The position numbers and the translations under genes were made by a program. Below are positions 1 through 64,000 of a stretch of 64,000 nt of DNA, one piece after another; the first letter of the stretch is position 1, and the number at the start of each line of letters is the position of its first letter. The notes under the pieces are model-generated. The model did no database searches and was not told the DNA's origin. It saw nothing but the letters and a program-made list of their open reading frames with translations. The stretch lies in the NCBI GenBank assembly GCA_963822575.1, contig CAWGHZ010000007.1, positions 1,375,655 through 1,439,654 on the forward strand, written 5' to 3'. Source of the stretch: an uncultured Alphaproteobacteria bacterium. GTDB lineage: Bacteria > Pseudomonadota > Alphaproteobacteria > MPNO01 > DASWLB01.

Positions 1-649
1 CTGGCGGCTGTGGCAGCAGAATTTGCTCGACAAGGCATTCGACAAGGTGAAGGTGCTTTCGCTGTTCACCTTCCCCGCCCCGGTCATCAACACGCGCAAG
101 CCGGTCAAGACCGCCGAGGACATGAAGGGCCTGAAGTTCGCCGTGGCAGGGCGCGTCCTCGCGGACCTGATTACCGCCCTTGGCGCCGCGCCGGTCACAT
201 TGGGCCCGCCCGAATTCTACCAAGCCGCACAGCGCGGCGTCGTCGACGGCGTGTTCGTCGGCTGGTCGGCCATCACGACCTTCAAGATCGACGACGTGAC
301 GAACTACCACACCAATACCAGCGCCGGATATGCGCCGGCCTTCATGTTCATGAACAAGCGGAAGTTCGCGAGCCTGCCGAAGAAGGCCCAGGACGCCATC
401 GACAAGTATTCGGGCGCCCCTTACTTCAAACGCATGGGCGAGGTGACCGACCGGATGGACAAGGCGGGCGAACAGATCACCTCGGCAAAGAAGGGCCAGG
501 TCATCCTCAGCCTGTCGCCGCAAGAGAAGGCCAAGTGGAAGAAGCTCGCCGAGCCGATCGTCGACGATTGGGTCAAGCGCACGCCGGACGGCGCCCAGGT
601 GCTTGCCGCGTTCCGCAAGGCGCTGGACGAGATCCGCGCCGGCAAGTAG
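1..649 (+). CDS. DctP-like (TRAP-type) periplasmic solute-binding protein, C-terminal fragment (5' end outside window)
   Basis: ORF in frame to window edge; DLKGLK... and GA.P..MP..E.Y.A.QRGVVDG motifs shared with the three downstream paralogs. Confidence 0.7.
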   Translation, partial: WRLWQQNLLDKAFDKVKVLSLFTFPAPVINTRKPVKTAEDMKGLKFAVAGRVLADLITALGAAPVTLGPPEFYQAAQRGVVDGVFVGWSAITTFKIDDVTNYHTNTSAGYAPAFMFMNKRKFASLPKKAQDAIDKYSGAPYFKRMGEVTDRMDKAGEQITSAKKGQVILSLSPQEKAKWKKLAEPIVDDWVKRTPDGAQVLAAFRKALDEIRAGK

Positions 650-812
650 GCGCGCATCCCGTGTGCGAAGGTCCCGCGCTGACGCGCGGGACCTTCGCCG
701 TGCCGGCTTGCCGTCGCGATGGGCGCCGGCCCATAATGGCCGCAAAAGAGGCAATGCCGCCCACCGAGGAAACGCCGGCCATCCGGGCTGCGACCTGTCG
801 AGGGAGTGGATC

Positions 813-1820
813 ATGAAACGGACCGTTTTCGCCGCGCTTGCCGCGCTTGCCTTCGTCGCCGCCCCGGTCGCCGACGCCCGCGCCAAGGTGACGCTCAAGC
901 TCGCCTTTCCTGCCCCGCCGCAGTCGCAGGTCTATACCTGGGGGATCGGGCCTTGGATCAAGGACGTGGAGAAGGCGGCCGGCGGCGCCTTGGAGATCAA
1001 GTTCTTCCCCGGCCCGGCGCTCGCCACCTTCGGCAACGCGTTGGACCGGGTGACCAGCAACGTCACCCAGATCGCGTTCGGCGTGGAAGGCCCCTACGCC
1101 AACCTGTTCCGCAAGTCAGACGTCGCCGAAATCCCGTTCCTGTCGGAAAGCGACGAGAATGCGAGCGTCGCGCTGTGGCGGCTCTACAAACAGGGACTTC
1201 TCGACAAGGCGTACGAGCGGGTCGAGCCGCTCGCCCTGTTCGTGTTTCCGGGGTCGGGCATCCACACCCATTTCCGCGTCAAGTCCCTCGACGATCTGAA
1301 GGGCCTCAAGATGGCGGTCTTCGCCCGCTCGTCGGCGGAGTACGCCGAGCTTCTGGGCGCGACGCCGATCACCATGACGCCGTCCGACGCCTACCAGGCG
1401 ACCCAGCGCGGCCTGGTCCAATCCATCATGGTCGGCTGGTCGGCCATCCTGCCCTTCAAGCTGCAGGAGGTGGTGAATTTCCACCTTCAGCTCGCCCTCG
1501 GACAGGCGCCGGCCTTCGTGTTCATGAACAAGGGCGCCTATGCCGGCCTGCCCGCCGACGTGAAGCGGGTGATGGACGAATATAGCGGCGAGCCGTTCTC
1601 GCGCCGCATGGGCCACACCACCGACCGGCAGAACGAGCTGGGGGCAACCGTCGTGGGCAAGATGCCGGGCCACACGATCTATCGCCTGCCGCCCGAGCAG
1701 TCCGAGGTCTGGCATAAGCGCCTGGCGCCGGCCGAGGAGAAGTGGGTGAAGGCGACGCCCGACGGCGCCAAGATCCTGGCCGCCTACAAGGCCGAGCTCA
1801 CCAAGCTGGAAAAGAAGTAG
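813..1820 (+). CDS. DctP-like (TRAP-type) periplasmic solute-binding protein, paralog 2
   Basis: ATG at 813 with GAGGGAG RBS; signal peptide MKRTVFAALAALAFVAAPVADA; SBP_bac_7-like motifs (DDLKGLK, MVGWSAI, KWVKATPDG). Confidence 0.8.
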   Translation: MKRTVFAALAALAFVAAPVADARAKVTLKLAFPAPPQSQVYTWGIGPWIKDVEKAAGGALEIKFFPGPALATFGNALDRVTSNVTQIAFGVEGPYANLFRKSDVAEIPFLSESDENASVALWRLYKQGLLDKAYERVEPLALFVFPGSGIHTHFRVKSLDDLKGLKMAVFARSSAEYAELLGATPITMTPSDAYQATQRGLVQSIMVGWSAILPFKLQEVVNFHLQLALGQAPAFVFMNKGAYAGLPADVKRVMDEYSGEPFSRRMGHTTDRQNELGATVVGKMPGHTIYRLPPEQSEVWHKRLAPAEEKWVKATPDGAKILAAYKAELTKLEKK

Positions 1821-1836
1821 GCGCAGGAGCCTCCCG

Positions 1837-2841
1837 ATGAAAACCGTTGCCGTCGCCGCGGCGGTTGCCACAATGCTCGCCTTCGCCGCGCCCGGCAAGG
1901 CGGCGGAGCCCATGCAGCTCAAGTTTGCGAGCCCTGGCCCGCCCGTTGGCGCAATCTTTCGCGGGCTCTCCGCCTTCGCCGCCGACCTCGACAAGGAGGC
2001 CGGCGGCACGCTGGACGTGAAGATGTTCGCGGGCGCGTCGATCGCCAATTTCGGCAACGTCTACGACCGCACGATCAACGGCGTCGCCGACATCGGCTGG
2101 GGCATCATCGGCCCGATCTCCTCGCTGTTTCCCAAGACCAACGTCGTCACCCTGCCGTTCGAGGTGGATTCGGGCCAGGTTGCCGCGATGGCGCTATGGA
2201 ACCTCTACAAGAGCGGCGTGATCGCGAGCGAGTATCAGAGGGTGCAGCCGCTCGGCTTCGTCGTGTTCCCCAAGATATCGCTGCACGCGCACAAGCCAAT
2301 CCGCACGATGGCCGACCTCGACGGCCTCAAGGTCAGCGCCGAGGGGCGGGTGCTTACGCACAGCCTCGAGGCGCTCGGCGCGACGCCGATCACGATGCCG
2401 GTCACCGACATCTACCAGAGCCTGCAGCGCGGGCTGGTCGATGCCACCGCCATCGCGTGGCCCGCCATCCTCGCTTTCAAGCTCAACGACGTGACGCGCT
2501 ATCACCTGGACGTCAGCCTCGGCAACGACGACGGCTTCATCTTCATGAACAAGGGCGCCTATGGGCGGCTGCCGGCCAAGGGGCGCGCGGCGCTCGACAA
2601 GCTCACCGGCCCTGCGCTGGTCACGCGCATGGAGAAGCAGGTAGCGGACGAGACCGAGGGGGCGAAGACGTTCACCGAGCACAAGATGCATCAGCCCATT
2701 GCCACGCTCGCGCCCGACGAGGCGGCACGCTGGAAGGCCAAGGTCGCACCCTCGATCGAGCAATGGGTGAAGGCGACGCCCGACGGTGCACATGTCCTGG
2801 CGGCCTTCCGCGCGGAGGTGCCGAAGCTCAGCGCCAAGTAG
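1837..2841 (+). CDS. DctP-like periplasmic solute-binding protein, paralog 3
   Basis: Signal peptide; paralogous to the two upstream ORFs. Confidence 0.8.
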   Translation: MKTVAVAAAVATMLAFAAPGKAAEPMQLKFASPGPPVGAIFRGLSAFAADLDKEAGGTLDVKMFAGASIANFGNVYDRTINGVADIGWGIIGPISSLFPKTNVVTLPFEVDSGQVAAMALWNLYKSGVIASEYQRVQPLGFVVFPKISLHAHKPIRTMADLDGLKVSAEGRVLTHSLEALGATPITMPVTDIYQSLQRGLVDATAIAWPAILAFKLNDVTRYHLDVSLGNDDGFIFMNKGAYGRLPAKGRAALDKLTGPALVTRMEKQVADETEGAKTFTEHKMHQPIATLAPDEAARWKAKVAPSIEQWVKATPDGAHVLAAFRAEVPKLSAK

Positions 2842-2975
2842 CCCCATCGACCAGGACAAGCCGGCCGCCCGATCCACGCGGCCGCGACGGTTGCGGCGGC
2901 GCGCCGCGCCGGTGCGCGGCATCCGTCGTCTAACCCGAAGCGACCCATCCCGTCTGTCATGTCACGGAGAAGCAC

Positions 2976-3983
2976 ATGTACCGAACGAAGTTGTTGGCCC
3001 TTTGCGCCGCCGCACTGATCGCCACGCCGGCCCTTGCCCAGGAGCCGGCGAAGCTGAAATACGCATCACCCGCGCCGCCGCAGTCGCTGATCACCGTCTG
3101 GGGCGTCGGCCCCTGGCTCAAGGATGTGGTCAAGGAGTCCGGCGGCACCATCCAGATCCAGTCGTACCTCGGCGCCGTTCTCGGCAATTTCAATCAGGTG
3201 CTCGACCGAACCCGGGCCGGCGTCGACGATATCGGCTGGGGTATCCTGGGCCCGTATTCCGGCGAATTCCCGCAGACCGACGTCGCCTCCCTGCCGTTCA
3301 TCGCGCCGGAATCCAAGGCCTCGAGCATCGCGCTGTGGCGGCTCCTGAAGCGGGGCGTGATCAAGGACCAGTGGGACAGGGTGAAGGTGCTCGGCCTGTT
3401 CAACTTCCCGCCCGCGAGCTTCCACTCGAACAAGCCGATCCGCGGCCTCGCCGACTTCAAGGGGTTGAAGATCGGCGTGTCGGTGCGCGTCATCGCCGAG
3501 CTGGTGCGGGTCGCCGGTGCCGCCGCCGTCACCATGCAGCCCTCCGACATGTACCAGGCCGGGCAGCGCGGCGTGGTCGACGGGGTTGCCATCGGCTGGC
3601 CGGCCTTCTACCCGTTCAAGCTGCAGGAAGTGACGAAGTACCATATCGACGGCCCGTTCGGCGGCACGCCGTCGTTCGTCATCATGAACAAGAACTCGTA
3701 CGCCCGGCTTCCCGCCAAGGCGCGCGCCGCCTTCGACAAGCTGGGCGGCGAGACCCTGTCGGCCCACATGGGCGCCACGACCGACAAGATGGACAAGGAG
3801 GGCGAAGCCCGCGTGCGGGCGATGAAGGGTCACGAGTTCTTCACCCTCGCGCCGGCCGAGGAAGCAGCCTGGAAGAAAAAGGCTCAGCCGATCGTCGAGA
3901 AATGGATCAAGGCGACGCCGAACGGCCGCGCCGTCCTCGACGCCTACGAGGGCGAGTACGAAAAGTTGCTGAAGGGCCAGTGA
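2976..3983 (+). CDS. DctP-like periplasmic solute-binding protein, paralog 4
   Basis: Signal peptide MYRTKLLALCAAALIATPALAQE; same motif set. Confidence 0.8.
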   Translation: MYRTKLLALCAAALIATPALAQEPAKLKYASPAPPQSLITVWGVGPWLKDVVKESGGTIQIQSYLGAVLGNFNQVLDRTRAGVDDIGWGILGPYSGEFPQTDVASLPFIAPESKASSIALWRLLKRGVIKDQWDRVKVLGLFNFPPASFHSNKPIRGLADFKGLKIGVSVRVIAELVRVAGAAAVTMQPSDMYQAGQRGVVDGVAIGWPAFYPFKLQEVTKYHIDGPFGGTPSFVIMNKNSYARLPAKARAAFDKLGGETLSAHMGATTDKMDKEGEARVRAMKGHEFFTLAPAEEAAWKKKAQPIVEKWIKATPNGRAVLDAYEGEYEKLLKGQ

Positions 3984-4006
3984 CGCGGCGCGCCCCTGCC
4001 GTCATC

Positions 4007-4036
4007 GCGACCCTCGGGCCACGGCCTGAGGGTCGC
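4007..4036. terminator. 9-bp stem hairpin (GCGACCCTC...GAGGGTCGC) between convergent genes; possible bidirectional terminator
   Basis: Inverted repeat read directly; no U-tract. Confidence 0.35.
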
Positions 4037-4043
4037 GAATTCG

Positions 4044-5657
4044 CTAGGCCGTCCCGAGCGGCAGGGGGCTCGATTCCGACTGGTCGATCATGGCGTGGGC
4101 GAGACGCTCTGCCATTTCGCCGCGCACGTCGCGGTGGGCCGGGTCGTCCCACAGATTGACCTTCTCGTCCGGGTCGTTCGCGACGTCGTAGAGTTCTCCC
4201 CACGCCTCGCCGCGATAGATGGTCATCCGCCAGCGTCGCGTGATCAGCGAGCGCATGGCGAGGATGCCAGCCCTGCCCATGAACGGCCGCTGCGCGCCGT
4301 ACTCGACGATGATGCCGTCGTGCCCCTCGGCGTCCTCGCCCGCGATGGCGGGGACGAGGCTCCGCCCCTGGATGCCGTTGTACGGCTCGAGCCCCGACCG
4401 GTCGAGATAGGTGGCGGCGAGGTCGAGCGTGCCGCAGAGCGCGTCGCTGGTGGCGCCCGCGCGGTTCGCCAGCGCGGGATCGGCCCAGAGGAACGGCACC
4501 TGCACGAGCCCGCGATTGGCGAACGAGCCTTTCAGCATCAACTGGTGGTCGCCCATCAGGTCGCCGTGGTCGGAGGTGAAGGCGACGATCGTGTCCCCCT
4601 CCAATCCCAACGCACGAAGCTTGGCGAGCACCGTGCCGATCGCGTCGTCGACCAGCGTGATCATGCCGTAGGTCAGCGCCAGCGCCTCCTTCGTCTCCTC
4701 GGCGGTCACCGCGAAGGCCGCCTGCGCCTTGGCGAAGCGCGTGCCGTCGTCGCGCTGGGCATGGAGCCATGCCTCCTGCGGCGTCGGCCGGCCGTTTCCG
4801 AGGTCGAACGCGGAGGGCAGCGGCATGTCCTTGGGGTCGTACATGTCCCAGTACTTGCCCGGCGGGGTGAACGGGTGGTGCGGGTCGTTGAACGAGCATT
4901 GGATCATGAAGGGCCGCGACCGGTCGGACTTCGCCCAGTCATCGAGGATCGCGTTGGTGCGCTCGGCGATGAACGTCGTCGGGTAGAGCTCGACGGGCAC
5001 CGCGGTGCGCCAGGCCTGCGGCACGGTCATATTGTTGCCGGGAAGCTGGTTCTCCGGCCCCATCAGCGCGCGCATGTTGGAATGCCGCGCCTCGGCCCAG
5101 CGCAGATAGTCGCCATGGCAGAGATCGCCGTGCCCGTCGCACAGCTCCACCCGCTCGAACCCGTAGAACGGCAGGCGCATGCGGTGCGCCGTGTCCGCCC
5201 AGCGCGACGGGATCTCCTGCTCGTAGCCGGCGGGATCGTCGTCGTCGCGCAGCGCCTCGCGCAGCCCTTCAGGCGGCGGCGCCTTGCCCTCCTTCCCCCA
5301 CTCGCGCTTATAGGCGGGCGGCGGGCCGACCATGTTCTGGATATGGCTCTTGCCCACCAGCGCGGTGCGCCAGCCGGCGACGCGCATCAGCTCGACGAAC
5401 GTGTTGGCGCGGAGCGACAGCGCGAGGCCGTTATGCCGCACGCCGTGCAGCGAGGGCAGCCGTCCGGTCATCAGGGTCGCGCGGTTCGGCTGGCATACCG
5501 GGCTCGCTACCGTGAAGCGGGTGAACCGGACGCCCCTCGCCGCGATGGAATCGATATTCGGCGTGCGGACGATTGGATTGCCCGCGCAGGCGATGTGATC
5601 GGCGCGCTGCTGGTCGGTGATGAACAGGAGGAAGTTCGGACGCTCGGACGTGGCCAT
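4044..5657 (-). CDS. Sulfatase (arylsulfatase family), no signal peptide
   Basis: N-terminal LLFITDQQRAD and C-x-P-x-R formylglycine motif (SPVCQPNRATLMTGR); 537 aa. Confidence 0.85.
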   Translation of the reverse strand: MATSERPNFLLFITDQQRADHIACAGNPIVRTPNIDSIAARGVRFTRFTVASPVCQPNRATLMTGRLPSLHGVRHNGLALSLRANTFVELMRVAGWRTALVGKSHIQNMVGPPPAYKREWGKEGKAPPPEGLREALRDDDDPAGYEQEIPSRWADTAHRMRLPFYGFERVELCDGHGDLCHGDYLRWAEARHSNMRALMGPENQLPGNNMTVPQAWRTAVPVELYPTTFIAERTNAILDDWAKSDRSRPFMIQCSFNDPHHPFTPPGKYWDMYDPKDMPLPSAFDLGNGRPTPQEAWLHAQRDDGTRFAKAQAAFAVTAEETKEALALTYGMITLVDDAIGTVLAKLRALGLEGDTIVAFTSDHGDLMGDHQLMLKGSFANRGLVQVPFLWADPALANRAGATSDALCGTLDLAATYLDRSGLEPYNGIQGRSLVPAIAGEDAEGHDGIIVEYGAQRPFMGRAGILAMRSLITRRWRMTIYRGEAWGELYDVANDPDEKVNLWDDPAHRDVRGEMAERLAHAMIDQSESSPLPLGTA

Positions 5658-5778
5658 GATGCTCCCCTTCGGTTATGGGACGATAACCGGCGGCGCGGCC
5701 GGGAACAACGGCGCCGCTGCCCTTCCACACTTCGGCCAACAATGCGATAACCGCGGCGAGGCAAGGAGGGAGGGTCGC

Positions 5779-6570
5779 ATGCTCGAGCTCTATCACCACG
5801 GCACGTCGGTCTGCGCCGCCAAGATCCGCATCGCGCTCGCCGACAAGGCGCTCGACTGGAAGGGCCACTACATCGACATCCTGGCGGGCGACCAGCTCAA
5901 GCCCGAATATCTCAAGATCAACCCCAAGGGCGTGGTGCCCACCCTGGTGCATGACGGGCACATCGTCCGCGAGTTGACCGTGATCGGCGAATATCTGGAC
6001 GACGCGTTCCCCGACAAGCCGCTCAAGCCCGCCGCCGCGCTCGACCGTGCCGCCATGCGCATGTGGACCAAGCGCCTGGATGAGGAGCTGCACCCGGCCA
6101 CCGCCATCGTCACCTTCGCCGTGTCGCACCGCCACGCGGTGCTCGCCAACCCACCGGCGGTGATCGACGAGTACGTCAACAAGTTCGGGCCGGCCGAGGC
6201 GTTGCGCCGCCGTGCGCGGCTCGAGCGCGGTATCGACAGCCCGGAGGCCGCGCCGGCGATCCGCACCTACGACAAGTTCCTCGCCGACATGGAGACAAGC
6301 TTGGCCGAGCGCGGGCCGTGGCTCGCCGGCTCCACCTTCTCGCTCGCCGAGACGGGGGTGATCCCCTACGTCAACCGGCTCGACATGCTGCAGCTTTCCG
6401 GCATGTGGACCGAGAAGCGCCCGCACCTCACCGACTGGTGGGCGCGCGTCAAGACGCGTCCGTGGTTCGAGCGCGAGATGCTCAGCTACGCGCCGGCACC
6501 CCTGCGCGCCATGATGAAGGAGAAGGGCGACGAGGCCTGGCCGACGGTGAAAGCCATCCTCGCCGCGTAA
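5779..6570 (+). CDS. Glutathione S-transferase family protein
   Basis: ATG 5779 preceded by AAGGAGGGAGGG RBS; N-terminal MLELYHHGTSVCAAKIRIAL thioredoxin-like GST fold. Confidence 0.8.
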   Translation: MLELYHHGTSVCAAKIRIALADKALDWKGHYIDILAGDQLKPEYLKINPKGVVPTLVHDGHIVRELTVIGEYLDDAFPDKPLKPAAALDRAAMRMWTKRLDEELHPATAIVTFAVSHRHAVLANPPAVIDEYVNKFGPAEALRRRARLERGIDSPEAAPAIRTYDKFLADMETSLAERGPWLAGSTFSLAETGVIPYVNRLDMLQLSGMWTEKRPHLTDWWARVKTRPWFEREMLSYAPAPLRAMMKEKGDEAWPTVKAILAA

Positions 6571-6583
6571 CCGCGTCGCCGCG

Positions 6584-6760
6584 TTACGGCACGACGCTCG
6601 AAACCTGGTCGGCGGCGTAGGTAAACAGCCGCGCGATCGATGTGCCCATCGCGGACGCGGCGCCGATGATGCCGACCGAAACCAGGACAGCGATCAGGGC
6701 GTACTCGATCGCCGTCGCACCCTCTTCGTCGCGCCAGAGACGCCCGATTGCCCTTGCCAT
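6584..6760 (-). CDS. flp: Flp/Fap family type IVb pilin (58 aa, below ORF-track cutoff)
   Basis: Translation MARAIGRLWRDEEGATAIEYALIAVLVSVGIIGAASAMGTSIARLFTYAADQVSSVVP contains the Flp motif (E-G-ATAIEY-ALIA); GAGGAGACC RBS before ATG. Confidence 0.85.
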   Translation of the reverse strand: MARAIGRLWRDEEGATAIEYALIAVLVSVGIIGAASAMGTSIARLFTYAADQVSSVVP

Positions 6761-6809
6761 GCCGGTCTCCTCAGGCTGGTCACCCGGGACGAACCGTAGC
6801 GCCGCCGGA

Positions 6810-6825
6810 TTAACCGAACGTTCAC
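6810..6825. promoter_or_regulatory. Candidate CtrA-type box TTAA-N7-TTCAC about 50-65 bp upstream of the Flp pilin start
   Basis: TTAACCGAACGTTCAC approximates TTAA-N7-TTAAC; Flp pilin genes are CtrA-regulated in Caulobacter. Confidence 0.25.
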
Positions 6826-6885
6826 GAGAACCGGCGGGTTCGAACGAGAACCCTGCCGAATTCGAACCTTCGGCGCGCGCCGGCG

Positions 6886-7272
6886 TCAGTCCTTGGCGGC
6901 GATGGCCTCGACCTCGATCTGGTACTCGGGCCGGGCGAGGCGGCTCACGAACAGCAGCGTCGAGGCCGGCACGTTGCCGCCGAACGCCTGCTTCTGGATC
7001 GACCGCCAGCTATCCATCTGAGCGGGGTCGAGGAGGAAGGTCGTCACCTTGACTACGTTCGACCAGTCCATACCGCATTCCTTCAGCACCTGGGTGATGT
7101 TTGCATAGACCTGCCGCGCCTGGGTGGCGAAGTCTGACGAGACCGTGCCGTCCATGGCGCCACCGGTCTGGCCCGCCAGGTGGAAGATGCGGGCGTTGGG
7201 GCCGATCTCGCCGACGTGCGAGAAGCGTCCCTGCGGGTCGTTGACGCCCTTGACGTTGTAGCGCTTGACCAT
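6886..7272 (-). CDS. ridA: RidA/YjgF family reactive intermediate deaminase
   Basis: 128 aa, YjgF-like sequence; strong AGGAGG RBS. Confidence 0.85.
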   Translation of the reverse strand: MVKRYNVKGVNDPQGRFSHVGEIGPNARIFHLAGQTGGAMDGTVSSDFATQARQVYANITQVLKECGMDWSNVVKVTTFLLDPAQMDSWRSIQKQAFGGNVPASTLLFVSRLARPEYQIEVEAIAAKD

Positions 7273-7287
7273 CGTTTCCTCCTTCCG

Positions 7288-8505
7288 TCATTCCGCCGGG
7301 GTGGCCGCGGCGCTGCGTCGGCCCCAGGCGATCTCGTTGCCCGGCGTCGGATCGTGCGGAACCAGCGCCGCGCAGGCAAGCGAGCAGCAGGCGAAGCCGG
7401 CGCCGATCAGGAACACCGCCGACGGCGAGGTCAACCATACGAAGCCGAGCCCCGCCGGCAGTAATACCGCCGCGATGTGGTTGATGGTCGAGCTGACGCC
7501 CGCCGAGTTCGCCATGTCGGCCGGGTCGGCGATCTTCTGGTAATAGGTGCGCACCGCGATCGCCATGGCGAACAGCACGTTGTCGAGGATGTAGAGCCCG
7601 ACGGCGAGCCAGGGCGTCGCCACGAACGCATAGGCGACGAACAGGCCGATCAGCGCGGCGTATTCCACCAACAGCGCGCGCCGCTCGCCCCAGCGGACGA
7701 TCAGCCGCCCCACGTTCGCGCCGAGGAACACGTTGATCGCGTAGTTGGTGAGCAGCATCAGCGTCATCGTGGCGGCGTCGAACCCGAAGCGCTGCACCAT
7801 CAGGAAGGGTGCGAACACGCTGATGATCTGGCGCCGGCCGCCGGAGAGGAAGATCAGCGCATAGAATAGCTTGTAGCGGCTGCGCAGGACCAGCTTGCGG
7901 CTCTGGCGCACCGCGCCCTCATAGCGCGGGTAGAGCGCCCAGGCGGCGAGCGCCACGGCGATCGCGATGGCGCCGCCTGTCAAATAGACGTACTTCATGT
8001 CGAGTTCGGCGACGCGCAGCAGAAGCCAGATCCCGCCGAAGCTCGCCAGCGAGGCGAAGGACGTGAAGCCGATGATCCGGCCCATCGTCTCGGGCGCGCG
8101 CGACTTGTCGACCCACTGGAACACCAGCGACTGGCGGATCGCCTCGAGATAGTGGAAGCCGACCGAGGCGATCAGCGCCACGGTGTAGAGCCCGGCGATC
8201 GACGGGAAGAAGCCGGTGATCGCCGTCCCGAGACCGAGGACGGCGAGCGAGAAATACGCGAGCGCCTGCTCGCGCACGACGAGAAGCACGAGCAGGACCG
8301 AGACCGCGAGCAGGCCCGGGATCTCGCGCACGGTCTGCAGGAAACCGATATCGACACCGTTGAAGCCGATTCGCTCCACCGCGAAATTGTTGATCAGCGC
8401 CTGCGACGTGGCGAGCGCGACGGCCATCGCCACCGACAGCACGTAGAGCAGGACCGACGGGCGGCGCCAGGCCGCCGCGCCGGCCCCGAGAGCTCCGGAC
8501 GGCAT
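7288..8505 (-). CDS. MFS transporter
   Basis: About 12 predicted TM segments; start chosen at ATG (MPSGALG) with GGGAG RBS; track start is TTG. Confidence 0.75.
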   Translation of the reverse strand: MPSGALGAGAAAWRRPSVLLYVLSVAMAVALATSQALINNFAVERIGFNGVDIGFLQTVREIPGLLAVSVLLVLLVVREQALAYFSLAVLGLGTAITGFFPSIAGLYTVALIASVGFHYLEAIRQSLVFQWVDKSRAPETMGRIIGFTSFASLASFGGIWLLLRVAELDMKYVYLTGGAIAIAVALAAWALYPRYEGAVRQSRKLVLRSRYKLFYALIFLSGGRRQIISVFAPFLMVQRFGFDAATMTLMLLTNYAINVFLGANVGRLIVRWGERRALLVEYAALIGLFVAYAFVATPWLAVGLYILDNVLFAMAIAVRTYYQKIADPADMANSAGVSSTINHIAAVLLPAGLGFVWLTSPSAVFLIGAGFACCSLACAALVPHDPTPGNEIAWGRRSAAATPAE

Positions 8506-8639
8506 CGGGATACTCCCGCGTTTCGATAGCAATTCGATATATCTATCGGCGACGCGCCGTCAAGCGCCGCCGTTCGCCGTTGCCACTTGCCGGCGCCGGG
8601 GGATACGATCCCGCCAATCGCCGTATAGGGAGACGAAAC

Positions 8640-10199
8640 GTGCAGCAGGCCGCCCTCAAGTCCCGCATCTCGTGGGATTCCGACAAGTTCCGCCTGCGTC
8701 GCCTAGTCGAGCGCCTGATCGAGCTCGGCGAGGTCGAGGTCCATGACGAGCCCGTCGCGCTCTCCGAAATGAGCCCGATGATCGAGGCGACGACCAAGGC
8801 CCTGCTGTTCCGCAAGGCGGGTCCCGAGGGGCACGAGGTTGCGGCCGCCGTCTCGGCGAGCCGCACGCGCCTCGCCGCCGCGCTCGGCGTGCCCGTGGAG
8901 AAGATGCGCGACGAGTATCTCCGCCGCATGGCGAACCCGCAGAGGACGTTCGAGGTGCCGGGCGACGAGGCACCGGTGCAGGAGATCGTGCTGACCGGCG
9001 ACGATATCGACCTCACCGCCCTGCCCTTCCACGTGCAGCACGAATACGACGGCGCGCCCTACATTTCGTCCGGCGTCGATTTCGTCACCGACCCGGCGAC
9101 CGGCCGGTCGAACGTCGGCTGCCGCAGGCTGATGCTGCGCGGCAAGGACAGATGCGGCTTCAACCTGACCGCGCCGTCCGACCTGCGCCAGATCTATCTC
9201 GGCTGCGTCGAGCGCGGCCAGAAGATGCCGATGGCCTTCACCATCGGCCAGCATCCGATGGACACGATGGCCGCCGCCTCGCGCACCCGCGGCCAGGAGA
9301 TCGAGGCGCTGGGCACCTATCGCGGCGAGCCGCTGCCGCTGGTCAAGTGCGTGACCAACGACATCTACGTGCCGGCCGACGCCGAGATCGTGCTCGAAGG
9401 CTATGCCGACGAGCGCGGCTACATCGACCACGAGGGTCCGTACGGCGAGTACATGGGCTTCTACGGCCCGATGCACGGCGACCCGGTGTTCCACGTGACC
9501 GCCATCACGCGCAGGCGCGACGTGCTCTACCAGTCGATCAAGCACGGCGTCGGCCGCCATCTGGGCGAGTGCGACGGCTCGCCGCTGGGCGGGCTCCAGG
9601 GCGAGGCGCGGGCCTGGACACTCCTGAAGCAGGCGGGGCTCGACCCGGTCGATACCTGCATCGTCGGCGCGTCCGGCGTCGGCCATCACCTGCGCGTCAG
9701 CCTTCGCAAGCACACCGACGGCGACGCGCGCGCGGCGATTGCGGTGCTTCTCGGCAACATTATGACCGCCAAGCATGTGTTCGTGACCGACGAGGACGTC
9801 GACATCCGCTCGAGCGAGCAGATGGAATGGGCCATGTCCACCCGCTTCCAGGCGGACAAGGACATCGTCGTTCTCTCGAACATGCGCGAGATGCCGATGG
9901 ACCCGTCCACCGCGGTGCGCGGCGTCGGCGCCAAGGCCGGGTTCGACTGCACCTTCCCCTTCCCGCGCTCCAAGGCGGTGACCGCGCGCGTGCCCGAGGC
10001 GCCCCGGATCGGCGGGCCGGCGCGCTACCAGAACGTGCGCCAGGCGCTCGAGGAAGGCGGGCCGACGCATTTCGCCCGGCTGATGAGCGTCCTCGGCTCG
10101 CGCGACGGCCGCGAGGTCGTGCTCGAGATCGAGAAGCTGCGCGACGCCGGGCTCATCGACCGCAATTCCGACGGCGAGTATTTCATCAAGAAGGGCTAG
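8640..10199 (+). CDS. UbiD-family (prFMN-dependent) decarboxylase, paralog 1
   Basis: UbiD-like sequence with EGPYGEY motif; GTG start 8640 after GGGAGACGAA; C-terminal extension about 50 aa. Confidence 0.75.
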   Translation: MQQAALKSRISWDSDKFRLRRLVERLIELGEVEVHDEPVALSEMSPMIEATTKALLFRKAGPEGHEVAAAVSASRTRLAAALGVPVEKMRDEYLRRMANPQRTFEVPGDEAPVQEIVLTGDDIDLTALPFHVQHEYDGAPYISSGVDFVTDPATGRSNVGCRRLMLRGKDRCGFNLTAPSDLRQIYLGCVERGQKMPMAFTIGQHPMDTMAAASRTRGQEIEALGTYRGEPLPLVKCVTNDIYVPADAEIVLEGYADERGYIDHEGPYGEYMGFYGPMHGDPVFHVTAITRRRDVLYQSIKHGVGRHLGECDGSPLGGLQGEARAWTLLKQAGLDPVDTCIVGASGVGHHLRVSLRKHTDGDARAAIAVLLGNIMTAKHVFVTDEDVDIRSSEQMEWAMSTRFQADKDIVVLSNMREMPMDPSTAVRGVGAKAGFDCTFPFPRSKAVTARVPEAPRIGGPARYQNVRQALEEGGPTHFARLMSVLGSRDGREVVLEIEKLRDAGLIDRNSDGEYFIKKG

Positions 10200-10328
10200 G
10201 CTCGACCTGCCTGGCATGTTCCGCTATTCCGTTCGCCCAGGGTAGCGCCCCAAGTGCGCGCATTGAAAAGCGAACGAATACGTTGTGAGGCCCTCGGGAG
10301 CTAGCGCACGGGGACCTCGGAGGTTTCG

Positions 10329-11777
10329 TTGTCCGACTGGAAGCCGGTCTTCTACGTGCTCGGCTGGATGCTGATCGCGCTGGCGGTGGCGATGGCGGTG
10401 CCGACGCTCGCCGACGCGGCGGTCGACAACACGGACTGGCGCAATTTCGCTGCCTCGGGCGCGATGACGCTCGCGATCGGCGGGTTGCTGGTCACCGCCA
10501 ACCGCGCGACAAACATGCGGGTGGGGGTACGCCAGGCCTTCGTGCTCACCACGCTCGCCTGGATGGCGGTGTCGGCCTTCGCCGCGCTGCCGTTCGTGTT
10601 CTCCAACATCAAGCTCGACTACGCCGACGCGTTCTTCGAAGCGATCTCCGGCCTGACCACCACCGGCTCCACCATCCTGATCGGGCTGTCGACCCAACCG
10701 CCCGGCATCCTGCTGTGGCGTTCGATCCTGCAGTGGCTGGGCGGCATCGGCATCATCGCTATGGCGGTGATCATGCTGCCGTTCCTCAATGTCGGCGGGA
10801 TGCAGCTTTTCCGCATGGAATCCTCGGACCGGTCGGAGAAGATCCTGCCGCGCCCGCGCCAGATCGCCGCCTGGCTGTTCTTCGCCTACGTCGGCATATC
10901 CGTGCTGTGCGTCGGGACCTACTGGGCGCTCGGCATGACCTTCTTCGAGGCGATGTGCCACGCCATGACGACCATCTCGACCGGCGGCTATTCCACCTCC
11001 GACGCCTCGTTCGGGTACTTCCAGAACCCGCCGCTCGAATGGGCGGCGGTGGTGTTCATGCTCGCGGGCGGGCTGCCCTTCGTGCTCTATGTCGGGGCGC
11101 TTCGCGGCCGGTTCCGCGATCTCGTCACTAACGCCCAGGTGAAGGGGCTCGTCGGATTCCTGGCGGTGGTCTCGCTCGCCATCGCCTGCTGGCTCGCCAT
11201 CGTGCACCATGCCCCATTCTTGGAAGCGCTGCGCCTCGCCACGTTCAACGTCGTCTCGGTGGTCACCACGACCGGCTATGCCAGCACCGATTACAATAGC
11301 TGGGGCGGCTTCCCCGTGCTGACGCTGCTGCTGCTCAGCTTCGTCGGCGGCTGCGCTGGCTCGACCGCGGGCGGCATCAAGTTCTATCGGCTGCAGGTGC
11401 TGTGGGACATGATGACGAAGCGCGTGCGCCAGCTCATTTTCAGCCATGCCGTCACCACGCCGACCTACGACGGAAGGCCGCTCTCGGTCGAGGTGCGGCT
11501 TTCCATCGGCGTGTTCTTCTTCGTCTACGTCATGACGGTGGTTATCATCGCGGTAGCGCTCGCCGCGCTCGGGCTCGACCCGATCACGGCGTTGAGCGGC
11601 GCGGCCGCCACGGTGGGCAATGTCGGCCCCGGGCTCGGGCCGATCATCGGGCCGGCCGGCACCTACGCCAGCCTGCCCGATGCCGCCAAGTGGCTGATGT
11701 CGGCCGGCATGCTGCTCGGCCGGCTCGAGATGTTCACCGTCCTGGTGCTGATGTCGCCGACGTTTTGGCGCGCCTAA
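10329..11777 (+). CDS. trkH: TrkH/KtrB family potassium uptake protein
   Basis: 482 aa polytopic membrane protein with repeated TTGS/TGG selectivity motifs. Confidence 0.85.
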   Translation: MSDWKPVFYVLGWMLIALAVAMAVPTLADAAVDNTDWRNFAASGAMTLAIGGLLVTANRATNMRVGVRQAFVLTTLAWMAVSAFAALPFVFSNIKLDYADAFFEAISGLTTTGSTILIGLSTQPPGILLWRSILQWLGGIGIIAMAVIMLPFLNVGGMQLFRMESSDRSEKILPRPRQIAAWLFFAYVGISVLCVGTYWALGMTFFEAMCHAMTTISTGGYSTSDASFGYFQNPPLEWAAVVFMLAGGLPFVLYVGALRGRFRDLVTNAQVKGLVGFLAVVSLAIACWLAIVHHAPFLEALRLATFNVVSVVTTTGYASTDYNSWGGFPVLTLLLLSFVGGCAGSTAGGIKFYRLQVLWDMMTKRVRQLIFSHAVTTPTYDGRPLSVEVRLSIGVFFFVYVMTVVIIAVALAALGLDPITALSGAAATVGNVGPGLGPIIGPAGTYASLPDAAKWLMSAGMLLGRLEMFTVLVLMSPTFWRA

Positions 11778-14401
11778 GATCGCGTCTTCGCGCGCGTCTC
11801 GCGGCAGAGCTGCGCCACGGCAGCGTGCAACCGGGCAGCGATGTGCGCCTCGACGTCCGGCCCCGCCCCTGCCCTCAGCGTCGCAGCCGGGATCGGATCG
11901 CCGAACCGCACGCGCAACGGCGCCGGCCATGGGAAATGCCCGGTGCGCGGCATGGAACGGATCGAGCCCTCGATCCAGCACGGCACCACCGCCGCGCCGG
12001 TGTCGATCACGAGCCGCCCGATGCCACGCTGGAACGGCTGGATCTCGCCGTCGGGCGACCGGTAGCTCTCCGGAAACCAGACCAGGATGTGGCCGCGCCC
12101 GAGCATCTCCTTCGCCATGGCGAGGCTCGCACCCGGCGTGCGGTCGTCGACCGGGAACATGCGGACGGGCCGTGCGATCAGCCGTCCGATCGGGCGGAAG
12201 AACACCTGCACCACGTCGGCGCTCCACGCGATGTTCCGCATATGGGCGCGGGTCAGCGCCCCGCCGATGGCGAACGGATCGACGTCCGAGACATGGTTGG
12301 CGGCGATCAGCAGCGGCCCCGCCGTCGGCACCTTGTCGCGTCCGGAGACGCGCAGCCAGAAATAGAGCCGGATCAGCGGCAGGGCGATGGCGTAGAGCGT
12401 CTGTCCGATGGCGCGGACGAAGGCCGATTGCGGCGCGGCCCAGCGCGCGCGGTCGGCCATCAGCGCTTGGCGATAGGCATTCTCGGGGCTTGGCACCGTA
12501 TCGGATGCGGCGCCCGCCGCCACCGCCTCGCGCAGGAGGTCGCGGACGGTGACGGCACGGGCGATGGCGTCCTCGGTCAGCCGAACGCCGAGCCGGTCTT
12601 CGATCTCGAGCCCGAGACCGATCCACGCCAGCGAGTCGATGCCGAGGTCGAGCTGCGGTGTGGTGTCGGGCGTGACGACATGGCCGGGAAAGCGCGATTT
12701 CAGCCAGTCGAGCAGCTTGGCCGCAACCGGATCGGCGAGCAGGGCGCGGTCCGCTTCCGTCAACGGCGGCGCGACCGATGGCTCGGCGCGTTGTGCGCGG
12801 GCGTAGATCGCGGGCAAGGCGAAGCGCTGCAGCTTGCCGAGCCGCGTGCGCGGCAGTCGCTCGCGGGTCAGGGCGAAGCGCGTCACCCGCTCGTGGCTCG
12901 GGAGCGTCCGCGACACCTCGCCCAAGGCGACCCGCACCATGTCCTCGATGCGCCCGCCGCCCTCTTGTCTGACGACATCGAGCTCGGGCACGACCAGGGC
13001 GGCGAGCGCGTCGCCGTCTTCGACCACGGCGATCTCCCGGATCACCGGGCGCGTCGCGTAGGCGCGCTCGACATCCTCCGGCGAAAGCTTCTTGCCGCTG
13101 GCGGTGACGATCACCTCCTTCACGCGCCCGACGATGTGGAGGAACCCGTCCCCGTCGATCCGCCCCACGTCGCCGGTGCGGAACCAGCCGTCATGGAACG
13201 CGGCGCGGTTGGCCGCCTCGTCGTCCCGGTAGCCGGCGAAGATCAGCGGCCCCGCGATCTCGATCTCGCCGGTGCCAGGCTCGTCCCAGCCCTCGGCCGG
13301 TTCGATGCGCAGCCGCGTGTGCGGGGCGGGCTCGCCGGCGGTGCCGGGCCGCGGCCGGCCCGGCCGCTCGAACGTCGCGATCGAGGCGGTCTCGACGAGC
13401 CCGTACCCGTTCAGCACCTCCCAGCCGAGCCCTTCAAGGCGGAGGGCGAGTCCGGCGTCGAGCTTCGCCCCGCCGGACGCCAGAAGCCGCAGCCGCGGCC
13501 CGAGGCGCGCGTGCAGGGCGCTGAACAGAACCTTACCGACGCGGCGCCCTGTGCGTCTTCGGATTGCGATCGAAAGCGCGAGCAGCGCGCGGAAGCCGAG
13601 CCGTGCGGCGCGCCCGCCGGTCCGCACCCGCGCCGCGATGCCGTCGTACAGGGCTGCATAGAGGCGCGGCACGCCGACCATCACGCTGACTTCGCCCTCG
13701 GTCAGGGCGCGCGCCAGCTCCGGCCCGCTGACTCCCGCGGGCAGCACGACCGGGATGCCGGCGGCGAGCGGCACCAGGAGTTCCACGATGAAGGGATAGG
13801 CGTGGTAGAGTGGCAACGGCAGGAGCGCCCGGTCGTCGGGCCGGACCAGCCCGATCTCCAGCAGCGCCTCGACGTTGCAGAGGATGTTGCGATGACTGAG
13901 CGGCACGGCCTTGGGCAGCCCCGTGGTCCCCGAGGTGAAGAACAAAGCTGCCACTTCGTCGGGCGCGGGCGTCGCGACCGCTGCCAAAGGCGCGCCGTCC
14001 AGCGCCGCGTCGCCGAGCACGAGTATCTCCGCCTCCGGCATGGCCTCGGTCACGCGCGGCGCCAGCTCCGCGTCGGCGAACACTCGCCGCGCTTGGCCGA
14101 GCGCGAGGGCGTGGGCGACCCGCTCGCCGCGCCACTCCGGATCGAGATGCACGGCGACCGCGCCCATCGTCGCCAACGCGAGCCGCGCGACGATCCAGTC
14201 GACCGAGTTGGCGCCGAACAGCCCGACCGCCTCATTCGCCGTCACGCCACGCGCCGCAAGGCCGCCGGCGAGCCGCATCGACCGTCCCGCCAGCGCCGCA
14301 AACGACACGGCCGGCATCCCATCGTGTTCGAATGCGACCAGCGCCGGCGCTTCGCCCCGCGCCACCAGCCCCGCCACCAGCCTGCTCAATGTCTCGGTCA
14401 C
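11774..14401 (-). CDS. Tri-domain fusion: acyl-AMP ligase (AMP-binding) / carrier (PP-binding) domain / PlsC-type lysophospholipid acyltransferase
   Basis: N-terminal FFTSGTTGLPKAV AMP-binding motif; central LGIDSL phosphopantetheine site; C-terminal NHVSDVD (HX4D) acyltransferase motif; GTG start with GGAAGGTGG RBS. Confidence 0.8.
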   Translation of the reverse strand: MTETLSRLVAGLVARGEAPALVAFEHDGMPAVSFAALAGRSMRLAGGLAARGVTANEAVGLFGANSVDWIVARLALATMGAVAVHLDPEWRGERVAHALALGQARRVFADAELAPRVTEAMPEAEILVLGDAALDGAPLAAVATPAPDEVAALFFTSGTTGLPKAVPLSHRNILCNVEALLEIGLVRPDDRALLPLPLYHAYPFIVELLVPLAAGIPVVLPAGVSGPELARALTEGEVSVMVGVPRLYAALYDGIAARVRTGGRAARLGFRALLALSIAIRRRTGRRVGKVLFSALHARLGPRLRLLASGGAKLDAGLALRLEGLGWEVLNGYGLVETASIATFERPGRPRPGTAGEPAPHTRLRIEPAEGWDEPGTGEIEIAGPLIFAGYRDDEAANRAAFHDGWFRTGDVGRIDGDGFLHIVGRVKEVIVTASGKKLSPEDVERAYATRPVIREIAVVEDGDALAALVVPELDVVRQEGGGRIEDMVRVALGEVSRTLPSHERVTRFALTRERLPRTRLGKLQRFALPAIYARAQRAEPSVAPPLTEADRALLADPVAAKLLDWLKSRFPGHVVTPDTTPQLDLGIDSLAWIGLGLEIEDRLGVRLTEDAIARAVTVRDLLREAVAAGAASDTVPSPENAYRQALMADRARWAAPQSAFVRAIGQTLYAIALPLIRLYFWLRVSGRDKVPTAGPLLIAANHVSDVDPFAIGGALTRAHMRNIAWSADVVQVFFRPIGRLIARPVRMFPVDDRTPGASLAMAKEMLGRGHILVWFPESYRSPDGEIQPFQRGIGRLVIDTGAAVVPCWIEGSIRSMPRTGHFPWPAPLRVRFGDPIPAATLRAGAGPDVEAHIAARLHAAVAQLCRETRAKTRS

Positions 14402-14513
14402 GCCACCACCTTCCGGCGCTGTTCTACTTCAGTTGCCTTTACGCGTCATTGCACGGCGAGAAGGGCGGAATCGCCCGGATGACAACGCCCCCGAGTCCGG
14501 CTAAAGAGGCGGG

Positions 14514-15251
14514 ATGTTTTCGCTGGAGGGAAAGCGCGCCCTGGTCACCGGGGCGAGCGGCGGGATCGGCGCCGCCATCGCCCGCGCGCTGCACGTGCAG
14601 GGCGCTGCCGTGGTACTGAGCGGGCGCAACCGCGCTGCGCTCAATTCGCTGGCGGCCGAGCTGGGCGGGCGGGCGCACGTCGCCGTCGCCGATCTGGCGA
14701 CCGCCGCGGGGTGCGACACGCTCGCCGATGCCGCGCAGAGGGCCGCAGGCGGGCTCGACATCCTGGTCAACAATGCCGGGCTCACCCGCGACGGGCTCGC
14801 CATGCGCATGTCCGACGAGGACTTCGCGTCCGTGCTCGACGTGAACCTCGCCGCCGCCTTCCGTCTCGCGCGCGCCGCGATGCGCGGGATGATTCGCCAG
14901 CGCTGGGGCCGCATCGTCAACATCACATCGGTCGTCGGCCAGACCGGCAATGCCGGCCAGGCCAACTACGCCGCCTCCAAGGCCGGGCTCGTCGGCATGT
15001 CGAAGTCCCTCGCGGCCGAGCTCGCCGGGCGCAACATCACGGTGAATTGCGTCGCCCCCGGTTTCATCGAGACGGCGATGACCGCTTCGCTCGACGAGGC
15101 GCAGCGCGCCCGCCTCCTGGCGCAGATCCCCGCCGGCCGGTTCGGCGCGCCCGAGGACGTCGCCGCCTGCGTCGCGTTCCTGGCCAGCGAGGACGCCAGC
15201 TACGTGACCGGCGCCACCTTGCACGTCAATGGCGGAATGGCCATGATATGA
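14514..15251 (+). CDS. fabG: 3-oxoacyl-ACP reductase FabG
   Basis: SDR with TGASGGIG, NNAG and YAASK motifs; upstream of acpP. Confidence 0.9.
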   Translation: MFSLEGKRALVTGASGGIGAAIARALHVQGAAVVLSGRNRAALNSLAAELGGRAHVAVADLATAAGCDTLADAAQRAAGGLDILVNNAGLTRDGLAMRMSDEDFASVLDVNLAAAFRLARAAMRGMIRQRWGRIVNITSVVGQTGNAGQANYAASKAGLVGMSKSLAAELAGRNITVNCVAPGFIETAMTASLDEAQRARLLAQIPAGRFGAPEDVAACVAFLASEDASYVTGATLHVNGGMAMI

Positions 15252-15408
15252 GCGCGAATCGGGCCGATTTCCGGGGGATTTTCCGGGCGCGCCGAGTGGT
15301 GGCGACTGTTTTCGAAGTGTGCTAGGTAGGTTCGCTTTCTCGCCGCGGTTACGTGCCGAAACAAGGGCGCGAGCGGACAGAACTCGTGGGATTCAAGGGA
15401 TTTAGGGC

Positions 15409-15645
15409 ATGAGCGATACGGCTGAGCGCGTGAAGAAGATCGTCGTGGAGCACCTCGGCGTGGACGAATCGAAGGTCAGCGAGAACGCGAGCTTCATCGA
15501 CGATCTGGGGGCCGACAGCCTGGATACCGTCGAGCTGGTCATGGCGTTCGAAGAGGAGTTCGGCTGCGAGATTCCGGATGACGCCGCGGAGAAGATCCTG
15601 ACGGTGAAGGACGCCATCAACTTCATCGAGGCGCATGCGGCTTGA
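15409..15645 (+). CDS. acpP: Acyl carrier protein
   Basis: 78 aa, [20 protein letters not shown]. Confidence 0.95.
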
Positions 15646-15693
15646 GGCCGCGCTTCGGCGCACGATCCGCCCCGGCAAGTTGAGCGAACGCCC

Positions 15694-16959
15694 ATGAGAC
15701 GTGTCGTCGTCACCGGCCTCGGAATGGTCACGCCGCTGGGGTCGGGTGTGAAGGCCACGTGGGAGCGGCTGATCGACGGCCAGTCCGGCGTGCGCGCGAT
15801 CCAGTCGTTCGACGTCACCGATTTGCCGTCCAAGATCGCCGGCCAGGTGCCCAAGGGCGACCAGTCGGCCGGGCTGTTCAACTCCGACGACTGGGTGCCG
15901 CCGGCCGAGCGGCGCAAGATGGGCGAGTTCGTGCTCTACGCCGTCGCCGCCGCGACCGAGGCGCTCGCCGATTCGGGCTGGACGCCGGCGAGCGAGGAGG
16001 ACCGCGAACGGACCGGCGTGATGATCGGCTCGGGCATCGGCGGGCTCCCCGAAATCTATGACGGCTCGATCATCCTGCACGAGCGCGGACCGCGCCGCAT
16101 CACACCCTTCTTCATCCCGGCGAGCCTGATCAATCTCGCCTCGGGCCATGTCTCGATCAAGTTCGGCCTCAAGGGGCCGAACCATTCGGTGGTCACCGCC
16201 TGCTCGACCGGCGCGCACGCGATCGGCGACGCGACGCGGCTGATCCAGCTCGACGATGCCGATGTGATGGTCGCGGGCGGCACCGAGGCCGCGATCTGCC
16301 GGCTGGGCGTCGCGGGCTTCGCCGCCGCCCGGGCGCTCTCGACCGGCTTCAATGACGAGCCGGAGCGCGCCTCGCGCCCGTGGGACAAGGACCGCGACGG
16401 GTTCGTCATGGGCGAGGGCTCGGGCATCGTGGTGCTCGAGGAGTTGGAGCACGCGAAGAAGCGCGGCGCCAAGATCTATGCCGAGGTGATCGGCTACGGG
16501 CTCTCGGGCGACGCGTTCCACATCACCGCCCCCGCGCCCGACGGCAATGGCGGGTTCCGCTCGATGAAGGCCGCGCTCAAGCGCGCCGGGCTCAACCCCG
16601 ACGACATCGACTACATCAACGCGCACGGCACCTCGACGCCCAAGGGCGACGAGATCGAGCTGGGCGCGGTGAAGCGGCTGTTCGGCGACGCGGCGCACAA
16701 GCTCTCGATGTCGTCGACCAAGTCGGCCATCGGCCATCTCCTGGGCGCGGCGGGCAGCGTGGAGGCGATCTTCTCGATCAAGGCGATCGAGAACGGCGTC
16801 GTGCCGCCGACGCTCAACCTCGAGAACCCGTCCGAGGGATGTCAGGACGTGGACCTCGTGCCGCTCGCCGCCAAGGAGCGCAAGGTGCGGAACGCGCTCT
16901 CCAACTCGTTCGGGTTCGGCGGCACCAACGCCACGCTGATCTTCACCGCGGCACCGTAG
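15694..16959 (+). CDS. fabF: 3-oxoacyl-ACP synthase II
   Basis: 421 aa KAS II; active-site region VVTACSTGAHAIG; follows acpP. Confidence 0.9.
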   Translation: MRRVVVTGLGMVTPLGSGVKATWERLIDGQSGVRAIQSFDVTDLPSKIAGQVPKGDQSAGLFNSDDWVPPAERRKMGEFVLYAVAAATEALADSGWTPASEEDRERTGVMIGSGIGGLPEIYDGSIILHERGPRRITPFFIPASLINLASGHVSIKFGLKGPNHSVVTACSTGAHAIGDATRLIQLDDADVMVAGGTEAAICRLGVAGFAAARALSTGFNDEPERASRPWDKDRDGFVMGEGSGIVVLEELEHAKKRGAKIYAEVIGYGLSGDAFHITAPAPDGNGGFRSMKAALKRAGLNPDDIDYINAHGTSTPKGDEIELGAVKRLFGDAAHKLSMSSTKSAIGHLLGAAGSVEAIFSIKAIENGVVPPTLNLENPSEGCQDVDLVPLAAKERKVRNALSNSFGFGGTNATLIFTAAP

Positions 16960-16972
16960 CCGCCGCGCCGCC

Positions 16973-17953
16973 GTGCGCGCCTCCCGCCTCGCCGCCTGGA
17001 CCGTTGCCCTGGTCCTGCTCGCCGCGCTCGGCGCAGGCGCGTGGGGCTGGTACGACTACACGCGCCCGGGCCCGCTCGCCCAAAGCCGCACCGTCATCGT
17101 GCCCAAGGGCGTGGGGCTCGACACGATCTCGCGCCTCCTCGCCGAGAAGGGGATCGTCCGCCACGCGACGGTGTTCGTTCTCGGCGCGCGCGCGACCGGC
17201 ACCGCCCGCAAGCTGCGCGCCGGCGAGTTCGCCTTCGCGCCGCACGCCAGCATGGATGCGGCAGCGCGCCACCTCGCCTTCGGCCAGCCGGTCATGCGCA
17301 AGTTCACCATCCCCGAGGGCGAGACCACGCCCGAGGCGCTCGCCCGGCTCGCCGCCGCCGCCGGGCTCGAGGGCACGGCGCCCCAGGATGTGGCCGAAGG
17401 CGCGCTGATGCCCGAGACCTACCTCTACACCTGGGGCGACGAGCGCCCGGCGCTGGTCGCGCGCATGCGCCGCGCCATGCGCCGGACGCTCGACAAGCTG
17501 TGGTCCGACCGCGCCTCCAGCCTTGCCATCGCGTCCGAGCATGACGCGCTGGTGCTCGCCTCGATCATCGAGAAGGAGACGGCGGTCCCGGCGGAGAGAC
17601 CGATGATCTCCGCCGTGTTCCAGAACCGGCTGCGCAAGGGGATGAAGCTGCAATCCGACCCGACGGTGATGTTCGCTCTCACCCACGGTGCGGGGCGGCT
17701 CGACCGGAAGCTGAGCCACGCCGACCTCGAAACCAATTCGCCCTACAACACCTATCGCGTGACGGGCCTGCCGCCCGGACCGATCGGCAATCCCGGCCGC
17801 GCCTCGATCGAGGCGGCGCTGCATCCGGCGGAAAGCGACGCGCTCTACTTCGTCGCCGACGGCACGGGCGGGCACGTCTTCGCCAAGACCCTCGCCGAGC
17901 ACAACCGCAACGTCGCCCGCTGGCGCAAGATCGAGGAGCAGAAGAAGCCGTAA
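16973..17953 (+). CDS. mltG: Endolytic murein transglycosylase MltG (YceG-like)
   Basis: GTG start; YceG-like C-terminal region (QSDPTVMFAL, YNTYRVTGLPPGPIGNPG). Confidence 0.85.
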   Translation: MRASRLAAWTVALVLLAALGAGAWGWYDYTRPGPLAQSRTVIVPKGVGLDTISRLLAEKGIVRHATVFVLGARATGTARKLRAGEFAFAPHASMDAAARHLAFGQPVMRKFTIPEGETTPEALARLAAAAGLEGTAPQDVAEGALMPETYLYTWGDERPALVARMRRAMRRTLDKLWSDRASSLAIASEHDALVLASIIEKETAVPAERPMISAVFQNRLRKGMKLQSDPTVMFALTHGAGRLDRKLSHADLETNSPYNTYRVTGLPPGPIGNPGRASIEAALHPAESDALYFVADGTGGHVFAKTLAEHNRNVARWRKIEEQKKP

Positions 17954-17956
17954 CCG

Positions 17957-18733
17957 CTATTCCCGTCGCGCCATCCGGCGGAGGGCCGGGTCGGTCATGC
18001 GCTCGGGCAGCGTTGCGCCAAGCCAAGCGAGAAAATAGGTCGGGAACGGGAAGGCGATGCGGCCGCGGTCACGCGCGAGGCCGCTTCGGACGATCCGCAC
18101 GGCGCGCTCGGCCGAAATCTTGAACGGCTGCGGGAAATGGCCGCCCTCGGTCATCGGCGTTGCGACGAACCCGGGACAGATCACCGACACCAGGATGCCC
18201 TCGGCATGGTGGCGGGCGCGGAGCGATTCGCCCCACACGCGTATCGCCGCCTTCGAGGCGGCATAGGCGGGCGCCCCGGGATAGCCGCGGAAGCCCGCGA
18301 GCGAGCTCATGATCGCGATCTGGCCGCGCACGCCGTCTTGCGCCGGGCGCGCCTGCATGAGCTCGATCGCCGGCAGCACGGTGTTCACCACCCCGTCGAT
18401 GTTGACGGCCAAGATATGCCCGGTCTCGTCCTCCGATTCGCCGCCGTCGGGCGGCCCGTCCGAGATGCCCGCATTGGCGACCACCAGGTCGAGCGGCGCG
18501 GTCCGGTCGGCCTCGGCGATCCAGGCCCGCATGTCGCCGCGGTCGGTGACGTCGCAGATACGCCCGGTCGCCGCCGCGCCCTTCGCCCGGCACAACTCGG
18601 CCACCGCCTCGGTCCGCGCCGGGTCGCGGCCCGAGAGCGCCAGCGCGACGCCGGGCGCGGCGTAGGCCAGCGCCAGCGCCGCGCCGAGGCCCGACGAGCC
18701 GCCCGTGATCAGGATCGAGCGCGGCGCACGCAT
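17957..18733 (-). CDS. SDR family oxidoreductase
   Basis: ILITGGSSGLGAALA Rossmann motif; CAGGAGAG RBS before ATG at 18733. Confidence 0.8.
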   Translation of the reverse strand: MRAPRSILITGGSSGLGAALALAYAAPGVALALSGRDPARTEAVAELCRAKGAAATGRICDVTDRGDMRAWIAEADRTAPLDLVVANAGISDGPPDGGESEDETGHILAVNIDGVVNTVLPAIELMQARPAQDGVRGQIAIMSSLAGFRGYPGAPAYAASKAAIRVWGESLRARHHAEGILVSVICPGFVATPMTEGGHFPQPFKISAERAVRIVRSGLARDRGRIAFPFPTYFLAWLGATLPERMTDPALRRMARRE

Positions 18734-18822
18734 GGTCTCTCCTGCAATTCTCCGCCCCGTGTTGGCGCTTGGGGCAGGCGCGGCTATAGTCGCGCCACCC
18801 CGCGCCAAGCTATGAGGTTTCG

Positions 18823-19711
18823 TTGACCGTCGCCAGCATGACCGGATTCGCCCGCGCCGAGGGATTCCAGGACGGCTATGCCTGGTCGTGGGAGATCCGC
18901 AGCGTCAACGGCCGCAACCTCGACGTCCGCGCCAAGCTTCCGCCCGGCAACGAGGCGCTGGAGATGAAGGCGCGCACGCTCTGCGCCGAGCGCTTCCGCC
19001 GCGGCTCGATCTCGCTCACCTTGAACCTCACGCTGCACCGAACGGGCCGCTTCCGTACGGGTCAACCGCGATGCGCTCGACCGCATGGTGGCGCTGGCCC
19101 GCGAGGTCGGCGCCGGGATCGGCGCGCCGCCGCCCCGCATCGAAGGCCTCCTGGGGCTTTACGGCGTGGTCGAGCGCATCGAGGAGGAGGAGACCGAGGA
19201 CGTCCGCGCGGCGCGCGAGGCGGCCATGGAACGGACGCTCGCCGACGCGCTCGATGCGCTCGCCCGCATGCGCGCGGACGAGGGCGCGCGGCTCCACGAC
19301 ACGGTGGCGGGCCACCTCGCCCGTATCGCCGCCCTGGCCCAGGACGCCGCCAAATCCGCCGCCGCCCAGCCCGAGGCGCTGAAGCGCCGGCTTGCCGAGC
19401 AGGTCGCGGCGCTCCTGGACGCGCGCGTCGGCGTTTCGGAGGAGCGCCTGGCGCAGGAGGCGGCGCTCCTCGCCACCAAGGCCGACGTACGCGAGGAAAT
19501 CGACCGGCTCAACGCGCACGTCACCGCGGCGCGCGAGCTGCTCGCCGCCGGCGAGGCGGTCGGGCGGCGGCTCGACTTCCTGTGCCAGGAGTTCAACCGC
19601 GAAGCCAACACGCTGTGCTCGAAAGCGACCGATATTGACCTCACCCGCATCGGGCTCGACCTCAAGGCGTCGATCGAGCAGCTCCGCGAGCAGGTCCAGA
19701 ACATCGAGTAG
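18823..19711 (+). pseudogene. yicC: YicC-family stress-induced protein; frame broken by two apparent single-base deletions at C/G homopolymers near 19040-19065
   Basis: YicC N-domain in frame 1 and DUF1732 C-domain in frame 2; the third frame reads HPNGPLPYG across the junction, implying CCC->CC and GGGG->GGG. Confidence 0.75.
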
Positions 19712-19715
19712 CGCC

Positions 19716-20354
19716 ATGCCGTCCGACCCCATCGCCCGCCGCGGGCTCATGCTGGTGCTGTCCTCACCCTCGGGCGCAGGCAAGACCACCATCTCGCGCG
19801 CACTGCTCGAACGCGACCCGACGCTGGAGATGTCGGTCTCGGTGACCACGCGCCCGCGCCGCCCCGGCGAGAAGGAGGGGCGCGACTACTACTTCATCGA
19901 TCCGACCGAGTTCGCCCTGATGCGCAACCGTCAGGAGCTGCTCGAGCACGCCAAGGTGTTCGACCACTATTACGGCACGCCACGCGCGCCGGTGGAGGAC
20001 GCCATCGCACGCGGGCGCGACATCGTGTTCGACATCGACTGGCAGGGCACCCAGCAGCTCAAGCAGACCGCGCGCGACGACCTCGTCAGCGTATTCATCC
20101 TGCCGCCCTCGACCGCCGAGCTGGAGCGGCGGCTGCAGACCCGCGCGCGGGACCCCAAGGACGTGGTGGCGCGCCGCATGGCCAAGGTGGTGGACGAAAT
20201 CAGCCACTGGGCCGAGTACGACTACATCATCGTCAATCGCGACGTGGAGGAAAGCGTGCGCCACGTCGAGGCCATCGTCACGGCCGAGCGCCTGCGCCGC
20301 GAGCGCCAGACCGGCATCACCGATTTTGTCGCACGGCTGCGCGAGGGACAGTAG
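19716..20354 (+). CDS. gmk: Guanylate kinase
   Basis: P-loop SSPSGAGKTT; conserved yicC-gmk order. Confidence 0.9.
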   Translation: MPSDPIARRGLMLVLSSPSGAGKTTISRALLERDPTLEMSVSVTTRPRRPGEKEGRDYYFIDPTEFALMRNRQELLEHAKVFDHYYGTPRAPVEDAIARGRDIVFDIDWQGTQQLKQTARDDLVSVFILPPSTAELERRLQTRARDPKDVVARRMAKVVDEISHWAEYDYIIVNRDVEESVRHVEAIVTAERLRRERQTGITDFVARLREGQ

Positions 20355-20362
20355 GTTTAGTC

Positions 20363-20443
20363 GTCATTGCGACGCGCGCAGCGCCGAAGCAATCCAGTGG
20401 CCGCAGACGTTGCCTAGGATTGCTTTGCTTCGCCCGCAATGAC
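20363..20443. repeat. ~80-bp imperfect-palindrome intergenic repeat (copy A), forms a long hairpin; REP/MITE-like
   Basis: GTCATTGCGA...GCAATCCAG..GGCCGCAGACG..CTGGATTGC...TCGCAATGAC; near-identical copy at 34817-34897. Confidence 0.75.
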
Positions 20444-20449
20444 GGAAAC

Positions 20450-21301
20450 CTATGCGCCTTCCCGCTCTACGACCGCCCTGGCCAGGGCACAGAACTGTTC
20501 GACAGCGAGCTCCTCGGCGCGGGCGGTGGGGGGCACGTCAGCGGCAGCGAGGAGCGCCAGCGGGTCGCCGCCCAGAGACGCGAGGGACGAGCGCAGCATC
20601 TTGCGGCGCTGGCCGAAGGCGGCGGCGGTGACGCGCTCGAAGGCGGAGAACTCGGCCGCGGCAAGCGGCGCGGGGCGTGGCACGATCCGAACGACCGAGG
20701 AGACGACGCGCGGCGGCGGGGTGAAGGCCCGCGGATCGACGTCGAACAGCCGCTTCGCCGCGGCGCGCCAGCCGACCAGCGCGCCGAGCCGGCCGTAGGC
20801 CGCCGTGCGCGGTGCGGCGCAGAGCCGCTCGGCCACCTCCTTCTGCACCATGACGGTAAGGCTCTCGTAGGCCGCGATGTCGCGCAGCCAGCGGACGATC
20901 AGCGGCGTCGCCACGTTGTAGGGCAGGTTGGCGACGACGCGCCGCGGCACCGTCGCGAGCACCACCATGTCGATCTCGCGCGCGTCCCCCTCGATCACCG
21001 TGAGGTGGCCAGGATAGGCTGCGGCCAGCTCCCCGAGCGCGGCGATGCACCGCCGGTCGAGCTCGATGGCGAGCACGCTCGCCCCCTCCGCCAGCAGCGC
21101 GCGGGTAAGGCCGCCAGGGCCGGGCCCGATCTCGATTGTCGTGCCTGCGCCCAATGGGCCGGCGGCGCGGGCGATCCGGCGCGTCAGGTTCAAATCGTTG
21201 AGGAAGTGCTGGCCGAGCGATTTGCGCGCGGCGAGCCCATACCGGGCGATGATTTCGCGGAGCGGCGGCAGCGTCGCCGCCTCGGCCGGCCGGTCAGGCA
21301 A
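20450..21301 (-). CDS. rsmA: 16S rRNA (adenine1518/1519-N6)-dimethyltransferase RsmA/KsgA
   Basis: LGQHFL, EIGPGPGGLT and NLPYNVATP motifs. Confidence 0.9.
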   Translation of the reverse strand: MPDRPAEAATLPPLREIIARYGLAARKSLGQHFLNDLNLTRRIARAAGPLGAGTTIEIGPGPGGLTRALLAEGASVLAIELDRRCIAALGELAAAYPGHLTVIEGDAREIDMVVLATVPRRVVANLPYNVATPLIVRWLRDIAAYESLTVMVQKEVAERLCAAPRTAAYGRLGALVGWRAAAKRLFDVDPRAFTPPPRVVSSVVRIVPRPAPLAAAEFSAFERVTAAAFGQRRKMLRSSLASLGGDPLALLAAADVPPTARAEELAVEQFCALARAVVEREGA

Positions 21302-22319
21302 CGGGCGCGGCGGCGGCCGCCCGGTTCCGCGCCATCTCGGCCGCCATGCGGAGCGCCGCGATCAGGCTTTCCGGGCTCGCGCGGAACGTGCCGGCGATGT
21401 CGAATGCGGTCCCGTGGTCGGGCGAGGTGCGCACGAAGGGCAGGCCCAGCGTCGCGTTGACGCCGCGGTCGAAGTCGAGCGTCTTGAGCGGGATCAGCGC
21501 CTGGTCGTGGTACATGCAGATCGCCGCGTCGTAGCCCCCACGCGCCGCGGCCGAGAACATCGTGTCGGGCGGGAGCGGCCCGAACGCCTCGATTCCCTCT
21601 CCCTTCAGCGCCGCGACCGCGGGCGCGACGATGTCGATGTCCTCGCGCCCGAGATGGCCGTCCTCGCCGGCATGCGGGTTGAGCCCGGCGACGGCGAGGC
21701 GCGGCCGGGCGATGCCGAAATCGGTCCGGAGCGCTGCCGCCGTCACCCGCGCCGCGTGCAGGATCAGCGGCGTCGAGAGACGGCGGATCGCTTCCGTGAG
21801 CGCGACATGGATGGTGACCGGCACGACGCGCAGGCCGGGAATCGCCAGCAACATGATCGGCGCCGTCGCGATCCCGGCAAGGCGCGCGAGATATTCCGTG
21901 TGGCCCGGATCGGGGAAGCCTGCCCGGTAGAGCGCCGCCTTGTGGATCGGGTTGGTCACCACCGCCGCCGCGTGTCCCGCCTGGACGAGCGCGACCGCGC
22001 GGTCGATGGCGGCGACGACCGCGGGCCCATGCGCCGGATCGGGCTTGCCCGCCGTGGCCTGAACGTCGTGGCCGAGCGGCAACACCGGCAGGGCCGTCGC
22101 GAACACGCCGGCGGCGTCCTCTGGCGCTGCGATCTCCGCGACCGGCACGTCGGGCGCGCCCGCGGCGGCAAGCCGGCGGAGCCTCGCCGGGTCGTCGATC
22201 GCGAAGAAGACCGGCAGGTCGGCGCGGCGCCGCCAGGCCAACAGCGCGATCTCGCCGCCGATCCCGGCGGGATCGCCCATGGTGAGGGCAAGCGGCAGGG
22301 GCGCCCGGCCGGTCATACC
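21294..22319 (-). CDS. pdxA: 4-hydroxythreonine-4-phosphate dehydrogenase PdxA
   Basis: PdxA family sequence (TMGDPAGIG..., HTEYLA); start MTGRAPL at 22319. Confidence 0.85.
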   Translation of the reverse strand, partial: GMTGRAPLPLALTMGDPAGIGGEIALLAWRRRADLPVFFAIDDPARLRRLAAAGAPDVPVAEIAAPEDAAGVFATALPVLPLGHDVQATAGKPDPAHGPAVVAAIDRAVALVQAGHAAAVVTNPIHKAALYRAGFPDPGHTEYLARLAGIATAPIMLLAIPGLRVVPVTIHVALTEAIRRLSTPLILHAARVTAAALRTDFGIARPRLAVAGLNPHAGEDGHLGREDIDIVAPAVAALKGEGIEAFGPLPPDTMFSAAARGGYDAAICMYHDQALIPLKTLDFDRGVNATLGLPFVRTSPDHGTAFDIAGTFRASPESLIAALRMAAEMARNRAAAAAPVA

Positions 22320-23551
22320 CGCACGTCGATCACGGCGGCGAGGTGCAGGTCGCGCAGGTGGCGCCGCGCCAGCATGTTGAGCCGCTGCAGCATCAGGTTG
22401 TTCTCGATCTGCTCGCGCGTCGGGATAGGCACCTTGGGCTCGTCGCGCTTGCACACCATCACCATCAGGAGCCCACCGTCGGTGGAGATGGGCTTCGACA
22501 GGACGCCGACCTTGAGGGGCCGGACGACATTGCGCATCTCGGCGGAGAGCTCGGCCAGCGTGAACTGGCCGAGATGCGGCGGGCGCGCCGAGCGCGCCTC
22601 CTTCGCCATGCGCTCGATGTCGCCGCAGCCCTCCACGTTCTGGGCGAGCGCGTGCGCCAGATCCTCGCTGGCCTTGCCGTCATTCGCCAGGAACAGCTGG
22701 TCGAGCGTGACCTTGACCTGGCTCGGGTCCGGCGCCATCGCGCGGCGGCGGTCCATCAGCTTCAAAATGTGATAGCCGGCGATGGTGCGCACCGGGTCGG
22801 ACACCGCGCCCGGCTGGAGCTTGGCGATGGCGGCGGCGAGGGGCGGATCGAGCTCGGGCGGGCGCACCCAGCCGAGGTCGCCGCCGACCGCGGCGGTCGC
22901 GCCGCGCGAGAACTGGCGCGCCAGCGCGTCGAACCGCGCGCCCTTGCGGATCTGTTCGGCGAGGCGGCGTGCGTTCTCGAGGACCGCGTGGTCCTCATTC
23001 GGCGAGTTGACGTTGAGCAGGATCTCGGAGACGCGGTCCTCCTCCTCGCCCTGCGCCGCCTTGATCTTCGCCAGTTCCTCGTCGACCTCCTCGTTCGTCA
23101 CCGTCACCGTATCGCGGTACTGCCGCGTGATGAGCTTCTGCCAGGCGACGTTGGCGCGGATCTGGTCCATCAAGGTCGCCGGCCGAAGCCCCGCGTTCTC
23201 GAGATACTTCACCAGCCCACCCTTAGGCAGGTGGTTCTCCTCTTCGATAACGCCGACCGCGCGGTCCATATCGGCCTTTGTGACCGATACGTTGCGCTTC
23301 TTCGCCTCCTGGAGCTGCAGCCGCTCGTCGATCAGCGAGCGCAGCACCTGGGGCCTGAGGCGCGCGCGCGTCTCCGGCGTATCGGGGAGCTGCGATGTCG
23401 CAATCACCAGGTCGACCCGCGAGGTGAGGTCGAACATCGAGATGATGTCGTCGTTGACGATGGCGGCGATGCGCTGCAGGTCCTGCGCGCGCGCCGTGCC
23501 CTGCGCGGCCAGGAGGGCGAAGGCGAGCAAGACGATCCGGACAAACATCAT
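22313..23551 (-). CDS. surA: Periplasmic chaperone / PPIase SurA
   Basis: Signal peptide MMFVRIVLLAFALLAAQGTARA; SurA-N and parvulin domains; conserved lptD-surA-pdxA-ksgA order. Confidence 0.85.
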   Translation of the reverse strand: MMFVRIVLLAFALLAAQGTARAQDLQRIAAIVNDDIISMFDLTSRVDLVIATSQLPDTPETRARLRPQVLRSLIDERLQLQEAKKRNVSVTKADMDRAVGVIEEENHLPKGGLVKYLENAGLRPATLMDQIRANVAWQKLITRQYRDTVTVTNEEVDEELAKIKAAQGEEEDRVSEILLNVNSPNEDHAVLENARRLAEQIRKGARFDALARQFSRGATAAVGGDLGWVRPPELDPPLAAAIAKLQPGAVSDPVRTIAGYHILKLMDRRRAMAPDPSQVKVTLDQLFLANDGKASEDLAHALAQNVEGCGDIERMAKEARSARPPHLGQFTLAELSAEMRNVVRPLKVGVLSKPISTDGGLLMVMVCKRDEPKVPIPTREQIENNLMLQRLNMLARRHLRDLHLAAVIDVRV

Positions 23552-23676
23552 GGACTTCAAGGACTTCCGGCCACCCCGGCGCGCCCGCCAAGCGCGCGCG
23601 CCGCACGTCTGAGAGCCGCCCCTATATAGGCCCGGCTCCGGTCCGACGCAAACCCCGCGGGCTTGTCCGGCCGCGC

Positions 23677-25872
23677 TCAGAACTGCACCTGGCCGAGATT
23701 CTTGAATGCCACCTGGAAAAAAATCGTGGTGCTCGGCACCAGATCCCGGTCGAAGCCGAAGTTGCGGACATAGTTCCCGGTGACCACGAAGCACTCGTCT
23801 TCGTAGGTCAGCCCGAACCCATGCGACAGTTCGCCGCCAGGGTTCGCCAGGTTGCGCACCATGTGGGCGTTGAACCGCCAGTGCGGCGTGAGTTGCGCCG
23901 TGATGCCGGCCTGCACCTCCTCGCGCGCGTCGAACTCGGGCTGATCGATCCGCTTATCGATCGAGAGGTAGTTCACCGACAGCTTGACCGCCTGGGGCCC
24001 GACGGTCGCCCCCACCTCCTGGCGCCGGACGGCCAGGGTCTTGTGATCGAGACGGAAACGGTAGAGGAAATTCAGAAGCTCGGAGGGCGACGCCTGGACC
24101 CGGCCGACGATGTCGGACAAATTGTTGTCGAGGCCCGTCCCCGCGGCGAATGCCGCGTTGCGTTCGCGGCTGTAGCTCTGCCCGACAAGGATCGAGCCGG
24201 ATGCGTTATCAGGCGCCAGCACCGTTCCGCGCACGCCATAATAGACCCGCTGGCCGCCATCGACCCGGTCGAGCCCGCCGAAGCGGTTGGCGGCGAAGAT
24301 GTTGGTATCCTGCAGCTCGAAATCCTGGCTGTCCTCGTTCGGGATGTCGGACGGGTTGCCCCCGGTCGGCGCCACGACGACGCCGACGATCGGCTCCACT
24401 ACCTCGCTCGTCTTGCCGTCGTGGCGGACCAGGGGATAGCGCCAGTCGACGCCGGCCTGCGGGAAGACGCGGCCTGAGGTGCCGCTCTTCGTCGGCCCGG
24501 CCGCGCTGAACGGGTCGGCCAGATCGTCGAACTGGTAGAGGTCGGTCTGCAGCGTGGCGAAAATCGTATAGACCTCACCGTCGTCGGCGACCACGGGCAG
24601 GCGCCAGCCCGGTGTCAGCGAGACATGGCGGCTGTCGGTGCCCTGGCTGCGGGTGACCTGCAACGCCTCGGCGTTCAGCTCCCAGCGCCCGCCGAAGCGC
24701 CCCGGATCCCCGACGAAGTTATAGTGGGCGAGCGGCAGAACCAGCGGCGTCTGCCCGCCGATGTCGTTGGACCGGAGCCCCTGGAACGAGTAGCCCTCGA
24801 TCACCGAGTAATCGCGTCCGTGGAAGCCTTCGAGATAGGCCCGCGAAGTCAGGAGGGAGTCCGAACCGAACCCGTAGCTCGGAAGATATGTGTCGTCGGA
24901 GGTCCGGTAAATGTTGGCGCCGGTGCGCCAGTGCGGACCGAGGTCGAAGTGCGCGAAGCCCTTGATATGGCCGCGGATCGCGTCGTGGCCGTTGGGCGAG
25001 GTGCCGTCCGTCGCGCTGCCGTCCAGGCGGAGCTCGCCGTGGGCGTAGCGCTCGCGGTACTCGCCTGCCAGCACCGGCCCCTCGCTTGTGGTGATGATCG
25101 GTTCGATGGTCGCGTCGCGGTTCGGCGCGAGATTGAGGAAGTAGGGTATGCGGAATATCTTGCCGAGGATGCTGTCGCTGCCGAACGACGGCGTGAGAAA
25201 GCCGGTCTTGCGCTCGACCGTCGGGTCCGGGTGCTGGAAGTAGGGCAGATACATCACCGGGACGCCGAACATCTCCATCGTCGCGTCGTAGTATTTGATC
25301 TCGTGCGCGACCTCGTCATGGACCACCCGGTCGGCGCGCAGCTGCCAGAGCGGCGGGCGGTCCGGGTGCGCGGCGCAGGCGGCGCAGGGCGTGTAGACCC
25401 CCTTGGCCATCTCGTTGCGCACACCGGCCACGCGCTTGGCGCCGTTGGCGGCGAGGCGTGAATTGTCGGTGAGCCGCGCCCTGAGGTTGCGGATCAGCGC
25501 GTCCTTAAGATCGCCCGAGAGCGCCATGTAATCGGCGAAGAACACCTCGCCCGAGGCGGCCAGCAGCGTAACGTTGCCCGAGGCGGTAGCGGTGTCCTCG
25601 CGCTGGTTGTAGGTCACCGTGTCGGCCATCAGGACGTTGTCGTCGCGCGAGAACTCGACGTGGCCGGTGGCCACCACCACACCCAGCTCGCGGTCGTAGC
25701 GCAGCAAGTCGGCCTTGAACAGCACCGGCCCGTTCCCCTTGAGGGACTTGCCGATGTCCTGCGCGCCCGCAACCCCTGCAACGAGAGCCGCGCAGATCGC
25801 CAGCACCGCGATGGCGAGCCCCCCCCGCACCCCGTCAGCCGTCTTCGAGGTGGAACAGCATCGAGAGCCCAA
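23677..25872 (-). CDS. lptD: LPS assembly outer-membrane protein LptD
   Basis: 731 aa OstA/LptD family; alternative GTG start at 25830 would remove the overlap with lptG. Confidence 0.85.
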   Translation of the reverse strand: MGSRCCSTSKTADGVRGGLAIAVLAICAALVAGVAGAQDIGKSLKGNGPVLFKADLLRYDRELGVVVATGHVEFSRDDNVLMADTVTYNQREDTATASGNVTLLAASGEVFFADYMALSGDLKDALIRNLRARLTDNSRLAANGAKRVAGVRNEMAKGVYTPCAACAAHPDRPPLWQLRADRVVHDEVAHEIKYYDATMEMFGVPVMYLPYFQHPDPTVERKTGFLTPSFGSDSILGKIFRIPYFLNLAPNRDATIEPIITTSEGPVLAGEYRERYAHGELRLDGSATDGTSPNGHDAIRGHIKGFAHFDLGPHWRTGANIYRTSDDTYLPSYGFGSDSLLTSRAYLEGFHGRDYSVIEGYSFQGLRSNDIGGQTPLVLPLAHYNFVGDPGRFGGRWELNAEALQVTRSQGTDSRHVSLTPGWRLPVVADDGEVYTIFATLQTDLYQFDDLADPFSAAGPTKSGTSGRVFPQAGVDWRYPLVRHDGKTSEVVEPIVGVVVAPTGGNPSDIPNEDSQDFELQDTNIFAANRFGGLDRVDGGQRVYYGVRGTVLAPDNASGSILVGQSYSRERNAAFAAGTGLDNNLSDIVGRVQASPSELLNFLYRFRLDHKTLAVRRQEVGATVGPQAVKLSVNYLSIDKRIDQPEFDAREEVQAGITAQLTPHWRFNAHMVRNLANPGGELSHGFGLTYEDECFVVTGNYVRNFGFDRDLVPSTTIFFQVAFKNLGQVQF

Positions 25873-26929
25873 GAAGCGAGGCCACCCCGGCCGGCGTCCA
25901 GGCGGCCAGCACCACCGGGATGCGCGCCGAAAGCCCGAGGGCGAACACCACGTCGGTGAGGAAGTAGAGCACCAGCCCGGCCGCCACGCCGGCCGCGAAT
26001 ACGATCCCGGTGCCGCGCCGCCGCCCGTGGCGCAGCGAGAAAGTGGCAGCGATCAGGATCATTGCGCACAGCAGAAGCGGGTCGGAGAGAAGCGAGTTCC
26101 AGTAGAGCCTGTGGCGCAGCCCGGAGAAGCCCGCCTGCTCGAGTTGCTGGATGAAGGCCGGCAGCGCCCAGAACGACATGGTCCCGGGCTCGGCGAAGCC
26201 GTCATAGATCGTGTTGGGCGTGATGTCGGTCTTGAGGCGATACTCTGCCTCGGTGTGCGGCACACCATCGCGCGTGGTGATGCGCGCGTCTTGCAGGATC
26301 CATTGGCCGTTGCCCAGCCGGGCGTGCGGCGCATCGATCCGCTCCTCAAAATGGTCGACGCCGCGGAATAGGAAGATGGTGATGTCGGTGAAGCTCATGT
26401 CGCGCGGCGAGACACGCACGGCGTGCACGATCGACTGGCCCTGGTCCGTCCCCTGGCGCAGCCACAGCCCGGTCGAAGAGACCGACATCAGGCTCTGGCG
26501 GCCCTCGATGTAGCGCGCCTCCATCTGGTCGTAGCGCAGAAGAAGGACAGAGGCGAGCGGGTTCACCACCATCACGCGGAACGCGCCGATCGCGACAGCC
26601 ATCACCAGCGCCGGCAGCAGGAACTGCCACGCCGACACGCCGGCCGCACGCGCCACCACGAACTCGTGGCTGCGATTGAGTCGCCAGAACGCCATCAGCG
26701 CGCCGAACAGGACGGCGAACGGCACCACCCTCTGCGCGGTGTCCGAGAGCTTGAGGAGCGCCATCTCGAGCGCGATGCCGAACCCCGCATCGGCGTGGCC
26801 GGCGACGCGGCGCACGAGCTCGATCACGTCGAGCATGAATACGATGCTGACCAGCATGAGGAACACGATGGCGAACCAGATCAGAAACTGGCGGCCGAGA
26901 TAGAGCGACAGGATTGCCGAGACCCGCAC
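25835..26929 (-). CDS. lptG: LPS export ABC permease LptG
   Basis: YjgP/YjgQ permease family; GTG start about 26929. Confidence 0.8.
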   Translation of the reverse strand: MRVSAILSLYLGRQFLIWFAIVFLMLVSIVFMLDVIELVRRVAGHADAGFGIALEMALLKLSDTAQRVVPFAVLFGALMAFWRLNRSHEFVVARAAGVSAWQFLLPALVMAVAIGAFRVMVVNPLASVLLLRYDQMEARYIEGRQSLMSVSSTGLWLRQGTDQGQSIVHAVRVSPRDMSFTDITIFLFRGVDHFEERIDAPHARLGNGQWILQDARITTRDGVPHTEAEYRLKTDITPNTIYDGFAEPGTMSFWALPAFIQQLEQAGFSGLRHRLYWNSLLSDPLLLCAMILIAATFSLRHGRRRGTGIVFAAGVAAGLVLYFLTDVVFALGLSARIPVVLAAWTPAGVASLLGLSMLFHLEDG

Positions 26930-26937
26930 GTCGTGCC

Positions 26938-28068
26938 TCAGCCGGCCGACAACGCGGCCGGCGCCGCCTCGGCGCCGCGCCGACGCCGCTTGCCGGTGAC
27001 GGCAAGGGCGAGCGCGCATATGACGATCGGCACGATCGGGTCGGCATAGAGCAGCGGCCATATCGCGAGCATCTTCTCGCCGACGCTCTTGATCACCAGC
27101 GCGCCGCCCTCGGTCACCGCCACCGCCGCGATGGCGATGGCGATGCGCCGCCCCTGGCCGCGCCGGTCGAACTCGCCGGTCAGGAGGCAGGCGAGCGCCA
27201 CCAGCGCCGCCGCCAGCGACAGAAGCGGCCCGGCAAGACGCGAATGCCCCTCCATGTGGAGCTTGGCATAGGTCCAGTCCTGGCCGGGCCCGCCGCGCGG
27301 CACGAACAATTCGTCAAGATAGCGCTCGCGCGGCTCGCGCCAGCGGGTCTGCGGCGCCGAATTGGCGGCACCGACATCGAACACGTAGCGGTCGAAATAG
27401 AGGATCGACGTGCGGCCGGTCCGCGCGTCGACCTCCTGACGATTGCCCTTGATCATGAGGACGCGCGGCCCGTCGCTGCCTTGCACCAGTGCGCCGCGCT
27501 CCGCCATCATCGTTTCGTGCTGGCGCGGATTGCGCTCGTCCTGCACGATGACGCCCAGAAGCTCGCCGTCCGGCGCGCGGTCGCGCACATATACGGTGAC
27601 GTTCTTCATCAGCGTGGTGAACACGCCTTCCTGCAGCAGCACGCTGTTGTACGTGTCGCGAATCGCGAACTGGGTATCCTTGAACTGGCGATAGGACGCG
27701 GGAAGGAGCCATAGCGACAACACATAGCCAAGCGCGGTGCAGCCGAGCGCCAGCACGATAGCCGGAGTCGCGAGGCGGCGCTGGCTGAGACCGGTGGCGC
27801 GCATCGCCACAAGTTCGGAATCGGCGGTCAGCCGGTTGTAGGTGAACACCACCCCGATGAACAGCGCGATGGGGAGGATGATGCTGATCAGCGACGGTAG
27901 CATGAGCGCCGTGAAATAGACGAACAGCGGCACCGAGAGGCCGCGATTGACGATCAGCTCGACGAAGCGCAGCGACTGCATCAGCCACACCACGCAGGTG
28001 AGGCTCGCGAGCACGAGCAGTGTGATCCAGAAGAGCTGGCGGAAGACGTAGCGGTTCAATCGCGACAT
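26938..28068 (-). CDS. lptF: LPS export ABC permease LptF
   Basis: YjgP/YjgQ family; start MSRLNRYVFRQ. Confidence 0.8.
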   Translation of the reverse strand: MSRLNRYVFRQLFWITLLVLASLTCVVWLMQSLRFVELIVNRGLSVPLFVYFTALMLPSLISIILPIALFIGVVFTYNRLTADSELVAMRATGLSQRRLATPAIVLALGCTALGYVLSLWLLPASYRQFKDTQFAIRDTYNSVLLQEGVFTTLMKNVTVYVRDRAPDGELLGVIVQDERNPRQHETMMAERGALVQGSDGPRVLMIKGNRQEVDARTGRTSILYFDRYVFDVGAANSAPQTRWREPRERYLDELFVPRGGPGQDWTYAKLHMEGHSRLAGPLLSLAAALVALACLLTGEFDRRGQGRRIAIAIAAVAVTEGGALVIKSVGEKMLAIWPLLYADPIVPIVICALALAVTGKRRRRGAEAAPAALSAG

Positions 28069-28316
28069 GACGCTGCCGGTGCCCTGTTCGCCCTGTCCCC
28101 CGCACGGGCGCGCCGCCCGCGCGTGGCCCGACCCGGGCTTGATATTGCGCGCGGCGAGCCCGCGCAAGGACTAGATTGTGGCCCGGGCTCCAGCCCCCCG
28201 ACCGCGCGCGGTGCGAGGCGCTTCTCGGCGCGTGATCCGATTCCGTCACTTTCCGGCCCCATCGCCGCCGTTCGGCGCTAAAGTGCCCGCGCCGATGGAC
28301 CCCCGATGGTGAAATC

Positions 28317-29819
28317 ATGAAGATCAGCTTCGCCCAGCCCGCTTTGCCCCGCTCCGGCGCCGTGGTCGCCTTCGTCCTCGATGGCGGTACGCTCTCGGCG
28401 ACCGCCCAGCAGATCGACAAGGCGACCGGCGGGGCGCTCGCTCGGGCGATCAAGGCGGGGCGGTTCCGCGGCCGCGCGGCGCAGGCGCTGCACATCCCCG
28501 CGCCCGACGGCATTGGCGCGGCCCGCGTGCTGCTGCTCGGTGTCGGAAAGCCCGACTCGCTCGACGCGCTGGCGGCCGAATCGCTCGGCGGCAAGGTTGT
28601 GCAGGAGCTGGGCGGCTCGGGGCTCTCCGCGGCGCACGTCGCCGCCGACCCGATCAAGGACTCCAAGCTCGCCGCCGCCGAATTCGCCGCCCACCTCGCC
28701 TACGGCGCAGAGCTCGGCAGCTACCGGTTCGACAAGTACCGTACCAAGGAGAAGCCGGAGGACAAGCCGAGCCTCAACGCCATCGTGGTGGCGACGCGCG
28801 ACCCGGCGGCGGCGCGGCGCGCCCATGCACCCCTCGCCAGGATCGCCGAGGGTGTGTTCTTCACCCGCGACCTGGTCTCCGAGCCGGCGAACGTCCTCTA
28901 CCCCGCCACCCTCGCCGCCCGCGCGCGCGAACTCGCCAGGCTCGGCGTCAAGGTCGAGGTGCTCGACAAGCGCCGCATGACCGAGCTCGGCATGGGTGCG
29001 CTGCTCGGCGTAGCGCAGGGCAGCGTGCACGACCCGCGCCTCGTCGTCCTACGCTGGAACGGCGCGCCGCGCGCGGCCGACAAGCGCCCGATCGCCTTCG
29101 TCGGCAAGGGGGTGACGTTCGATTCGGGCGGCATCTCCATCAAGCCCGCCGGCGGCATGGAAGACATGAAGTGGGACATGGGCGGCGCCGGCGTCGTGAT
29201 CGGGCTGATGCGGGCCCTCGCCGGCCGCAAGGCCCAGGTCAATGCCGTCGGCATCGCCGGCTGCGTCGAGAACATGCCGGGCGGCAATGCCCAGCGCCCG
29301 GGCGACGTCGTAAAGACCATGTCGGGCCAGACGGTCGAGGTGATCAACACCGACGCCGAGGGACGGCTCGTGCTCGGCGACGCCATGTGGTACTGCCAGC
29401 AGCGCTTCAAGCCGCGGGCGATGATCGACCTCGCGACGCTCACCGGCGCCATCATCGTCTCGCTCGGCCACGAGATGGCCGGCCTGTTCGCCAACGACGA
29501 GGCGCTGGCCGACCGGCTGATCGCCGCCGGCAAGGCGGTGGGCGAGCCGGTCTGGCGCATGCCGCTCGGCGAGGGCTACGACAAGATGATTTCGTCCGAC
29601 ATCGCCGACTTCAAGAATATCGGCGGCCGGCCGGCGGGCTCGATCACCGCGGCGCAGTTCCTCAAGCGCTTCATCCAGGACGGTGTCGCCTGGGCGCATC
29701 TCGACATCGCCGGCGTCACCTGGTCGTCGAAAGCGAAGCCCACCGTGCCCAAGGGCGGCACCGCGTTCGGCGTGCGCCTCTTGGACCGGCTGGTCGCCGA
29801 GCACTACGAGGGAAGCTGA
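28317..29819 (+). CDS. pepA: Leucyl aminopeptidase
   Basis: M17 peptidase motif NTDAEGRLVLGD; 500 aa. Confidence 0.9.
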   Translation: MKISFAQPALPRSGAVVAFVLDGGTLSATAQQIDKATGGALARAIKAGRFRGRAAQALHIPAPDGIGAARVLLLGVGKPDSLDALAAESLGGKVVQELGGSGLSAAHVAADPIKDSKLAAAEFAAHLAYGAELGSYRFDKYRTKEKPEDKPSLNAIVVATRDPAAARRAHAPLARIAEGVFFTRDLVSEPANVLYPATLAARARELARLGVKVEVLDKRRMTELGMGALLGVAQGSVHDPRLVVLRWNGAPRAADKRPIAFVGKGVTFDSGGISIKPAGGMEDMKWDMGGAGVVIGLMRALAGRKAQVNAVGIAGCVENMPGGNAQRPGDVVKTMSGQTVEVINTDAEGRLVLGDAMWYCQQRFKPRAMIDLATLTGAIIVSLGHEMAGLFANDEALADRLIAAGKAVGEPVWRMPLGEGYDKMISSDIADFKNIGGRPAGSITAAQFLKRFIQDGVAWAHLDIAGVTWSSKAKPTVPKGGTAFGVRLLDRLVAEHYEGS

Positions 29820-29827
29820 CGGAACGC

Positions 29828-30280
29828 ATGACCGACATCGGCTTCTACCACTTGACGCGCACGCCGCTCGAACGGGCGCTCCCCAAGCTCCTCGAGAAGG
29901 CGCTCGGCCAGGGGCTGCGCGCGGTGGTGATCGCCGGGTCGGAGGAGCGGGTGGCGGCGCTCGACACCGCGCTATGGACCTACGAACAGCTCGCCTTCCT
30001 GCCGCACGGCACCGCGAAGGACGGCGACGCGGAGGCGCAGCCGGTCTTCCTCACCACCGAGGACGAGAACCCGAACGGCGCGAAGCTGCTGGTCCTCACC
30101 GACGGCGTCGCGAGCGCGCGGATCGAGGGGTTCGAGCGCTGCATCGACATGTTCGACGGCGCCGACCCCGACGCGGTCGCCAGGGCACGCGAGCGCTGGC
30201 GCGCCCTCAAGGCCGCCGGCCACAGCCTCGCCTATTGGCAACAGACCGACCGCGGCGGCTGGGAAAAGAAGGAGGGGTAG
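29828..30280 (+). CDS. holC: DNA polymerase III subunit chi
   Basis: 150 aa HolC-like; conserved pepA-holC pair. Confidence 0.8.
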   Translation: MTDIGFYHLTRTPLERALPKLLEKALGQGLRAVVIAGSEERVAALDTALWTYEQLAFLPHGTAKDGDAEAQPVFLTTEDENPNGAKLLVLTDGVASARIEGFERCIDMFDGADPDAVARARERWRALKAAGHSLAYWQQTDRGGWEKKEG

Positions 30281-30296
30281 AGTCCGCCTCAGCGGG

Positions 30297-30342
30297 TTGC
30301 CGGCCCGGCGCGATGCGGCTATAAGGCCGCGCCGGCGCGGCC
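30297..30342 (+). promoter_or_regulatory. Candidate sigma70-type promoter for ndk (TTGCCG-17-TATAAG) followed by a perfect 18-bp palindrome GGCCGCGCCGGCGCGGCC
   Basis: Hexamers and spacing read directly; the palindrome overlaps the predicted TSS (operator or holC terminator). Confidence 0.3.
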
Positions 30343-30372
30343 CGGCCCCCATTCCCACGGAGTTTCGCACGC

Positions 30373-30795
30373 ATGGCCATCGAACGGACCTTTTCGATCA
30401 TCAAGCCGGACGCGACGCGCCGCAACGTGACCGGCCAGATCAACGCCCGGCTCGAGGCGGCGGGGCTGCGCATCATTGCCCAAAAGCGGCTGCAGCTCAC
30501 CCGCGCTCAGGCGGAACAGTTCTATGCCGTGCACAGAGCGCGGCCGTTCTTCGGCGACTTGTGCGCGTTCATGGTCTCCGGCCCGGTGGTGGTGCAGGTA
30601 CTGGAAGGCAAGGACGCCATCGCCAAGAACCGCGAGGTGATGGGGGCGACCGACCCGGCCAAGGCAGCGGCCGGCACCATCCGCAAGGAGTTCGGCGAGT
30701 CGATCGAGGCGAATTCGGTGCACGGCTCGGACTCGGCCGAGACGGCGGCGAACGAAATCGCGTTCTTTTTCAGTGGCCTGGAACTCGTCGGCTAA
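30373..30795 (+). CDS. ndk: Nucleoside diphosphate kinase
   Basis: 140 aa; NIIHGSD-type active site region (NSVHGSDS). Confidence 0.95.
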
Positions 30796-30808
30796 GACAT
30801 CGGTTGAA

Positions 30809-30940
30809 CTAAAGCGTGAACAAGGCGAGCCCGCCCAAGATGATCACCAGCCCGACGATCGAGTACCCGAGCAACCGGGCGAAGCTCTTCCAGCCCTGCA
30901 TGTGAACCTGGGTCTGCGGGTCCAGCTCGGTCGTCGCCAT
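30809..30940 (-). CDS. Small single-TM membrane protein (43 aa), possibly aa3-type cytochrome oxidase subunit IV-like
   Basis: ATG preceded by AGGGGAGGACGAG RBS; MATTELDPQTQVHMQGWKSFARLLGYSIVGLVIILGGLALFTL; the longer track ORF is an upstream extension. Confidence 0.5.
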   Translation of the reverse strand: MATTELDPQTQVHMQGWKSFARLLGYSIVGLVIILGGLALFTL

Positions 30941-31109
30941 CTCGTCCTCCCCTGAAACCCCGCCGCAACGCGGGCGCGACAAAAAGGGAACCACAAGATC
31001 GCCCGCCCGGCAAGCGGCGGCGCCCGGCCCGCCGGCGGGGCGCTGGCGCGGTAAGACTTCGTTCATCCCGGCGGGGCGATCATTTGTCTCTTCACACCGG
31101 TGAGCGGTC

Positions 31110-31496
31110 ATGAAGAGATACCTTGCCGAGGCGCCCGAGCGGAGGCATCACGGCCTCTGGGGGCGTGACATGAACCCCAGGGCCCTCGCCGCGCATCACA
31201 AGTTTGTCGAGGAGTTGGACCTTTCGGTCGCCGTCGCGAACCGCGAGGTGATCCAGAGGCACATCCCGAACCTGACCCGCGAGACGTTCCAGCAAATCGC
31301 CGTCATGGTGGCCCGCTTCCGCGCGGAGTATCTCGAGGCGGCCATCCGCCTTGCCAACTCGGACGGCTGCCGCGACGGGGCCTGCCTCGTCGAGCTAAAG
31401 CACAAACGCGAGCTCTACGATCAGGGCTGCGCTGCGTTCGAGGCGCTGGAACGCGCCATCGAGCGCGGCTACGTCGACCTCGACCCGCCGGTCTGA
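31110..31496 (+). CDS. Hypothetical protein (128 aa)
   Basis: High GC3 ORF with no recognisable family. Confidence 0.4.
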
Positions 31497-31545
31497 GGCT
31501 TCCCTCGCGCCGTCCCGGCGGTGCCTGGCCGCCCCGCACCTCGCC

Positions 31546-31573
31546 TTGCGCCCCCTTCGAATCCGTGTATATT
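31546..31573 (+). promoter_or_regulatory. Candidate sigma70-type promoter for rpsF operon (TTGCGC-16-TATATT)
   Basis: Hexamers read directly, about 115 nt upstream of rpsF ATG. Confidence 0.35.
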
Positions 31574-31687
31574 CCGCCCCTTCGCAACTCCTTGCTCCCG
31601 CTTGGCCGGGGGCTGGGCTCGGGCGGCCGATGATGCGGTCCAGAGGGGCCGCGCCGGCGCCGGGCCATGCAAGCCGAAAGGAGACAC

Positions 31688-32185
31688 ATGCCGTTCTACG
31701 AGAGCGTGTTCATCGCGCGCCAGGACATCTCCGCCGCCCAGGTGGAGGCGCTGTCCCAGCGGGTCACCGAAATCATCGCCGGTCAGGGCGGGCAGGTCAC
31801 CAAGAACGAATATTGGGGCCTGAAGAACCTTTCCTACCGCATCAAGAAGAACCGCAAGGGCCACTACACCTTGCTGAACATCGACGCGCCTGCTCCCGCC
31901 ATTGCCGAGATGGAGCGCAATTTGCGCCTCGACGAGGATGTGCTGCGCTTCATGACGGTGCGCGTCGAAGAGCTGGAGGAAGGCCCGTCGGCGATGATGC
32001 GGAGCCGCGAAGACCGCGGGCGCCGATTCGGCGACCGGGACCGCGGCGATCGGGATCGCGGCGACCGGGATCGCGGCGACCGTGGCGGGCGCGAGCGCGA
32101 CCGCGACCGGGGCGACCGGCCTTATCGCGACCGCCCGCCGCGCGAACGCGCCGAGGCCAGCGCCGACGAGGGAGAGTCCGAATGA
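31688..32185 (+). CDS. rpsF: 30S ribosomal protein S6 with Asp/Arg-rich repetitive C-terminal extension
   Basis: [13 protein letters not shown]...; C-terminal DRDRGDR repeats encoded by a 15-nt tandem DNA repeat. Confidence 0.95.
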
Positions 32186-32421
32186 GCGCCGCGCCTGCCC
32201 GCCGGCCCTTCTTCCGCCGGCAGAAATCCTGCCCGTTCTCCGGCCCGAACGCACCGAAGATCGACTACAAGGACGTGAAGCTCCTGCAGCGCTTCGTCTC
32301 CGAGCGCGGCAAGATCGTGCCGTCGCGAATCACCGCCGTCTCGGCAAAAAAGCAGCGGGAGCTCGCCCAAGCGATCAAGCGGGCGCGCAACCTCGCCCTT
32401 CTCCCCTATTTGCTGAAGTAG
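32182..32421 (+). CDS. rpsR: 30S ribosomal protein S18
   Basis: ATG overlaps the rpsF stop (ATGA); S18 sequence. Confidence 0.95.
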
Positions 32422-32452
32422 GCGGACGGCAGCGGCCGGCCGGGACCGTGCA

Positions 32453-33364
32453 ATGAATCGACAGAGCCTTTATGCGCTGGCCGCCGGTGTGGCCAGCGCG
32501 CTTCTGTACCTCGCGATCCTGTCGGGATCGCCCGGCTCGTTCGTGCTCGCCTATTTCAGCCAGGCGCCCTTGTTCCTCGCCGGGCTCGCGCTCGGCGTCA
32601 CGCCGGCAGCCATTGCCTGCGGCATCGCGCTGGTGGGGCTCGTCGCCGCCACCGAGATCGCGACCGCGGCCTTGTTCGTGCTGCTGACCGCGCTTCCCGT
32701 CATCTACGTGGTACGCCAGACGCTCTTGTCGCGCCAGGATGCGGCCGGACGGACCGAATGGTACCCGCCCGGGCTGATCCTCGCCGGGCTCACCGCCTAC
32801 GGTCTCGTGCTGCTGGCCGCCGCCGCCGCCTACTACGCGGGCACGGCGGGCGGGCTCGAGGCCGCCGCCCGGCACTACCTCGAGACCGTGCTGCAGGTCT
32901 CGTCCGGCGGCGACAAGACGAGCGTCCGGCCGATGGTCGAGTTGGTCGCGCGCTTCATCCCGGGGACGGTGATCGCCTCGGCGGTGATCATGGTTGTGGT
33001 GAACGCGGCCATCGCCCAGGGCGCGCTCGCCAAGACCGGGCACGCGCTGCGGCCGAGCCCCGCCTATCGCCAGGTCAGCCTGCCCGCGTGGCCGGCCTAT
33101 GCCTTGCCGATCGTCGTCGCGGCCGCCTTCGTGCCGGGGCAAATCGGGTTCCTCGGCGGCAACGCCGCGGTCATCGTCGCGGTGCCGTTCGCCCTCGTCG
33201 GGCTCGCGGTGCTACACTCGGTTTCGCGCCACTGGCCCGCGCGCGGGCTGGCGCTCGGATTTATTTATCTGACCACCCTCCTGTTAGGATGGCCGGCGAT
33301 ACTGGTCGCGGGCATCGGCGTGGTCGATCACTGGTCCCCGCTGCGGCGGGGGGAGGACGACTGA
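32453..33364 (+). CDS. DUF2232-type polytopic membrane protein (conserved between rpsR and rplI in alphaproteobacteria)
   Basis: 303 aa hydrophobic protein; conserved position. Confidence 0.75.
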
Positions 33365-34017
33365 TGCAAGTCATATTGTTGGAACGAGTCGAGAAGCTGG
33401 GCCAGATGGGCGACGTCGTCGACGTCAGGCCTGGCTTCGCGCGCAACTACCTCCTGCCCCAGGGCAAGGCGCTGCGCGCGACCGACGACAACCGCAAGCG
33501 CTTCGATGAGCGCCGCACCCAGCTCGAGGCGACGAACCTCACCCGCCGCCAGGAGGCCGAGGCGGTCGCCGGCAAGATCGTGGGGATGGTGCTGTCGCTG
33601 ATCCGCCAGGCGAGCGAATCCGACCAGCTTTACGGCTCGGTCAGCGCGCGCGACCTGCACAAGGGCCTCGCCGACGCCGGCATCACGCTGGAGCGGCGCC
33701 AGGTGCTCCTGGACCAGACCATCAAGTCGGTCGGGCTGCACAAGTTCCGCGTGGCGCTGCACCCCGAGGTCATCGTTGAGCTCACCGCCAACGTCGCGCG
33801 CTCGCCCGACGAGCTGGAGATCCAGGCGCGCGGCGAGCGTCCGGCCGACGTCGCCGAACGCCAGGCCGAGCAGGAGGCACGGCTCGCCGCCGAGGAGGTG
33901 TTCGAGCGCGGCGCCGCACCGGAAGAGTTGTCCGAGGGCCGGCCCGAACCGGCCGCCGGAGACGAGGAGGACGAGGACAAGCCGTCGGAGACTACCCTCG
34001 CCCGCCGCCGTCGATAG
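33364..34017 (+). CDS. rplI: 50S ribosomal protein L9 with acidic C-terminal extension
   Basis: [36 protein letters not shown]. Confidence 0.95.
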
Positions 34018-34045
34018 ACGCGCCCGCACGGCGCGAGGGGGCTCC

Positions 34046-34813
34046 GTGCCGTTCGAAACGATCGCCTTCGTCGCCGCCGAGACCGCGACGGCCCAGTCGG
34101 CACTCAAGCGCCTGCGCAAGCGCTACGGCAACTCGCCGCCCGAAACGGCGGACGTGATCGTCACTCTCGGCGGCGACGGCACGATGCTCGAGACGCTGCA
34201 CCGCTATCTCGACCGCGAGGTGCCGTTCTACGGCATGAACCGCGGCACGGTCGGATTTCTCCTCAACGAGTTCAGCGAGACGAAGCTGCGCGAGCGGCTC
34301 GCGCGCGCGACGCCGGTGCGCCTCCACCCGCTGCGCATGACCGCCCGCACCATCGCCGGCGGCGCATCCGAGGCCATCGCCATCAACGAGGTGTCGCTGC
34401 TGCGCGAGAGCCGCCAGGCGGCGAAGCTCCGCATCCGGATCGACTCGCGCGTGCGCATGTCCGAGCTCGTCTGCGACGGGGTGGTCATCGCGACGCCGGC
34501 CGGCTCGACCGCCTACAACCTCTCGGCGCACGGGCCGATCGTGCCGCTCGGCACCGGGCTCCTCGCGCTGACCCCGATCAGTGCGTTCCGCCCGCGGCGC
34601 TGGCGGGGTGCGCTTCTGCCCGCCTCGGCGCAGGTGACCATCCAGATATTGGAACCGGCGAAGCGGCCGGTCTCGGCCGTCGCCGACTATACCGAGGTGC
34701 GCGACGTGCGCGAGGTGCGCGTCCGCGAGGCCAAGGACATCCGCCTCACGATCCTGTTCGACCCCGAGCACAATCTCGAGGAGCGCATCCTGAACGAGCA
34801 GTTCATCCCATAG
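34046..34813 (+). CDS. nadK: NAD+ kinase
   Basis: GGDGTML motif and NEVSL motif; GTG start. Confidence 0.85.
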
Positions 34814-34816
34814 ACC

Positions 34817-34897
34817 GTCATTGCGAGGACCGCAGCGACGGAGCAATCCAGGGGCCGCAGACGTAGCCCTGGATTGCTCCGCTTCGCTCGCAATGAC
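34817..34897. repeat. ~80-bp imperfect-palindrome intergenic repeat (copy B)
   Basis: Matches the 20363-20443 copy at about 85% identity and keeps the stem; sits just after the nadK stop. Confidence 0.75.
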
Positions 34898-34939
34898 GAC
34901 CCAGGCGGGTATAATCGCTACGACGAAACGGAGGACCGA

Positions 34940-36601
34940 ATGACCGCGGCCGCCCGGGGCTACGCCGACCTGCACGACCATATCGAGGCCCTGGAGAAGG
35001 CGGGGCTGCTCACCACCATCGACGCGCCGGTGAACAAGGACACCGAGCTGCACCCGCTGGTGCGCTGGCAGTTCCTCGGCGGCATCGCAGAGCCCGAGCG
35101 CAAGGCGTTCCTGTTCAAGAACGTCGTCGATGGGCACGGCCGCAAGTACGACATGCCCGTCGTGGTCGGCGCGCTCGCCGCCAACGCCGCCGTCTACGCC
35201 ACCGGCATGGGCGTGAAGGTCGCCGAAATCCAGGCGAAGTGGGACCACGCGATGGACCATCCCGTCGCGCCGCGCCTGGTGAACGAGGCGCCGTGCCACG
35301 AAGTGGTGGTCGAGGGGGCCGACCTGATGGGCCCCGGCAAGGGGCTCGACGCGCTGCCCATCCCCGTTTCGACGCCGGGCTTCGATTCCGCCCCGACGCT
35401 CACCGCCACCAACGTCATCACTAAGGACCCGGAAACCGGCGTGCAGAACATGGGCACGTACCGTGCCGGGCTGAAGGCGTCGGACCGGCTGGTGGTGCGC
35501 ATGGCGACGCGCATCGGCGGTGCCGGCGGGTATCTCCACTGGCAGAAATACAAGAAGCGCGGCGAAAAGATGGAATGCGCCATCGTCGTCGGCTGCCCGC
35601 CCTACGTCGCCTATGTCGCGCCGCAGAAGCTGCCGCTCGACATGGACGAGATCGAGCTCGCGGGCGGGCTCGCCGGCGCGCCGATCAACGTCGTCCGCGC
35701 CCGCACGGTGGACCTGATGGTGCCGGCCGAGGCGGAGCTGGTGATCGAGGGCATCATCGACCCCGAGATGGTCGAGCCCGAAGGCCCGTTCGGCGAGTCG
35801 CACGGCCACGTCGCGCTCGAGGAGTTCAACATGCCGATGCGGGTGACGGCCATCACCCACCGGCGGAACGCCGTGATCCCGTCCTATATCAGCCAGGTCG
35901 CGCCGTCGGAATCCTCGGTCATCAAGCGCGTCGCCTACGAGCCGATCTTCCTCCATCATCTGCGCGACCAGCTCGGCATCCGCGGCGTCAGCCGCGTCTC
36001 CATGCACGAGAAACTGACCGGGCTTCTCCGCATCACCATCATCAGCTTCAAGCGTGCAACGCCGAAGACGGAGGTGTGGCGCGCGCTCTACGCCGCCGCG
36101 GCCTACCGCTCGGACTGGTCGAAGATCTGCATCGCCGTGTCGGAGGACATCGACCCCGACAACGCCGACGCGATCCTATGGGCCATGGCCTACCGCATCA
36201 ATCCGGTGGAGGACGTGAAGACGCTGGGCCACCGCGCCCAGGGGCACGGACCGAAACGCGAGCATCACGGCGAGGAGGACTCGACGCTGCTGATCGACGC
36301 CACGATGAAAAGCGACATGCCGCCCCTTGCCCTGCCCGCTCGCGAATACATGGAGGGCGCGAAGAAGCTGTGGGAGAAGATCGGCCTGCCCAAGCTCAAC
36401 CCGGAATCGCCTTGGCACGGCTACTCGCTCGGCGACTGGACCGAGCAGTGGGCCGACATGGCGAAGCGCGCCGCCGCGAGCGATTGGCTCGAGAATGGCA
36501 AGCGCACGCTGCAGCGCCAGCGCAAGAACATCGTGCCCGAGACCTCCGTCCGCGACGTGGAGGAGGGCTGGGACGGCAAGAATGGCGACGCCAAGAAATG
36601 A
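34940..36601 (+). CDS. UbiD-family (prFMN-dependent) decarboxylase, paralog 2, first gene of a 4-gene operon
   Basis: GGAGGACC RBS; UbiD-like with EGPFGESHGH motif; stop overlaps next start (ATGA). Confidence 0.8.
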   Translation: MTAAARGYADLHDHIEALEKAGLLTTIDAPVNKDTELHPLVRWQFLGGIAEPERKAFLFKNVVDGHGRKYDMPVVVGALAANAAVYATGMGVKVAEIQAKWDHAMDHPVAPRLVNEAPCHEVVVEGADLMGPGKGLDALPIPVSTPGFDSAPTLTATNVITKDPETGVQNMGTYRAGLKASDRLVVRMATRIGGAGGYLHWQKYKKRGEKMECAIVVGCPPYVAYVAPQKLPLDMDEIELAGGLAGAPINVVRARTVDLMVPAEAELVIEGIIDPEMVEPEGPFGESHGHVALEEFNMPMRVTAITHRRNAVIPSYISQVAPSESSVIKRVAYEPIFLHHLRDQLGIRGVSRVSMHEKLTGLLRITIISFKRATPKTEVWRALYAAAAYRSDWSKICIAVSEDIDPDNADAILWAMAYRINPVEDVKTLGHRAQGHGPKREHHGEEDSTLLIDATMKSDMPPLALPAREYMEGAKKLWEKIGLPKLNPESPWHGYSLGDWTEQWADMAKRAAASDWLENGKRTLQRQRKNIVPETSVRDVEEGWDGKNGDAKK

Positions 36602-37467
36602 AGGCCGCGCCGTTCGCCTATCGCCGCGCCGAAAGCATCGCCGACGCCTGCGCCGCGCTCGAATCCGACGACGCGATGATCATCGCGGGCGGCCAGACGC
36701 TCGTGCCGCTGATGGCGATGCGCTTCGCCCGGCCGGCGCTGCTGATCGACATCAACGACATCGCCGACCTCAAGGGCATCGAGGCCCGCCCCGACCGGCT
36801 GGTGATCAGGGCCGCCACGCGCCAGGCGGACGCGCTCGCTGCCACCGATGTGAAGCGCGCCGCACCGCTCCTCGCCAAGGCCCTGCCCTGGGTCGGCCAC
36901 GGCCAGACCCGGGCGCGCGGCACAATCGGGGGCTCCGTCGCGCTCGCGGATCCCTCCGCGGAAATCCCGCTGGTCGCGGTTGCCCTCGGCGCGGCGATCA
37001 CGCTGCACGCCACGCGCGACGACCGCGTCGTGCCGGCCGAGGGGTTCTTCCTCGGCGCGATGGAGACGGCCCGCCGGTCGCACGAATGCCTGACCGCGGT
37101 GGCCTTCCCGGTTTGGACCGAGGCCGGACGCATCGGCACGGGCTTCACCGAGATCGCCGAGCGCCACGGCGACTTCGCCATCGTCGCCGCGGCGGCGCAG
37201 CTTCTGGTGGACGCCGATGGCGTGTGCCGGCGCGCTTCGGTCGCGGTCGGCGGCGCCGCGCCCGCGCCCGTCCGCGCCAAGGCAGCGGAGGCGGCGCTGG
37301 TCGGGTCGAAGCTGGACGACGCCGCCATCAAGAAGGCTGCGGCAGAGGTCGCGTCGCTGCTCGACCCGCCCGAGGACGGCCACGCCAGCGCCGCGTACCG
37401 CCGCCGCGTCGCGCCCGAACTGGTGCGCCGCGCCATTTCAGAAGCCGCGCGGGAGGCGCGGGCATGA
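36598..37467 (+). CDS. Molybdenum hydroxylase FAD-binding medium subunit (CoxM/XdhB family)
   Basis: IIAGGQTLVPLM FAD-binding motif; CO-DH flavoprotein C-terminal domain. Confidence 0.85.
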   Translation: MKAAPFAYRRAESIADACAALESDDAMIIAGGQTLVPLMAMRFARPALLIDINDIADLKGIEARPDRLVIRAATRQADALAATDVKRAAPLLAKALPWVGHGQTRARGTIGGSVALADPSAEIPLVAVALGAAITLHATRDDRVVPAEGFFLGAMETARRSHECLTAVAFPVWTEAGRIGTGFTEIAERHGDFAIVAAAAQLLVDADGVCRRASVAVGGAAPAPVRAKAAEAALVGSKLDDAAIKKAAAEVASLLDPPEDGHASAAYRRRVAPELVRRAISEAAREARA

Positions 37468-37949
37468 CCGCGCCCGTTCCCGTCCGCCTCACTGTCAATG
37501 GCCGCGCGCGCGAGGCCGAGGCCGAGCCGCGCGTCACGCTGCTCGATTTCCTGCGCGACCATCTCGGCCTCACCGGCACGCACATGGGTTGCGAGCACGG
37601 CGTGTGCGGCGCCTGCTCGGTGCTGCTCGACGGCGTCGCCGTGCGCTCCTGCCTAATCTTCGCCGTCATGGCCGCGGGGCACGAGGTGACGACGGTCGAG
37701 GGGCTCTGCATGGAGGACGGCTCGCCCGGCGTGCTGCAGGAATGCTTCTGGGATGGCCACGCGCAGCAATGCGGCTATTGCACGCCCGGCATGCTGATCG
37801 CCGCCGAGGCGCTGCTCGCGCACAACCCGACGCCAACGCGCGACGAGATCGAGGAGGCGATCTCCGGCAATCTCTGCCGCTGCACAGGCTATGTGCAGAT
37901 CGTGGAATCGATCGCCCGCGCCGCCGAGCGCAGGAAGGCAGGCGAGTGA
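37464..37949 (+). CDS. Molybdenum hydroxylase 2Fe-2S small subunit (CoxS family)
   Basis: C-x4-C-x2-C (CEHGVCGACSV) and C-x2-C...C-x-C (QCGYCTPG...CRCTGY) clusters. Confidence 0.9.
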   Translation: MTAPVPVRLTVNGRAREAEAEPRVTLLDFLRDHLGLTGTHMGCEHGVCGACSVLLDGVAVRSCLIFAVMAAGHEVTTVEGLCMEDGSPGVLQECFWDGHAQQCGYCTPGMLIAAEALLAHNPTPTRDEIEEAISGNLCRCTGYVQIVESIARAAERRKAGE

Positions 37950-40342
37950 TGGACGACGCGCCGCACCTCAAGAACTACCGCTTCGTCGCCCGGCCGCGCC
38001 GCACCAAGGAGGCCGAGCGCTTCGTCACCGGCGCCGGCACCTACGTGCAGGACGTGAAGCTGCCGGGCACCAAGCATATTGCGCCGGTGGCGAGCCCCTA
38101 CCCGCGCGCGAAGATCCTCTCCATCGACGCGTCGGAGGCGCTGGCGATGGACGGCGTGCACGCCGTCGTCACCGGCGCTGAGCTCGCCCGCGACACCGAG
38201 CCGATGTTCCAGGGGCTCGATATCCCCAAGGTGCGCTGGTACCCGCTGGCGCACGAGATCACCCGCTATGCCGGGGAGTGGGTGGCGGCGGTCTGCGCCG
38301 ACAGCCGGGCGCTGGCCGAGGATGCCGCCGAGAAGGTGGTGGTCGAGTACGAGCCCTTAGAGCCCGTGATCGATCCCGAGGCGGCGCTCGCGCCCGACGC
38401 GCCGCTGGTCCATCCCGACCACGGCACGAACCTCCTCTATTCCGGACGGTTCGTGTGGGGTCCGGTCGACGACGATTTCGCCGCCGCCGAGCACCGGCTG
38501 AAATTCCGCGCGCGTTGGGGGCGCAGCGCGACCGTACCGATCGAGACGTTCGGCGCACTGGCGCAATGGAACCGCGGCACCAAGATCCTCGACGTCTGGG
38601 CCTCGATCCAGATGACCAATTACGCCGAGCAGCTCGCCCACGCGCTGCGCCTGCCGGTCAATTCCGTCGCCGTGCACCAGGAGGTCGACGTCGGCGGCAG
38701 CTACGGTACCAAGCGCGGCATGAAGCACACCATCCTGTGCGGCCATCTCGCGCGCAAGCTCGGGTTCCCCGTGCGCTTCATCGAGGACCGGATCGACAAT
38801 CTGGCCGCGGGCGATTCGCACGGCCCGGACCGCATCTTCGACATGGAGGTCGCGTTCGAGTCCGACGGGCGCATCCTCTCGCTGAAAATCTTCGCCATCG
38901 ACGACGCCGGCGCGTATCCGGGCCGCGCGCCATTCCAGCTCGCCAAGCCGATCACCGCCATCGTCGGGCCGTACCAGATCAATTCCGTCGAATACCGCCC
39001 GACCTCGGTCACCACCAATAAGTCGGGCGAGGTGGCGGTGCGCGGCTTCGGCCAGTCGCCGACCAACTGGGCGATCGAGACCGCGGTCGACAAGGTGGCG
39101 CGGCACTTGGGCATGGACCGGCTGGAGCTGCGCCGCAGGAACCTGATCCGCAAGGACCAGTTCCCCTACGAGATCCCGTCGGGCACCAAGTACGATTCCG
39201 GCGACTACCACACGGTGCTGGACAAGGCCCTGGCGCTTGCCGACTACGACGCGCTGGTGAAGCGGCGTGACGCGATCCGCGCCGCGGGGCGGCTCGCCGG
39301 AATCGGCATCGCCTGCTGCCTGGAGCCCTCTGGCGGCAACAACATCCACGAGAACCTGATCAACCCCAAGCTCGCCGTCACGACCTTCATGGAGGCGTGC
39401 CAGGTGCGCATCGACCTCAACGGCGTGGTCACCGCGATGATGGGCACGACGACCTCGGGCCAGGGGCACGAGACGCTGGTCGCCACCATCGTCGCCGAAG
39501 AGCTGGAGCGCGACCCCGACGCGATCCGCGTGGTACACGCGGACTCGCTTGTCGGCCTCGTCACGCGGAGCCCGGTGGCGAGCCGCATGGCGATCATGCT
39601 GGGCGGCGCGGCGGCGGGCGCGGCGCAGAAGCTCAAGCGGAAGCTCCTCACGATCGCCGCCCATAATCTCGGCGTGCCGGCGGAGGCGCTGGAGTACGAA
39701 AGCGGCGATATCGTCGTTGCGTCCGACCGGTCGAAGAAGCTCACCTGGGCGGAGCTCTGCCGCATCGCTCATCAGCGGCTCGACCTGATGCCGGAGGGGA
39801 TGGAGCCCGCGCTGAACGAACTCCACGTCATGTCGGTGCCGCTCGGCGGGAAGCTTCCCGACGAGAACAAGCGGGTGCAGATCTACCCCTGCTTCGCCTT
39901 CCAGGCGCACGTGCCGTTCGTCGAGATCGACCCGGTGACCGGCAAGGTGACGATCTTGGACTACGTGATCGCGCACGATTGCGGCACGGTGATCAACCCC
40001 GGCATCGTGCGCGGCATGATCATAGGTGGCATCGCCCATGGGATCGGCGCGGCGCTCTACGAGAAGTTCGCCTACGGCCCGGACGGGCAGTTCTTCGCCG
40101 CGTCGTTCATGGACTATCTGCTGCCATCGGTGCACGAGATACCGCGCGTGCGCGATGTCGAGCACTGCACCCCCTCGCCGCTGACCTCGCACGGCCAGAA
40201 GGGCTCGGGCGAAGGCGGCTATCTCGGCGCGCCCGCCGCCATCGCCAGCGCCGTGAACGACGCGTTGGCGCCCCTGGGCCTGTCGCTCGACGAGACGCCG
40301 ATGCGCCCCGCGCTGGTCGAGGCGCTGCTCAACGCCGGATAG
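37949..40342 (+). CDS. Molybdenum hydroxylase large molybdopterin-binding subunit (CoxL/XdhA family; lacks the form I CODH AYRCSFR motif)
   Basis: 797 aa aldehyde oxidase/xanthine dehydrogenase a/b-hammerhead plus MoCo-binding domains; start overlaps coxS stop (TGATG). Confidence 0.85.
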
Positions 40343-40399
40343 GAAAGGGCGCCCGCTTGCGCGGGCGCCCTTCGGCCGGATAGCACTTCGGCTGGTGCG

Positions 40400-42518
40400 T
40401 CAGTGCGGCAGCAGCCCGGCGAGGATGGCGAGCAGCAGCAGCGCCACGATGTTGATGATCTTGATCATCGGGTTGACCGCCGGTCCCGCCGTGTCCTTGT
40501 ACGGGTCGCCGACCGTGTCGCCGGTCACCGCCGCCTTGTGCGCGTCGGAGCCCTTGCCGCCGTAATGGTCGTCCTCGATATACTTCTTGGCGTTGTCCCA
40601 GGCGCCGCCGCCCGAGGTCATCGAGATCGCGACGAACAGGCCGGTGACAATGGTGCCGAGCAGCAGTGCGCCGAGGGTGGTGAACGCCGCCACCTCGCCG
40701 GCGATCCACCAGATCACCAGCCAGACGACGATCGGCGCCAGCACCGGTAGCAGCGACGGCAGGATCATCTCGCGGATCGCCGCCCTGGTCAGCAGATCGA
40801 CGGCGCGGCCGTACTCGGGCTTGGCCGTGCCCGCCATGATGCCGGGGATCTCCTTGAACTGGCGGCGCACCTCGACGACCACGCTGCCCGCCGCGCGGCC
40901 GACCGCCTGCATGCCGAGCGAGCCGAACAGATAGGGCAGCAGACCGCCGAGCAGCAGACCGACGACGACGTAGGGGTCCTGCAGGCGGAACTCGATCTGG
41001 CCGGCGAGGTTCGGGAAGTAGTGCTTGAGGTCCTGGGTGTAGGCGGCGAACAGCACCAGCGCGGCGAGGCCCGCCGAGCCGATGGCATAACCCTTGGTCA
41101 CCGCCTTGGTGGTGTTGCCTACGGCGTCGAGCGCGTCGGTCGAGGTGCGCACTTCGGCCGGCAGGTCGGCCATCTCGGCGATGCCGCCCGCGTTGTCCGT
41201 GACCGGCCCGTAGGCGTCGAGCGCGATCACCACCCCGGCGAGCGCCAGCATGGTGGTCGCGGCGAGCGCGATGCCGAACAGCCCGGCCGCGTAATAGGCG
41301 AGCAGGATGCCGGCGCAGATCACAACCACCGGCAGGGCCGTCGCTTCCATCGACACGGCGAGCCCCTGGATCACGTTCGTGCCGTGGCCGGTCTGCGAGG
41401 CGCGGGCGACCGACAGCACCGGCTTGTGGTCGGTGCCCGTGTAGTACTCTGTAATCCACACCAGGAGGCCGGTGACGCCCAACCCGACCAGGACGCATTC
41501 CATCAGGGAGAAGCCGGTGAGCTGGACGGCGCCCATCGCGATCGGCGCCGAAAAGCCCCCGAACAGGACCCAGGTGGCGATACCGACCAGCACGAACGAG
41601 ATCGCCGCCGAGGCGATGAAGCCCTTGTAGAGCGCGCCCATGATGTTGTTGGACGGGCCCAGCCGGACGAAGAACACGCCGATCACCGAGGCGATGATGC
41701 ACACCCCGCCGATCACCAGCGGGTAGACCATCATCGTCTCCAGCGGCGCACCGGTGAAGAAGATGCCGGCGAGCAGCATGGTCGCCACCATGGTGACCGC
41801 ATAGGTCTCGAACAGGTCGGCCGCCATGCCGGCGCAGTCGCCCACGTTGTCGCCCACGTTGTCGGCGATCACGGCGGCGTTGCGGGGGTCGTCCTCGGGG
41901 ATACCCGCCTCGATCTTGCCGACCAGGTCGGCGCCGACGTCGGCGCCCTTGGTGAAGATGCCGCCGCCGAGCCGCGCGAAGATCGAGATCAGCGAGCCGC
42001 CGAACCCGAGCGCGACCAGCGCCTCGAGGATGTGGCGGAGCCCCGCGGGGTCGGCCGCGTTGAAGATGCCGCGCAGCACGAAATAATAGCCGGCGACACC
42101 CAACAGCCCGAGCCCGACCACCAGCATGCCGGTGATCGCACCCGACTTGAAGGCAATGTCGAGCGCCGGGCGAAGCCCGCCGGAGCGTGCCGCCTCGGCC
42201 GTCCGCACATTGGCCCGGACCGAGACGTTCATGCCGAGATAGCCCGCCGCGCCCGACAGGATGGCGCCGATGGCGAACCCGATCGCGCTGTAGACGCTCA
42301 GCAGGAATCCGAAGAATCAGGCAAACCACGATGCCGACGATGCCGATGGTGGTGTATTGCCGGTTGAGGTAGGCCTTCGCGCCCTCCTGGACCGCGGCCG
42401 CGATCTCCTGCATGCGCGCGGTGCCGGCGCTGGCGGCGAGGATCGCGCGGGACGCCCAGGCGCCGTAGCCGAGCGCCACGATCCCGCACGCGATCACAAA
42501 CCAGTAAGTCGATGTCAT
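40400..42518 (-). pseudogene. hppA: K+/H+-translocating membrane pyrophosphatase (HppA), frameshifted near 42311-42322
   Basis: N-terminal 70 aa ([21 protein letters not shown]...) in one frame, the remaining 610 aa (..[24 protein letters not shown]..) in the +1 frame. Confidence 0.8.
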
Positions 42519-42677
42519 CGGTTTTTCCTTGTGATTGGCTTGCCGGAGCGCGGCGTCCCTGATCCACGCCGCGCGCCGGGGAACGTCGAGCCCCTCGGAC
42601 GAAAAATCGCGCGGAACATGCCAGATAAGGCCTGGCAAGGCAAACGGATGGTAGGGGGCGGAGGACGGCCGTCTTGC

Positions 42678-43881
42678 CTATTTCAAGGCCAACTCCCGCC
42701 GAAACGAATCGATGGCGAACTTCGCTGCCCAGTTCAGGTACTGGAACCGCCCGTACCAGCCGGAAATGGGGAACGAGCCGCGTACGCCGCCAATGCGGTC
42801 GGGATGCTCCGACGTCGCGATGGTCCGCCGGACGAAGGCGTTGGCGCGCAGGGCGGCGTCGCGGTATCGCGGTTCGCCCGTCCAGTCGAAAAGCTGCAGC
42901 CAGCACCAAGCAATCTGCACCGAACCGGTCAAGCAGGCCCACGGTGCCGCAGGCCGCCAGTCGGCATAGAAGCGGCCGGCAAGGTAGCCGTCGTGCCGGA
43001 CGCGAGGGACCAAGGCGTCGGCCGTCTTCCGCGCCGCCCCCAGCAGCGCGTCGTCGGGCCGCAATCGGTATGCCTCGATCAATCCGCGCAGCACGTACCC
43101 GATCGTGTGCGTGAGTGGGCGCGACGAAGTCGAGAAGGCAGCAGTCCGCGAACCAGCCGTTGGGGCGCTGCTTCGTCAGGGCCCAGCGCACTTGCTTGAG
43201 GCCGGCCTCACCATAGCCGCGCCCCGGCGCGACCCGGTCCGCCTCGAACAGCCCCCAGGCGACATGCGTTTCGTAGGCCTTTTCGCTCGCCAACGCGAAG
43301 GGTGTCGGGAAGCGGCGCCAGCAGCCGTCGTCGTCCTGCGTGGCGACCAGCCACGCCGCCGCCCGGTTCATGGCGTCGTGGTAGGCCTGCTTTCCCAGCG
43401 TCGCGGCGCCGGCGGCGAGGCCGAGCAGTATCTGGCCCGTATTGAAGGTCACGGGCTGCACGGGGCGCTGGACCATCGTGCCCCCCTGAAAGCCGCCTTC
43501 CGGGAACTGGATCGACACCAGCCAGTCGAGCATGCGCTCGGCGCGCTGCCGCAGCGAGGCATCGCTGCAAATGTCGGCCTCGCTCAGCAATGTCGGGACG
43601 ATGTATCCGGTCGTCTCCGGATAGGACGCGGCCCAGCCGTCGATCAGGCTGAAATGGCGTGCGACCCCGCCATCCCCCGTCGCCGACCGGTCCTGCGCCC
43701 GGCCGAGCCATGCCAGGCAGGCCGCGATCGCCGCCTCGCAGCCTGGATCGGACGAGGGCGGGCCGCGACGGTCCGCGCGGTCTTGCGCCCGCGCCGCGTC
43801 CGTTACGTCGTTGAGCTGCAGGTAGTAGCGTTCGGCGAGCGTCTCGGGCAGGAGGCGCTTGATGCCCGCTCTAATGTCCAC
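42678..43881 (-). pseudogene. Prenyltransferase / terpene-cyclase-like alpha-alpha toroid protein with QW (QxxDGxW) repeats, frameshifted near 43095-43115
   Basis: QW motifs TQDDDGCW, SIQFPEGGF, KQRPNGWF; two frames join at ..CCLLDFV / PLTHTIGYVLRGL.. Confidence 0.6.
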
Positions 43882-45072
43882 GTCTCCTCGCCCCGGAAAG
43901 AGCGCCCGCGCGGGACCTATAGGGCCGCGCAAACAATTTCGACAGCCTCGATCCGAGACGGTCCAAAGCCGTGTAGCACCAGGGCATGGGATCGTCCAGC
44001 CGCCACACGGCGTCCCGCGGCCGCACGCCGTCCGGGAAACCGCGTTGCGTCCCGGGCTGCATCTCGGCCGACCACCGGTCGATCGGCGAAACGGTCCAGC
44101 CCACCGGCCGGGCCGGGGGGCATGGCGGCGGAACCGGCTGGCCCACGGCGCTGCAATAGGCGGCATTCGGAATGTTCACGCCGTTCAGCGTGGCCACCTC
44201 CTCCTGGAAATCGGACCGCCCCACGGTGGGCTCGATCATGACGAACCGGCCCGTACGGGCGTCACGCTTGTATTCCATGCTTCCCATCCCGACGAATCCG
44301 ACCGCGGTGAAAAACGCGTCGGTCAGGCGCTCGAGCTCGGCCGCATGCTCCGGGGCCGGCATGCAGCTCGCCGTGCCGCCGGTCTGGGGCGGCCAGGAGC
44401 GCAACTTGCGACCAGTGAATCGCGCCACAGCGCGGTCGGGCGCATCGCGGTACTGCAGGCAGAAAAAGATCGCATCGTCACCGCCTTCGATCCATTCCTG
44501 GACGATCAGTTCGGCGGCCCCATCGATCTCGGTGACCAATTCGCGCAGCCGGACGAGGCTCTCGATCTTGTAAGCCTTCTTGAACAGCCTCTGATAGCGC
44601 TCTGTCTTCACAACAGGTTTGAGCACGCAGGGAAAGGCGAGCCCCTCGGACGCGGCAAGATCGGCCGGTCCGACGATGTGCACGGCCCGCGGCACGGGAA
44701 AGCCGAGCCGCTCGGCCGCGTCCTGGAACCGTGCCTTGTCCATCAGGACGCGCATGATCGCGTCGTCCGACATGGCGATGCGATAGTGCGCGGCGACGCG
44801 CGCGTAGTCGGATGACACCGTCTCGACGCTCGCTTCCTGGGTCAAGATCAGGACCGGGTCGGCTTCGAAGCGTGCGCGCAGCGCGATCAGCGCATCGACG
44901 AAGCCTGGCCCGGAAAGCAACGGGATTTCGAGGTAGCGCGCATGCCGGCTGCGCAGCGCGATATCGGCCGGGTTGCGTTCGGCCAGCCAGACCGGTATCC
45001 TTGCCTTGCCAGGCTGCGGACGATACCCAGCCCGTTGATGTCGCCGCCTATGATGAGCGCAAGAGCATCCAT
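43871..45072 (-). pseudogene. ATP-grasp domain carboxylate-amine ligase, frameshifted near 44995-45005
   Basis: N-terminal MDALALIIGGDINGLGIVRSLARQG continues in the other frame as IPVWLAERNP...; ATP-grasp core downstream. Confidence 0.7.
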
Positions 45073-45207
45073 CGAGAATCCGCGCCCGCAGCTACCCGGA
45101 CGCGCTGCCGGAGGTTGCCTGTCGGGCACCTCCCGACCCGGCGATTACCGTCGCCGACGCCAGCGCGCGGCCGAGTGCCGCACAGATATCGGCGACCTCT
45201 TCTTCCG

Positions 45208-46332
45208 TCATCCGTGAATGGCTCGGAAGTTCGAGAGACGTGGCGCAACGGCGGTCGCAAAGGGAAAGGTTCCGCCGTGGCTGAAGTCCAGTGCATAGCC
45301 CCGGCGCGTCGCGACCCCCAACCGTAGTAGCGCCGCCCGTAAATCCTCGCGATCCGTACCGTCCGGCAGCACCACCATGATGCGGGTCAAGTACCGCCCG
45401 GGCTTAAATTGTGGGAAGCGCACGCCCGGTATTCCGGCAAGATGGCGATGAAACAGGCCACCGACGCGAACACGCCCTTCGATCCGCGCGGTACAAGTCT
45501 CGAGCTGGGTCAACGCGATCGCCGCGCTGATATTGGGCATGCGCGTCGGAGGAAAGTAAGGGGGCGCCCATTTCTTGCCGAAGGCACGCTGCAATATTTC
45601 CCGCCAGTAATAAGTCGCCAAAGAAAAAATGGACTCGAATTGATAGTCCTTGAGATATGCCAACAAGTTGTTCAGTTTGTAGCTTGGGTCAGGGAGTTCC
45701 TCCCATTGCACTTGTGCCGCGCCCGCAAGGTCGGGGTTATTCCAAACCACGAGACCACCGGCCTCATAGCAACCTGTCACGAGAGTCTTAGACGTCGCGA
45801 AGCTGATGATCCCTGCGTCCCCGAAACCCCCGAAAGCTCTTCGGCGACTCGCGCGCACCCCGATCAAATTGGCCGCATCGTCGATGAGGAAGATGCCCTT
45901 ATTGCGACACAGGGCTTCGATCTTTTCGATTTCGCAAGGACATCCATATGCGTGAACCGCTATGACGGCGTGCGTTCGTTCCGAGATTGCCCGCTCCAGA
46001 CAGTCCACCGAGACGTTAAGGTCAGGTTCGATATCGACCGGTACCGGCGAAAGTCCCGCCTTCACTATGGCCTCGATCACGCTATCGCAAATGTATGCCG
46101 GATAAATGACCTCGCTTTTCCCGGGACGGTTTTGGGAAGACGCCTTCAACGCAAACCAGATGGCGGATCGCGCCCGATTGACCGGAAATATCGTTGCGTT
46201 TGGATAGCTGTCGCGAAAATGCGCGACGATTGAATCCACTGACCGGCCGACATTCGCGCGACCCAGAACGACGGCCCCTAAAGCGGCCACATAGTCCCGC
46301 CGCCCCCATTCTCCATAAATCATCGGGTGCAT
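45208..46332 (-). CDS. DegT/DnrJ/EryC1/StrS family PLP-dependent sugar aminotransferase
   Basis: 374 aa; SFATSKTL lysine motif; lower-GC region. Confidence 0.8.
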   Translation of the reverse strand: MHPMIYGEWGRRDYVAALGAVVLGRANVGRSVDSIVAHFRDSYPNATIFPVNRARSAIWFALKASSQNRPGKSEVIYPAYICDSVIEAIVKAGLSPVPVDIEPDLNVSVDCLERAISERTHAVIAVHAYGCPCEIEKIEALCRNKGIFLIDDAANLIGVRASRRRAFGGFGDAGIISFATSKTLVTGCYEAGGLVVWNNPDLAGAAQVQWEELPDPSYKLNNLLAYLKDYQFESIFSLATYYWREILQRAFGKKWAPPYFPPTRMPNISAAIALTQLETCTARIEGRVRVGGLFHRHLAGIPGVRFPQFKPGRYLTRIMVVLPDGTDREDLRAALLRLGVATRRGYALDFSHGGTFPFATAVAPRLSNFRAIHG

Positions 46333-46362
46333 AAGGGACCTTCTCGAAGACCTAGCTTTTAT

Positions 46363-47036
46363 CTAGGCGAACGCCGGAAAATACGAACCACCCGGCATTC
46401 CACTCGAACTTGTTGATCCCCAGCTTGCCCAAGAACCTCTTGGGATCGTCCGAGCCCACCGCAGATCTCGGAAATATTCGCGGAACGTCATTCCGCGGAA
46501 CAGAGGCTTTGCGGTCCGCACGATCAAATCGATTGCGATAAGACCACCGTACCTTTCGCGCACTTCTTTCTCGTTCTGAAAAAATCGCACATGCGTGGAA
46601 TAATCGAAATTCGGCACGGTGCAGATACAGAACGTTCCCGGCTTCCATAGCTTGACCGCAGAAATGTCCTGTTCGATATGTTCAAGAACCTCCGTGCAGA
46701 CGATACAGTCATAATCATACGAGCTGTAAGCTTCCGGCTCTAGAGCGTTTCCGACAAACACGACGCCGCTCTTGCCAAGACGCTGCGCCGCATTTTTTAC
46801 CGCAATCTGGCTAAAATCGAACCCACGATACTCGATGGCACATTTTTGGACGATCATCTCCGCGAGTCGGCCGCTTCCGCATCCGACTTCGAGGACGTGC
46901 CACGTTGCGCGCGTTGCACCTTATCCACAATATCGCAATACATAGGATAGTATTCTGATTTCGTGACCGGAAGGTCCGGGCGTCCCCATTCGGCATGAAG
47001 TTCATCGTAGACAGTAAGATCCGCTTCTTTTCCCAT
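46363..47036 (-). pseudogene. Class I SAM-dependent methyltransferase, frameshifted near 46895-46905 (CGCGCG run)
   Basis: N-terminal 45 aa in one frame up to ..VDKVQRA; motif I LEVGCGSGRLAEMIVQK continues in the other frame. Confidence 0.65.
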
Positions 47037-47047
47037 GTCACATGGTC

Positions 47048-48525
47048 CTATAGGTATTGCGGCTGGCGCTGAATCAATCTTCGAAGCCCGATCAGCAACG
47101 TGCGCTCTGCCCCACCCGGTCGTCCGGACATTAGCCACATAGTCAACGTCACCGCCGAAAACACGACCACACCAGAGACTACCGAAGCTCCAAGGACCAT
47201 GCCCCATCCAAGAGCATCATGCGAATGGGGTAGCTGCGCTTGGCACTCGAGAACGACGACGACCATCACGAGAGATCCTATCAATGGCCGATATAGGACC
47301 CCAAGAAGCCTTCCTGGAGCGAGGTTAAGAATTCGGCAAACAAGTAGAAAGTCAATGAATGACGAAACCGCTGCACCGCCGGTAACCGCCCATGCCGCTC
47401 CAACAACTCCAAGGTGGCTCACACCTATAACAAGCAATGGCAACATCACGATGGCGCCACCACCAAAAACCCATGCGGGATATTGCGGCCGCGAACATGC
47501 CATGAACAAGGGATGACTGCACGAGGTTAAGCAGGCAAGCAGCGCATAAACGGAAAGGACATGCATGATAGGTATCGCGGCGACCCATTTTTCGCCAAGC
47601 GCCAAGTGAACCACGGAACTGGCAACAAGGCCCAAGCCGACGGCAACGGGCACGGCAAAAAGGCTCGCGAGGCCGAATACTCCGAGGAAAGCCTGACGTA
47701 GCTCCGGCAGGTCTCCAGAAATCTTCGCGAAAGCAGGATAGATGCCACGCCTCATGGGCGCCAAGAGAAGACCGGTCACCATATCCATGATTTCAAGTGC
47801 AATCGTGTATACACCGACCGACTGGGCTCCCGCGAGCCGGCCCAGCACGAAGACATCGCTCTTTCTATATAAAAAGACACCAGAATTGACTAGGATCAGC
47901 CATTTCGAAAAATGCATGATCTCGCGCCAATGCTGGAACTCAGCCGCGGGCGCATGGGCTGCATCGTGTAGCTGAGGACAAGCGCACCACGGAGAGGCCG
48001 CGATTCCGGCCACCAATGCCCAATAGCTCGCGAAATGATGGCCAGCGGGATGATCACGACGAAACCGCCCAGCTTCGTAACCACCATGTAAATGAAGTCG
48101 CGGCGGAAATTGAGCTGCTTGCGGAAATCTACGAGGCCGATGTTCTGGAACCCATCGATCAATGTCGTGCCCGCCAGGCAATACACGATCGCCTCGAGCC
48201 GCGCGTCGCCGAACAACTCGGCGAAACGAACGGCGCGGCGGGAAGGAGCGCCAGCGCCAGGACCGCGTTGCGGCAGATGGCGAGCGTCCACGCCGTATCG
48301 TAATGCTGGCGTGTCGCCTTCTGGTTCTGGATCAGGACCGTGTCGAGGCTGAACTCGGTCACCGCCTGAAGGGCCCCGGAAAAGGTAGTGGCGAGCGCGA
48401 CGAGGCCGAAATCGGCCGGGACGAGCAGTCGCGCCAGAATGATCGTGCTGAGCATCCCGATCCCCTGCGACGGCGAGCCGCGCGCCGACAGTCCAGGCGG
48501 TGCCCTTGGCCATCTCGCGGCCCAT
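47048..48525 (-). pseudogene. wzx: Wzx-like polysaccharide flippase (polysaccharide biosynthesis protein family), at least three frameshifts
   Basis: Flippase N-terminus ..AWTVGARLAVAG / GIGMLSTIILARLLVPADFGLVALA split at a GGGG run (48462); further shifts near 48240 and 48000; C-terminal 370 aa intact. Confidence 0.65.
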
Positions 48526-49954
48526 GCCCTGGGTCGCCGCGCGGCACTCGGCTCGGACGACGGTGCCGTCGGGTCGCGACGGGCGTGCGGACGACGTCAT
48601 ATCTATGCGCGCCGGCATAGCGCCTTCCCCGATAAGGCCGTTCGAGAAACGCCTCCGCACGGGCGAACTGCAAGTCGCGGGCCAACCCCTCGCGCGCGGC
48701 GACCGGAAGGCGTGGGATGACCCCCTGCGCCGCTTTCTCGCGCGCCCAATCCCGCAAGTGTCCGGCGATGACGTCGGGATCCGTCGACACGGCCCCGGCC
48801 CGGCGGGCGCGCACGAAGTCCGCAGGCACCCCCTTGTCATATCCCATCACCAGGATCGGTCGCAGGCTCGCCAGATATTCGAACAGCTTGCCGGGGCAGT
48901 TGCCGGTCTCCATCGGGTTGTCCCACTGCATGAGAAGCAGGACGTCGGCATCCCATTGGAGCTGCAGCGATTTGTCGTACGGCACCGCCGGGTGTACCTC
49001 CACCAGGTGCCGTACGCCCGCCCTTTCGGCAAGCGGCCAGACCGCTTCGGGAGCGGTCCCATAAAATTCGAGAACGAAACGTTCGCCCTCGGGATCGATC
49101 TGCCGCAACGCCTGGAACAAGGGCGTCGGGTCGCGGCGCCCGACATAGATCGCCCCGGTGTAGACGATCCGCACCTTCGCCGAGACGGATTTCGGCGGCG
49201 CGCTCGGGTCGAACGAAAAATCCTTGGGATCGTAGCCGTTATAGACCGTCGCGACAGGCTTGCCGTATTTGGCACGATAGAACTCGCACCACGGCTCGGT
49301 GACGGTAACGATGCCCGTGGCGTTACGCAGCGTGCGCCGCTCCACCCACTGTTCCAGCCTGTGGCGCCAGCGCGGCCAATCCAGGAAGCGGTAGGGATCG
49401 TCCGCCCAACGATCGCGGAGCTCCGCGAGCCATGGCACGCCGAGCCGGGCACTCGCGCGGTGCGCGACGAGGAAGGCGGTGAAGGACGGGCCGCTGGCAT
49501 AGATCGCATCCGGCCGCCATGCCCGCCCCAGGCGCAGCACGTCGCGCAACGCGTACGGGTACCACCCGACCCGTTGGTCCGGGATGTTCAGCAGATTCGT
49601 GTAGCAGTCGGACAGACGCCGCAGCAACGCCGGGCGCGACGTGCCGTTATCCGCTGCGCCCGTCTCGGCTTGGGGCGCGGCGGTTTCGGCGAGGGAGGCC
49701 GGCGGCTGCCCGGTCATCCGGGTCCACAGCCCGCTGCCCAGCCGGACGGGCGCGTTGACGTCGAACCAGTTGGAATACGAAAGCCGCTTCAGCTCGATTC
49801 CCAGCGGCATGGTCTCGGGCATGCCCCAGTCGCGGCCCGCCACAACGCCGACTTCGTGCCCCCGCTCGACCAGGTAACGGGTGAACTTGCCGACACGCAC
49901 TGCGCCGATCGCATTGACCGGAGGAAAGTACCACGAAACGATCAGAATTCGCAT
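48359..49954 (-). CDS. Glycosyltransferase family 4 (C-terminal boundary uncertain; the ORF runs on into wzx N-terminal region in another frame)
   Basis: Start MRILIVSWYFPP; GT4 N-terminal and C-terminal sugar-binding domains; true stop probably near 48550-48700. Confidence 0.7.
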   Translation of the reverse strand: MRILIVSWYFPPVNAIGAVRVGKFTRYLVERGHEVGVVAGRDWGMPETMPLGIELKRLSYSNWFDVNAPVRLGSGLWTRMTGQPPASLAETAAPQAETGAADNGTSRPALLRRLSDCYTNLLNIPDQRVGWYPYALRDVLRLGRAWRPDAIYASGPSFTAFLVAHRASARLGVPWLAELRDRWADDPYRFLDWPRWRHRLEQWVERRTLRNATGIVTVTEPWCEFYRAKYGKPVATVYNGYDPKDFSFDPSAPPKSVSAKVRIVYTGAIYVGRRDPTPLFQALRQIDPEGERFVLEFYGTAPEAVWPLAERAGVRHLVEVHPAVPYDKSLQLQWDADVLLLMQWDNPMETGNCPGKLFEYLASLRPILVMGYDKGVPADFVRARRAGAVSTDPDVIAGHLRDWAREKAAQGVIPRLPVAAREGLARDLQFARAEAFLERPYRGRRYAGAHRYDVVRTPVATRRHRRPSRVPRGDPGHGPRDGQGHRLDCRRAARRRRGSGCSARSFWRDCSSRPISASSRSPLPFPGPFRR

Positions 49955-50145
49955 GCCCGGGCCGTCGCGGTGGGCCGCCGAATGAACTGCCACGTCGGCG
50001 GTCACGTTGGGTCCCGACTTCGTCGGTTCTTGCCAAGCGATGAACGTCCCCCGCGACGGGGCCTCCGGCGGTGCCGCCCTTATAGCGGCGCCCCATCATC
50101 CCGTCAAAGCGCCACGAAATCGTTACCGGACGGAGGGTAAGGCCG

Positions 50146-51255
50146 TCAGCCTGCGAAATCTGCCAGGCGCACCGGCTGGCGGCGCGGGCCCCAGTCGCCG
50201 GGGCGCGGCTCGAACACGCCGGGAAGCCTGGCGCCGCAGCCGGTGCAGCATCCCTCCGCGTCCAGGTTCCACGCCCCCAGCGCGTACCAGTCGCGTTCGA
50301 TCAGGAGCGTGCCGCAGGCGGGGCACCACGTGCTGCCGCCGGCGGCGTCGTGCACGTTGCCGGTATAGACAAAGCGGAGCCCACGGGCCCGGGCGATCTC
50401 GCGCGCGCGGCCAAGGGTCGCAGCCGGGGTGGCATGCTTGCCGGTCATCTTCCAATCGGGATGGAAGGCGGTGAAGTGCACCGGCACGTCCGGGCCCAAA
50501 TGATCGCCAATCCACGCACATTCGGCGTCGATCTCGCCCGGCGAGTCGTTCTCGCCGGGGATCAGGAGCGTGGTGATCTCGAACCAGACCTTTGATTCGG
50601 CAAGATATTCTAGCGTCTCCAGAACTGGCGTCAGCGATCCGCCGCAGATCTTCCGGTAGAAATCGTCGGTGAACGCCTTCAGGTCCACGTTCGCCGCGTC
50701 CATGTGGGCGTAGAACTCGGCCCGCGCGGCGGGAAGCTGGTAGCCGGCCGTCACCGCGACGGTCTTGATCCCCCGCGCGCGGCACGCCTCGGCCACGTCG
50801 ATCGCGTATTCATGGAAGATGACGGGATCGTTGTAGGTGAAGGCGACCGACCGGCAGCCGAGCGCCTGGGCGGCGCGGGCGATGGTGTCGGGCGCGGCCT
50901 CGTCGGCCAGCGTATCCATCTCGCGCGATTTCGAGATGTCCCAGTTCTGGCAGAACTTGCAGGCGAGGTTGCAGCCCGCCGTGCCGAACGACAGGACCGG
51001 CGTTCCCGGCAGGAAATGGTTGAGCGGCTTCTTCTCGATCGGGTCGACGCAAAAGCCCGACGAGCGGCCGTAGGTGTCGAGCACGATGGAATCGCCCGCG
51101 CGCGACCGCACGAAACAGAGCCCGCGCTGGCCGTCGGCCAGCCGGCAGCGGCGCGGGCAGATCTCACACTCGATCCGCTGGTCGGCGAGCTTGCGGAAAT
51201 GGCGGCCCGGCGCGGGCGCCGGCCGGGCCGTCGGTCGACTCAGTATGCGTGCCAT
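50146..51255 (-). CDS. AmmeMemoRadiSam system radical SAM enzyme
   Basis: CNLACKFC (CxxxCxxC) radical SAM motif plus N-terminal Cys cluster ECEICPRRC; divergent from the Memo/AMMECR1 pair. Confidence 0.8.
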   Translation of the reverse strand: MARILSRPTARPAPAPGRHFRKLADQRIECEICPRRCRLADGQRGLCFVRSRAGDSIVLDTYGRSSGFCVDPIEKKPLNHFLPGTPVLSFGTAGCNLACKFCQNWDISKSREMDTLADEAAPDTIARAAQALGCRSVAFTYNDPVIFHEYAIDVAEACRARGIKTVAVTAGYQLPAARAEFYAHMDAANVDLKAFTDDFYRKICGGSLTPVLETLEYLAESKVWFEITTLLIPGENDSPGEIDAECAWIGDHLGPDVPVHFTAFHPDWKMTGKHATPAATLGRAREIARARGLRFVYTGNVHDAAGGSTWCPACGTLLIERDWYALGAWNLDAEGCCTGCGARLPGVFEPRPGDWGPRRQPVRLADFAG

Positions 51256-51338
51256 GGAGCGATTCCTCGCCTTGCAGATAGGCGGGCGAGACCACAGATT
51301 CAACAACATCTAGGCCACTCTTGCGAGGGGACATCAAT

Positions 51339-52130
51339 ATGCCGGTCGTCCAGCGCGCTGCCGTCGCCGGCACGTTCTATCCGGGCGAGCCGGACGTTCT
51401 CGCCCGCACGTTGGCGACGCTCCTCGCCACGGCCGAGCCCGAGACCGAGGGGCCGGTGCCCGCGGCGATCGTCGCGCCGCACGCGGGCTACGTCTATTCC
51501 GGCCCGATCGCGGCCAGCGCCTATGCCCGTCTCGCGCCCCTCAAGGGCACGGTGCGGCGTGTCGTTCTGATCGGGCCCGCGCACCAGCTCTATTTCCACG
51601 GCATCGCCGCGCCCACCGCGGACCAGTTCGAGACGCCGCTCGGCGCGATCCCGGTCGACCGCGCGGCGGTCGCGCGCCTCCTCGCGCTGCCGCACGTCGC
51701 CGAGAACGACGCCGCCTTTGCGGGCGAGCACTGCCTGGAAGTGCATCTTCCCTTCCTCCAGACCGTGCTGGGCGATTTCACGCTGGTGCCGCTGATCGCG
51801 GGCCATGCCGGCGGGCGCGACGTGGCCGAGGTGCTGGAGCTGTTGTGGGCCGGTCCCGACACGCTGCCGGTGATCTCGTCCGACCTCAGCCACTACCACG
51901 ATTACGAGACGGCCCGCCGGCGCGACGCCGAGACCGCTCGCGCCATCGAGGCGTTGGCCGGCGAACGGCTCGACTACGACGATGCCTGCGGCCGCACCCC
52001 GATTGCCGGGCTTCTGCAGGTCGCGCGGGCGCGCGGCCTTGCCGCCCGCACCGTCGACCTCCGCAACTCGGGCGACACGGCCGGCCCGCGCGGCGAGGTG
52101 GTGGGCTACGGCGCCTGGGTCGTGGAATGA
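51339..52130 (+). CDS. AmmeMemoRadiSam system protein B (MEMO1 family)
   Basis: MEMO-like sequence (IVAPHAGYVYSG, HCLEVHLPFLQ, SSDLSHY); GAGGGGACA RBS. Confidence 0.8.
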   Translation: MPVVQRAAVAGTFYPGEPDVLARTLATLLATAEPETEGPVPAAIVAPHAGYVYSGPIAASAYARLAPLKGTVRRVVLIGPAHQLYFHGIAAPTADQFETPLGAIPVDRAAVARLLALPHVAENDAAFAGEHCLEVHLPFLQTVLGDFTLVPLIAGHAGGRDVAEVLELLWAGPDTLPVISSDLSHYHDYETARRRDAETARAIEALAGERLDYDDACGRTPIAGLLQVARARGLAARTVDLRNSGDTAGPRGEVVGYGAWVVE

Positions 52131-52729
52131 CGGCGACCGCCCTCGCCGCGCCGCTCGATGCGCTGATCGAGGCATACGGCGCGGCGCTTCTCGACCTCGC
52201 CGTCGCCTCGGTGCGGCACGGGCTGGAACGCGGCTGCCCGCTCGCGGTCGACGCCGTGCCGGCGGCCCTCGGCGAGGCTGGGGCGTCCTTCGTAACGCTG
52301 CACCGGCTGGGCGAGCTGCGCGGCTGCATCGGCAGCGCGCGGGCGTGGCGTGCGCTCGCCGCCGACGTCGCGGACAACGCCTTCGGTTCGGCATTCCACG
52401 ATCCCCGCTTCGCGCCGCTCACGGAAGACGAGCTCGAGGCGCTCGACCTCGACCTCTCGCTCCTTGGCGCGCCCGAGCCGTTCCCGGTCGACTCCGAGGC
52501 CGGGCTGATCGCGGCGCTGACGCCCGGCCGCGACGGGCTGATCCTCTCCGAGGGCGGGCGACGCGGGCTGTTCCTGCCGGCGGTGTGGGAGCAGGTCGAC
52601 GACCCGGGCGAATTCGTTCGTCACCTGAAATACAAGGCGGGGCTTCCCGCCGACCATTGGTCGGACCGCATTGTCGTCGAGCGGTTCGAGACCCGCTCGA
52701 TCGCGCGCGAGCGCGCCTGGGCGGCGTGA
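52127..52729 (+). CDS. AmmeMemoRadiSam system protein A (AMMECR1 domain)
   Basis: AMMECR1 hallmark ..GELRGCIGS..; start overlaps the Memo stop (ATGA). Confidence 0.8.
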   Translation: MTATALAAPLDALIEAYGAALLDLAVASVRHGLERGCPLAVDAVPAALGEAGASFVTLHRLGELRGCIGSARAWRALAADVADNAFGSAFHDPRFAPLTEDELEALDLDLSLLGAPEPFPVDSEAGLIAALTPGRDGLILSEGGRRGLFLPAVWEQVDDPGEFVRHLKYKAGLPADHWSDRIVVERFETRSIARERAWAA

Positions 52730-52738
52730 CCCGACGGC

Positions 52739-53002
52739 TCAGGAGGTCTTCGGCTTGCGGGGACGGCTGGCGGGGCGCTTCGCGGCGGGGGCGTCGGTGG
52801 TGAGCTTCGCCGCGCGGGGCGTGCGCGGCTTGCGGGCCGGCTCGGCCTCTGCGGGCGCGCCTGCCGGGGGCGCCTGCGCGCGCTCGGCGGCGAGTTCGGC
52901 CTCTGCGGCCAGCCAGTGGTCGAAGTCGCGGCCGCTCGGCCGGCCTTCGCGTTCCCAGATCTCGTAGGCCCGACGTTGAATCTCGCCCCGGTCGCCATCC
53001 AT
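52739..53002 (-). CDS. DUF2934 family small protein
   Basis: RAYEIWEREGRPSGRDFDHWLAAEAEL motif; Ala/Pro/Lys-rich tail. Confidence 0.6.
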   Translation of the reverse strand: MDGDRGEIQRRAYEIWEREGRPSGRDFDHWLAAEAELAAERAQAPPAGAPAEAEPARKPRTPRAAKLTTDAPAAKRPASRPRKPKTS

Positions 53003-53184
53003 CGGCGTTCTCCCCTTCGGCCTCGCCGCGTCCCGCCACCCCTCGGCAGGGACTCCTCGATCTCCATATGGTAAGCGATTTCCGGTTCGGCGAGGATACC
53101 GGTTGATCGAGGTCCTCGCGCCACCTCGCCGGCCGTTGTAACCAGTCCCGTCGCCCGCCCGTTTCGCCGCCCGAAGGATCCGCC

Positions 53185-54879
53185 ATGCCGATCCACCCGT
53201 TCATCAATGCGACGCGCATCGCCTATTTCTCGATGGAGATCGCGCTGCGCTCGGAAATCCACACCTATAGCGGCGGGCTCGGTGTGCTGGCCGGCGACAT
53301 CGTCCGGAGCTGCGCCGACCTGGAAATCCCGGTGGTGTTCGTCACGCTGGTCAGCCGCGACGGCTATTTCCGCCAGGAGATCGGACCGGACGGCCAGCAA
53401 ATCGAGCGAGACGACACGTGGGACCCGGCGAGCTGGGCGAAGCCGCTGCCCGCCATGGTCGCGGTCGAGATCGAGAAGCGCGAGGTATGGATCAAGGCGT
53501 GGCTCTACATCCATTCGGCGCCGCACGGCAAGGACGTGCCGGTGCTGTTCCTCGATACCGACTTCGCCGAGAACGACCCGCGCGACCGCGACATCACCCA
53601 CCATTTGTACGGCGACGGCGAAGTCTACCGGCTGAAGCAGGAGATCGTGCTCGGCATCGGCGGCGTGCGCATGCTCCAGGCGCTCGGGTTCTCCATCCAC
53701 ACCTATCACTTGAACGAGGGGCACGCGGCGCTGCTGGCCGTCGAGCTGCTGCACCGCTTCCGCCATCCCATTGGCCCCGTGCCCGGCGAGACGGCCTACG
53801 ACATCCAGCGGATTCGCGACATGTGCATCTTCACCACCCATACGCCGGTCGAGGCCGCCACCGACCGCTTCACATACGAAACCGTCGCGCAGGTGATGGA
53901 GGAGCTGATCGAGCCCGGCGAGCTGAAAGCGCTGGCCGGCGCCGACCGGATGAACATGACCTCGCTCGCCCTCGCTCTCGCCGGCTACGTCAACGGCGTC
54001 GCGCGCCGCCACGCCGAGACGGCGACCCACATGCATCCCGGCTACCACATCCGGGCGATCACCAACGGGGTGCACGCGCCGACCTGGACGCATTTGAGCT
54101 TCTGCAAGCTCTACAACGCCCTGCTTCCCAACTGGTCGCACGAGCCCGAGCTGCTGGTCCGCGCCGACCAGCTCGACGACGACGCGGTGTGGCGGGCCCA
54201 TAGCGAGGCAAAGCGCGATCTTATCGCGCTGGTCGAGACGCGTTGCGGCCTCAAGCTCGATCCCGAGAAGCCGCTCCTCGCCTTCGCCCGGCGGATGACC
54301 AGCTACAAGCGGCCCGACCTGCTGTTCACCGACCTCGACCGGCTCACGGCGATCGCCCGCAAATACCCCTTCCAGATCGTTATGTCCGGCAAGGCGCACC
54401 CGCGCGACCAGGAGGGCAAGCGGCTGATCGCCGAGATCGAGGGCCGCATGCGCGAGCTGGGCGGCGCGCTACCGGCGACGTTCCTCGCCGGTTACGACCT
54501 CGACCTCGCCAAGGTGCTGGTCGCGGGCGCCGACATCTGGCTCAACACGCCGCAGCCGCCGATGGAGGCCTCGGGCACCAGCGGCATGAAGGCGGCGCTG
54601 AACGGCGTCCTCAACATGAGCGTGCTGGACGGCTGGTGGGTGGAGGCATGGATCGAAGGGGTGACCGGCTGGTCGATCGGCGTCGACGGCGTGGGCGACT
54701 CGCGCGCCGCCGACGCGGCCTCGCTCTACGACAAGCTGGAGAACCTGGTGCTGCCGCTCTACGCCCACGACCGGGCGCGCTGGATCTGGATGATGAAGCA
54801 GGGCATCAGCAAGATCGCGAGCTACTTCAACAGCCAGCGCATGATGCGCCGCTACGCCTCCGAGGCCTATATCCGCTGA
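53185..54879 (+). CDS. glgP: Alpha-glucan family phosphorylase (GT35, glycogen/maltodextrin phosphorylase)
   Basis: 564 aa; EASGTSGMKAALNG PLP-lysine motif; YFSMEIAL N-terminus. Confidence 0.85.
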   Translation: MPIHPFINATRIAYFSMEIALRSEIHTYSGGLGVLAGDIVRSCADLEIPVVFVTLVSRDGYFRQEIGPDGQQIERDDTWDPASWAKPLPAMVAVEIEKREVWIKAWLYIHSAPHGKDVPVLFLDTDFAENDPRDRDITHHLYGDGEVYRLKQEIVLGIGGVRMLQALGFSIHTYHLNEGHAALLAVELLHRFRHPIGPVPGETAYDIQRIRDMCIFTTHTPVEAATDRFTYETVAQVMEELIEPGELKALAGADRMNMTSLALALAGYVNGVARRHAETATHMHPGYHIRAITNGVHAPTWTHLSFCKLYNALLPNWSHEPELLVRADQLDDDAVWRAHSEAKRDLIALVETRCGLKLDPEKPLLAFARRMTSYKRPDLLFTDLDRLTAIARKYPFQIVMSGKAHPRDQEGKRLIAEIEGRMRELGGALPATFLAGYDLDLAKVLVAGADIWLNTPQPPMEASGTSGMKAALNGVLNMSVLDGWWVEAWIEGVTGWSIGVDGVGDSRAADAASLYDKLENLVLPLYAHDRARWIWMMKQGISKIASYFNSQRMMRRYASEAYIR

Positions 54880-54937
54880 AACGGAAAACCCTCCCCGCCG
54901 GGAAAGCGGGGAGGGCCGTCTGGCGTTAGTGCCGGCG

Positions 54938-55645
54938 TTAGTGATCGAGGCCGCTGCCGATCGCCCCGACGTGCCCGCTCGCGCCCGCCCCCTCGTTCTC
55001 GGGGACGTTGTAGAGCGCATTGGGGTTGCGCGTCGGTTGGGCGTTATAGGTTGTCAGGTCCGAGATCTGGTCGCGGCTCAGGTCCGTGCCGATCATCAGC
55101 GCGCCATTCACGCGGTTGATCCGCACGTGATCCGACCGCAACAGCACCTCGTGCTGGCCCATGCCGAGGAACTGGCCGGTGCTGACCACCAGCCCGTCGT
55201 CGAGCGCGCGCACCACGTTGCCGATCTGCTGGCCCTGCTGGTCGAGCACCGGGCGGCCGATCAGCGCCGCCCTGCGGTGCAGCCGGTCCGACATGTTCGC
55301 GCTCATGCCCTCGTTGGCCTTGTTCTCGACGCCGTGGTTTCCCTTGTTGAACTCGTTCCCGGCGCCGAGGTTCGACCGGCTGCCGTTGCCCTCCTCGTTG
55401 CTCAGGTAGGGCCCGTTCTCGCCATTGCCGTTCTGCTTGTCCTGCATGGTGAGCGGGGTGGTCTCGCGCCCCGACTGGTCCGTCTTGTCGATCGGGTGGA
55501 CGCCCTGGACCTGCGGCGTGATCTCGCCGCCCGCGCTGCTCGTCGAGCTGCCGGTGTAGTGGTCACCTTTAAACGCGGCCATGCCGGCGCCCGACGTGGC
55601 CATCAGCGCGGCGCTCGCGACCGCGATCATCAGTTTGTAACGCAT
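54938..55645 (-). CDS. Secreted PRC-barrel domain protein with Gly/Asn/Glu-rich central region
   Basis: Signal peptide; C-terminal PRC-barrel-like LIGRPVLDQQGQQIGNVVRALDDGLVV; AAGGAG RBS. Confidence 0.6.
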   Translation of the reverse strand: MRYKLMIAVASAALMATSGAGMAAFKGDHYTGSSTSSAGGEITPQVQGVHPIDKTDQSGRETTPLTMQDKQNGNGENGPYLSNEEGNGSRSNLGAGNEFNKGNHGVENKANEGMSANMSDRLHRRAALIGRPVLDQQGQQIGNVVRALDDGLVVSTGQFLGMGQHEVLLRSDHVRINRVNGALMIGTDLSRDQISDLTTYNAQPTRNPNALYNVPENEGAGASGHVGAIGSGLDH

Positions 55646-55715
55646 CTGCTACTCCTTTCCGCCCCCTCGTCCTGTGGCGGTCGGGCGCGGACCGAAGCCC
55701 GCGCCCGTCGAATTA

Positions 55716-56168
55716 TCAACGCATGGAGCCGCCTACCGCTCCGCCCGGCTGGTATTCGGGCATATTTTCGAGCTGGCCGGCGTTGAGGCTGGAGATCACG
55801 GAGAGCTTGCCGCGCGCGCGGGTGGCCGTGAGGTTGACCGGCTTCACGAGCACCTTGTGCGTGCCGATGCCCATCGTGCGCCCGACGCTGATCACGACCC
55901 CGTCGGGGGTGATGCGCGTGACCTCGCCGATCTGGTGGCCGTCCGCGCTGAGCACTGGGGCGTCGAGCAGCGCCCGGTCGCTCGGCACCATCTCCACATT
56001 GCGGATGCCCTTGAGATAGCTGTTCTCCTGAATCTGCTCAGGATTCTGCGCCGCAGGATTGGGCTCGCCCATATTGCCCATCTTGTCGTGGTGTTCCGCT
56101 GCGATCGCCGCCCCCGAGGCCGACAGCAGGACCGCGCTGGCGAGCGCCAGCATCGTCTTGTACGTCAT
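55716..56168 (-). CDS. Secreted PRC-barrel domain protein (paralog)
   Basis: Signal peptide; VLSADGHQIGEVTRITPDGVVISVG PRC-barrel-like; GGAAGGAG RBS. Confidence 0.6.
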   Translation of the reverse strand: MTYKTMLALASAVLLSASGAAIAAEHHDKMGNMGEPNPAAQNPEQIQENSYLKGIRNVEMVPSDRALLDAPVLSADGHQIGEVTRITPDGVVISVGRTMGIGTHKVLVKPVNLTATRARGKLSVISSLNAGQLENMPEYQPGGAVGGSMR

Positions 56169-56269
56169 GATACGCTCCTTCCGTTTGGCCGGCTTGCTTC
56201 AAGGGGAAACGCCGAGACCCGGCGATCGTTCCTGTTGCGGGCCGGCCCCGCGCGGCCGTGGGATACAAA

Positions 56270-58618
56270 ATGTCACATCGGGACAGCACGTTCGCGCCGG
56301 GCGCTCCCGGCATCCCCCCGACCTGGTCGTCCAGCGCCAAGGACATGGTGGGCACCGCGCTCGGCCCGGCGCGGCTCTGGTTCACCATCGGCTACGGCAT
56401 CGTCAACGAGGTGTACTGGCCCCGGGTCGACCTGCCGCAGATCCGCGACCTCGGCTTCATCGTCGGCGACGGCCAGGGCTTCTGGTGCGAGGTCAAGCGG
56501 CTGGGCAACCATGTCGTCACCACCCCTGCGTCGGGCATCCCGGCGGTCGAGATCGTCCATGCCCACGACCGGTTCCGCCTGATCCAGCGCATCGCGCCCG
56601 ACCCCGAGCGCGACGTGCTGTTGATCGACGTGACCCTGGAGGGCGACCCCACCCTCGCCCCCTACGCGCTGATCGCGCCGCACCTCGGCGGGTCGGGCCA
56701 TGACAATGTCGCCATGGTCTATAGCGAGCGCGGCCGCACCGTGCTCGGCGCCGAGCTGGGGCCGTTCGGCCTCGCCCTCGCCGCGGCGGACAAGGGCCAG
56801 TGCGACGCCTGGCTCGGCGCCAGCGCCGGCTATGTCGGAACCAGCGACGGCTGGCAGGATTTCTGGGCGAACGGCGCGATGACCTGGCGCTGGCACCGGG
56901 CCGGGCCGGGCAACGTGGCGCTGATGGGCGCGCTGCCGCGGCGGGCGACCCTCGCCCTCGCCTTCGCCGGCTCGACCATGTCCGCGGCGACCCTCGCCAT
57001 CTCGGCGCTGATCCAGGATTTCGACACGGTGTGGCACCACCATGTCGCGCGCTGGCGCGCGTGGCACCCGGCGCCGCATGTCGACGCCCATCTGTCCCCG
57101 GAGTTGCGCCACCAGCATCGCCAGTCGGCGATGGTGCTGCGCGCCCACCAGGACAAGACCTATCCCGGCGCCATGGTGGCGAGCCTGTCGATCCCCTGGG
57201 GCAGCGCCAAGGACGACATCGGCGGCTATCACCTGGTCTGGCCGCGCGACCTGGTGGAAAGCGCCCTGGCGCTGGTCGCGCTCAGTGCGTTCGGCGAAGC
57301 GCGCGACATATTGCGCTACTTGATCGCGACGCAACTCGCCGACGGGCGCTGGCAGCAGAACCAGTGGCTCGGCGGCACGCCGGGCTGGCACGGCGTGCAG
57401 CTCGACGAGGTGGCGTGGCCCGTGATCCTCGCCGCGGCGCTCGCCGAGCGGGATGCGCTCGGCGACATCGAGGCGGCGGACATGATCCGCCGCGCGGTCT
57501 GCTTCATCCTCCGCACCGGGCCCGCCACCGACCAGGACCGGTGGGAGGAGATCGCGGGCCTCAACCCGTTCACACTGGCCGCCTGCGTCGCCGCGCTGGT
57601 GGCGGGCGCGGAGATGCTGCCGGCCCCGCTCGACGGGCTGGTGCGGGATGTGGCCGACGACTGGGCGTCGCATGTCGAGGACTGGACGGCCGCGCGCGGC
57701 AGCGCGCTGGCGGCCCGGTTCGGCGTCGCGACGCATTACGTGCGTACCGCGCCCATCCGCATCCTGGAGGACGCCTCGGCGATGGCGGACGCGATCGAGC
57801 TGCGCAACCTCGGCCCGGGCCGGACCATCGCGGCGTCCGAGCTGGTCTCGACCGATTTCCTGCAGCTCGTGCGGTTCGGCATCCGCCCGGCGGACCATCC
57901 CGTGGTGCGTGACACCCTCACCGTGATCGACGGCGTGCTGAAGGTGGACACGCCGAACGGCCCCTCCTGGCACCGCTACAACGAGGACGGCTACGGCGAG
58001 CAGGCTGACGGCAGCGCGTTCCTCGGCATTGGCATCGGCCGGGCGTGGCCGCTGCTCACCGGCGAGCGGGGTCACTTTGCCCTGTGCGCCGGCGAGGATC
58101 CCCTGCCCTACCTCGAGGCGATGGACCGCATGGCGGGCCGCGGCAAGCTGATTCCGGAACAGGTATGGGACACCGACGCGCTGCCGGCGAAGTACCTCTA
58201 TCCCGGCCAGCCGACCGGCTCGGCCATGCCGCTCGTCTGGGCGCACGCCGAGTTCGTCAAGCTGGTCGCCGCGCGCACCGCCGGCGCACCCGTGGACCGG
58301 CTGACCGTGGTCGCGGCTCGCTACGCCCGACCGCGCACGCCGCGCTGGGCACACTGGTCGCGGCGCGCCCGCATCGCGCGCATCGCGGCGGGGTGCGGGC
58401 TCCGTGTGCTTCTCGACGCGCCCGCGACCGTGCACTGGTCGGCAGACGGCTGGGCGCAGTTCGAAGATACGCAGACCCACCCGACCGGCTTGGCGCTTCA
58501 CCTCGCCGAGATTCCCGCGCGCCGCCTTCCCATCGGCACCAGGCTCGTCTTCACACTGCGCGACCGCACCACCGGCCAGTGGGAGGGGCGGGACTACGTG
58601 GTGACGGTGGAGGGGTAA
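56270..58618 (+). CDS. Glucoamylase / glucodextranase (glycoside hydrolase family 15) with N-terminal beta-sandwich domain
   Basis: About 780 aa; GH15 catalytic (alpha/alpha)6 region (YHLVWPRDLVESALAL, WEEIAGLNPFTLAA); alternative GTG start at 56258. Confidence 0.8.
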   Translation: MSHRDSTFAPGAPGIPPTWSSSAKDMVGTALGPARLWFTIGYGIVNEVYWPRVDLPQIRDLGFIVGDGQGFWCEVKRLGNHVVTTPASGIPAVEIVHAHDRFRLIQRIAPDPERDVLLIDVTLEGDPTLAPYALIAPHLGGSGHDNVAMVYSERGRTVLGAELGPFGLALAAADKGQCDAWLGASAGYVGTSDGWQDFWANGAMTWRWHRAGPGNVALMGALPRRATLALAFAGSTMSAATLAISALIQDFDTVWHHHVARWRAWHPAPHVDAHLSPELRHQHRQSAMVLRAHQDKTYPGAMVASLSIPWGSAKDDIGGYHLVWPRDLVESALALVALSAFGEARDILRYLIATQLADGRWQQNQWLGGTPGWHGVQLDEVAWPVILAAALAERDALGDIEAADMIRRAVCFILRTGPATDQDRWEEIAGLNPFTLAACVAALVAGAEMLPAPLDGLVRDVADDWASHVEDWTAARGSALAARFGVATHYVRTAPIRILEDASAMADAIELRNLGPGRTIAASELVSTDFLQLVRFGIRPADHPVVRDTLTVIDGVLKVDTPNGPSWHRYNEDGYGEQADGSAFLGIGIGRAWPLLTGERGHFALCAGEDPLPYLEAMDRMAGRGKLIPEQVWDTDALPAKYLYPGQPTGSAMPLVWAHAEFVKLVAARTAGAPVDRLTVVAARYARPRTPRWAHWSRRARIARIAAGCGLRVLLDAPATVHWSADGWAQFEDTQTHPTGLALHLAEIPARRLPIGTRLVFTLRDRTTGQWEGRDYVVTVEG

Positions 58619-58630
58619 GGGCTTCGCGCC

Positions 58631-59329
58631 CTACGGCATCTTGGGGAGCTTGCCGCGGTCGGCGATGGCCGAGGTGACCTTTTCGGCGCGCGCCGGGTCC
58701 ATCTGGGCAAGGATCGCGCCCGACTTCTGCACCCGCATCCCCTCGATCACGTCGAGCACGATGGGCAGGTCGAGCTTCTCGAAGATCGCCGCGGCGTCCT
58801 TCGGCTTCATGTTCTCGTAGATCTTGACCAGATTCTTGAGCTTCGCCGCCTGCTCGGTGTCGTGCTGCTTGAGCAGGGCCCCGATCTTCGCCTCGATCGC
58901 CTTCAGCTCCGCGAGCTTGGCGGTGATGCGCTTTTCGGTGGCCGCAAGCAGGTTCGCGCGGAGATCGATCGCGCGCGCGCGCGCGTCGAGCGCGTCGCGT
59001 CGCGCCGAAAGCTTTTCGAGGACGGCGATCTCCTGCTCGGTCAGCGCCGGGCCCTCCGACCCGAAGCGCTGCGGCTCGACGGCGGACTGGCCGGCGGGCG
59101 TCGCCGGCATCTTGTCGGCCATCGCCGGCTTCGGTGCCGCCTGATCCGGCTTTGCGGCCGGCGCGGACGCGGCGGGGCGCGCCGACTGGGCCTCGCCCGG
59201 CGCGCCGACCGCGAGCGAGACGTCGTGCCAGAGATGGCCGACCCGCACGCTCAACAGCGCGGCGGCGGCGAACATCACCGCCGGCACCAGGCGCAAGCGG
59301 GGCACGCGGAAACGCGGAACGAATGTCAT
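58631..59329 (-). CDS. motE: MotE-family flagellar motility protein
   Basis: N-terminal TM, coiled-coil, C-terminal KPKDAAAIFEKLD...ILAQMDPARAEKV MotE-like region; flagellar neighbourhood. Confidence 0.6.
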   Translation of the reverse strand: MTFVPRFRVPRLRLVPAVMFAAAALLSVRVGHLWHDVSLAVGAPGEAQSARPAASAPAAKPDQAAPKPAMADKMPATPAGQSAVEPQRFGSEGPALTEQEIAVLEKLSARRDALDARARAIDLRANLLAATEKRITAKLAELKAIEAKIGALLKQHDTEQAAKLKNLVKIYENMKPKDAAAIFEKLDLPIVLDVIEGMRVQKSGAILAQMDPARAEKVTSAIADRGKLPKMP

Positions 59330-59339
59330 CGGATGGCGC

Positions 59340-59801
59340 TCACCCCGTGGCGCGCGCCTTCTGCATCGCCTGCAGAAGCTCGCGCTCGGCCGAGGAGTCG
59401 GCCGCGAGCGGCGCGGCCGGCCGGGGCGTATCGGAGACGACGGTCGGGCGCGGCCGCGGCTTTGCCGCCGCCGCCTTGGGCGCGGCGATGCCGGCGAGGC
59501 GCTGGGCGATGGCGTCGCCGCGTTCGGTCAGGAACACGAGCTCGTCGCGCAGCGCGGTCGCCTCGCCGATGGCAGCGTTGAGCCCGTCGCCCGCCAGAGA
59601 TGCCGCGGCGCCCATCTGGGCCACCGTGCGCTCGGCATGAGCGGCGGCCTCGTCGAACCGGGCGATAGTGGCGGCGAGCTCCGCCTTGCCATCGCGCAGC
59701 GACGAGAGCAGACGGTTGAGCCGCCAGGCATAAGCGATCACGGCGACGAGCAGGCACGCGACCAGCCCGTCGAGCCCGATAGATACGAGAGGGGACGTCA
59801 C
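59340..59801 (-). CDS. Hypothetical membrane-anchored protein in flagellar locus (154 aa)
   Basis: GTG start overlapping the fliM stop (GTGA) with AAGGAGG RBS; one N-terminal TM then coiled-coil and Ala/Pro-rich tail. Confidence 0.5.
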   Translation of the reverse strand: MTSPLVSIGLDGLVACLLVAVIAYAWRLNRLLSSLRDGKAELAATIARFDEAAAHAERTVAQMGAAASLAGDGLNAAIGEATALRDELVFLTERGDAIAQRLAGIAAPKAAAAKPRPRPTVVSDTPRPAAPLAADSSAERELLQAMQKARATG

Positions 59802-60848
59802 AGCGGCCTCCTTCGTTGCGCACGGTCCTCGACGCGCACCGAGATGTTCGCGCCCTTGCGACCCATGGCGCCGGAAAACAAGGGTATGTCGCCGCAGCGC
59901 AGCTCGATCTCGGACTCCGGCGTGGCGTTCAGCATGACCCGGCTGCCGACCTTGAGGTTCAGCACCTCGTTGAGCGACAGCGTAACCTGGTCGAGCACCG
60001 CCTCGATCTCGACGCCGGTCTTCCACAACTCCTGCGCCAGGTGCACCTCCCAGATCGAGTCGCGGCCGAACTTCTCGCCCATGAACATCTGCAGCAGAAG
60101 CTCGCGCACCGGCTCGAGCGTGGCGTAGGGCAGGCAGAGCTCCAGCCGGCCGCCACGATCCTCCATGTCGATGCGCAGCTTGGCGAGGATCGCCGCATTG
60201 GCGGCGCGCGCGATGGTCGCGAAGCGCGGGTTGGTCTCCAGCCGCTCGAAGCGGAACGTGACCGGCGACAGCGGATCGAACGCGGCGCACAAATCGTTGA
60301 GCACGACCTGCACCATGCGCTCGACCAGCGTGCGCTCGATCGTGGTGTAGGGCCGCCCCTCGATGCGCATCTGCGCGGTGCCGCGCCGCCCGCCGAGCAG
60401 CACGTCGACGATCGAGTAGATCATCGGCGAGTCGACGGTGAGCAACCCGAAATTGTCCCATTCCTCCGCCTTGAACACGCTGAGGATGGCGGGCAGCGGG
60501 ATCGAGTTGAGGTAATCGCCGAAGCGGATCGAGGTAATGGCGTCGAGCGAGACCTCGACATTGTCCGAGGTGAAGTTGCGCAGGCTTGTCGTCAGCATGC
60601 GGACGAGGCGGTCGAACACCACCTCGAGCATCGGCAGTCGCTCGTAGGACACCAGCGCGGAGTTGACGATCGCCTGGATGCCCGAGCGCGCGCCGTCGGT
60701 CTCGCCATCGTCGGTGAGCCCGAGCAGCGAGTTCGATCTCGTCCTGGTTGAGGACGCGCTGGGTACTTTCGCTGGCGCCGTCGCCGAGCGCCGCCTCCCA
60801 GTCCGCGGCCGTAGCCGGCGCGGCGCCCTCCTCAGGCTGATCGGCCAT
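59798..60848 (-). pseudogene. fliM: Flagellar motor switch protein FliM, frameshifted near 60720-60726 (extra A: GAA vs GA)
   Basis: N-terminus MADQ...STQRVLNQDEI continues in the other frame as DSLLGLTDDGETDGARSGIQAIVNSALVSYERLPMLEVVFDRL. Confidence 0.8.
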
Positions 60849-60862
60849 AATACCCCCTACGC

Positions 60863-61393
60863 CTACTGGACCAGCATTTCCTTGAACAGCACGTCACGCA
60901 CCTTGACCGGCGCCACCGCGGCGTTCACCCGCGCCAACAGCTCCTCGCGCAGCCGGTACATGCCGGCCGAGCCGCGCAAATCGTCGAGGCGGAGCTCGCG
61001 CAGATAGACCTGGAAATTGTCCATGATCCGCGGCAGCACCTCCTTGATGCGCGGGATGTCCTCCGCCTTGGCGATCTCCAGGCTGACCGTGATCTTGAGG
61101 AAGCTCGTGCGCGAGCCCTGGCTGTTCAGGTTGACCAGCATCTCGGGCAGGTCGAAGAACACCGAGGGCGCGTCCGGCGCCTTTTTGCCCGTCTCGACCG
61201 CGTCCGGCTTCGCGCCGAACATCGAATCGAGCGCGCCCGAGAACATGAGCCCGGCGCCGCCGCCGATGACCAGCAGAGCGGGCAGCGCCACGAAGAGGAC
61301 AAGCTTCTTGCCGCTCCACCCCGCGCGCCCGGCGGCGGGCTCGGCGAGTGCCCCCTCGGGAACGTCGTCTTCGGTGATTGCCGGATTCGCCAC
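60863..61393 (-). CDS. fliL: Flagellar basal body-associated protein FliL
   Basis: 176 aa; single TM; FliL C-terminal region (VFFDLPEMLVNL..., LREELLARVN). Confidence 0.8.
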   Translation of the reverse strand: MANPAITEDDVPEGALAEPAAGRAGWSGKKLVLFVALPALLVIGGGAGLMFSGALDSMFGAKPDAVETGKKAPDAPSVFFDLPEMLVNLNSQGSRTSFLKITVSLEIAKAEDIPRIKEVLPRIMDNFQVYLRELRLDDLRGSAGMYRLREELLARVNAAVAPVKVRDVLFKEMLVQ

Positions 61394-61502
61394 GGGCCTC
61401 GCGCCCTCCCCTTCCGCATCTCTCGACGGGTTGGACGGAGGCTAGGCCAACGATGTTAACAAGAGGTTGAAACGCACGGCGCGGGCCCCGCGGCCGGCGC
61501 CG

Positions 61503-61646
61503 CTACTTCACGTCGAGCCCGACGCCCGCGCAGATGGTGACCAGGATCGTCTGGATCTTGTTGACGTTAAGATAGGCGGGAAAGGCGAGCCCGCCGAGGA
61601 AGATCAGCACCAGGATCAGCACGTATTCGCCCTTGATCTTCGGCAT
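61503..61646 (-). CDS. Candidate small hydrophobic protein (47 aa) upstream of fliL
   Basis: MPKIKGEYVLILVLIFLGGLAFPAYLNVNKIQTILVTICAGVGLDVK; weak RBS. Confidence 0.25.
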   Translation of the reverse strand: MPKIKGEYVLILVLIFLGGLAFPAYLNVNKIQTILVTICAGVGLDVK

Positions 61647-61697
61647 GCGGCCAGTCTAGCGCGGACGGGCACCGCGCGCGAGCGGGTCGGCCAGGCC

Positions 61698-61808
61698 TCA
61701 GCCGACGAAACGGCGCCGCCAGCGGCGGCGCGAAATCTCGCTCCGCGTCGCGTAGCCCGCCCCGAAGCCGAGCCCGATCGGGACGACCCCGACCACGACC
61801 AGTTCCAT
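61698..61808 (-). CDS. Candidate small single-TM peptide (36 aa) with Arg-rich tail
   Basis: Strong RBS GGAAGGAGCG 7 nt before ATG; MELVVVGVVPIGLGFGAGYATRSEISRRRWRRRFVG. Confidence 0.35.
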   Translation of the reverse strand: MELVVVGVVPIGLGFGAGYATRSEISRRRWRRRFVG

Positions 61809-61851
61809 TGCCCGTCGCTCCTTCCGCCGGCGCGAGTGAAGCAGCGCGGCA

Positions 61852-61867
61852 TTAACCCACAGTTACC
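61852..61867. promoter_or_regulatory. Candidate CtrA-type box TTAA-N7-TTAC upstream of the flagellar-locus small ORFs
   Basis: TTAACCCACAGTTACC about 45-60 bp upstream of the 61808 start; same spacing as the box upstream of flp. Confidence 0.25.
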
Positions 61868-61924
61868 GCCGTATGCCCCGGAACGACCACAGAACGCCAC
61901 CCGGCCGCTCACCAGATTACCGAG

Positions 61925-62314
61925 ATGGCTTTGCCCAAACGAAATGGCGGTGGGCACAGCGGACAGCGGCTGTGGCTGGTCGTCGTGTTCCTTCTGGGCC
62001 TCGGGGGCACGGCCGCCGCCTTCGTGGTCGCGGCGCGCGGGGCCGAGCCCGCGCCCGCGCACGCGCCGTCCGGGATGGTCCCGGGCCACTACGCCCGCCA
62101 ATGCCTGCCGGGCGCCGGACGCGCCTGCTACCGGACTTACGTGCCGCCCCGCTTCCGGCCCTCGCTGCCGGAGGGGCAGCCCCGGCAGGGGCCTCCGGCC
62201 CGCCGCCCCGATTTGCAACCGGACCCGTCGGACGCGGGGCGACCGGGACCCGACATCTCCACGCGCAGCTATGGCAGCGGCTATTTCGACCTGCCCCGGC
62301 GGGACGCGCCGTAG
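61925..62314 (+). CDS. Hypothetical membrane-anchored Pro-rich protein
   Basis: High GC3 ORF with N-terminal TM (RLWLVVVFLLGLGGTAAAFVVAA); weak RBS. Confidence 0.35.
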   Translation: MALPKRNGGGHSGQRLWLVVVFLLGLGGTAAAFVVAARGAEPAPAHAPSGMVPGHYARQCLPGAGRACYRTYVPPRFRPSLPEGQPRQGPPARRPDLQPDPSDAGRPGPDISTRSYGSGYFDLPRRDAP

Positions 62315-62316
62315 CC

Positions 62317-62709
62317 TCAGCCCTTGCCGTCGAGCCTGTCGAACACCTCGCGCATGTGGCGGAAGGCGTTCACCCCTGCGGGCACGCCGCAATACACCAT
62401 CGCGTGCAAGAGCGTCTCGGCGATCTCCTCGCGCGTGCACCCGTTGGTCAGCGCGCCGCGCACGTGGGTCTTCAGCTCCTCGGGCTTGTCGAGCGCGGTC
62501 AGCATGGCGAGGTTCAACAGGCTCCGCGTCTTGCGCGGAAGGCCGGGCCGGGTCCACGCCGCGCCCCAGCAGAATTCGGTCACGAAATCCTGCAGCATCG
62601 CGGCCAGGGGGTCGGTCTCGGCGCGCTTGATCTGCGGGTCGACATAGTCGGTCCCCAGCACCTCGCGCCGCACCTTAAGGCCTTCCTCGTAGAGCTTGGT
62701 CTTCGCCAT
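62317..62709 (-). CDS. Carboxymuconolactone decarboxylase (AhpD-like/PcaC) family protein
   Basis: 130 aa CMD domain; AGGAGG RBS. Confidence 0.8.
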   Translation of the reverse strand: MAKTKLYEEGLKVRREVLGTDYVDPQIKRAETDPLAAMLQDFVTEFCWGAAWTRPGLPRKTRSLLNLAMLTALDKPEELKTHVRGALTNGCTREEIAETLLHAMVYCGVPAGVNAFRHMREVFDRLDGKG

Positions 62710-62726
62710 CTTTTCCTCCTTTGCGT

Positions 62727-63416
62727 TCAATCGCCCACCGGCGCGAGCTGGAACTCCAAGACCTCGGGCCGGGTCAGGAGATGGCGCGCCAGCCGGTCGA
62801 CATTGTGGGGGTCGCGGCTGTGGATGACCATGCGATATTCGAGGATTTTGCCGCCGTCGCTCAGCGCATAGCCCAGCTCGGCGACGCGGAAGCCCTGCGC
62901 CGCGATCATTTCGCGCACCTCGTCTTCCGTGAGCGCCTGAGCCCGGTCGAAGCGCAGGCGGTGATGGGTATAGAAGTCGGTCGCCATATGGCGTTCGATC
63001 CGCAGGAACAGGGCCAGCATCACGAGGATCGCACCGGTGGCTAGCAGCGCGGTGTAATACATGCCGACGCCGATCACGATGCCGAGCGCCGCCGTCGCCC
63101 AGATCGACGCCGCCGTCGTTAGCCCGCGCACCGAAGGGCCATCCCTGAAGATCACACCGGCGCCGAGGAAGCCGATGCCGGTCATGATGCCCTGGGCGAC
63201 ACGTGTCGGATCGATATGGATGTCAGCCGGCAGCGCCTTGAGCCAGCCCTCGGCGTTCACCCCCATCAGCATGAGCATCGCCGAGGCGAGGCACACCAGC
63301 GCGTGGGTGCGGAAGCCCGCGGGCCGGCCGCGGAAGGTACGCTCGATCCCGATCAGCGCGCCGGCGGCGATGGCGGCGCCCAGCCGCAGCCCGATCTCGA
63401 TCTGAAGGTCGGTCAT
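62727..63416 (-). CDS. mgtC: MgtC/SapB family membrane protein
   Basis: MgtC N-terminal TM region plus C-terminal ACT-like domain. Confidence 0.8.
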   Translation of the reverse strand: MTDLQIEIGLRLGAAIAAGALIGIERTFRGRPAGFRTHALVCLASAMLMLMGVNAEGWLKALPADIHIDPTRVAQGIMTGIGFLGAGVIFRDGPSVRGLTTAASIWATAALGIVIGVGMYYTALLATGAILVMLALFLRIERHMATDFYTHHRLRFDRAQALTEDEVREMIAAQGFRVAELGYALSDGGKILEYRMVIHSRDPHNVDRLARHLLTRPEVLEFQLAPVGD

Positions 63417-63424
63417 GGTTGCGG

Positions 63425-64000
63425 TCAATGATGCGCTGCGGGCGCCGCCTCGTCCACGCAGGCGCCCTGCTCGACCTGGATCGTGGTGTGGCCGATCCCG
63501 TAGTGCTTGACCAGGTAGTCGTGCACGCCGCCCAGCACCTTGTCGCGGTCGGCGCCCGGGGCGACCGCCGCGTGCAGCGTGATCAGCGGCCGCTCGGTGG
63601 TCAGCGACCAGACATGGACGTGATGGATGTCCTCGACCCCCGGCACGGCGGCGGCAAGCTCGGCGCGCAGCGCGCCGACGTCGAGCCAGTCGGGCGTGCC
63701 CTCGAGCAGGATGTGGCCGGAGCGGCGGATGATCGCCCAGGCGCTCTTCAGCACCAGCGCGCCGACCGCGATCGAGAGGATCGGATCGATCGGCATCCAG
63801 CCGGTCTCGATGATGACGATCGCGGCGGCCACCGCCGCGCCCGAGCCCAACAGGTCGCCCAGAACGTGCAGCGCCGCGCTCTTGACGTTGAGGTTCTCCT
63901 CGCCGCTCAGGAGCCCGAAGGCGACGATATTGACCAGGAGCCCCAGCGCGCCCACCGCGAGCATCGTGGTGCCGTCGACCTCGATCGGGTTGGCGAGACG
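63425..64000 (-). CDS. Cation diffusion facilitator (CzcD/ZitB) family transporter, C-terminal part (N-terminus beyond window)
   Basis: CDF TM5-6 (HVLGDLLGS) and cytoplasmic C-terminal domain; His-rich tail. Confidence 0.8.
   Translation of the reverse strand, partial: RLANPIEVDGTTMLAVGALGLLVNIVAFGLLSGEENLNVKSAALHVLGDLLGSGAAVAAAIVIIETGWMPIDPILSIAVGALVLKSAWAIIRRSGHILLEGTPDWLDVGALRAELAAAVPGVEDIHHVHVWSLTTERPLITLHAAVAPGADRDKVLGGVHDYLVKHYGIGHTTIQVEQGACVDEAAPAAHH

Follow-up and report, generated by a model that had tools for sequence, protein, structure and literature searches.

The question raised by this locus is what a single polypeptide that joins a fatty-acid ligase, a carrier domain and a PlsC-type acyltransferase might do, and whether its position beside fatty-acid synthesis genes bears on the answer. 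The gene lies in a 64,000-nucleotide stretch of DNA from an uncultured alphaproteobacterium (hereafter, the window). An earlier note had described the product as a fusion divergent from fabG-acpP-fabF, had proposed intramolecular channelling of an activated fatty acid to a lyso-lipid acceptor, and had given weight to the location of the gene "where fabD normally sits". The features considered are:

11774..14401, minus strand: complete coding sequence of the 875-aa ligase-carrier-acyltransferase protein; GTG start at 14401-14399, TAG stop at 11776-11774
13229..14356, minus strand: adenylation (AMP-binding) N-terminal core, residues 16-391 (Pfam E 6.9e-65)
12800..13117, minus strand: adenylation C-terminal subdomain, residues 429-534, with the A10 lysine K523 (Pfam AMP-binding_C / AMP-binding_C_3)
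12506..12757, minus strand: carrier (PP-binding/ACP-like) domain, residues 549-632; codon of the phosphopantetheine serine S590 at 12632-12634
11777..12487, minus strand: PlsC/LPLAT-type acyltransferase domain, residues 639-875, with N-terminal helices, H703/D708 (HX4D; His codon at 12293-12295), FPVDDR, FPESYRSPDG and VVPCWIEG
10329-11777, plus strand: trkH, convergent, overlapping the stop of the 875-aa gene by 4 nt (context only)
14402..14513, no strand: divergent intergenic spacer of 112 bp between the 875-aa gene and fabG; blocks TTGTCAT and CAACTGAAGTAGAA kept in the window, L001 and L002
14514-15251, plus strand: fabG (NCBIfam equivalog match above cut-off; context only)
15409-15645, plus strand: acpP (NCBIfam equivalog match above cut-off; context only)
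15694-16959, plus strand: fabF (NCBIfam equivalog match above cut-off; context only)
16973-17953, plus strand: mltG (NCBIfam equivalog match above cut-off; context only)

The gene was confirmed as one 875-aa ORF, on the minus strand and divergent from fabG-acpP-fabF across the 112-bp spacer: its composition is of coding type (GC3 0.89) and a Shine-Dalgarno sequence, GGAAGG, stands 7 nt 5' of the GTG start. A larger ORF on the opposite strand (1026 aa, 11402..14482) has no Pfam match and was rejected as a high-GC shadow ORF. The Pfam scan that the earlier note had called for placed all four domains above their gathering scores, including AMP-binding (PF00501; 219.7 bits against a cut-off of 29.9), PP-binding (PF00550; residues 574-624, E 8.1e-7, 29.6 bits against a cut-off of 20.8) and Acyltransferase (PF01553; residues 684-810, E 2.3e-18), and with the motifs it establishes the three-module architecture and its integral carrier serine as real. 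The motifs FTSGTTGLPK (A3), GYGLVET (A5), FRTGD (A7), GRVKE (A8) and LPRTRLGK523 (A10), whose cores are invariant across the family, place the protein, together with the PF00501 score, in the ANL superfamily. The carrier motif, LDLGIDS590L, provides the serine of the conserved (D/H)S(L/I) pattern, where helix II of a four-helix bundle begins, and NH703VSDVD708 (the HX4D catalytic dyad, motif I), with FPVDDR, FPESYRSPDG, VVPCWIEG and a PlsC fold, identifies the last domain as an LPLAT/AGPAT (PlsC-type, PF01553) acyltransferase.

The adenylation domain contains a ~45-residue helical insert (about residues 253-300) of the long-chain acyl-CoA synthetase/FadD11 type, which the FadD11 model spans in one unbroken match (30-476). 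Its best models are long-chain fatty-acid ligases (PRK06187 at 1.6e-65), suggesting that the domain belongs to this type and that its substrate is a fatty acid. Foldseek matched it to ANL ligases at E about 1e-38, with McyG A-PCP and LgrA modules among the matches. The full-length AF2 model has a pLDDT of 90.9, and the carrier and acyltransferase are predicted to form one confident unit, a defined didomain (pLDDT 95, pTM 0.83). No transmembrane-like segment was found in the protein, as would be expected of an enzyme that, like Aas, is peripheral (PMC11416262).

The architecture is common and not a singular fusion, with more than 2000 database homologues and 229 clusters at 50% identity that reach E<=1e-30. 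Sources name the family only as 'AMP-binding protein' or 'long-chain acyl-CoA synthetase', and no curated NCBIfam model was found that covers ligase-carrier-acyltransferase proteins. By sequence the family is related to ElbD but lacks the reductase, and its many uncharacterised members are mostly alphaproteobacterial, at least one being from a cyanobacterium. Across 113 full-length homologues (43-100% identity), K164, E337, D411, R426, K523, D589-S590-L591, H703, S705, D708, P750, F776-P777-E778, R781 and P783 are kept in 112-113, the A10 lysine K523 in all 113, and this retention of the catalytic residues of every module indicates that the three modules are under selection together. Motif III departs from the canonical FPEGTR: the family has FPE-[S/E/G]-[W/Y]-RSP (FPESYRS in the 875-aa protein), in which F-P-E and R are invariant and Gly-Thr is replaced by S/E/G plus W/Y, with Gly in only 16 of the 113, so that the acceptor may differ from LPA or lyso-PE.

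The arrangement seen in the window, with trkH convergent and fabG-acpP-fabF-mltG divergent, is confined to relatives of 81-83% identity (L001-L003). Nine more distant members, comprising eight full-length proteins (about 35-49% identity to the 875-aa protein or its ACP-AT part) and P0159, all lie in unrelated neighbourhoods with no fab or acpP adjacency. The fab adjacency is a local quirk of one clade, and the mechanism proposed below does not depend on the fab genes nearby; the spacer itself (14402..14513) has no match to a sigma-70 consensus. The P0159 fusion (L100) comes from a 3x-coverage long-read contig, gave no PP-binding domain in the scan, and could be a frameshift artefact. At one locus of about ten independent contexts, the gene of a homologue of ~41% identity (L004) stands divergently beside a gene for an LplT-type lysophospholipid transporter (PRK06814 N-terminus 4.3e-104; LplT 2.4e-33). 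No lplT match was found in the window, where an MFS gene at 7288-8532 does not match the LplT model.

E. coli Aas, a peripheral, bifunctional acyl-ACP synthetase and 2-acyl-GPE acyltransferase that works with free holo-ACP, consists of a transferase (1-203) followed by a synthetase (204-719) (PMC11416262). In both Aas and the 875-aa protein, one peripheral polypeptide carries an ANL fatty-acid ligase together with an HX4D acyltransferase, and motif I is near-identical (NHVSFID in Aas, NHVSDVD here); unlike Aas, the 875-aa protein has the reverse order, ligase-carrier-transferase, and a carrier covalently built in, as the earlier note had read from the sequence and Pfam confirmed. It thus lacks the Aas architecture of N-terminal transferase and C-terminal synthetase with no carrier of its own, and its scores fall far below the Aas equivalog cut-offs (PRK08043, 886 bits; PRK08633, 1221 bits): PRK08633 gave 175.3 bits with the whole protein and 63.7 bits with the C-terminal ACP-AT segment alone, and PRK08043 gave 22.6 bits with that segment. 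For the acyltransferase domain, Aas-type models outscore those of generic AGPAT and PlsC, the best curated model being PRK08633 (positions 416-588, E 7.1e-18, versus 7.7e-10 for generic AGPAT). The LplT-Aas fusions (PRK08633/PRK06814, about 1140 aa, MFS-AT-ligase), themselves uncharacterised (PMC11416262), match this domain with their transferase part and also match the ligase domain, but the 875-aa protein has no MFS domain, the opposite order and an added carrier. One family member adjoins an LplT-type gene, as noted for L004, whereas no lplT adjoins the gene in the window. PlsC (T. maritima structure 5KYM) stands alone and uses soluble acyl-ACP or acyl-CoA; its canonical FPEGTR is altered in the 875-aa protein, with which E. 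coli PlsC shares marginal sequence similarity (E 0.01). NRPS/PKS A-T loading didomains and FAAL-ACP loaders likewise adenylate a substrate and then form a thioester on a fused carrier, but here the downstream partner is a PlsC-type membrane-lipid acyltransferase and not a condensation or ketosynthase domain, and the A domain is of the long-chain acyl-CoA-synthetase type.

The whole module has a counterpart in ElbD of Myxococcus xanthus, an ether-lipid biosynthesis protein with FAR, acyl-CoA-synthetase-like, ACP and AGPAT-like domains (PMC9131029). Its ligase and ACP activities were confirmed in vitro, according to the summary of Lorenzen 2014 given in PMC9131029, and acyltransferase activity could not be shown for the isolated protein (PMC9131029). 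We used two metagenomic ElbD-type proteins, L017 (1472 aa) and L020 (1591 aa), as proxies for M. xanthus ElbD, and tblastn recovered a collinear ligase-carrier-acyltransferase module over query residues 41-872 and 17-843, respectively, with about 25-33% identity. ElbD-type proteins were the best non-family match for all three domains: the A domain is 33% identical (E 8e-77) and scored 254 bits in BLASTP versus 105-108 against EcAas and EcFadD, the ACP domain is 37% identical versus 27% for AcpP, and the AT domain scored 63 bits versus 42 against EcAas and 26 against EcPlsC. The A3-A5 spacing, 176 residues, is identical in the 875-aa and ElbD-type proteins. On these comparisons, the closest relatives found, domain by domain, are ElbD-type proteins and not Aas, FadD or PlsC, and the 875-aa protein reads as an ElbD-type ligase-ACP-acyltransferase module without the reductase. 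ElbD also purifies as a soluble protein (PMC9131029), in keeping with the lack of a transmembrane-like segment here.

On this evidence as a whole, we consider it probable that the protein is an acyltransferase that is self-contained and activates fatty acids at the expense of ATP, with an internal carrier, a lyso-glycerolipid acceptor and a role in salvage. Through its A3 P-loop and its A10 lysine, K523, the N-terminal ANL domain would convert a free long-chain fatty acid to the adenylate. Rotation of its C-terminal subdomain would follow, and the phosphopantetheine thiol on Ser590 would receive the acyl group in place of CoA or free ACP. The carrier would dock on the adjacent PlsC-fold acyltransferase, and there, on the cytoplasmic side of the inner membrane, the His703/Asp708 dyad would move the chain onto a hydroxyl of a lyso-type glycerolipid. 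Lysolipids would in this way be rejoined with free fatty acids, in membrane repair or remodelling, with the acyl-ACP synthesis pool left untouched. By analogy with Aas, the acceptor would most likely be a lysophospholipid; lysophosphatidate, G3P or DHAP is less likely. The intramolecular channelling suggested by the earlier note is thus plausible, given the family-wide conservation of catalytic residues and the confidently modelled ACP-AT unit, but the weight that it placed on the fabD position is not supported.

The altered motif III hints at a non-canonical acceptor, and the salvaged fatty acid might instead be passed to a lipid other than a glycerophospholipid, examples being lyso-ornithine lipid, intermediates of lipid A or glycolipids, and other lipids with a hydroxyl or amino group. 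We regard this as unlikely, since in structure and sequence the AT domain best matches PlsC, GPAT and the transferase of Aas, none of the genes flanking it in the window is one for acylating ornithine lipid or lipid A, and the P0159 fusion, given its 3x-coverage long-read contig, could be an artefact. About equally doubtful is that the two halves act independently, the ligase making acyl-CoA or loading free AcpP, the transferase using soluble acyl-ACP or acyl-CoA, and the carrier being structural or regulatory. In its favour, acyl-CoA ligase models give the A domain its highest scores, the window clade has acpP at a distance of 1 kb, and E. coli Aas works with free ACP (PMC11416262). Against it, the DSL serine of the carrier is invariant (113/113), virtually every full-length relative keeps the carrier domain, carrier and acyltransferase are modelled together as a defined didomain, and acpP adjacency is absent from the distant orthologues examined.

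The similarity to ElbD raises a further alternative, that the protein is an ether-lipid enzyme whose acyl-S-carrier or acyltransferase would feed an alkyl-DHAP synthase route with acyl-DHAP or acyl-G3P, the reductase acting in trans. ElbD-type proteins share the order of its entire A-ACP-AT module and are its closest match (28-33% identity), and in the Elioraea clade (L007, L011) the family gene is followed by a HAD-family hydrolase gene, elbB also being HAD-like (PMC9131029). We nevertheless judge this reading improbable. The N-terminal fatty acyl reductase that defines ElbD (NAD_binding_4 plus Sterile), present in L017 and L020, is absent from the 875-aa protein, leaving it with no route to an aldehyde or alcohol, and motif III of its family is FPE(S/E)W/YRSP in place of the FPEG(T/G)R of ElbD. 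Unlike in the elb operon (elbB HAD, elbE epimerase), the neighbours in the window are trkH and fabG, with neither elbB nor elbE among them, and no FAR, AGPS or ElbE-type epimerase gene adjoins the gene there or in the other contexts examined. FAR-less ElbD-like homologues have already been mentioned (PMC9131029) without a demonstrated link to ether lipids, and Pontiella has elbD homologues but no detectable ether lipids (PMC11868695).

Finally, the gene might replace, or be linked to, the missing fabD of a fabD-fabG-acpP-fabF cluster. The absence of fabD from the window was upheld: tblastn with authentic E. coli FabD matched nothing at E<=1, either in the window or within the 10-kb flanks of L001-L003, and GHSLGE is absent from every frame of the window; in the L001-L003 clade the gene does occupy the position upstream of fabG. 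A relation to FabD is not supported and replacement is most improbable: the gene runs opposite to the fab genes, its transferase shows the PlsC fold and HX4D in place of the FabD fold and GHSLGE and has no detectable similarity to FabD, and its orthologues beyond the 81-83% relatives have no fab linkage. Since type II fatty-acid synthesis cannot proceed without malonyl-CoA:ACP transacylase activity, fabD is expected elsewhere in the genome.

These results have a bearing on how ether-lipid capacity is estimated. In environmental surveys, BLAST matches at E<1e-30 and at least 30% identity are counted as 'ElbD homologues' and taken as evidence of ether-lipid capacity (PMC11868695); with an A domain as close to ElbD-type proteins as that described here, the FAR-less family would probably pass these thresholds and could inflate such estimates, for example among Proteobacteria. 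More tentatively, we suggest that the FAR-less family is a self-sufficient enzyme of lysolipid re-acylation and fatty-acid salvage that has its own carrier, is independent of AcpP, and serves as a functional alternative to Aas and LplT-Aas in mostly alphaproteobacterial lineages, perhaps with a non-canonical acceptor and, in the window clade, co-regulated with the fab genes through the shared divergent promoter region. Such an enzyme would be a natural membrane-lipid acyltransferase fed by a covalently attached carrier, and a compact system in which to study carrier delivery to a PlsC-type enzyme. Defining its acceptor would give a widespread family, now filed under generic names, a place in membrane-lipid salvage or remodelling in these lineages.

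The minus-strand ORF at 11774..14401, which encodes the 875-aa ligase-carrier-acyltransferase protein, is a genuine gene, with a coding-type codon-position composition (GC1/2/3 = 0.75/0.52/0.89) and a ribosome-binding site (GGAAGG) 7 nt ahead of its GTG start. Since the window's G+C content is ~69%, long spurious ORFs are common; a 1026-aa plus-strand ORF (11402..14482) is not a gene and has zero Pfam matches, in contrast to the strong ones of the 875-aa protein. A Pfam scan of the latter gave all domains in order, supporting both the carrier and the acyltransferase domain and bearing out the three-part fusion proposed in the earlier note:

Residues 16-391: AMP-binding (E 6.9e-65)
Residues 429-534: AMP-binding_C
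Residues 574-624: PP-binding, the carrier (E 8.1e-7)
Residues 684-810: Acyltransferase, PF01553 (E 2.3e-18)

The two motifs that note had cited, the LGIDSL carrier serine and HX4D, are present as LGIDS590L and NH703VSDVD708, together with the ANL core motifs A3, A5, A7, A8 and the A10 lysine, K523. The domain order is, as also proposed, the reverse of that in E. coli Aas, where the transferase (1-203) is followed by the synthetase (204-719) (PMC11416262).

No exact copy of the protein was found in a look-up in the contig collection, and a genome-collection scan with it as single query returned three close and two distant relatives. A search of 5.8 billion proteins (E<=1e-10) gave 2297 matches. 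The top 120, at 43-83% identity, share the protein's architecture and length (~860-900 aa); those with a stated source or organism are alphaproteobacterial (Limimonas halophila, Elioraea tepidiphila, Kiloniellales MAGs), and their sources call them nothing more specific than ‘AMP-binding protein’ or ‘long-chain acyl-CoA synthetase’. An exhaustive HMMER search with the carrier-transferase half alone found 229 clusters (50% identity) at E<=1e-30, and the majority of the matches listed are full-length proteins of ~870-900 aa; one cluster of the family includes a member from the cyanobacterium Trichormus. Among 113 full-length members, the catalytic residues of all three modules are each kept in 112 or 113: in the ligase, the A3 P-loop (K164), E337, D411, R426 and K523; in the carrier, D589-S590-L591; and in the transferase, H703, S705, D708, P750, F776-P777-E778, R781 and P783. 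Motif III of the transferase is family-specific, reading FPE-[S/E/G]-[W/Y]-RSP-x-G in place of the canonical FPEGTR. All NCBIfam matches fall far under the curated cut-offs, indicating that no curated family covers the protein, and literature searches on the architecture returned no paper on the family. No characterised enzyme is known to have exactly this architecture.

Two relatives depart from the common form. One (locus L018, 7064-9319), from a 30% GC genome, is a shorter, 751-aa ligase-carrier-acyltransferase protein whose match to the AMP-binding profile lacks ~86 positions at the start, and an IS605 OrfB/TnpB-type gene (5664-6920; OrfB_IS605 and a Cas12f1-like TNB domain) lies immediately upstream. 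The other, P0159 (L100, 4132-7575), has 1147 aa and carries a Lip_A_acyltrans domain (LpxL/PatA-type, PF03279) C-terminal to its ligase and acyltransferase; the domain scan listed no PP-binding match, and on this long-read contig of 3x coverage a frameshift may have joined two neighbouring genes.

The nearest relatives found outside the family are proteins of the type of ElbD, the myxobacterial ether-lipid enzyme. A metagenome scan with the family alignment, which was keyed on generic A-domain motifs, returned ordinary AMP-binding proteins at 77 of 80 loci; the useful ones were L018 and two (L017, 1472 aa; L020, 1591 aa) encoding proteins of ElbD architecture, a fatty acyl reductase (FAR; NAD_binding_4/Sterile) followed by AMP-binding, PP-binding and Acyltransferase domains, with an ElbE-like epimerase near the L017 protein. 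In domain-wise BLASTP, every domain of the 875-aa protein was nearer these ElbD-type proteins than the E. coli enzymes: the ligase (33% identity, 254 bits, vs 108 bits for FadD and 105 bits for Aas), the carrier (37% identity, vs 27% for AcpP) and the transferase (63 bits, vs 42 bits for Aas and 26 bits for PlsC). The A3-to-A5 spacing is 176 residues in both, including a ~45-residue helical insert. The closeness of each domain and the equal spacing indicate, at the level of sequence, that the ligase-carrier-transferase unit is one evolutionary module common to ElbD and this family, which has the module minus the reductase. The ligase and carrier activities of ElbD have been confirmed in vitro, whereas its transferase activity could not be shown, and the ElbD-like proteins of other phyla, which are unstudied, ‘almost all lack a FAR1 domain’ (PMC9131029, a review of myxobacterial plasmalogen synthesis).

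Our data suggest a scheme in which fatty-acid activation is followed by passage through the enzyme’s own carrier to a lyso-glycerolipid, and we regard this general outline as moderately probable. A free long-chain fatty acid would be adenylated, the acyl group would be moved onto the phosphopantetheine at Ser590, and the His703/Asp708 dyad would then transfer it, on the inner side of the membrane, to a lyso-type glycerolipid hydroxyl. Directly supported are the domain assignments and folds, the conservation within the family and its homology to the ElbD module, for which the first two of these steps have been demonstrated; the route of the acyl group inside the enzyme, its use of fatty acids, the acceptor and the role in the cell we infer. 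We weakly favour a lysophospholipid acceptor, in Aas-like repair or remodelling. Compared with Aas, the protein has a permuted order and a built-in carrier, but its NHVSxxD motif and model scores are similar: the best model for the transferase half was PRK08633, the transferase segment of LplT-Aas fusions (E 7.1e-18), ahead of generic AGPAT (7.7e-10), E. coli-type Aas (2.8e-5) and OlsA (0.022). A single genomic linkage also points to lysophospholipid: in an uncultured Rhodospirillales MAG (L004), a gene for an LplT-type lysophospholipid transporter (872-2719, minus strand; PRK06814 N-terminal part, E 4.3e-104; LplT PRK11195, E 2.4e-33) is divergent from a 41%-identical homologue (2369-4951, plus strand). 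A long plus-strand ORF at this locus (836-4984) is a shadow-ORF artefact. Moreover, an enzyme that lacks a reductase has no other obvious use for the carrier-bound acyl group than to transfer it.

An ether-lipid role is a much less probable alternative, which kinship with ElbD brings to mind; the missing reductase distinguishes the family from that enzyme. In the Elioraea-type clade, genes for a 206-aa HAD-family hydrolase and a UPF0114 membrane protein lie downstream and co-directional (L007, 10657-11808; L011, 8649-9803), and ElbB of the elb operon is likewise HAD-like (PMC9131029). An acceptor other than a glycerolipid is a second, likewise improbable alternative. The altered motif III leaves room for some acceptor besides lysophospholipid, making that preference weak; PDB sequence and Foldseek searches with the whole protein were dominated by ANL ligases and returned nothing on the acceptor. 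Third, the two catalytic halves could act independently. AlphaFold2 modelled the whole protein (69-sequence alignment) with a mean pLDDT of 90.9 and a pTM of 0.60, and the carrier-transferase half with 95.0 and 0.83, values that predict a defined mutual arrangement of the carrier and transferase domains. Intramolecular channelling, as put forward in the earlier note, is a reasonable but unproven idea. The enzyme is expected to be peripheral or soluble, as none of its segments has the hydrophobicity needed to span a membrane.

The genes beside the 875-aa protein are arranged as follows:

fabG, acpP, fabF and mltG: plus strand, divergent from it
trkH: on its other side, convergent

This arrangement, divergent from fabG-acpP-fabF as first described, is kept in three MAGs labelled ‘uncultured Alphaproteobacteria’ (L001-L003), whose orthologues are 81-83% identical. 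Within the 112-bp divergent spacer (14402-14513), the blocks TTGTCAT and CAACTGAAGTAGAA are kept in three of the four related genomes (the window, L001 and L002), L003 having an insertion; they may be promoter or operator elements, and the shared spacer may co-regulate the gene with the fab genes. A sigma-70 consensus scan of the spacer gave no match. Members ~35-49% identical to the protein or its carrier-transferase half have unrelated, mutually different neighbours, and no conserved neighbourhood was found across 13 loci; the three local associations noted, with the LplT-type gene, with HAD and UPF0114, and with Lip_A_acyltrans (fused or adjacent in one relative), are each limited to one locus or clade. 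Adjacency to fab genes is therefore a single clade-specific event and does not define the function of the family. The absence of fabD from the window was confirmed by tblastn with authentic E. coli FabD (nothing at E<=1) and by the lack of GHSLGE in every frame, and none was found in the 10-kb flanks of L001-L003. The emphasis earlier placed on the position of fabD finds no support here, and replacement of FabD is effectively excluded by the strand opposite the fab genes, the fold of the transferase and the distribution of family members.

Elsewhere the window holds ordinary genes of the chromosomal core (gmk, rsmA, pdxA, surA, lptD, lptG/F, pepA, H+-PPase). Rfam and tRNA scans of the whole window gave zero matches. 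Other features of the window are:

603-3983, plus strand: three tandem paralogous DctP-type (TRAP transporter) solute-binding protein genes
7288-8532: MFS transporter gene, rejected as LplT (zero LplT-model matches)
8580-10199 and 34874-36601, plus strand: two UbiD-family decarboxylase paralogues <25 kb apart, the first flanked by the MFS gene and trkH
19392-20354, plus strand: guanylate kinase ORF
45208-48840, minus strand: low-GC island (0.545 at 46-48 kb vs ~0.69 elsewhere) with polysaccharide-type genes, for a DegT/EryC1 aminotransferase, a small methyltransferase and a Polysacc_synt_3 flippase
48359-50005: GT4 glycosyltransferase, next after the flippase ORFs
50146-51309, minus strand: radical SAM gene, divergent from a Memo-like gene (51321-52130, plus strand; cf. 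AmmeMemoRadiSam systems)

The island is probably an O-antigen/EPS segment gained by horizontal transfer, and its flippase is seemingly split into overlapping ORFs (47048-48181 and 47896-48840), a possible frameshift. In the guanylate kinase ORF, ~119 residues precede the Pfam domain (120-298) and close relatives match only residues 109-320, which makes it probable that translation begins downstream of the TTG start listed.

Together, the 875-aa protein is a straightforward variant of two known kinds of enzyme: ElbD without the reductase, or a permuted Aas with an integral carrier. Databases contain many proteins of this architecture, and ElbD homologues without FAR have already been noted in print (PMC9131029). 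Although unsurprising in principle, the family merits biochemical characterisation, and it matters for environmental surveys that count ‘ElbD homologues’ (PMC11868695).

Follow-up and report, generated by a model that had tools for sequence, protein, structure and literature searches.

Two gene-end repeats in an alphaproteobacterial genome fragment are very probably dimers of CGTC-tagged REP units

The two intergenic repeats found next to the genes gmk, rsmA and nadK are, very probably, each a dimer of CGTC-tagged REP units with the tags placed outside (HH), i.e., a non-autonomous, multi-copy element that would spread in single-stranded DNA and would give a stable stem-loop at the 3' end of RNAs. 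The CGTC element is multi-copy and non-autonomous, it inserts, or survives, beside stop codons, and it turns over between relatives. Four other readings, a terminator, a small RNA, a classical MITE and a GTAG REP driven by a RAYT, are all disfavoured.

Two copies next to three stop codons

The window, i.e., the whole 64-kb stretch of DNA that was analysed, was searched for repeats and contains two copies of an 83-nt sequence in the same orientation, with 86% identity between them. The original prediction had placed two copies of ~80 bp here, each right after a stop codon, that of gmk and that of nadK, and its positions were correct to within 1 nt, with the guanylate kinase gene ending at 20354 and the NAD kinase gene at 34813. 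The 21-nt core GCAATCCAGNGGCCGCAGACG has two matches in the window, against 0.01 expected from shuffles. The copies and the genes that border them are the following.

19392-20354, plus strand: gmk ORF, matching Guanylate_kin (Pfam, E 1e-46)
20352-20354, plus strand: TAG stop codon of gmk, 7 nt before copy A
20362-20444: copy A
20450-20452, minus strand: stop codon of rsmA/ksgA, 5 nt beyond the far end of copy A
20450-21301, minus strand: rsmA/ksgA ORF, matching RrnaAD (Pfam, E 2e-45)
ending at 34813, plus strand: nadK ORF, matching NAD_kinase and NAD_kinase_C (Pfam)
34811-34813, plus strand: TAG stop codon of nadK, 2 nt before copy B
34816-34898: copy B

The genes gmk and rsmA/ksgA are convergent and the gap between them is almost all copy A. 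Downstream of copy B there is a co-directional UbiD-like gene, with its ATG at 34940, 41 nt past the end of the copy. Both copies had been described as hairpin-forming, and each is indeed predicted to fold into a long imperfect hairpin, with energies well below those of shuffles both as RNA (copy A -43.7 kcal/mol, z = -4.5; copy B -53.9 kcal/mol, z = -8.0) and as DNA (copy A -26.1 kcal/mol, z = -5.0; copy B -34.6 kcal/mol, z = -9.2). The claim that the variation between the copies is compensatory stands only in part. The stems differ by one true double change, A-T (GAAGC/GCTTT) in copy A vs. G-C (GGAGC/GCTCC) in copy B, and by one change from G.T to G-C, but the remaining differences are just mismatches that weaken the hairpin of copy A.

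A 7-nt inverted repeat, TAGGTTT ... AAACCTA (20352-20358 and 20446-20452), brackets copy A, takes in both convergent stop codons and lengthens the predicted hairpin. This bracket may be a coincidence, because copy B has no counterpart.

The repeat had also been said to produce spurious ORF starts, (M)LCFARND and (M)LRFARND, and we did find them as real TTG-initiated frames inside the right arms. The one of copy B opens a TTG-started ORF (34874-36601) in frame with the UbiD-like gene, and in this way the right REP unit of copy B can be mis-annotated as an N-terminal extension of 22 codons of the UbiD-like protein (LLRFARNDDPGGYNRYDETEDR before the real M; 34874-34939). In the same intergenic region there is a perfect TATAAT hexamer (34910-34915), 12 nt past the end of copy B and ~25 nt before the ATG of the UbiD-like gene. 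The sole position that could serve as its -35 is within the right REP unit and matches poorly, and no promoter was reported by the scan.

Each copy is a pair of inverted units

Two inverted short units describe each copy better than a single hairpin does. The layout of the unit is CGTC - ATTGC - GA - small variable apical hairpin - GAA - GCAAT - CCAG, and the units of the window measure 30-36 nt. We refer to the basal stem ATTGC/GCAAT as P1 and to the apical stem as P2. A covariance model trained on related units (R1) found in the 64-kb window exactly four units, i.e., two dimers, the next-best match having an E of at least 0.26. The components of the two copies are listed here with their R1 matches.

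20362-20397, plus strand: left unit of copy A, 36 nt; CGTC, P1 ATTGC/GCAAT, GA, apical hairpin GCGC-GCA-GCGC, GAA, CCAG; R1 match 20360-20399, plus strand, 38.7 bits, E 8e-9
20398-20413, plus strand: spacer of copy A, 16 nt, TGGCCGCAGACGTTGC, with the core GGCCGCAGACGT common to copy B
20414-20444, minus strand: right unit of copy A, 31 nt, degenerate; CGTC ATTGC GG GCGAAGC AAA GCAAT CCTAG; R1 match 20412-20446, minus strand, 21 bits, E 1e-3
34816-34851, plus strand: left unit of copy B, 36 nt, long class; CGTC ATTGC GA G-GA-CCGCAGC-GA-C GGA GCAAT CCAG; R1 match 34814-34853, plus strand, 35.2 bits, E 8e-8
34852-34868, plus strand: spacer of copy B, 17 nt, GGGCCGCAGACGTAGCC, delimited from the sequence and the alignment of the copies
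34869-34898, minus strand: right unit of copy B, 30 nt, short class; CGTC ATTGC GA GCGAAGC GGA GCAAT CCAG; R1 match 34867-34900, minus strand, 43.7 bits, E 3e-10

All four units open with the CGTC tag and have ATTGC/GCAAT as P1, and the tail is CCAG in three of them and CCTAG in the other. In both copies the left unit belongs to a long class (35-36 nt) and the right unit to a short one (29-31 nt), and the two tags point outward (HH). What the original prediction took for a loop shared by the copies is really the spacer of the dimer, the common sequence core being nonetheless there. Folded with DNA parameters, the left unit of copy A gives P1 plus the apical stem.

The tetranucleotide GACG, complement of the CGTC tag, appears inside units of the long 35-nt class (e.g., window 34816-34851). 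In DNA folding the pairing of the tag with GACG is an alternative, and the presence of GACG can also be explained by the geometry of tandem G.A pairs with a closing C-G.

Looking for other CGTC-type hairpins in the window, we found only three chance-level or unrelated hairpins, without further R1 matches. A hairpin with a CGTC prefix (4000-4043), CGTC ATCGCGACCCTC ...loop... GAGGGTCGCGAA, has a stem of 12 bp with a single mismatch and lacks a CCA tail; it is unmatched by R1 and is probably an unrelated gene-end hairpin. It is located just past the fourth paralogue of a series of four tandem paralogous coding repeats (179-3967; period ~1.02-1.17 kb, 60-76% DNA identity between copies), apparently four related genes arrayed in tandem.

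A family spread over distant phyla and phage-like DNA

That further copies exist beyond the two of the window, the lack of which would have counted against the original prediction, was clear from public genomes, where they are many. An exact-pattern scan with one genome per species gave at least 120 loci and a scan of viral contigs at least another 120, so that the unit is present at 240 or more public loci. By our own arithmetic ~70 single matches to the 19 specified bases are expected by chance in the full scan of 596 Gb, and therefore only paired or structure-validated matches have been relied on. With both arms or an R1-validated unit as evidence, the hosts, Alpha- and Gammaproteobacteria among them, include Bradyrhizobium, sphingomonads, Rhodospirillales, Micavibrio and Rickettsiales, also Legionellales, Coxiellaceae, Solimonas, Lysobacterales, Neisseriaceae and a "Deltaproteobacteria" MAG, and Bacteroidales, Spirochaetaceae, Chitinispirillales, Opitutaceae and Elusimicrobium. 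A contig of Candidatus Collierbacteria (CPR), L080, carries two units (698-734 and 3280-3322) in AT-rich surroundings, the second detected by R1 only (25.8 bits) and then confirmed by eye.

The element is found too on plasmids or secondary replicons of Methylosinus trichosporium OB3b, Novosphingobium, Methylocystis, Legionella lytica and Methylobacterium, and one Novosphingobium replicon has it at 40 or more places. It is contained in prophage records of Helicobacter canis, and in the phage-like locus L165 units are located between the genes for terminase, portal and prohead protease. In the annotated collections no annotated feature was found under the matches to the element.

The figures given below refer to 484 units (274 distinct) from 240 loci, among the matches listed. 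GTC was fixed by the search pattern, which also contained CCAG with at most one substitution allowed, so that the conservation of the two among the collected units does not count as independent evidence. The base 5' of GTC was C in 403 (83%) and T in 60 (12%) of 485 collected units, C or T adding up to 95%. The tail was CCAG in 238 of the 274 distinct units and CCA in 260, partly imposed by the pattern. The 5' internal loop was GA in 264 of the 274, and at the 3' side GAA (177), GCG (42) and GTG (30) were found. Unit length went from 27 to 47 nt and the apical hairpin from 2 to 9 bp. In the 29-nt class the apex is GCG-N-AGC, and every position is conserved at 90% or more except the middle base of the loop (A 93, C 73, T 27, G 20); an apex of this kind, free at its middle base only, characterises mini-hairpins with a G-N-A triloop. 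In the 35-nt class the same apex is flanked by tandem G.A/A.G pairs inside one G-C pair.

Among dimers the tag-outward arrangement was by far the most frequent (173 HH, vs. 17 tag-inward or TT and three tandem or HT), and partners of unequal length predominated, 29+35 nt being seen 58 times. Outside any dimer there were 112 of the 484 units, with clear singletons in distant phyla.

Some loci depart from this arrangement. In two Lysobacterales loci (L023 4615-4700 and L024 5510-5600) there are hybrid dimers, in which an ATTGC-type arm faces a partner (reverse complement) of the form GTTCATGGAGAG...GAAGCGATCCAG. In these hybrids only the inner part of the long hairpin can pair, which argues that the unit, and not the long hairpin, is the module. 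Sibling units with another basal stem, e.g., GTCTTCCTGAACGAAGTGAAGGAAAT, adjoin an ATTGC-type unit at L027 (~7840-7915) and L016 (~6090-6180), and suggest that the basal stem covaries between sister families with a common GA...GAA core. In the viral contig L170 (5282-5491) there is a head-to-tail array of 3.5 copies with a 59-nt period and 94% identity; the period is one REP unit plus an identical 30-nt linker, a tandem layout that is otherwise very rare in the family. We considered this array as a CRISPR and rejected it, the "spacers" being all the same sequence and not unique.

Covariation of the unit fold

In an alignment of 61 sequences selected for clean apical stems (A3), 97.4% of the cells pair, vs. 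81% in shuffles and 20-56% when the partners are slid. The double-change cells were 72 against 22.7, and all nine apical pairs covary; pairs 7-43 and 8-42 are A-U and U-A in 59-60 of the 61 sequences. In the unselected set, apical pairs 3-5 were Watson-Crick in 89-91% of cases, vs. 56-70% when the 3' halves were swapped between units of equal length. In P1 a compensatory variant, ATCGC/GCGAT, was found in 11 distinct units. Single units calculated with nearest-neighbour DNA parameters showed no stability gain over shuffles (about -2.7 kcal/mol, z about 0), so that the fold of the unit rests on covariation and not on predicted stability. The covariation points to selection on the single-strand fold, i.e., the unit is selected to form a specific single-strand hairpin.

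Gene ends, gain and loss, and neighbours

The proximity to stop codons seen in the window is a preference of the family. We analysed the 137 dimers that were far enough from the ends of their loci, considering ORFs of at least 150 codons that point into the dimer, and a stop codon within 30 nt was found for 53% of them, vs. 10% of random positions in the same loci. This bias could mean that insertions are tolerated at such places, and not that the element has a function.

The nearest named relatives of the RsmA and NadK proteins of the window are from uncultured Stellaceae and other Rhodospirillales-type Alphaproteobacteria. The corresponding sites in four loci of relatives were as follows.

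L242, RsmA 82% identity: gmk-rsmA site with a 10-nt gap, repeat absent
L243, RsmA 84% identity: gmk-rsmA site with 48 nt, unrelated in sequence
L244 (same genome as L242), NadK 85% identity: nadK-ubiD site with a 66-nt gap, repeat absent
L245, NadK 93% identity: unit present after the nadK stop; the contig ends inside the unit

Since relatives differ at orthologous sites, the element has been gained or lost over short evolutionary distances. The end of the L245 contig inside the unit that follows nadK (2817-2866) looks like an assembly break at the repeat. Elsewhere in L242 (16023-16791) a DDE-transposase insertion (DUF4096 and DDE_Tnp_1) and extra genes are located between an SDR gene and yceG, and are absent in L243.

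All-against-all clustering of 2,593 ORFs from 120 genome loci gave no protein family shared within 1.5 kb of the units. Recurrence at these 120 loci was confined to ABC and SDR proteins of a generic kind and to ORFs translated from the repeat, and there was no recurrence of RAYT, GIY-YIG or IS110 proteins within the same 1.5 kb. At L165 and L188 a gene flanked by inverted units was considered as a candidate transposase, but the genes there are actually terminase, portal, protease and a capsid-sized ORF.

Alternative explanations

A role as terminators, one of the options of the original prediction, here taken as Rho-independent and possibly bidirectional ones for gmk/rsmA and nadK, would suit strong G+C-rich hairpins placed right past stop codons and, in copy A, between convergent genes. 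However, there is no T-run after either arm, the flanks being GGAAACC and ACCCAGG, scans of 20200-20600 and 34700-35050 gave no terminator-like site, and the next co-directional gene starts only 41 nt past copy B. In addition, the orientation of the unit varies, it can stand alone as one short unit, and it is found between phage head genes that run in the same direction. We hold termination to be improbable. The same original prediction had offered a small RNA, and the element could be, more broadly, a dedicated structured RNA, either a small RNA or a cis-regulatory element of the adjoining genes. Some repeat elements do yield small RNAs in other bacteria (PMC5896051), and the covariation supports a conserved single-strand fold. 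Against this, the Rfam search that had been proposed as a check returned no match in the whole window at gathering score, copy A reaching only chance level at E up to 10, and the promoter scans of both loci gave no promoter-like site. The unit lies beside unrelated genes, in both orientations, in many phyla and in phage-like contigs. The apical GCG-N-AGC and the tandem G.A pairs are features of stable DNA mini-hairpins. This explanation seems to us hardly credible.

The other two alternatives are mobile elements of known types, and the label "MITE/REP-like" in the original prediction covered both a part that survives, the REP-like one (HH dimer of CGTC units), and a part that does not, the classical MITE. 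In the latter the arms would be the terminal inverted repeats of an insertion sequence of the DDE type, whose transposase would mobilise the repeat. Inverted arms with a variable centre, and presence or absence varying between relatives, are what a MITE would show, but single units are common, with singletons in distant phyla, neither of the window copies is flanked by a target-site duplication or direct repeat, and at the 120 genome loci no transposase or parent element recurs near the units. Moreover, the arms are covarying hairpins, which is REP-like and unlike the terminal repeats to which a transposase binds, and we regard a classical MITE as very unlikely. A REP or REPIN of the GTAG type, moved by a REP-associated tyrosine transposase (RAYT), follows the same logic as the element described here, i.e., short hairpin units, inverted dimers, location 3' of genes and structure in the single strand. 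In this case it is the tag (CGTC, not GTAG) and the neighbourhood that disagree, with no Y1-transposase-like family recurring within 1.5 kb of the units at the 120 genome loci, and, in the published survey of CGTC elements (PMC3733652), no RAYT gene flanked by CGTC units. We consider this origin quite improbable.

Possible mobilisation and effects

The dimer of CGTC-tagged REP units might be explained as selfish DNA that would spread via a single-stranded intermediate, with the mobilising enzyme supplied in trans. A tentative and somewhat doubtful extension is that the ATTGC subtype is recognised by a very widely distributed enzyme that acts on single-stranded DNA and could be a replication or repair factor of the host or else a phage-borne nuclease of the HUH type. 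This is proposed because the subtype is near-identical across phyla and occurs in phage- or GTA-like head modules, and because it combines a fixed tag, the GA/GAA loop and the G-N-A mini-hairpin without a transposase nearby. If true, the identification of this enzyme would solve the problem of the "orphan REPs" left open in 2013.

Once inserted, the element would be transcribed together with gmk, rsmA and nadK, at their 3' ends. By analogy with REP work in E. coli, a very stable 3' stem-loop in the mRNA might block 3' exonucleases and protect the message, and a hairpin 2-7 nt past the stop codon might hinder terminating ribosomes. The E. coli REPs stabilise upstream mRNA and, within 15 nt of the stop codon, stall ribosomes and lower translation (Liang et al. 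2015, as summarised in PMC12306157). An mRNA-stabilising role is plausible here from position. All three stop codons of the window are within 7 nt of a unit, and ribosome stalling at gmk, rsmA and nadK is therefore a concrete prediction. If the elements stall ribosomes or protect 3' ends like the E. coli REPs, the expression of these three genes would be modulated. For the window itself the repeats are of importance chiefly to annotation: they explain two spurious TTG-started frames and mark intergenic sites that vary between close relatives.

Comparison with known systems

Among known short extragenic palindromes are the GTAG REPs, BIMEs and REPINs with RAYT of E. coli, Pseudomonas and Stenotrophomonas. 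Like them, the elements described here are located just downstream of genes, form inverted doublets that can be folded as one long hairpin or as two small ones, and presumably go through single-stranded DNA intermediates. In contrast, GTAG REPs have a GTAG tag and species-specific sequences, whereas the units described here are near-identical across phyla, and GTAG REPs have their own RAYT gene flanked by REPs, while for CGTC elements no such gene is known and none was found at the loci analysed. A different kind of likeness is that of the apex GCG-N-AGC of the 29-nt class to DNA mini-hairpins of the d(GCGAAGC) type with a G-N-A triloop. This is a structural motif and not a genetic element, and its relevance here would be to the stability of the unit in single-stranded DNA.

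The CGTC-tagged REP superfamily, with the families CGTC-1 to CGTC-4, was described by Di Nocera, De Gregorio and Rocco (2013, BMC Genomics 14:522, PMC3733652). The superfamily includes dRS3 of Neisseria and RPE-4 and RPE-6 of Rickettsia. Its members have an unpaired terminal CGTC tag (with the variants TGTC and CCTC), a stem that starts with AT and a CCA tail; they form mostly HH dimers, TT being rare and HT negligible, with spacers of 20-100 nt or shorter that are conserved within a genome. They are intergenic, at <20 bp from the 3' ends of convergent or co-directional ORFs, and are found mainly in Alphaproteobacteria, but also in Bacteroidetes, Spirochaetes, Neisseria, Coxiella, Rickettsia and Micavibrio. 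No RAYT gene flanked by CGTC units and no associated transposase are recorded in that paper (PMC3733652). The units of the window and the collected ones share with this description the tag, the AT at the start of the stem, the CCA tail and the excess of HH dimers, together with the location at 3' ends, the phylum range and, at the loci analysed, the absence of a dedicated transposase.

The differences are in the stem and in part of the hosts. CGTC-1 to CGTC-4 are described with continuous stems of 8-9 bp and loops of 4-5 nt (PMC3733652), a geometry that our unit does not have, since in it a 5-bp P1 is followed by the conserved internal loop GA/GAA and by an apical hairpin that varies from 2 to 9 bp, is often GCG-N-AGC and at times has tandem G.A pairs at its flanks. 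The hosts found here include Elusimicrobia, Melainabacteria, Opitutaceae, Chitinispirillales and Collierbacteria, which are unlisted in that paper. The supplementary peptide tables of Di Nocera et al. contain the subtypes VIPAKAGI and VIAGLDPAIH and not the ATTGC subtype. A literature search by sequence strings gave only unrelated primers, and Nunvar et al. (2013) contains no matching sequence. Given the interrupted stem and the variable unit length, we place the element at the level of the superfamily, of which it would be a member with a different stem geometry.

The finding is, then, real but ordinary, being of a kind described in 2013, and it is in itself of low novelty. What interest remains is in how the ATTGC subtype is mobilised and in its near-identity in phage-like DNA and in phyla that are very far apart. 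To the superfamily our data add an extension of its apparent host range and a calibrated structural model, R1.

Follow-up and report, generated by a model that had tools for sequence, protein, structure and literature searches.

Among characterised systems, the closest analogue of the locus described here appears, judging by enzyme families and descriptions, to be the Cupriavidus lumazine pathway (LuDH/DHLI/XCDC). Lumazine is turned into xanthine in Cupriavidus sp. LA-1 by three enzymes, namely a molybdenum dehydrogenase, a member of the amidohydrolase-2 family and a decarboxylase of the UbiD type; the authors presume that a separate XOR then consumes the xanthine (PMC12391406). Cluster I of this strain comprises LuDH, DHLI, XCDC/UbiX and a pterin deaminase; the LuDH genes are ordered L-S-M and their large subunit does not group with COX, while DHLI pairs an alpha and a beta subunit of ~27 kDa each, has Asp235 as a ligand and always occurs with a GTPase (PMC12391406). 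The UbiD-family decarboxylase of the pathway is divergent and hexameric, and removes a carboxyl beside a ring nitrogen in the catabolism of an N-heterocycle. The HMF/furoate pathway of Cupriavidus basilensis HMF14, with the decarboxylase/UbiX HmfFG, the furoyl-CoA dehydrogenase HmfABC, HmfD and HmfE, similarly has a UbiD enzyme for decarboxylating a heteroaromatic dicarboxylate, together with a hydroxylase of the XDH family that works on the ring after its decarboxylation; the hmf genes form two separate clusters. Three-subunit architecture with M-S-L type subunits is furthermore found in quinoline 2-oxidoreductase (QorMSL, 1T3Q), 6-hydroxypseudooxynicotine dehydrogenase (Kdh, 7DQX) and the aerobic CO dehydrogenases (8UEM, 1FFU, 1N5W), none of which, to our knowledge, is encoded with a UbiD decarboxylase. 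Lastly, the picolinate pic cluster of Alcaligenes faecalis JQ135 provides the molybdenum dehydrogenase PicA, the Amidohydro_2 decarboxylase PicC and a maleamate pathway (bioRxiv 10.1101/530550).

The window, i.e. the whole stretch of 64,000 nucleotides that was analysed (GC content 69%), comes from an uncultured alphaproteobacterium and contains a four-gene operon on the plus strand at 34940-40342. A UbiD-like gene (34940-36601, 553 aa) is followed by genes for a CoxM/QorM-like FAD-binding medium subunit (36598-37467, 289 aa), a CoxS/QorS-like [2Fe-2S] small subunit (37464-37949, 161 aa) and a molybdopterin-binding large subunit of the CoxL/QorL/KdhL branch (37949-40342, 797 aa). Stop and start codons overlap at every junction, namely ATGA at 36598-36601, ATGA at 37464-37467 and TGATG at 37947-37951, and direct reading of the sequence here confirmed the initial annotation. 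Since GC3 is 0.85-0.91 and the Pfam E-values are strong (UbiD 6e-51, FAD_binding_5 6e-41, Fer2_2 2e-28, MoCoBD_2 3e-71), the genes are real and not chance ORFs. A Shine-Dalgarno sequence GGAGG (34930-34934, plus strand) was read 6-10 nt 5' of the first ATG, preceded by a candidate -10 box, TATAAT (34910-34915, plus strand); with a weak -35 and no promoter called by the consensus scanner, a promoter at this position can only be inferred.

As described earlier, the operon follows directly after nadK (33776-34813) and a REP-like nested hairpin (34816-34898, no strand assigned), whose perfect inverted arms measure 12 nt (outer, 34816-34827/34887-34898) and 15 nt (inner, 34839-34853/34867-34881), and whose RNA fold has a dG of -53.9 kcal/mol (z -6.9). 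A second copy, ~85% identical, is found in the window at ~20360-20445; the hairpin is a marker of the operon boundary that is not specific to this operon. At the other end, a GC-rich stem-loop (40345-40372, no strand assigned; 12-bp stem, -28.7 kcal/mol, z -2.9) separates the CoxL-like gene from the convergent H+-pyrophosphatase gene hppA (40400-42232 and beyond, minus strand). It is terminator-like, lacks a T-run and received no call from the terminator scanner. The ~40 ORFs scanned on the flanks were all of the housekeeping or cell-envelope type; coxDEFG was not among them, and the operon's immediate neighbors include no transporter, regulator or further decarboxylase. UbiX was undetectable in the window by tblastn, no 2-oxoglutaroyl-CoA hydrolase accompanies the operon, and the sole AMP-binding protein found was an Aas-like fusion 20 kb upstream. 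The lack of UbiX, CoA ligase and regulator reported before held true, for the ligase and the regulator in the vicinity of the operon.

The UbiD-like protein carries the Pfam domains UbiD_N, UbiD and UbiD_C and a C-terminal extension of ~90 aa, and it stayed under every NCBIfam cut-off. A canonical ubiquinone UbiD, raised as a counter-reading in the initial annotation, was rejected: the protein scores 124.7 on the UbiD equivalog model vs a cut-off of 788, and its identity to the UbiD of true UbiD+UbiX+UbiUVT clusters is just 28-31%. Its top solved-structure match is HmfF (6H6X, E 1.5e-36), which also ranks first by fold with an AF2 model (pLDDT 70.5) that fits the UbiD fold. Identity as HmfF was nevertheless rejected, as the two proteins are 28-30% identical and the furan-specificity His296/297 of HmfF is replaced by Ser325, inside an invariant PSESS segment. 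The prFMN/Mn ligands and the Glu-Arg-Glu catalytic residues are intact, and N170, R175, H200, E237, E281 and E286 are invariant in alignments of 30 and 68 sequences. We predict a prFMN-dependent-type decarboxylase of a distinct subfamily.

Genes 2-4 are predicted to encode a complete FAD, 2x[2Fe-2S] and molybdopterin enzyme of the CoxL/Qor/Kdh branch, most probably a hydroxylase. The medium subunit combines FAD_binding_5 and CO_deh_flav_C domains with AGGQTL and TIGGS motifs, without a Cys-rich [4Fe-4S] insertion, while the small subunit (Fer2 and Fer2_2) has all eight cluster cysteines (C43/C48/C51/C63 and C103/C106/C138/C140). For the large subunit (Ald_Xan_dh_C, MoCoBD_1 and MoCoBD_2), the best solved-structure matches, with E-values from 1e-93 to 4e-113, were CoxL (8UEM, 3.7e-113) and QorL (1T3Q, 2.1e-109), and also CutL and KdhL. 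Features kept across the family are the Gln of SIQMTNY and the catalytic Glu of GSGEGG, both also shared with these solved enzymes, as well as a loop AVRGFGQxPTN. However, where CO dehydrogenase has VAYRCSFR, a differing 13-residue loop is present, which contains no Cys and is not AYRGAGR. Form I CO dehydrogenase, with its Cu-binding Cys, was consequently rejected, as already proposed from the signature alone, and the scores on CO dehydrogenase models, twofold too low (476 vs 950 for NF040766, the best NCBIfam match, and 427 vs 991), speak against form II as well. None of genes 2-4 reached a curated NCBIfam cut-off. The earlier designation as a hydroxylase of unknown substrate is upheld.

Relatives of the UbiD-like protein were found in at least 349 GTDB species genomes, nearly all MAGs. 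Among the 8000 metagenome proteins scored, the top 120 share 70-93% identity with it, which places it, by sequence, in one tight orthologous group. Of the 49 related loci whose flanks both extend for at least 7 kb, 44 had a candidate hydroxylase within 8 kb of the UbiD-like orthologue, lending comparative support to the suggestion of an uncharacterised decarboxylation-hydroxylation module. The partner was an orthologous CoxL of CoxMSL (at least 50% identity) in 30 loci, another XDH-family large subunit in 8, and an ACAD-fold PF08028 protein (putative flavin monooxygenase), 2 nt from the UbiD-like gene, in 6; the remaining 5 had none within 8 kb. CoxMSL was situated downstream on the same strand (7 loci), upstream on the same strand (18) or divergently (15), and because all three arrangements occur, the linkage survives rearrangement. 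UbiD-like identity between context classes (0.71-0.74) equals that within the CoxMSL class (0.75), and one and the same decarboxylase is therefore combined with different candidate hydroxylases. Divergence of UbiD-like and CoxL proteins was strongly correlated (Mantel r 0.91), as plain vertical co-inheritance would also give. A sister clade, 50-57% identical, adjoins XDH-family genes and UbiX in cultured Sinorhizobium, Neorhizobium and Paraburkholderia.

N-handling enzymes predominate around the pair in these relatives, its usual companions being an ACMSD-like decarboxylase, deaminases, amidases and carboxylate transporters. An ACMSD-like Amidohydro_2 decarboxylase, a single protein of 332 aa, occurs in 36 of 40 CoxL-linked loci, and other neighbors are a cog0402 deaminase (six marine loci), isochorismatase-type and signature amidases, an alpha/beta-hydrolase, cupins, an FAD monooxygenase, a bicupin together with an FAA hydrolase and, adjoining CoxL in marine relatives, crotonase-family genes. 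Transporters are of the TRAP, TTT or NMT1-ABC types, with NMT1-type binding proteins. In Stellaceae-type relatives the module is surrounded by families equivalent to those of the pic cluster, which shares the molybdenum hydroxylase, Amidohydro_2 decarboxylase, alpha/beta-hydrolase and isochorismatase-type amidase; pic-type accessory genes are absent from the window, and we know of no UbiD enzyme in the pic cluster.

On balance, we are inclined to read the operon as encoding two consecutive enzymes in the degradation of a (hetero)aromatic carboxylic acid whose ring is most likely an N-heterocycle. The deaminases, amidases, NMT1-type binding proteins and ACMSD-like decarboxylase in the neighborhoods of the relatives, rather than the window itself, point to N-heterocycles and not furans. 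As for the activity, step order and electron acceptor that we infer, the UbiD-like enzyme would use prenylated FMN from a UbiX encoded elsewhere, plus Mn2+/K+, to remove a ring carboxyl non-oxidatively via a covalent prFMN-substrate adduct, with Glu-Arg-Glu as the acid/base network. The products of genes 2-4, as an (alpha-beta-gamma)-type molybdenum hydroxylase, would then attack an electron-poor ring carbon beside the heteroatom through Mo-OH, inserting oxygen from water and passing two electrons from Mo over two [2Fe-2S] clusters and FAD to an external acceptor (NAD+ or quinone). Decarboxylation followed by hydroxylation at the freed or a neighboring carbon is the likeliest order, whose net outcome would be OH in place of COOH without O2, but hydroxylation may also come first.

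Alternatively, the molybdenum enzyme may act first as an aldehyde oxidoreductase whose substrate is either (hetero)aromatic or alpha,beta-unsaturated, after which the UbiD-like enzyme would decarboxylate the acid (R-CHO to R-COOH to R-H), a sequence and a substrate to which we give a rather small chance. Many aldehyde oxidoreductases belong to the XDH family, and an aldehyde-oxidising role comes into consideration because archaeal glyceraldehyde dehydrogenase models give the highest scores for the medium subunit (beta, 213.5 bits) and the small subunit (gamma, 199 bits), with 443 bits for the large subunit on alpha; the respective curated cut-offs, at 350, 290 and 790, lie far higher. UbiD enzymes also accept acrylic and aromatic acids (PMC7976604). 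Against this, the solved large subunits nearest in sequence are not aldehyde oxidoreductases but CO dehydrogenases together with QorL and KdhL, which hydroxylate N-heterocycles; the ACAD-fold putative monooxygenase partner suits hydroxylation better, and the neighbors in relatives include deaminases and amidases.

Orthology of the operon to part of the pterin/lumazine cluster, with the molybdenum enzyme as lumazine dehydrogenase and the UbiD-like protein as xanthine-8-carboxylate decarboxylase, is improbable. The same three families, a three-subunit XOR-family molybdenum dehydrogenase, Amidohydro_2 and a UbiD-family decarboxylase, are linked in the relatives, and cog0402 includes pterin, isoxanthopterin and 8-oxoguanine deaminases. 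Yet the operon runs M-S-L with CoxL and QorL nearest, in contrast to LuDH; the one ACMSD-like protein differs from the GTPase-requiring DHLI pair, and the DHLI-type GTPase family was not found among the conserved neighbors scanned. Furthermore, the UbiX and deaminase inside the LA-1 cluster are absent from the window, carboxylate transporters do not suit lumazine, and the 80 best loci included no genus from the cluster I listing.

Even less credence can be given to a furan module, with the UbiD-like protein as the FDCA decarboxylase HmfF and the molybdenum enzyme as furoyl-CoA dehydrogenase HmfABC. The rank of HmfF and the crotonase-family genes, which recall HmfE, fit such a module, but the low identity, the His to Ser replacement and the prevalence of N-handling neighbors do not, and a search of the operon's surroundings and of the neighbor families conserved in the relatives turned up no CoA ligase. 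The translationally coupled genes moreover differ from the two hmf clusters. Of the earlier proposal of heteroaromatic acid catabolism, exemplified by HmfF and HmfABC, the decarboxylation-hydroxylation module is what comparison of genomes supports while the furan example is only an analogy, leaving that interpretation as a whole partly supported. Adjacency without common function, in which a UbiD of ubiquinone biosynthesis would lie next to an enzyme resembling form II CO dehydrogenase, can practically be dismissed despite the NF040766 match and the JGI label '4-hydroxy-3-polyprenylbenzoate decarboxylase' on many homologues, being contradicted already by the family scores and also by the loop, the lack of coxDEFG among the ORFs scanned and the linkage kept through rearrangements.

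The pairing of decarboxylase and hydroxylase recurs in many mostly uncultured bacteria, and the kind of pathway is one that is already known.

The four-gene operon that the initial annotation had placed at 34940-40342 was found there, entirely on the plus strand: a gene for a UbiD-like protein (34940-36601), followed by those for a CoxM-like FAD subunit (36598-37467), a CoxS-like small subunit (37464-37949) and a CoxL-like large subunit (37949-40342), the last three hereafter referred to as CoxMSL. The junctions, read directly from the sequence, are indeed overlapping stop and start codons (ATGA, ATGA and TGATG), and a GGAGG precedes the first ATG. Chance reading frames are ruled out by the third-position GC content of the four open reading frames (0.85-0.91, with a window GC of 69%) and by the Pfam matches of their products (E-values 1e-28 to 1e-71).

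Directly 5' of the operon lie nadK and a nested, palindromic hairpin of about 83 nt (34816-34898) with GTCATTGCGAG termini, a dG of -53.9 kcal/mol and a z-score of -6.9. As a second copy, about 85% identical and in the same orientation, occurs at approximately 20360-20445, the hairpin is regarded as a dispersed REP-like element rather than an operon signal. A perfect TATAAT is situated at 34910-34915, 25 nt 5' of the first start codon of the operon, and a weak -35 element falls within the right arm of the hairpin; a promoter consensus scan called no promoter in or beside the operon, this TATAAT included. Likewise, a terminator consensus scan, a tRNA search and an Rfam search gave no match in or beside the operon. 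A GC-rich stem-loop of 12 bp (40345-40372) separates it from the convergent hppA gene (H+-pyrophosphatase). The wider surroundings consist of housekeeping and cell envelope genes, i.e. fabF, mltG, rsmA, surA, lptD, lptFG, pepA, ndk, rpsF, nadK and hppA, together with a polysaccharide island, glycogen genes and flagellar genes. The stretch at about 45200-50000, with a low GC content (0.545 versus approximately 0.69), holds polysaccharide biosynthesis genes, namely a DegT-type aminotransferase, a methyltransferase, a Polysacc_synt_3 flippase (possibly split over two ORFs) and a GT4 glycosyltransferase, and probably represents an O-antigen or EPS island gained by horizontal transfer. Adjoining, divergent radical SAM and Memo-like genes (50146-52130) resemble part of the AmmeMemoRadiSam system. 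The sole AMP-binding protein seen in the window, an 884-aa Aas-like fusion of AMP-binding, PP-binding and acyltransferase domains (11774-14428, minus strand), is unrelated to the operon. As reported initially, no UbiX gene was detectable in the 64 kb.

Judged by their sequences, genes 2-4 are predicted to encode a three-subunit, hydroxylase-type molybdenum enzyme of the XDH/CoxL family. The translated FAD subunit (289 aa; Pfam FAD_binding_5 and CO_deh_flav_C) carries the AGGQTL and TIGGS motifs and three Cys, and is without a [4Fe-4S] insertion, while the small subunit (Fer2 and Fer2_2) has all eight Cys for two [2Fe-2S] clusters. In the large subunit, Pfam identified the hammerhead and two MoCo-binding domains; its nearest solved structures are Mycobacterium smegmatis CoxL (3.7e-113), quinoline 2-oxidoreductase QorL (2.1e-109), CutL and KdhL. 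The SIQMTNY motif, with the Mo-site Gln, and GSGEGG, with the catalytic Glu, align with QorL and two CO dehydrogenases (residues that we take to be QorL E743 and CODH Q240/E763) and are kept in 30 orthologues. The active-site loop reads AVRGFGQ, without Cys. It thereby lacks the Cu-binding Cys of VAYRCSFR, and the score for TIGR02416, 427 bits where 991 are required, agrees with the first reading that this is not a form I CO dehydrogenase. In form II, or group 5 CoxL-like, CO dehydrogenases the loop is AYRGAGR, and this assignment was also rejected (NF040766, 476 bits versus a cut-off of 950), as were xanthine dehydrogenase (XdhA, PucD and xdhB models, 219-307 bits versus cut-offs of 780-916) and 4-hydroxybenzoyl-CoA reductase (alpha model, 344 versus 994, in addition to the absent [4Fe-4S] insertion). 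Altogether, the curated models for CODH, XDH, PucD, 4-HBCR, glyceraldehyde DH and PaoC were all missed by a wide margin, and the enzyme is, as first proposed, of the hydroxylase type. The ORFs scanned in the window included no cox accessory genes.

The UbiD-like protein contains the UbiD_N, UbiD (Rift-related) and UbiD_C domains (E-values 3e-5, 6e-51 and 1e-10), each reaching or exceeding its Pfam gathering score. Its AF2 model, of moderate confidence (pLDDT 70.5, pTM 0.77; below 50 for residues 418-465 and the extreme C-terminus), matched HmfF, UbiD, AroY, HudA and Fdc1 with a Foldseek probability of 1.00 and target TM-scores of 0.62-0.75. The metal and prFMN-phosphate ligands N170, H200 and E237, and the catalytic Glu-Arg-Glu network R175, E281 and E286 (EGPFGE motif), align with their HmfF counterparts and show no variation across family alignments of 30 and 68 sequences; these residue roles are established for Fdc1 and UbiD. 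Since the residues for Mn2+/prFMN binding and catalysis are thus all present and invariant, the protein is very probably an active prFMN decarboxylase. A C-terminal extension of about 90 residues past the end of the HmfF alignment is partly conserved and mostly helical. No curated NCBIfam cut-off was reached, the UbiD subfamily model TIGR00148 giving 211 versus 244.85.

All 8000 candidate homologues scored for the UbiD-like protein had E-values of 1e-20 or lower, and the best 120 of these were 70-93% identical to it; when clustered at 50%, the group reduces to few representatives. Relatives were confirmed in at least 349 GTDB species genomes. The best 80 loci derive nearly all from MAGs, of Alphaproteobacteria (Rhodospirillales, Stellaceae, Hyphomicrobiales and Defluviicoccus), Burkholderiales and Gammaproteobacteria. 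Loci L001 and L002 (92-93% identical) share the nadK-operon-hppA synteny of the window. A second UbiD-like paralogue (56-60% identical) accompanies the main copy in loci L028, L038, L042 and L075. Cultured Sinorhizobium, Neorhizobium, Phyllobacterium and Paraburkholderia harbor a sister clade (50-57% identical), situated beside XDH-family genes and UbiX in all three loci examined, i.e. on Sinorhizobium meliloti pA (L087), on a Neorhizobium petrolearium plasmid (L081) and in P. caribensis (L082), strains that would be usable experimentally. The two rhizobial loci hold two different XDH-family large subunits along with CoxM, CoxS, CoxG, GntR and UbiX. In a 43%-identical clade, the isochorismatase, UbiD-like and NMT1-type binding-protein genes of locus L088 (9231-12504) overlap by 4 nt each and adjoin HpaB, a flavin reductase and GntR, an arrangement suggestive of a route from amide to acid, decarboxylation and hydroxylation.

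Partners of the UbiD-like gene were counted in the 49 loci for which both flanks extend to 7 kb or more. An orthologous CoxL (at least 50% identity) was found within 8 kb in 30 of these, a different XDH-family set in eight, an ACAD-fold PF08028 protein (a putative flavin monooxygenase), whose gene begins 2 nt past the UbiD-like stop codon, in six, and no candidate hydroxylase in five. CoxMSL is located downstream on the same strand, as in the window, in seven loci, upstream on the same strand in 18 and divergently in 15. UbiD-like identity between context classes (0.71-0.74) equals that inside the CoxMSL class (0.75), and the protein is therefore one orthologue with alternative partners. The divergences of UbiD-like and CoxL are correlated (Mantel r 0.91), a value compatible with functional coupling and with shared descent alike. 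A Defluviicoccus-type group, with orthologues 72-74% identical, has the ACAD-fold protein in place of CoxMSL, again after 2 nt (L085 and L086, both at 10001-12836, and L005, L006, L017, L033, L034, L041, L048 and L070); here the hydroxylase may have been replaced by a non-orthologous protein. Neighbors in the ACAD class include a bicupin dioxygenase, an FAA hydrolase and a glyoxalase-fold protein, with TRAP genes nearby. An ACMSD-like Amidohydro_2 protein, a second decarboxylase (best match 4OFC, E 3e-33), occurs in 36 of 40 CoxL-linked loci; its gene is missing from L001, L002 and L040, and none was detectable in the 64-kb window. Other recurrent neighbors of the relatives are TRAP, TTT or NMT1-type ABC transporters, a cog0402 deaminase, an isochorismatase-type amidase, a signature amidase, an alpha/beta-hydrolase, cupins and an FAD monooxygenase.

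The best-supported function is the decarboxylation and water-dependent hydroxylation, presumably in that order, of one (hetero)aromatic carboxylic acid. The two steps would act consecutively: the UbiD-like enzyme would perform a non-oxidative, prFMN-dependent decarboxylation, and CoxMSL would use water as the oxygen source to hydroxylate an electron-poor ring carbon, passing the electrons out via its two [2Fe-2S] clusters and then FAD. An N-heterocycle is the favored substrate, because of the Qor/Kdh-like large subunit, the nitrogen-handling neighbors in relatives and the lumazine precedent. Most relatives possess two decarboxylases as well as carboxylate transporters, which hints at a dicarboxylate. 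Oxidation of an aldehyde followed by decarboxylation is a rather unlikely alternative.

Based on the tight gene coupling and the C-terminal extension, one could also imagine the UbiD-like protein and CoxMSL as a single four-component machine for O2-independent decarboxylative hydroxylation of an N-heteroaromatic alpha-carboxylate, a speculative idea to which we give a low probability. An OH group with water-derived oxygen would take the place of COOH, the decarboxylated ring would be handed directly to the Mo site, and the conserved extension of about 90 residues could serve docking. If true, it would be an anaerobic-capable counterpart to flavin-dependent decarboxylative hydroxylases, and it would account for the alternative operon fusion of the same decarboxylase to an ACAD-fold monooxygenase.

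Among characterized systems, cluster I of Cupriavidus sp. LA-1 comes closest; in it, a Mo lumazine dehydrogenase (LuDH), an amidohydrolase-2 isomerase (DHLI) and the divergent UbiD decarboxylase XCDC, with UbiX, convert lumazine to xanthine (PMC12391406). Compared by described cluster make-up, the enzyme families are the same as in the operon and its relatives. However, the gene order is L-S-M in cluster I and M-S-L here; the LuDH large subunit falls outside the COX group, whereas the CoxL-like subunit is nearest CoxL/QorL; and paired alpha/beta amidohydrolase-2 proteins with an obligatory GTPase contrast with a single 332-aa ACMSD-like protein in the relatives, among whose scanned conserved neighbors no GTPase family was found. 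Furthermore, cluster I includes UbiX and a pterin deaminase, whereas UbiX adjoins the UbiD-like gene in only two of the 80 loci (L050 and L079). True orthology with the lumazine system is considered improbable. A lumazine-type cluster was also sought among plasmid matches. Of these, H17, H20 and H36 are UbiD, UbiX and UbiU/V/T ubiquinone loci, and H5, H6 and H10 belong to the sister clade (50-57%), with XDH-family genes and UbiX and no amidohydrolase pair found; such a pair is absent from the L081 annotation, and the ACMSD-like query had no match in L081, L082 or L087. None of the distant homologues P0125, P0129, P0132 and P0134 (40-43%) resembles cluster I, their varied contexts featuring isochorismatase/HpaB, a Rieske dioxygenase, UbiX and CoA-transferases. 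The dipicolinate dip cluster, which is monooxygenase-initiated and MoCo-independent, was rejected, as was the homarine hom operon, the paper on which names neither Mo nor UbiD. A search of the literature on UbiD with XDH-family or pyridine-dicarboxylate pathways yielded nothing about this UbiD subfamily.

The furan example of the initial annotation, HmfF with HmfABC, does not hold. HmfF is the closest solved structure by sequence (6H6X/6H6V, E 1.5e-36; followed by 7PDA, Escherichia coli UbiD, VdcC and TtnD) and also ranks first in the fold comparison, at 28-30% identity. Furan specificity is determined by His296/297 of HmfF (PMC7976604), which aligns with Ser325 in an invariant PSESS motif, and a furan module is very improbable. 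Hardly any credence is left for unrelated functions, i.e. a CODH-like enzyme next to a ubiquinone UbiD, given the missed CODH cut-offs, a score of 124.7 bits versus a cut-off of 788 for the canonical 4-hydroxy-3-polyprenylbenzoate decarboxylase (NF008175 equivalog) and only 28-31% identity to genuine UbiD/UbiX/UbiUVT loci. By sequence, the UbiD-like protein is classified as neither canonical UbiD nor HmfF.

The cautious initial view of a possible uncharacterized decarboxylation-hydroxylation module holds. The operon is an uncharacterized, conceptually familiar catabolic pair, whose pathway logic has precedents in the furan and lumazine systems, and nothing is overturned. It is notable chiefly for the size and conservation of its UbiD subfamily, very tightly conserved and abundant in mainly uncultured soil and marine Proteobacteria, and for the near-absence of this subfamily from cultured organisms. 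UbiD-family enzymes are wanted as reversible (de)carboxylation catalysts, and to our knowledge only a handful of their substrates are known; the water-dependent hydroxylase partner narrows the search here to heteroaromatic acids. The substrate, once identified, would add a route by which some common N-heterocyclic acid is turned over in soils and the sea, as well as a new decarboxylase/hydroxylase pair for biocatalysis.

Follow-up and report, generated by a model that had tools for sequence, protein, structure and literature searches.

Between about 42.3 and 48.6 kb of the 64-kb stretch of alphaproteobacterial DNA analyzed here (the window), consecutive genes are split across reading frames, which raises the question of whether a surface-glycan island and the neighboring hppA gene are decaying or whether the deposited sequence itself is at fault. 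The dense splitting of minus-strand genes described in the initial annotation is real. Using frameshift-aware alignment to homologues, 11 firm reading-frame breaks, and 12-13 on the fullest count, were located from 42311 to ~48630, compared with the seven listed previously, and they fall in six consecutive genes rather than five, the DegT aminotransferase (46332-45092) having been omitted earlier. One break each was found in the hppA, QW-like, ATP-grasp and DegT genes, two in a SAM-methyltransferase gene and five to six in wzx. All six genes lie on the minus strand, and the 6.3-kb span comprises the start of hppA and the adjoining surface-sugar cassette. Every one of the 11-13 events is an indel of 1-2 nt, and no in-frame stops, large deletions or IS elements were found alongside them. 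We assign a probability of about 0.78 to the reading that these frame breaks are indel errors of the local consensus, made within a strain-variable island of a long-read assembly.

The events are strongly clustered. Their density is ~2 per kb over the 6.3-kb stretch compared with ~0.035 per kb across the remaining 58 kb, an enrichment of about 55-fold, and the probability of at least 11 of 13 events falling within 6.33 of 64 kb by chance is 6e-10. The remainder of the window holds two events, one in fliM, as previously noted, and one in yicC, where two had been claimed and only a single break was found (Pfam YicC-like_N profile positions 3-69 and 72-155). Given so few events elsewhere, a local cause is required. 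Both flanks were free of frameshifts when checked against the orthologues in the relative L081 (identity 76-95%), namely UbiD, FAD_binding_5, Fer2 and MoCoBD on the left (35501-40331) and the GT4 body, rSAM, Memo and AMMECR1 on the right (48640-52721).

The hppA gene, encoding a membrane H+/Na+ pyrophosphatase (40400..42518, minus strand; Pfam H_PPase and frameshift-aware alignment to the L001 hppA), is read as a 610-aa ORF and a separate N-terminal piece, with the H_PPase profile matched in two frames (positions 84-645 and 1-58). Removal of one base gives a protein of 705 aa. DNA alignments place this extra base at 42310..42314 (42311-42313) on the minus strand, where the window reads GATTC[T]TCGG while the relatives L087 and L081 read GATTC-TCGG and TGTGC-TGGG, and it is the sole indel that the window shows against L081 across the 2.1-kb coding sequence. 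Once repaired, the protein shares 94.8% identity with that of L081, at a dN/dS of 0.10. In L087, hppA is unbroken (705 aa, 95% identical) while L081 carries a break of its own at a different position, a combination that fits assembly noise in such data.

Beyond hppA, the QW/alpha-toroid-like gene (42678..43886, minus strand, start codon approximate; weak SQHop_cyclase_C match) is the orthologue of a 409-aa gene located after the ATP-grasp gene in L083. Alignment to this orthologue and a three-frame view indicate a net +1 frameshift on the minus strand at 43110..43140 (~43134), falling between ...FADCCL and RPLTHTIGYVLRG. The neighboring ATP-grasp carboxylate-amine ligase gene (43871..45072, minus strand), which has 120 homologues and is named 'D-aspartate ligase-like' by the sources, is called in the deposited assembly only as a 349-aa fragment to which the window's P0121 is 100% identical. 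Frameshift-aware alignment shows a 1-nt deletion at 44988..44996 (~44991, minus strand), where CAAGGATACCGG yields QG|IPVW when restored to GGAATACC, and the repaired protein retains 105 of 110 conserved columns. The DegT/DnrJ/EryC1 PLP-dependent sugar aminotransferase gene (45092..46332, minus strand), identified by Pfam and a PDB homologue, has an as-read ORF that ends early at 45208 with the loss of ~50 C-terminal residues. According to Pfam and PDB alignments, this results from a 1-nt deletion in CGTCTCTCGAAC at 45232..45245 (~45240, minus strand). Repair restores 413 aa, extends the Pfam match from 23-307 to 23-359 of 360 and raises its score from 141 to 157.2 bits; the PDB chain 7b0d_A aligns uninterrupted over the junction APRL|LELPSH.

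The class I SAM-dependent methyltransferase gene (46352..47036, minus strand; ~227 aa restored) has to be read in three frames. Its first frameshift, a net -1 or +2 change on the minus strand at 46893..46937 (~46900) supported by six of six references, sits just upstream of SAM motif I (VLEVGCGSG), and the Methyltransf_12 match begins at profile position 1 after repair and at position 20 before. The second is a 1-nt deletion on the minus strand at 46443..46455 (~46450), which places the C-terminus DPKRFLGKLGINKFEWNAGWFVFSGVR in a different frame. The initial annotation had missed it, giving this gene a single event, but all six references require it, five placing it at 46443-46455 and one at 46401.

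The Wzx/PST-family flippase gene (47048..48600, minus strand) is the most heavily affected, becoming stop-free over 517 aa after six small edits. At the protein level, frameshift-aware alignments supported by seven of eight references show five frame changes (48469, ~48220, ~48029, 47997-47983 and ~47940), the fourth of which appears as two separate 1-nt gaps in the DNA alignment to L081. In gene order, all on the minus strand, these are a 1-nt insertion at 48469 (the C in GCCGT[C]GCAGGGG; DNA alignment to L081), a net +2 or -1 change at 48216..48226 between PAAPFV and AELFGD, a 1-nt deletion at 48027..48036 (window GCG-AGC, L081 GCGCAGC), the latter two from protein and DNA alignments, and three 1-nt deletions at 47997/47996, 47984/47983 and 47940/47939 (DNA alignment to L081), a segment (47939..47997) that appears as two frame changes in the protein alignment. 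The repaired protein covers 99% of its homologues and retains 110 of 115 columns that are at least 90% conserved (homologue median 96.6%), and dN/dS relative to L081 is 0.17 over residues 27-236, the 210 codons that hold five or six of the breaks. The gene is a mosaic, with a 5' third of native GC that is conserved with L081 and a low-GC, divergent 3' two-thirds, and the breaks are densest just upstream of ~47.9 kb, where both L081 identity and GC fall. Upstream of wzx, the body of the GT4 glycosyltransferase gene (48604..49954, minus strand) has no frameshift. Its ORF has no stop where one is expected and continues to 48359, and this run-on probably reflects a further frame change near 48610-48640; the break would set the stop at TAG 48606-48604, 3 nt before the wzx ATG, as in L081.

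The sequence at the junctions is ordinary. The longest homopolymers within 10 nt on either side measure 2-4 nt and the longest dinucleotide repeats 6 nt, both the same as background, and no indel falls in any of the 23 runs of at least 5 nt within the region. A GGGG run at 48462 had been proposed as an indel site, but the same GGGG beside 48469 is identical in the window and L081 and the extra base is the C of GT[C]GCAGGGG. The other proposed site, the CAACGCGCGCAACG run (CGCGCG), lies within the positional uncertainty of the ~46900 methyltransferase junction. Homopolymers are where the systematic errors of Nanopore, 454 and Ion Torrent usually fall. Of the earlier suggestion of homopolymer errors in the assembly, the error part is favored by the repairs and by the signature of selection, the homopolymer part is not supported, and a random low-depth or mixed-pile-up error mode must be assumed for indels in such positions.

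To put the locus in context, we turned to related genomes and to the deposit. Comparison with orthologous loci, as proposed by the initial annotation, revealed that in DNA alignments the relatives continue in frame through the window's hppA and wzx junction positions, with hppA intact in L087. No relatives closer than ~90% nucleotide identity were found, and an exact-match scan of metagenome contigs gave no match. Three relatives carry three different cassettes beside hppA, making the locus hypervariable among the three genomes compared. Loci of this type, such as galF-gnd in Enterobacteriaceae, place variable O-antigen or EPS genes between conserved genes. Here, likewise, a variable, low-GC cassette with a breakpoint inside wzx sits between conserved flanks, formed by the AmmeMemoRadiSam genes, GT4 and the 5' part of wzx at one end and by hppA at the other; this likeness is drawn from three genomes and concerns the locus, frameshifts aside. 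The proposal of an acquired glycan island is reasonable for 45-47.9 kb, where GC is 0.52-0.60 and the cassette varies, but genes of native GC are frameshifted too and composition thus does not explain the breaks. The deposited assembly already contains the same gene fragments: those of the window (P0121, 349 aa; P0242, 164 aa; P0394, 610 aa) lie on one unannotated NCBI/ENA contig of 1,526,333 bp. L081 and L087 are Mb-scale metagenome contigs with Flye-style names (contig_2321 and contig_27693) and the same signature as the window's contig, and L081 also carries a split FAD_binding_3 gene. From contig size and the naming in these relatives, we infer that the sequencing technology was long-read.

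Local consensus errors would arise as single-base, occasionally two-base, mistakes concentrated in a single stretch for which a long-read assembly, probably metagenomic, had poor support. This stretch would comprise the strain-variable glycan cassette and a few hundred bases of the conserved edge genes, namely the 5' end of hppA and, on the opposite side, the 5' third of wzx and the GT4 tail. In a mixed population, the cassette may be present in only part of the reads and local depth would thus be lower, while at its edges reads from strains with other cassettes would align partially, which may leave indels uncorrected after polishing. Low depth or strain mixture is presumably why the events cluster. 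Many of the pseudogenes in databases are artefacts of assembly, varying with platform and coverage (Cooley & Wright 2024, PMC11017572), localized intra-population heterogeneity may render long-read data 'unpolishable' (proovframe preprint, doi 10.1101/2021.08.23.457338) and polishing in large Nanopore-only MAG sets consists of a single Medaka round (PMC12313526). As in the spurious pseudogenes of the first two reports, where the error load follows coverage and local population heterogeneity, small indels split conserved genes whose fragments are called separately, and guided repair yields full-length proteins; unlike in those cases, the errors here are extremely local and off homopolymers.

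A rival reading is that the genes are genuine pseudogenes, with a strain-specific glycan cassette and hppA recently inactivated by serial small indels. Several observations suit decay: the breaks are restricted to one functional unit, a glycan cassette that is partly low-GC and likely acquired, several genes of one cluster are disabled (six or seven consecutive ones frameshifted as given) and the same breaks are present in the deposited assembly. However, natural 1-nt indels concentrate in homopolymer runs, while 0 of the 23 longer runs is affected here. Further, once a gene is dead later frameshifts are neutral and many substitutions would be expected alongside them, yet wzx carries its five or six indels in 530 bp without a nonsense codon and with a dN/dS of 0.17. 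The conserved, housekeeping-type hppA carries exactly one, 207 nt from the cassette edge, at a dN/dS of 0.10, and hppA is independently broken in the same-style L081 contig. The restored frames examined gave no indication that selection had relaxed, be it a raised dN/dS, lost conserved residues, nonsense codons or deletions. Yersinia pestis has a cryptic O-antigen cluster in which frameshifts reportedly occur at roughly a tenth of the ~2 per kb observed here. Bacteria are known to adapt by losing surface polysaccharide, and PMC4319491, citing Skurnik 2000, describes this cluster as inactivated by several frameshifts; the two cases are alike in that several genes of one surface-polysaccharide cluster are frameshifted while the rest is close to intact relatives, whereas here the breaks are much denser, up to six of them in one gene, non-glycan hppA is affected, relaxed selection is not seen and the lesions are known from one assembly. 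Judged from sequence, the full-length stop-free repairs, the conserved residues and dN/dS values of 0.10-0.17 favor assembly error over decay, which we consider unlikely. Less probable still is a real, localized burst of non-homopolymer single-base indels in the freshly acquired cassette and the adjoining hppA and wzx ends. Its source could be a tract of error-prone repair or recombination dating from the integration of the cassette, and the burst would have silenced six or seven genes at once, before substitutions accumulated.

Surface-glycan genes are classic phase-variable loci, and in Neisseria, Haemophilus and Campylobacter, for example, such genes are controlled by simple-sequence repeats. 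Frame changes in surface-glycan genes are common to both situations, and the ~46900 junction lies near a CGCGCG run. Slipped-strand switches, as well as ribosomal frameshifting or transcriptional slippage through which expression would be maintained, are nevertheless already contradicted by the junction sequence contexts and hardly credible: long homopolymers or repeat tracts are absent from the junctions, the GGGG next to 48469 is the same in the window as in L081, single genes contain many sites and the relatives are fixed in frame. Recoding would have to be efficient at each of at least 11 sites in six genes, in both the +1 and -1 directions, while relatives read unshifted through the same positions. 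A segment that was gap-filled or left unpolished, or in which two strain haplotypes were blended into one consensus, between well-polished flanks would match the sharp boundaries and clean flanks, the hypervariability of the locus among relatives and the position of the densest errors just upstream of the identity and GC change inside wzx. We regard such a chimera or patch as very unlikely, since the boundaries of the broken stretch carry no repeats, contig-end signatures or N runs and a raw single-read patch would be expected to contain hundreds of errors per 6 kb instead of about a dozen; it would in any case be a variant of the artefact explanation and no biological alternative.

Taken at face value, the deposit suggests six or seven pseudogenes, including hppA, and a decaying surface-glycan island. 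Should the indels be real, they would record an unusual localized indel burst linked to cassette exchange. The main value of the finding is practical. On our best reading, it also shows that long-read assembly errors need be neither evenly spread nor tied to homopolymers, and that they may pile up in a strain-variable island and its edges, where pangenome or pseudogene surveys could mistake them for a decaying island. In the organism itself, all six or seven genes are most probably unbroken and functional.

The region of the frame breaks holds seven minus-strand genes running from 50 kb to 40.4 kb, assigned by Pfam and homologue matches: a GT4 glycosyltransferase, a Wzx/PST flippase (wzx, 47048-48600), a class I SAM methyltransferase, a DegT-family sugar aminotransferase (DegT), an ATP-grasp carboxylate-amine ligase with a QW/alpha-toroid-like protein (together 42678-45072), and hppA. 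GC content dips to 0.54-0.60 at 45-48 kb; elsewhere it is 0.65-0.75 (ca. 69% for the window). Beside the glycan locus stands a full set of the three AmmeMemoRadiSam genes (radical SAM, Memo and AMMECR1, 50146-52726), 76-86% identical to that of L081, a locus from one of the two closest relatives. The ATP-grasp ligase and the QW (SQHop_cyclase_C-like) protein form a conserved gene pair that is also found in two further loci, L083 (8001-10378) and L084 (1612-3989), where they share a 4-nt overlap and neighbour an Acetyltransf_6 (FemAB-like) gene; around the L083 pair there are also Wzy_C and methyltransferase genes. The pair resembles an uncharacterised module for glycan modification, which may attach an amino acid to an amino sugar.

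To map the breaks, a frameshift-aware protein-to-DNA aligner was written for this analysis and run against full-length homologues; switches of coding frame inside ORFs could also be seen by third-position GC and by codon-usage score. The alignments bore out a cluster of frameshifts in consecutive genes, which the initial annotation had put at seven events with DegT treated as intact, yet both the count and the treatment of DegT had to be revised. One frame change each was found in hppA (ca. 42311), the QW gene (ca. 43134, against the L083 orthologue) and the ATP-grasp gene (ca. 44991), while the methyltransferase showed two (ca. 46900 and 46450, six of six references). For the methyltransferase, the L082 homologue was too distant to serve as a reference (score 49) and was replaced by matches from the representative search. 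Five breaks were detected at the protein level in wzx (48468, 48224, 48036/48027, ca. 47986 and ca. 47940; seven of eight references). The DegT ORF ends prematurely and its final ca. 50 residues (LELPSHSRMTEEEVADICAALGRAL...) sit in a different frame; repair extends the Pfam match from profile position 307 to 359 of 360, and PDB chain 7b0d_A aligns with the repaired protein through the junction. An additional frameshift was considered where the ATP-grasp gene ends and the QW gene starts, and the tails of homologues need none. Against its L081 orthologue, the GT4 body aligns without a frameshift. Its ORF has no stop at the orthologue's end and extends 93 codons into wzx (48359-48640; overlap ca. 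240 nt). A frame change near 48610-48640 would end GT4 at the TAG at 48606-48604, which lies 3 nt ahead of the wzx ATG. This would give the same arrangement as in L081; we count the event as probable. In total, 11 firm events, or 12-13 in the fullest count, affect six or seven consecutive genes between 42311 and ca. 48630.

Using the syntenic L081 locus as DNA reference (hppA DNA 90% identical), indels could be resolved to single bases. In hppA, the only coding-sequence indel of the window is one extra base (window GATTC[T]TCGG versus GATTC-TCGG in L087, the locus from the other of the two closest relatives, and TGTGC-TGGG in L081). In case of wzx, the first event had been assigned to a GGGG run near 48462; this run is identical in L081 and the extra base is the adjoining C at 48469 (GT[C]GCAGGGG). 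DNA alignment to L081 further showed a net change of +2 or -1 at ca. 48220 and 1-nt deletions at ca. 48029, 47997/96, 47984/83 and 47940/39. Reading frames alone place 1-nt deletions in the ATP-grasp gene, DegT and the second methyltransferase event, for an overall tally of ca. 3 insertions versus 9-10 deletions. The longest run within 10 nt on either side of the junctions is 2-4 nt, the same as at random positions, and homopolymer or dinucleotide slippage was rejected. Base composition was likewise discarded as a cause, since breaks occur alike in genes of 67-70% GC (hppA, QW, ATP-grasp, the 5' part of wzx) and of 52-60% GC, and CcrM GANTC sites, judged by eye, lie within ca. 5 nt of only the hppA and wzx 47996 junctions, which is near chance. 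A search of the region boundaries for repeats, IS ends and tRNAs returned short chance repeats only and no tRNA.

Outside the cluster, the codon-score map marks only yicC (ca. 19030, plus strand) and fliM (ca. 60745, minus strand), a background of ca. 1 break per 29 kb. Two frameshifts had been proposed for yicC, yet a single one suffices as its pieces match Pfam YicC-like_N 3-69 and 72-155; the fliM break separates the N-terminal LNQDEI motif from the SLLGL motif. Homology to the syntenic relative revealed no frameshifts in the four genes at 35501-40331 or in the GT4 body, rSAM, Memo and AMMECR1 (48640-52721). The clustering is real and has sharp bounds, with a probability of 6e-10 that at least 11 of 13 events land in 6.33 of 64 kb.

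Removal of one base from hppA yields a 705-aa ORF that is 94.8% identical to the likewise repaired L081 protein (dS 0.32, dN/dS 0.10). With six small edits, wzx becomes a stop-free 517-aa ORF, 99% of which aligns to homologues of 533 and 524 aa. The repaired protein keeps 110 of 115 columns conserved in at least 90% of 80 homologues (homologue median 96.6%; 22 of the 80 score lower). In the ATP-grasp protein, 105 of 110 conserved columns are retained. The 210 wzx codons that hold five or six breaks are 80% identical to L081 with a dN/dS of 0.17; drift that lasts long enough for a gene to gain so many indels within 530 bp should leave numerous substitutions as well. No trace of relaxed selection, nonsense codons or larger lesions was found in the repaired genes examined.

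L081 (ENA ERZ25039483, contig_2321, 1.84 Mb) and L087 (ERZ25039495) both lie on Mb-scale contigs with Flye-style names, and L081 has the order AMMECR1, Memo, rSAM, GT4, wzx, a different cassette, hppA and MoCoBD. Comparison with orthologous loci, as the initial annotation had proposed, showed that the relatives read in frame at the window junctions. The L087 hppA is intact (705 aa, 95% identical), while the L081 gene is frameshifted elsewhere, at 14444, by a surplus T (GAGA[T]CGATG, after residue 259). The L081 FAD_binding_3 gene is split into two calls (4190-5837) and its UbiD call spans 366 aa (19628-20728) versus 553 in L087; going by these calls, the L081 assembly is indel-prone too. Consensus noise predicts just this, a strongly conserved gene such as hppA broken independently in two such contigs. 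By its sequence, the window DNA is alphaproteobacterial and Rhodospirillales-like. When hppA was searched against species representatives, the best matches listed came from Rhodospirillaceae, Azospirillum and Stella (76-79% identical, 79% at most), and island genes were present in none of the 80 loci listed; among metagenome contigs, an exact pattern over the hppA junction gave no match with or without the extra base.

Beside hppA, the three related genomes carry three unrelated glycan cassettes: methyltransferase, DegT, ATP-grasp and QW in the window (42519-48000), an unknown 310-aa gene and GT2 in L081 (11592-13660), and rmlBADC (the dTDP-rhamnose set), GT2, GT4 and a methyltransferase in L087 (1-9855). 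Both the window and L081 have their cassette between hppA and a conserved flank made up of the AmmeMemoRadiSam genes, GT4 and the 5' part of wzx; the L087 sequence covers the hppA side only. The 5' third of wzx (48500-47900) shows 72-89% DNA identity to L081 at native GC, and in the 3' two-thirds identity drops to 63% and then 46% at a GC of 0.52-0.56. This mosaic implies a putative recombination breakpoint near 47900 within wzx. Four indels lie at most 140 nt upstream of it, and the hppA indel is 207 nt inside the opposite flank.

Fragments exactly as read in the window are present in a public protein collection (P0121, 349 aa; P0242, 164 aa; P0394, 610 aa), all on a single unannotated 1,526,333-bp NCBI/ENA contig, and the deposit thus carries the indels. 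The collection holds the window's hppA, ATP-grasp and methyltransferase fragments; its wzx fragment was absent from the wzx homologue search, though a 100%-identity match was expected. The literature is in line with an artefact: many database pseudogenes result from platform- and coverage-dependent assembly errors (PMC11017572), and large Nanopore-only MAG sets have received one Medaka round (PMC12313526). We consider assembly error the probable source of the frame breaks (roughly 0.78), though not of the homopolymer type: of the initial annotation's suggestion of homopolymer errors, the assembly part is favoured, but none of the 23 homopolymers of at least 5 nt in the region is affected. For genuine pseudogenisation, the Y. 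pestis O-antigen cluster with its frameshifts is a precedent (Skurnik 2000, as cited in PMC4319491). Here such decay appears unlikely; it is a poor match for the signs of selection, for how densely the breaks lie, for their non-homopolymer contexts and for the break in hppA. The junction sequences contradict phase variation or programmed recoding, and so do the relatives, which read through the junctions in frame.

If assembly error is the source, its clustering would still call for a local cause. Heterogeneity within a population can locally make long-read data unpolishable (doi 10.1101/2021.08.23.457338). Coexisting strains with other cassettes would reduce the effective depth across the window cassette, and their reads would contaminate the pile-up at its edges. 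We infer that such a strain mixture may have caused the clustering, as it fits all observations. The underlying biology is that of an ordinary hypervariable surface-glycan locus.
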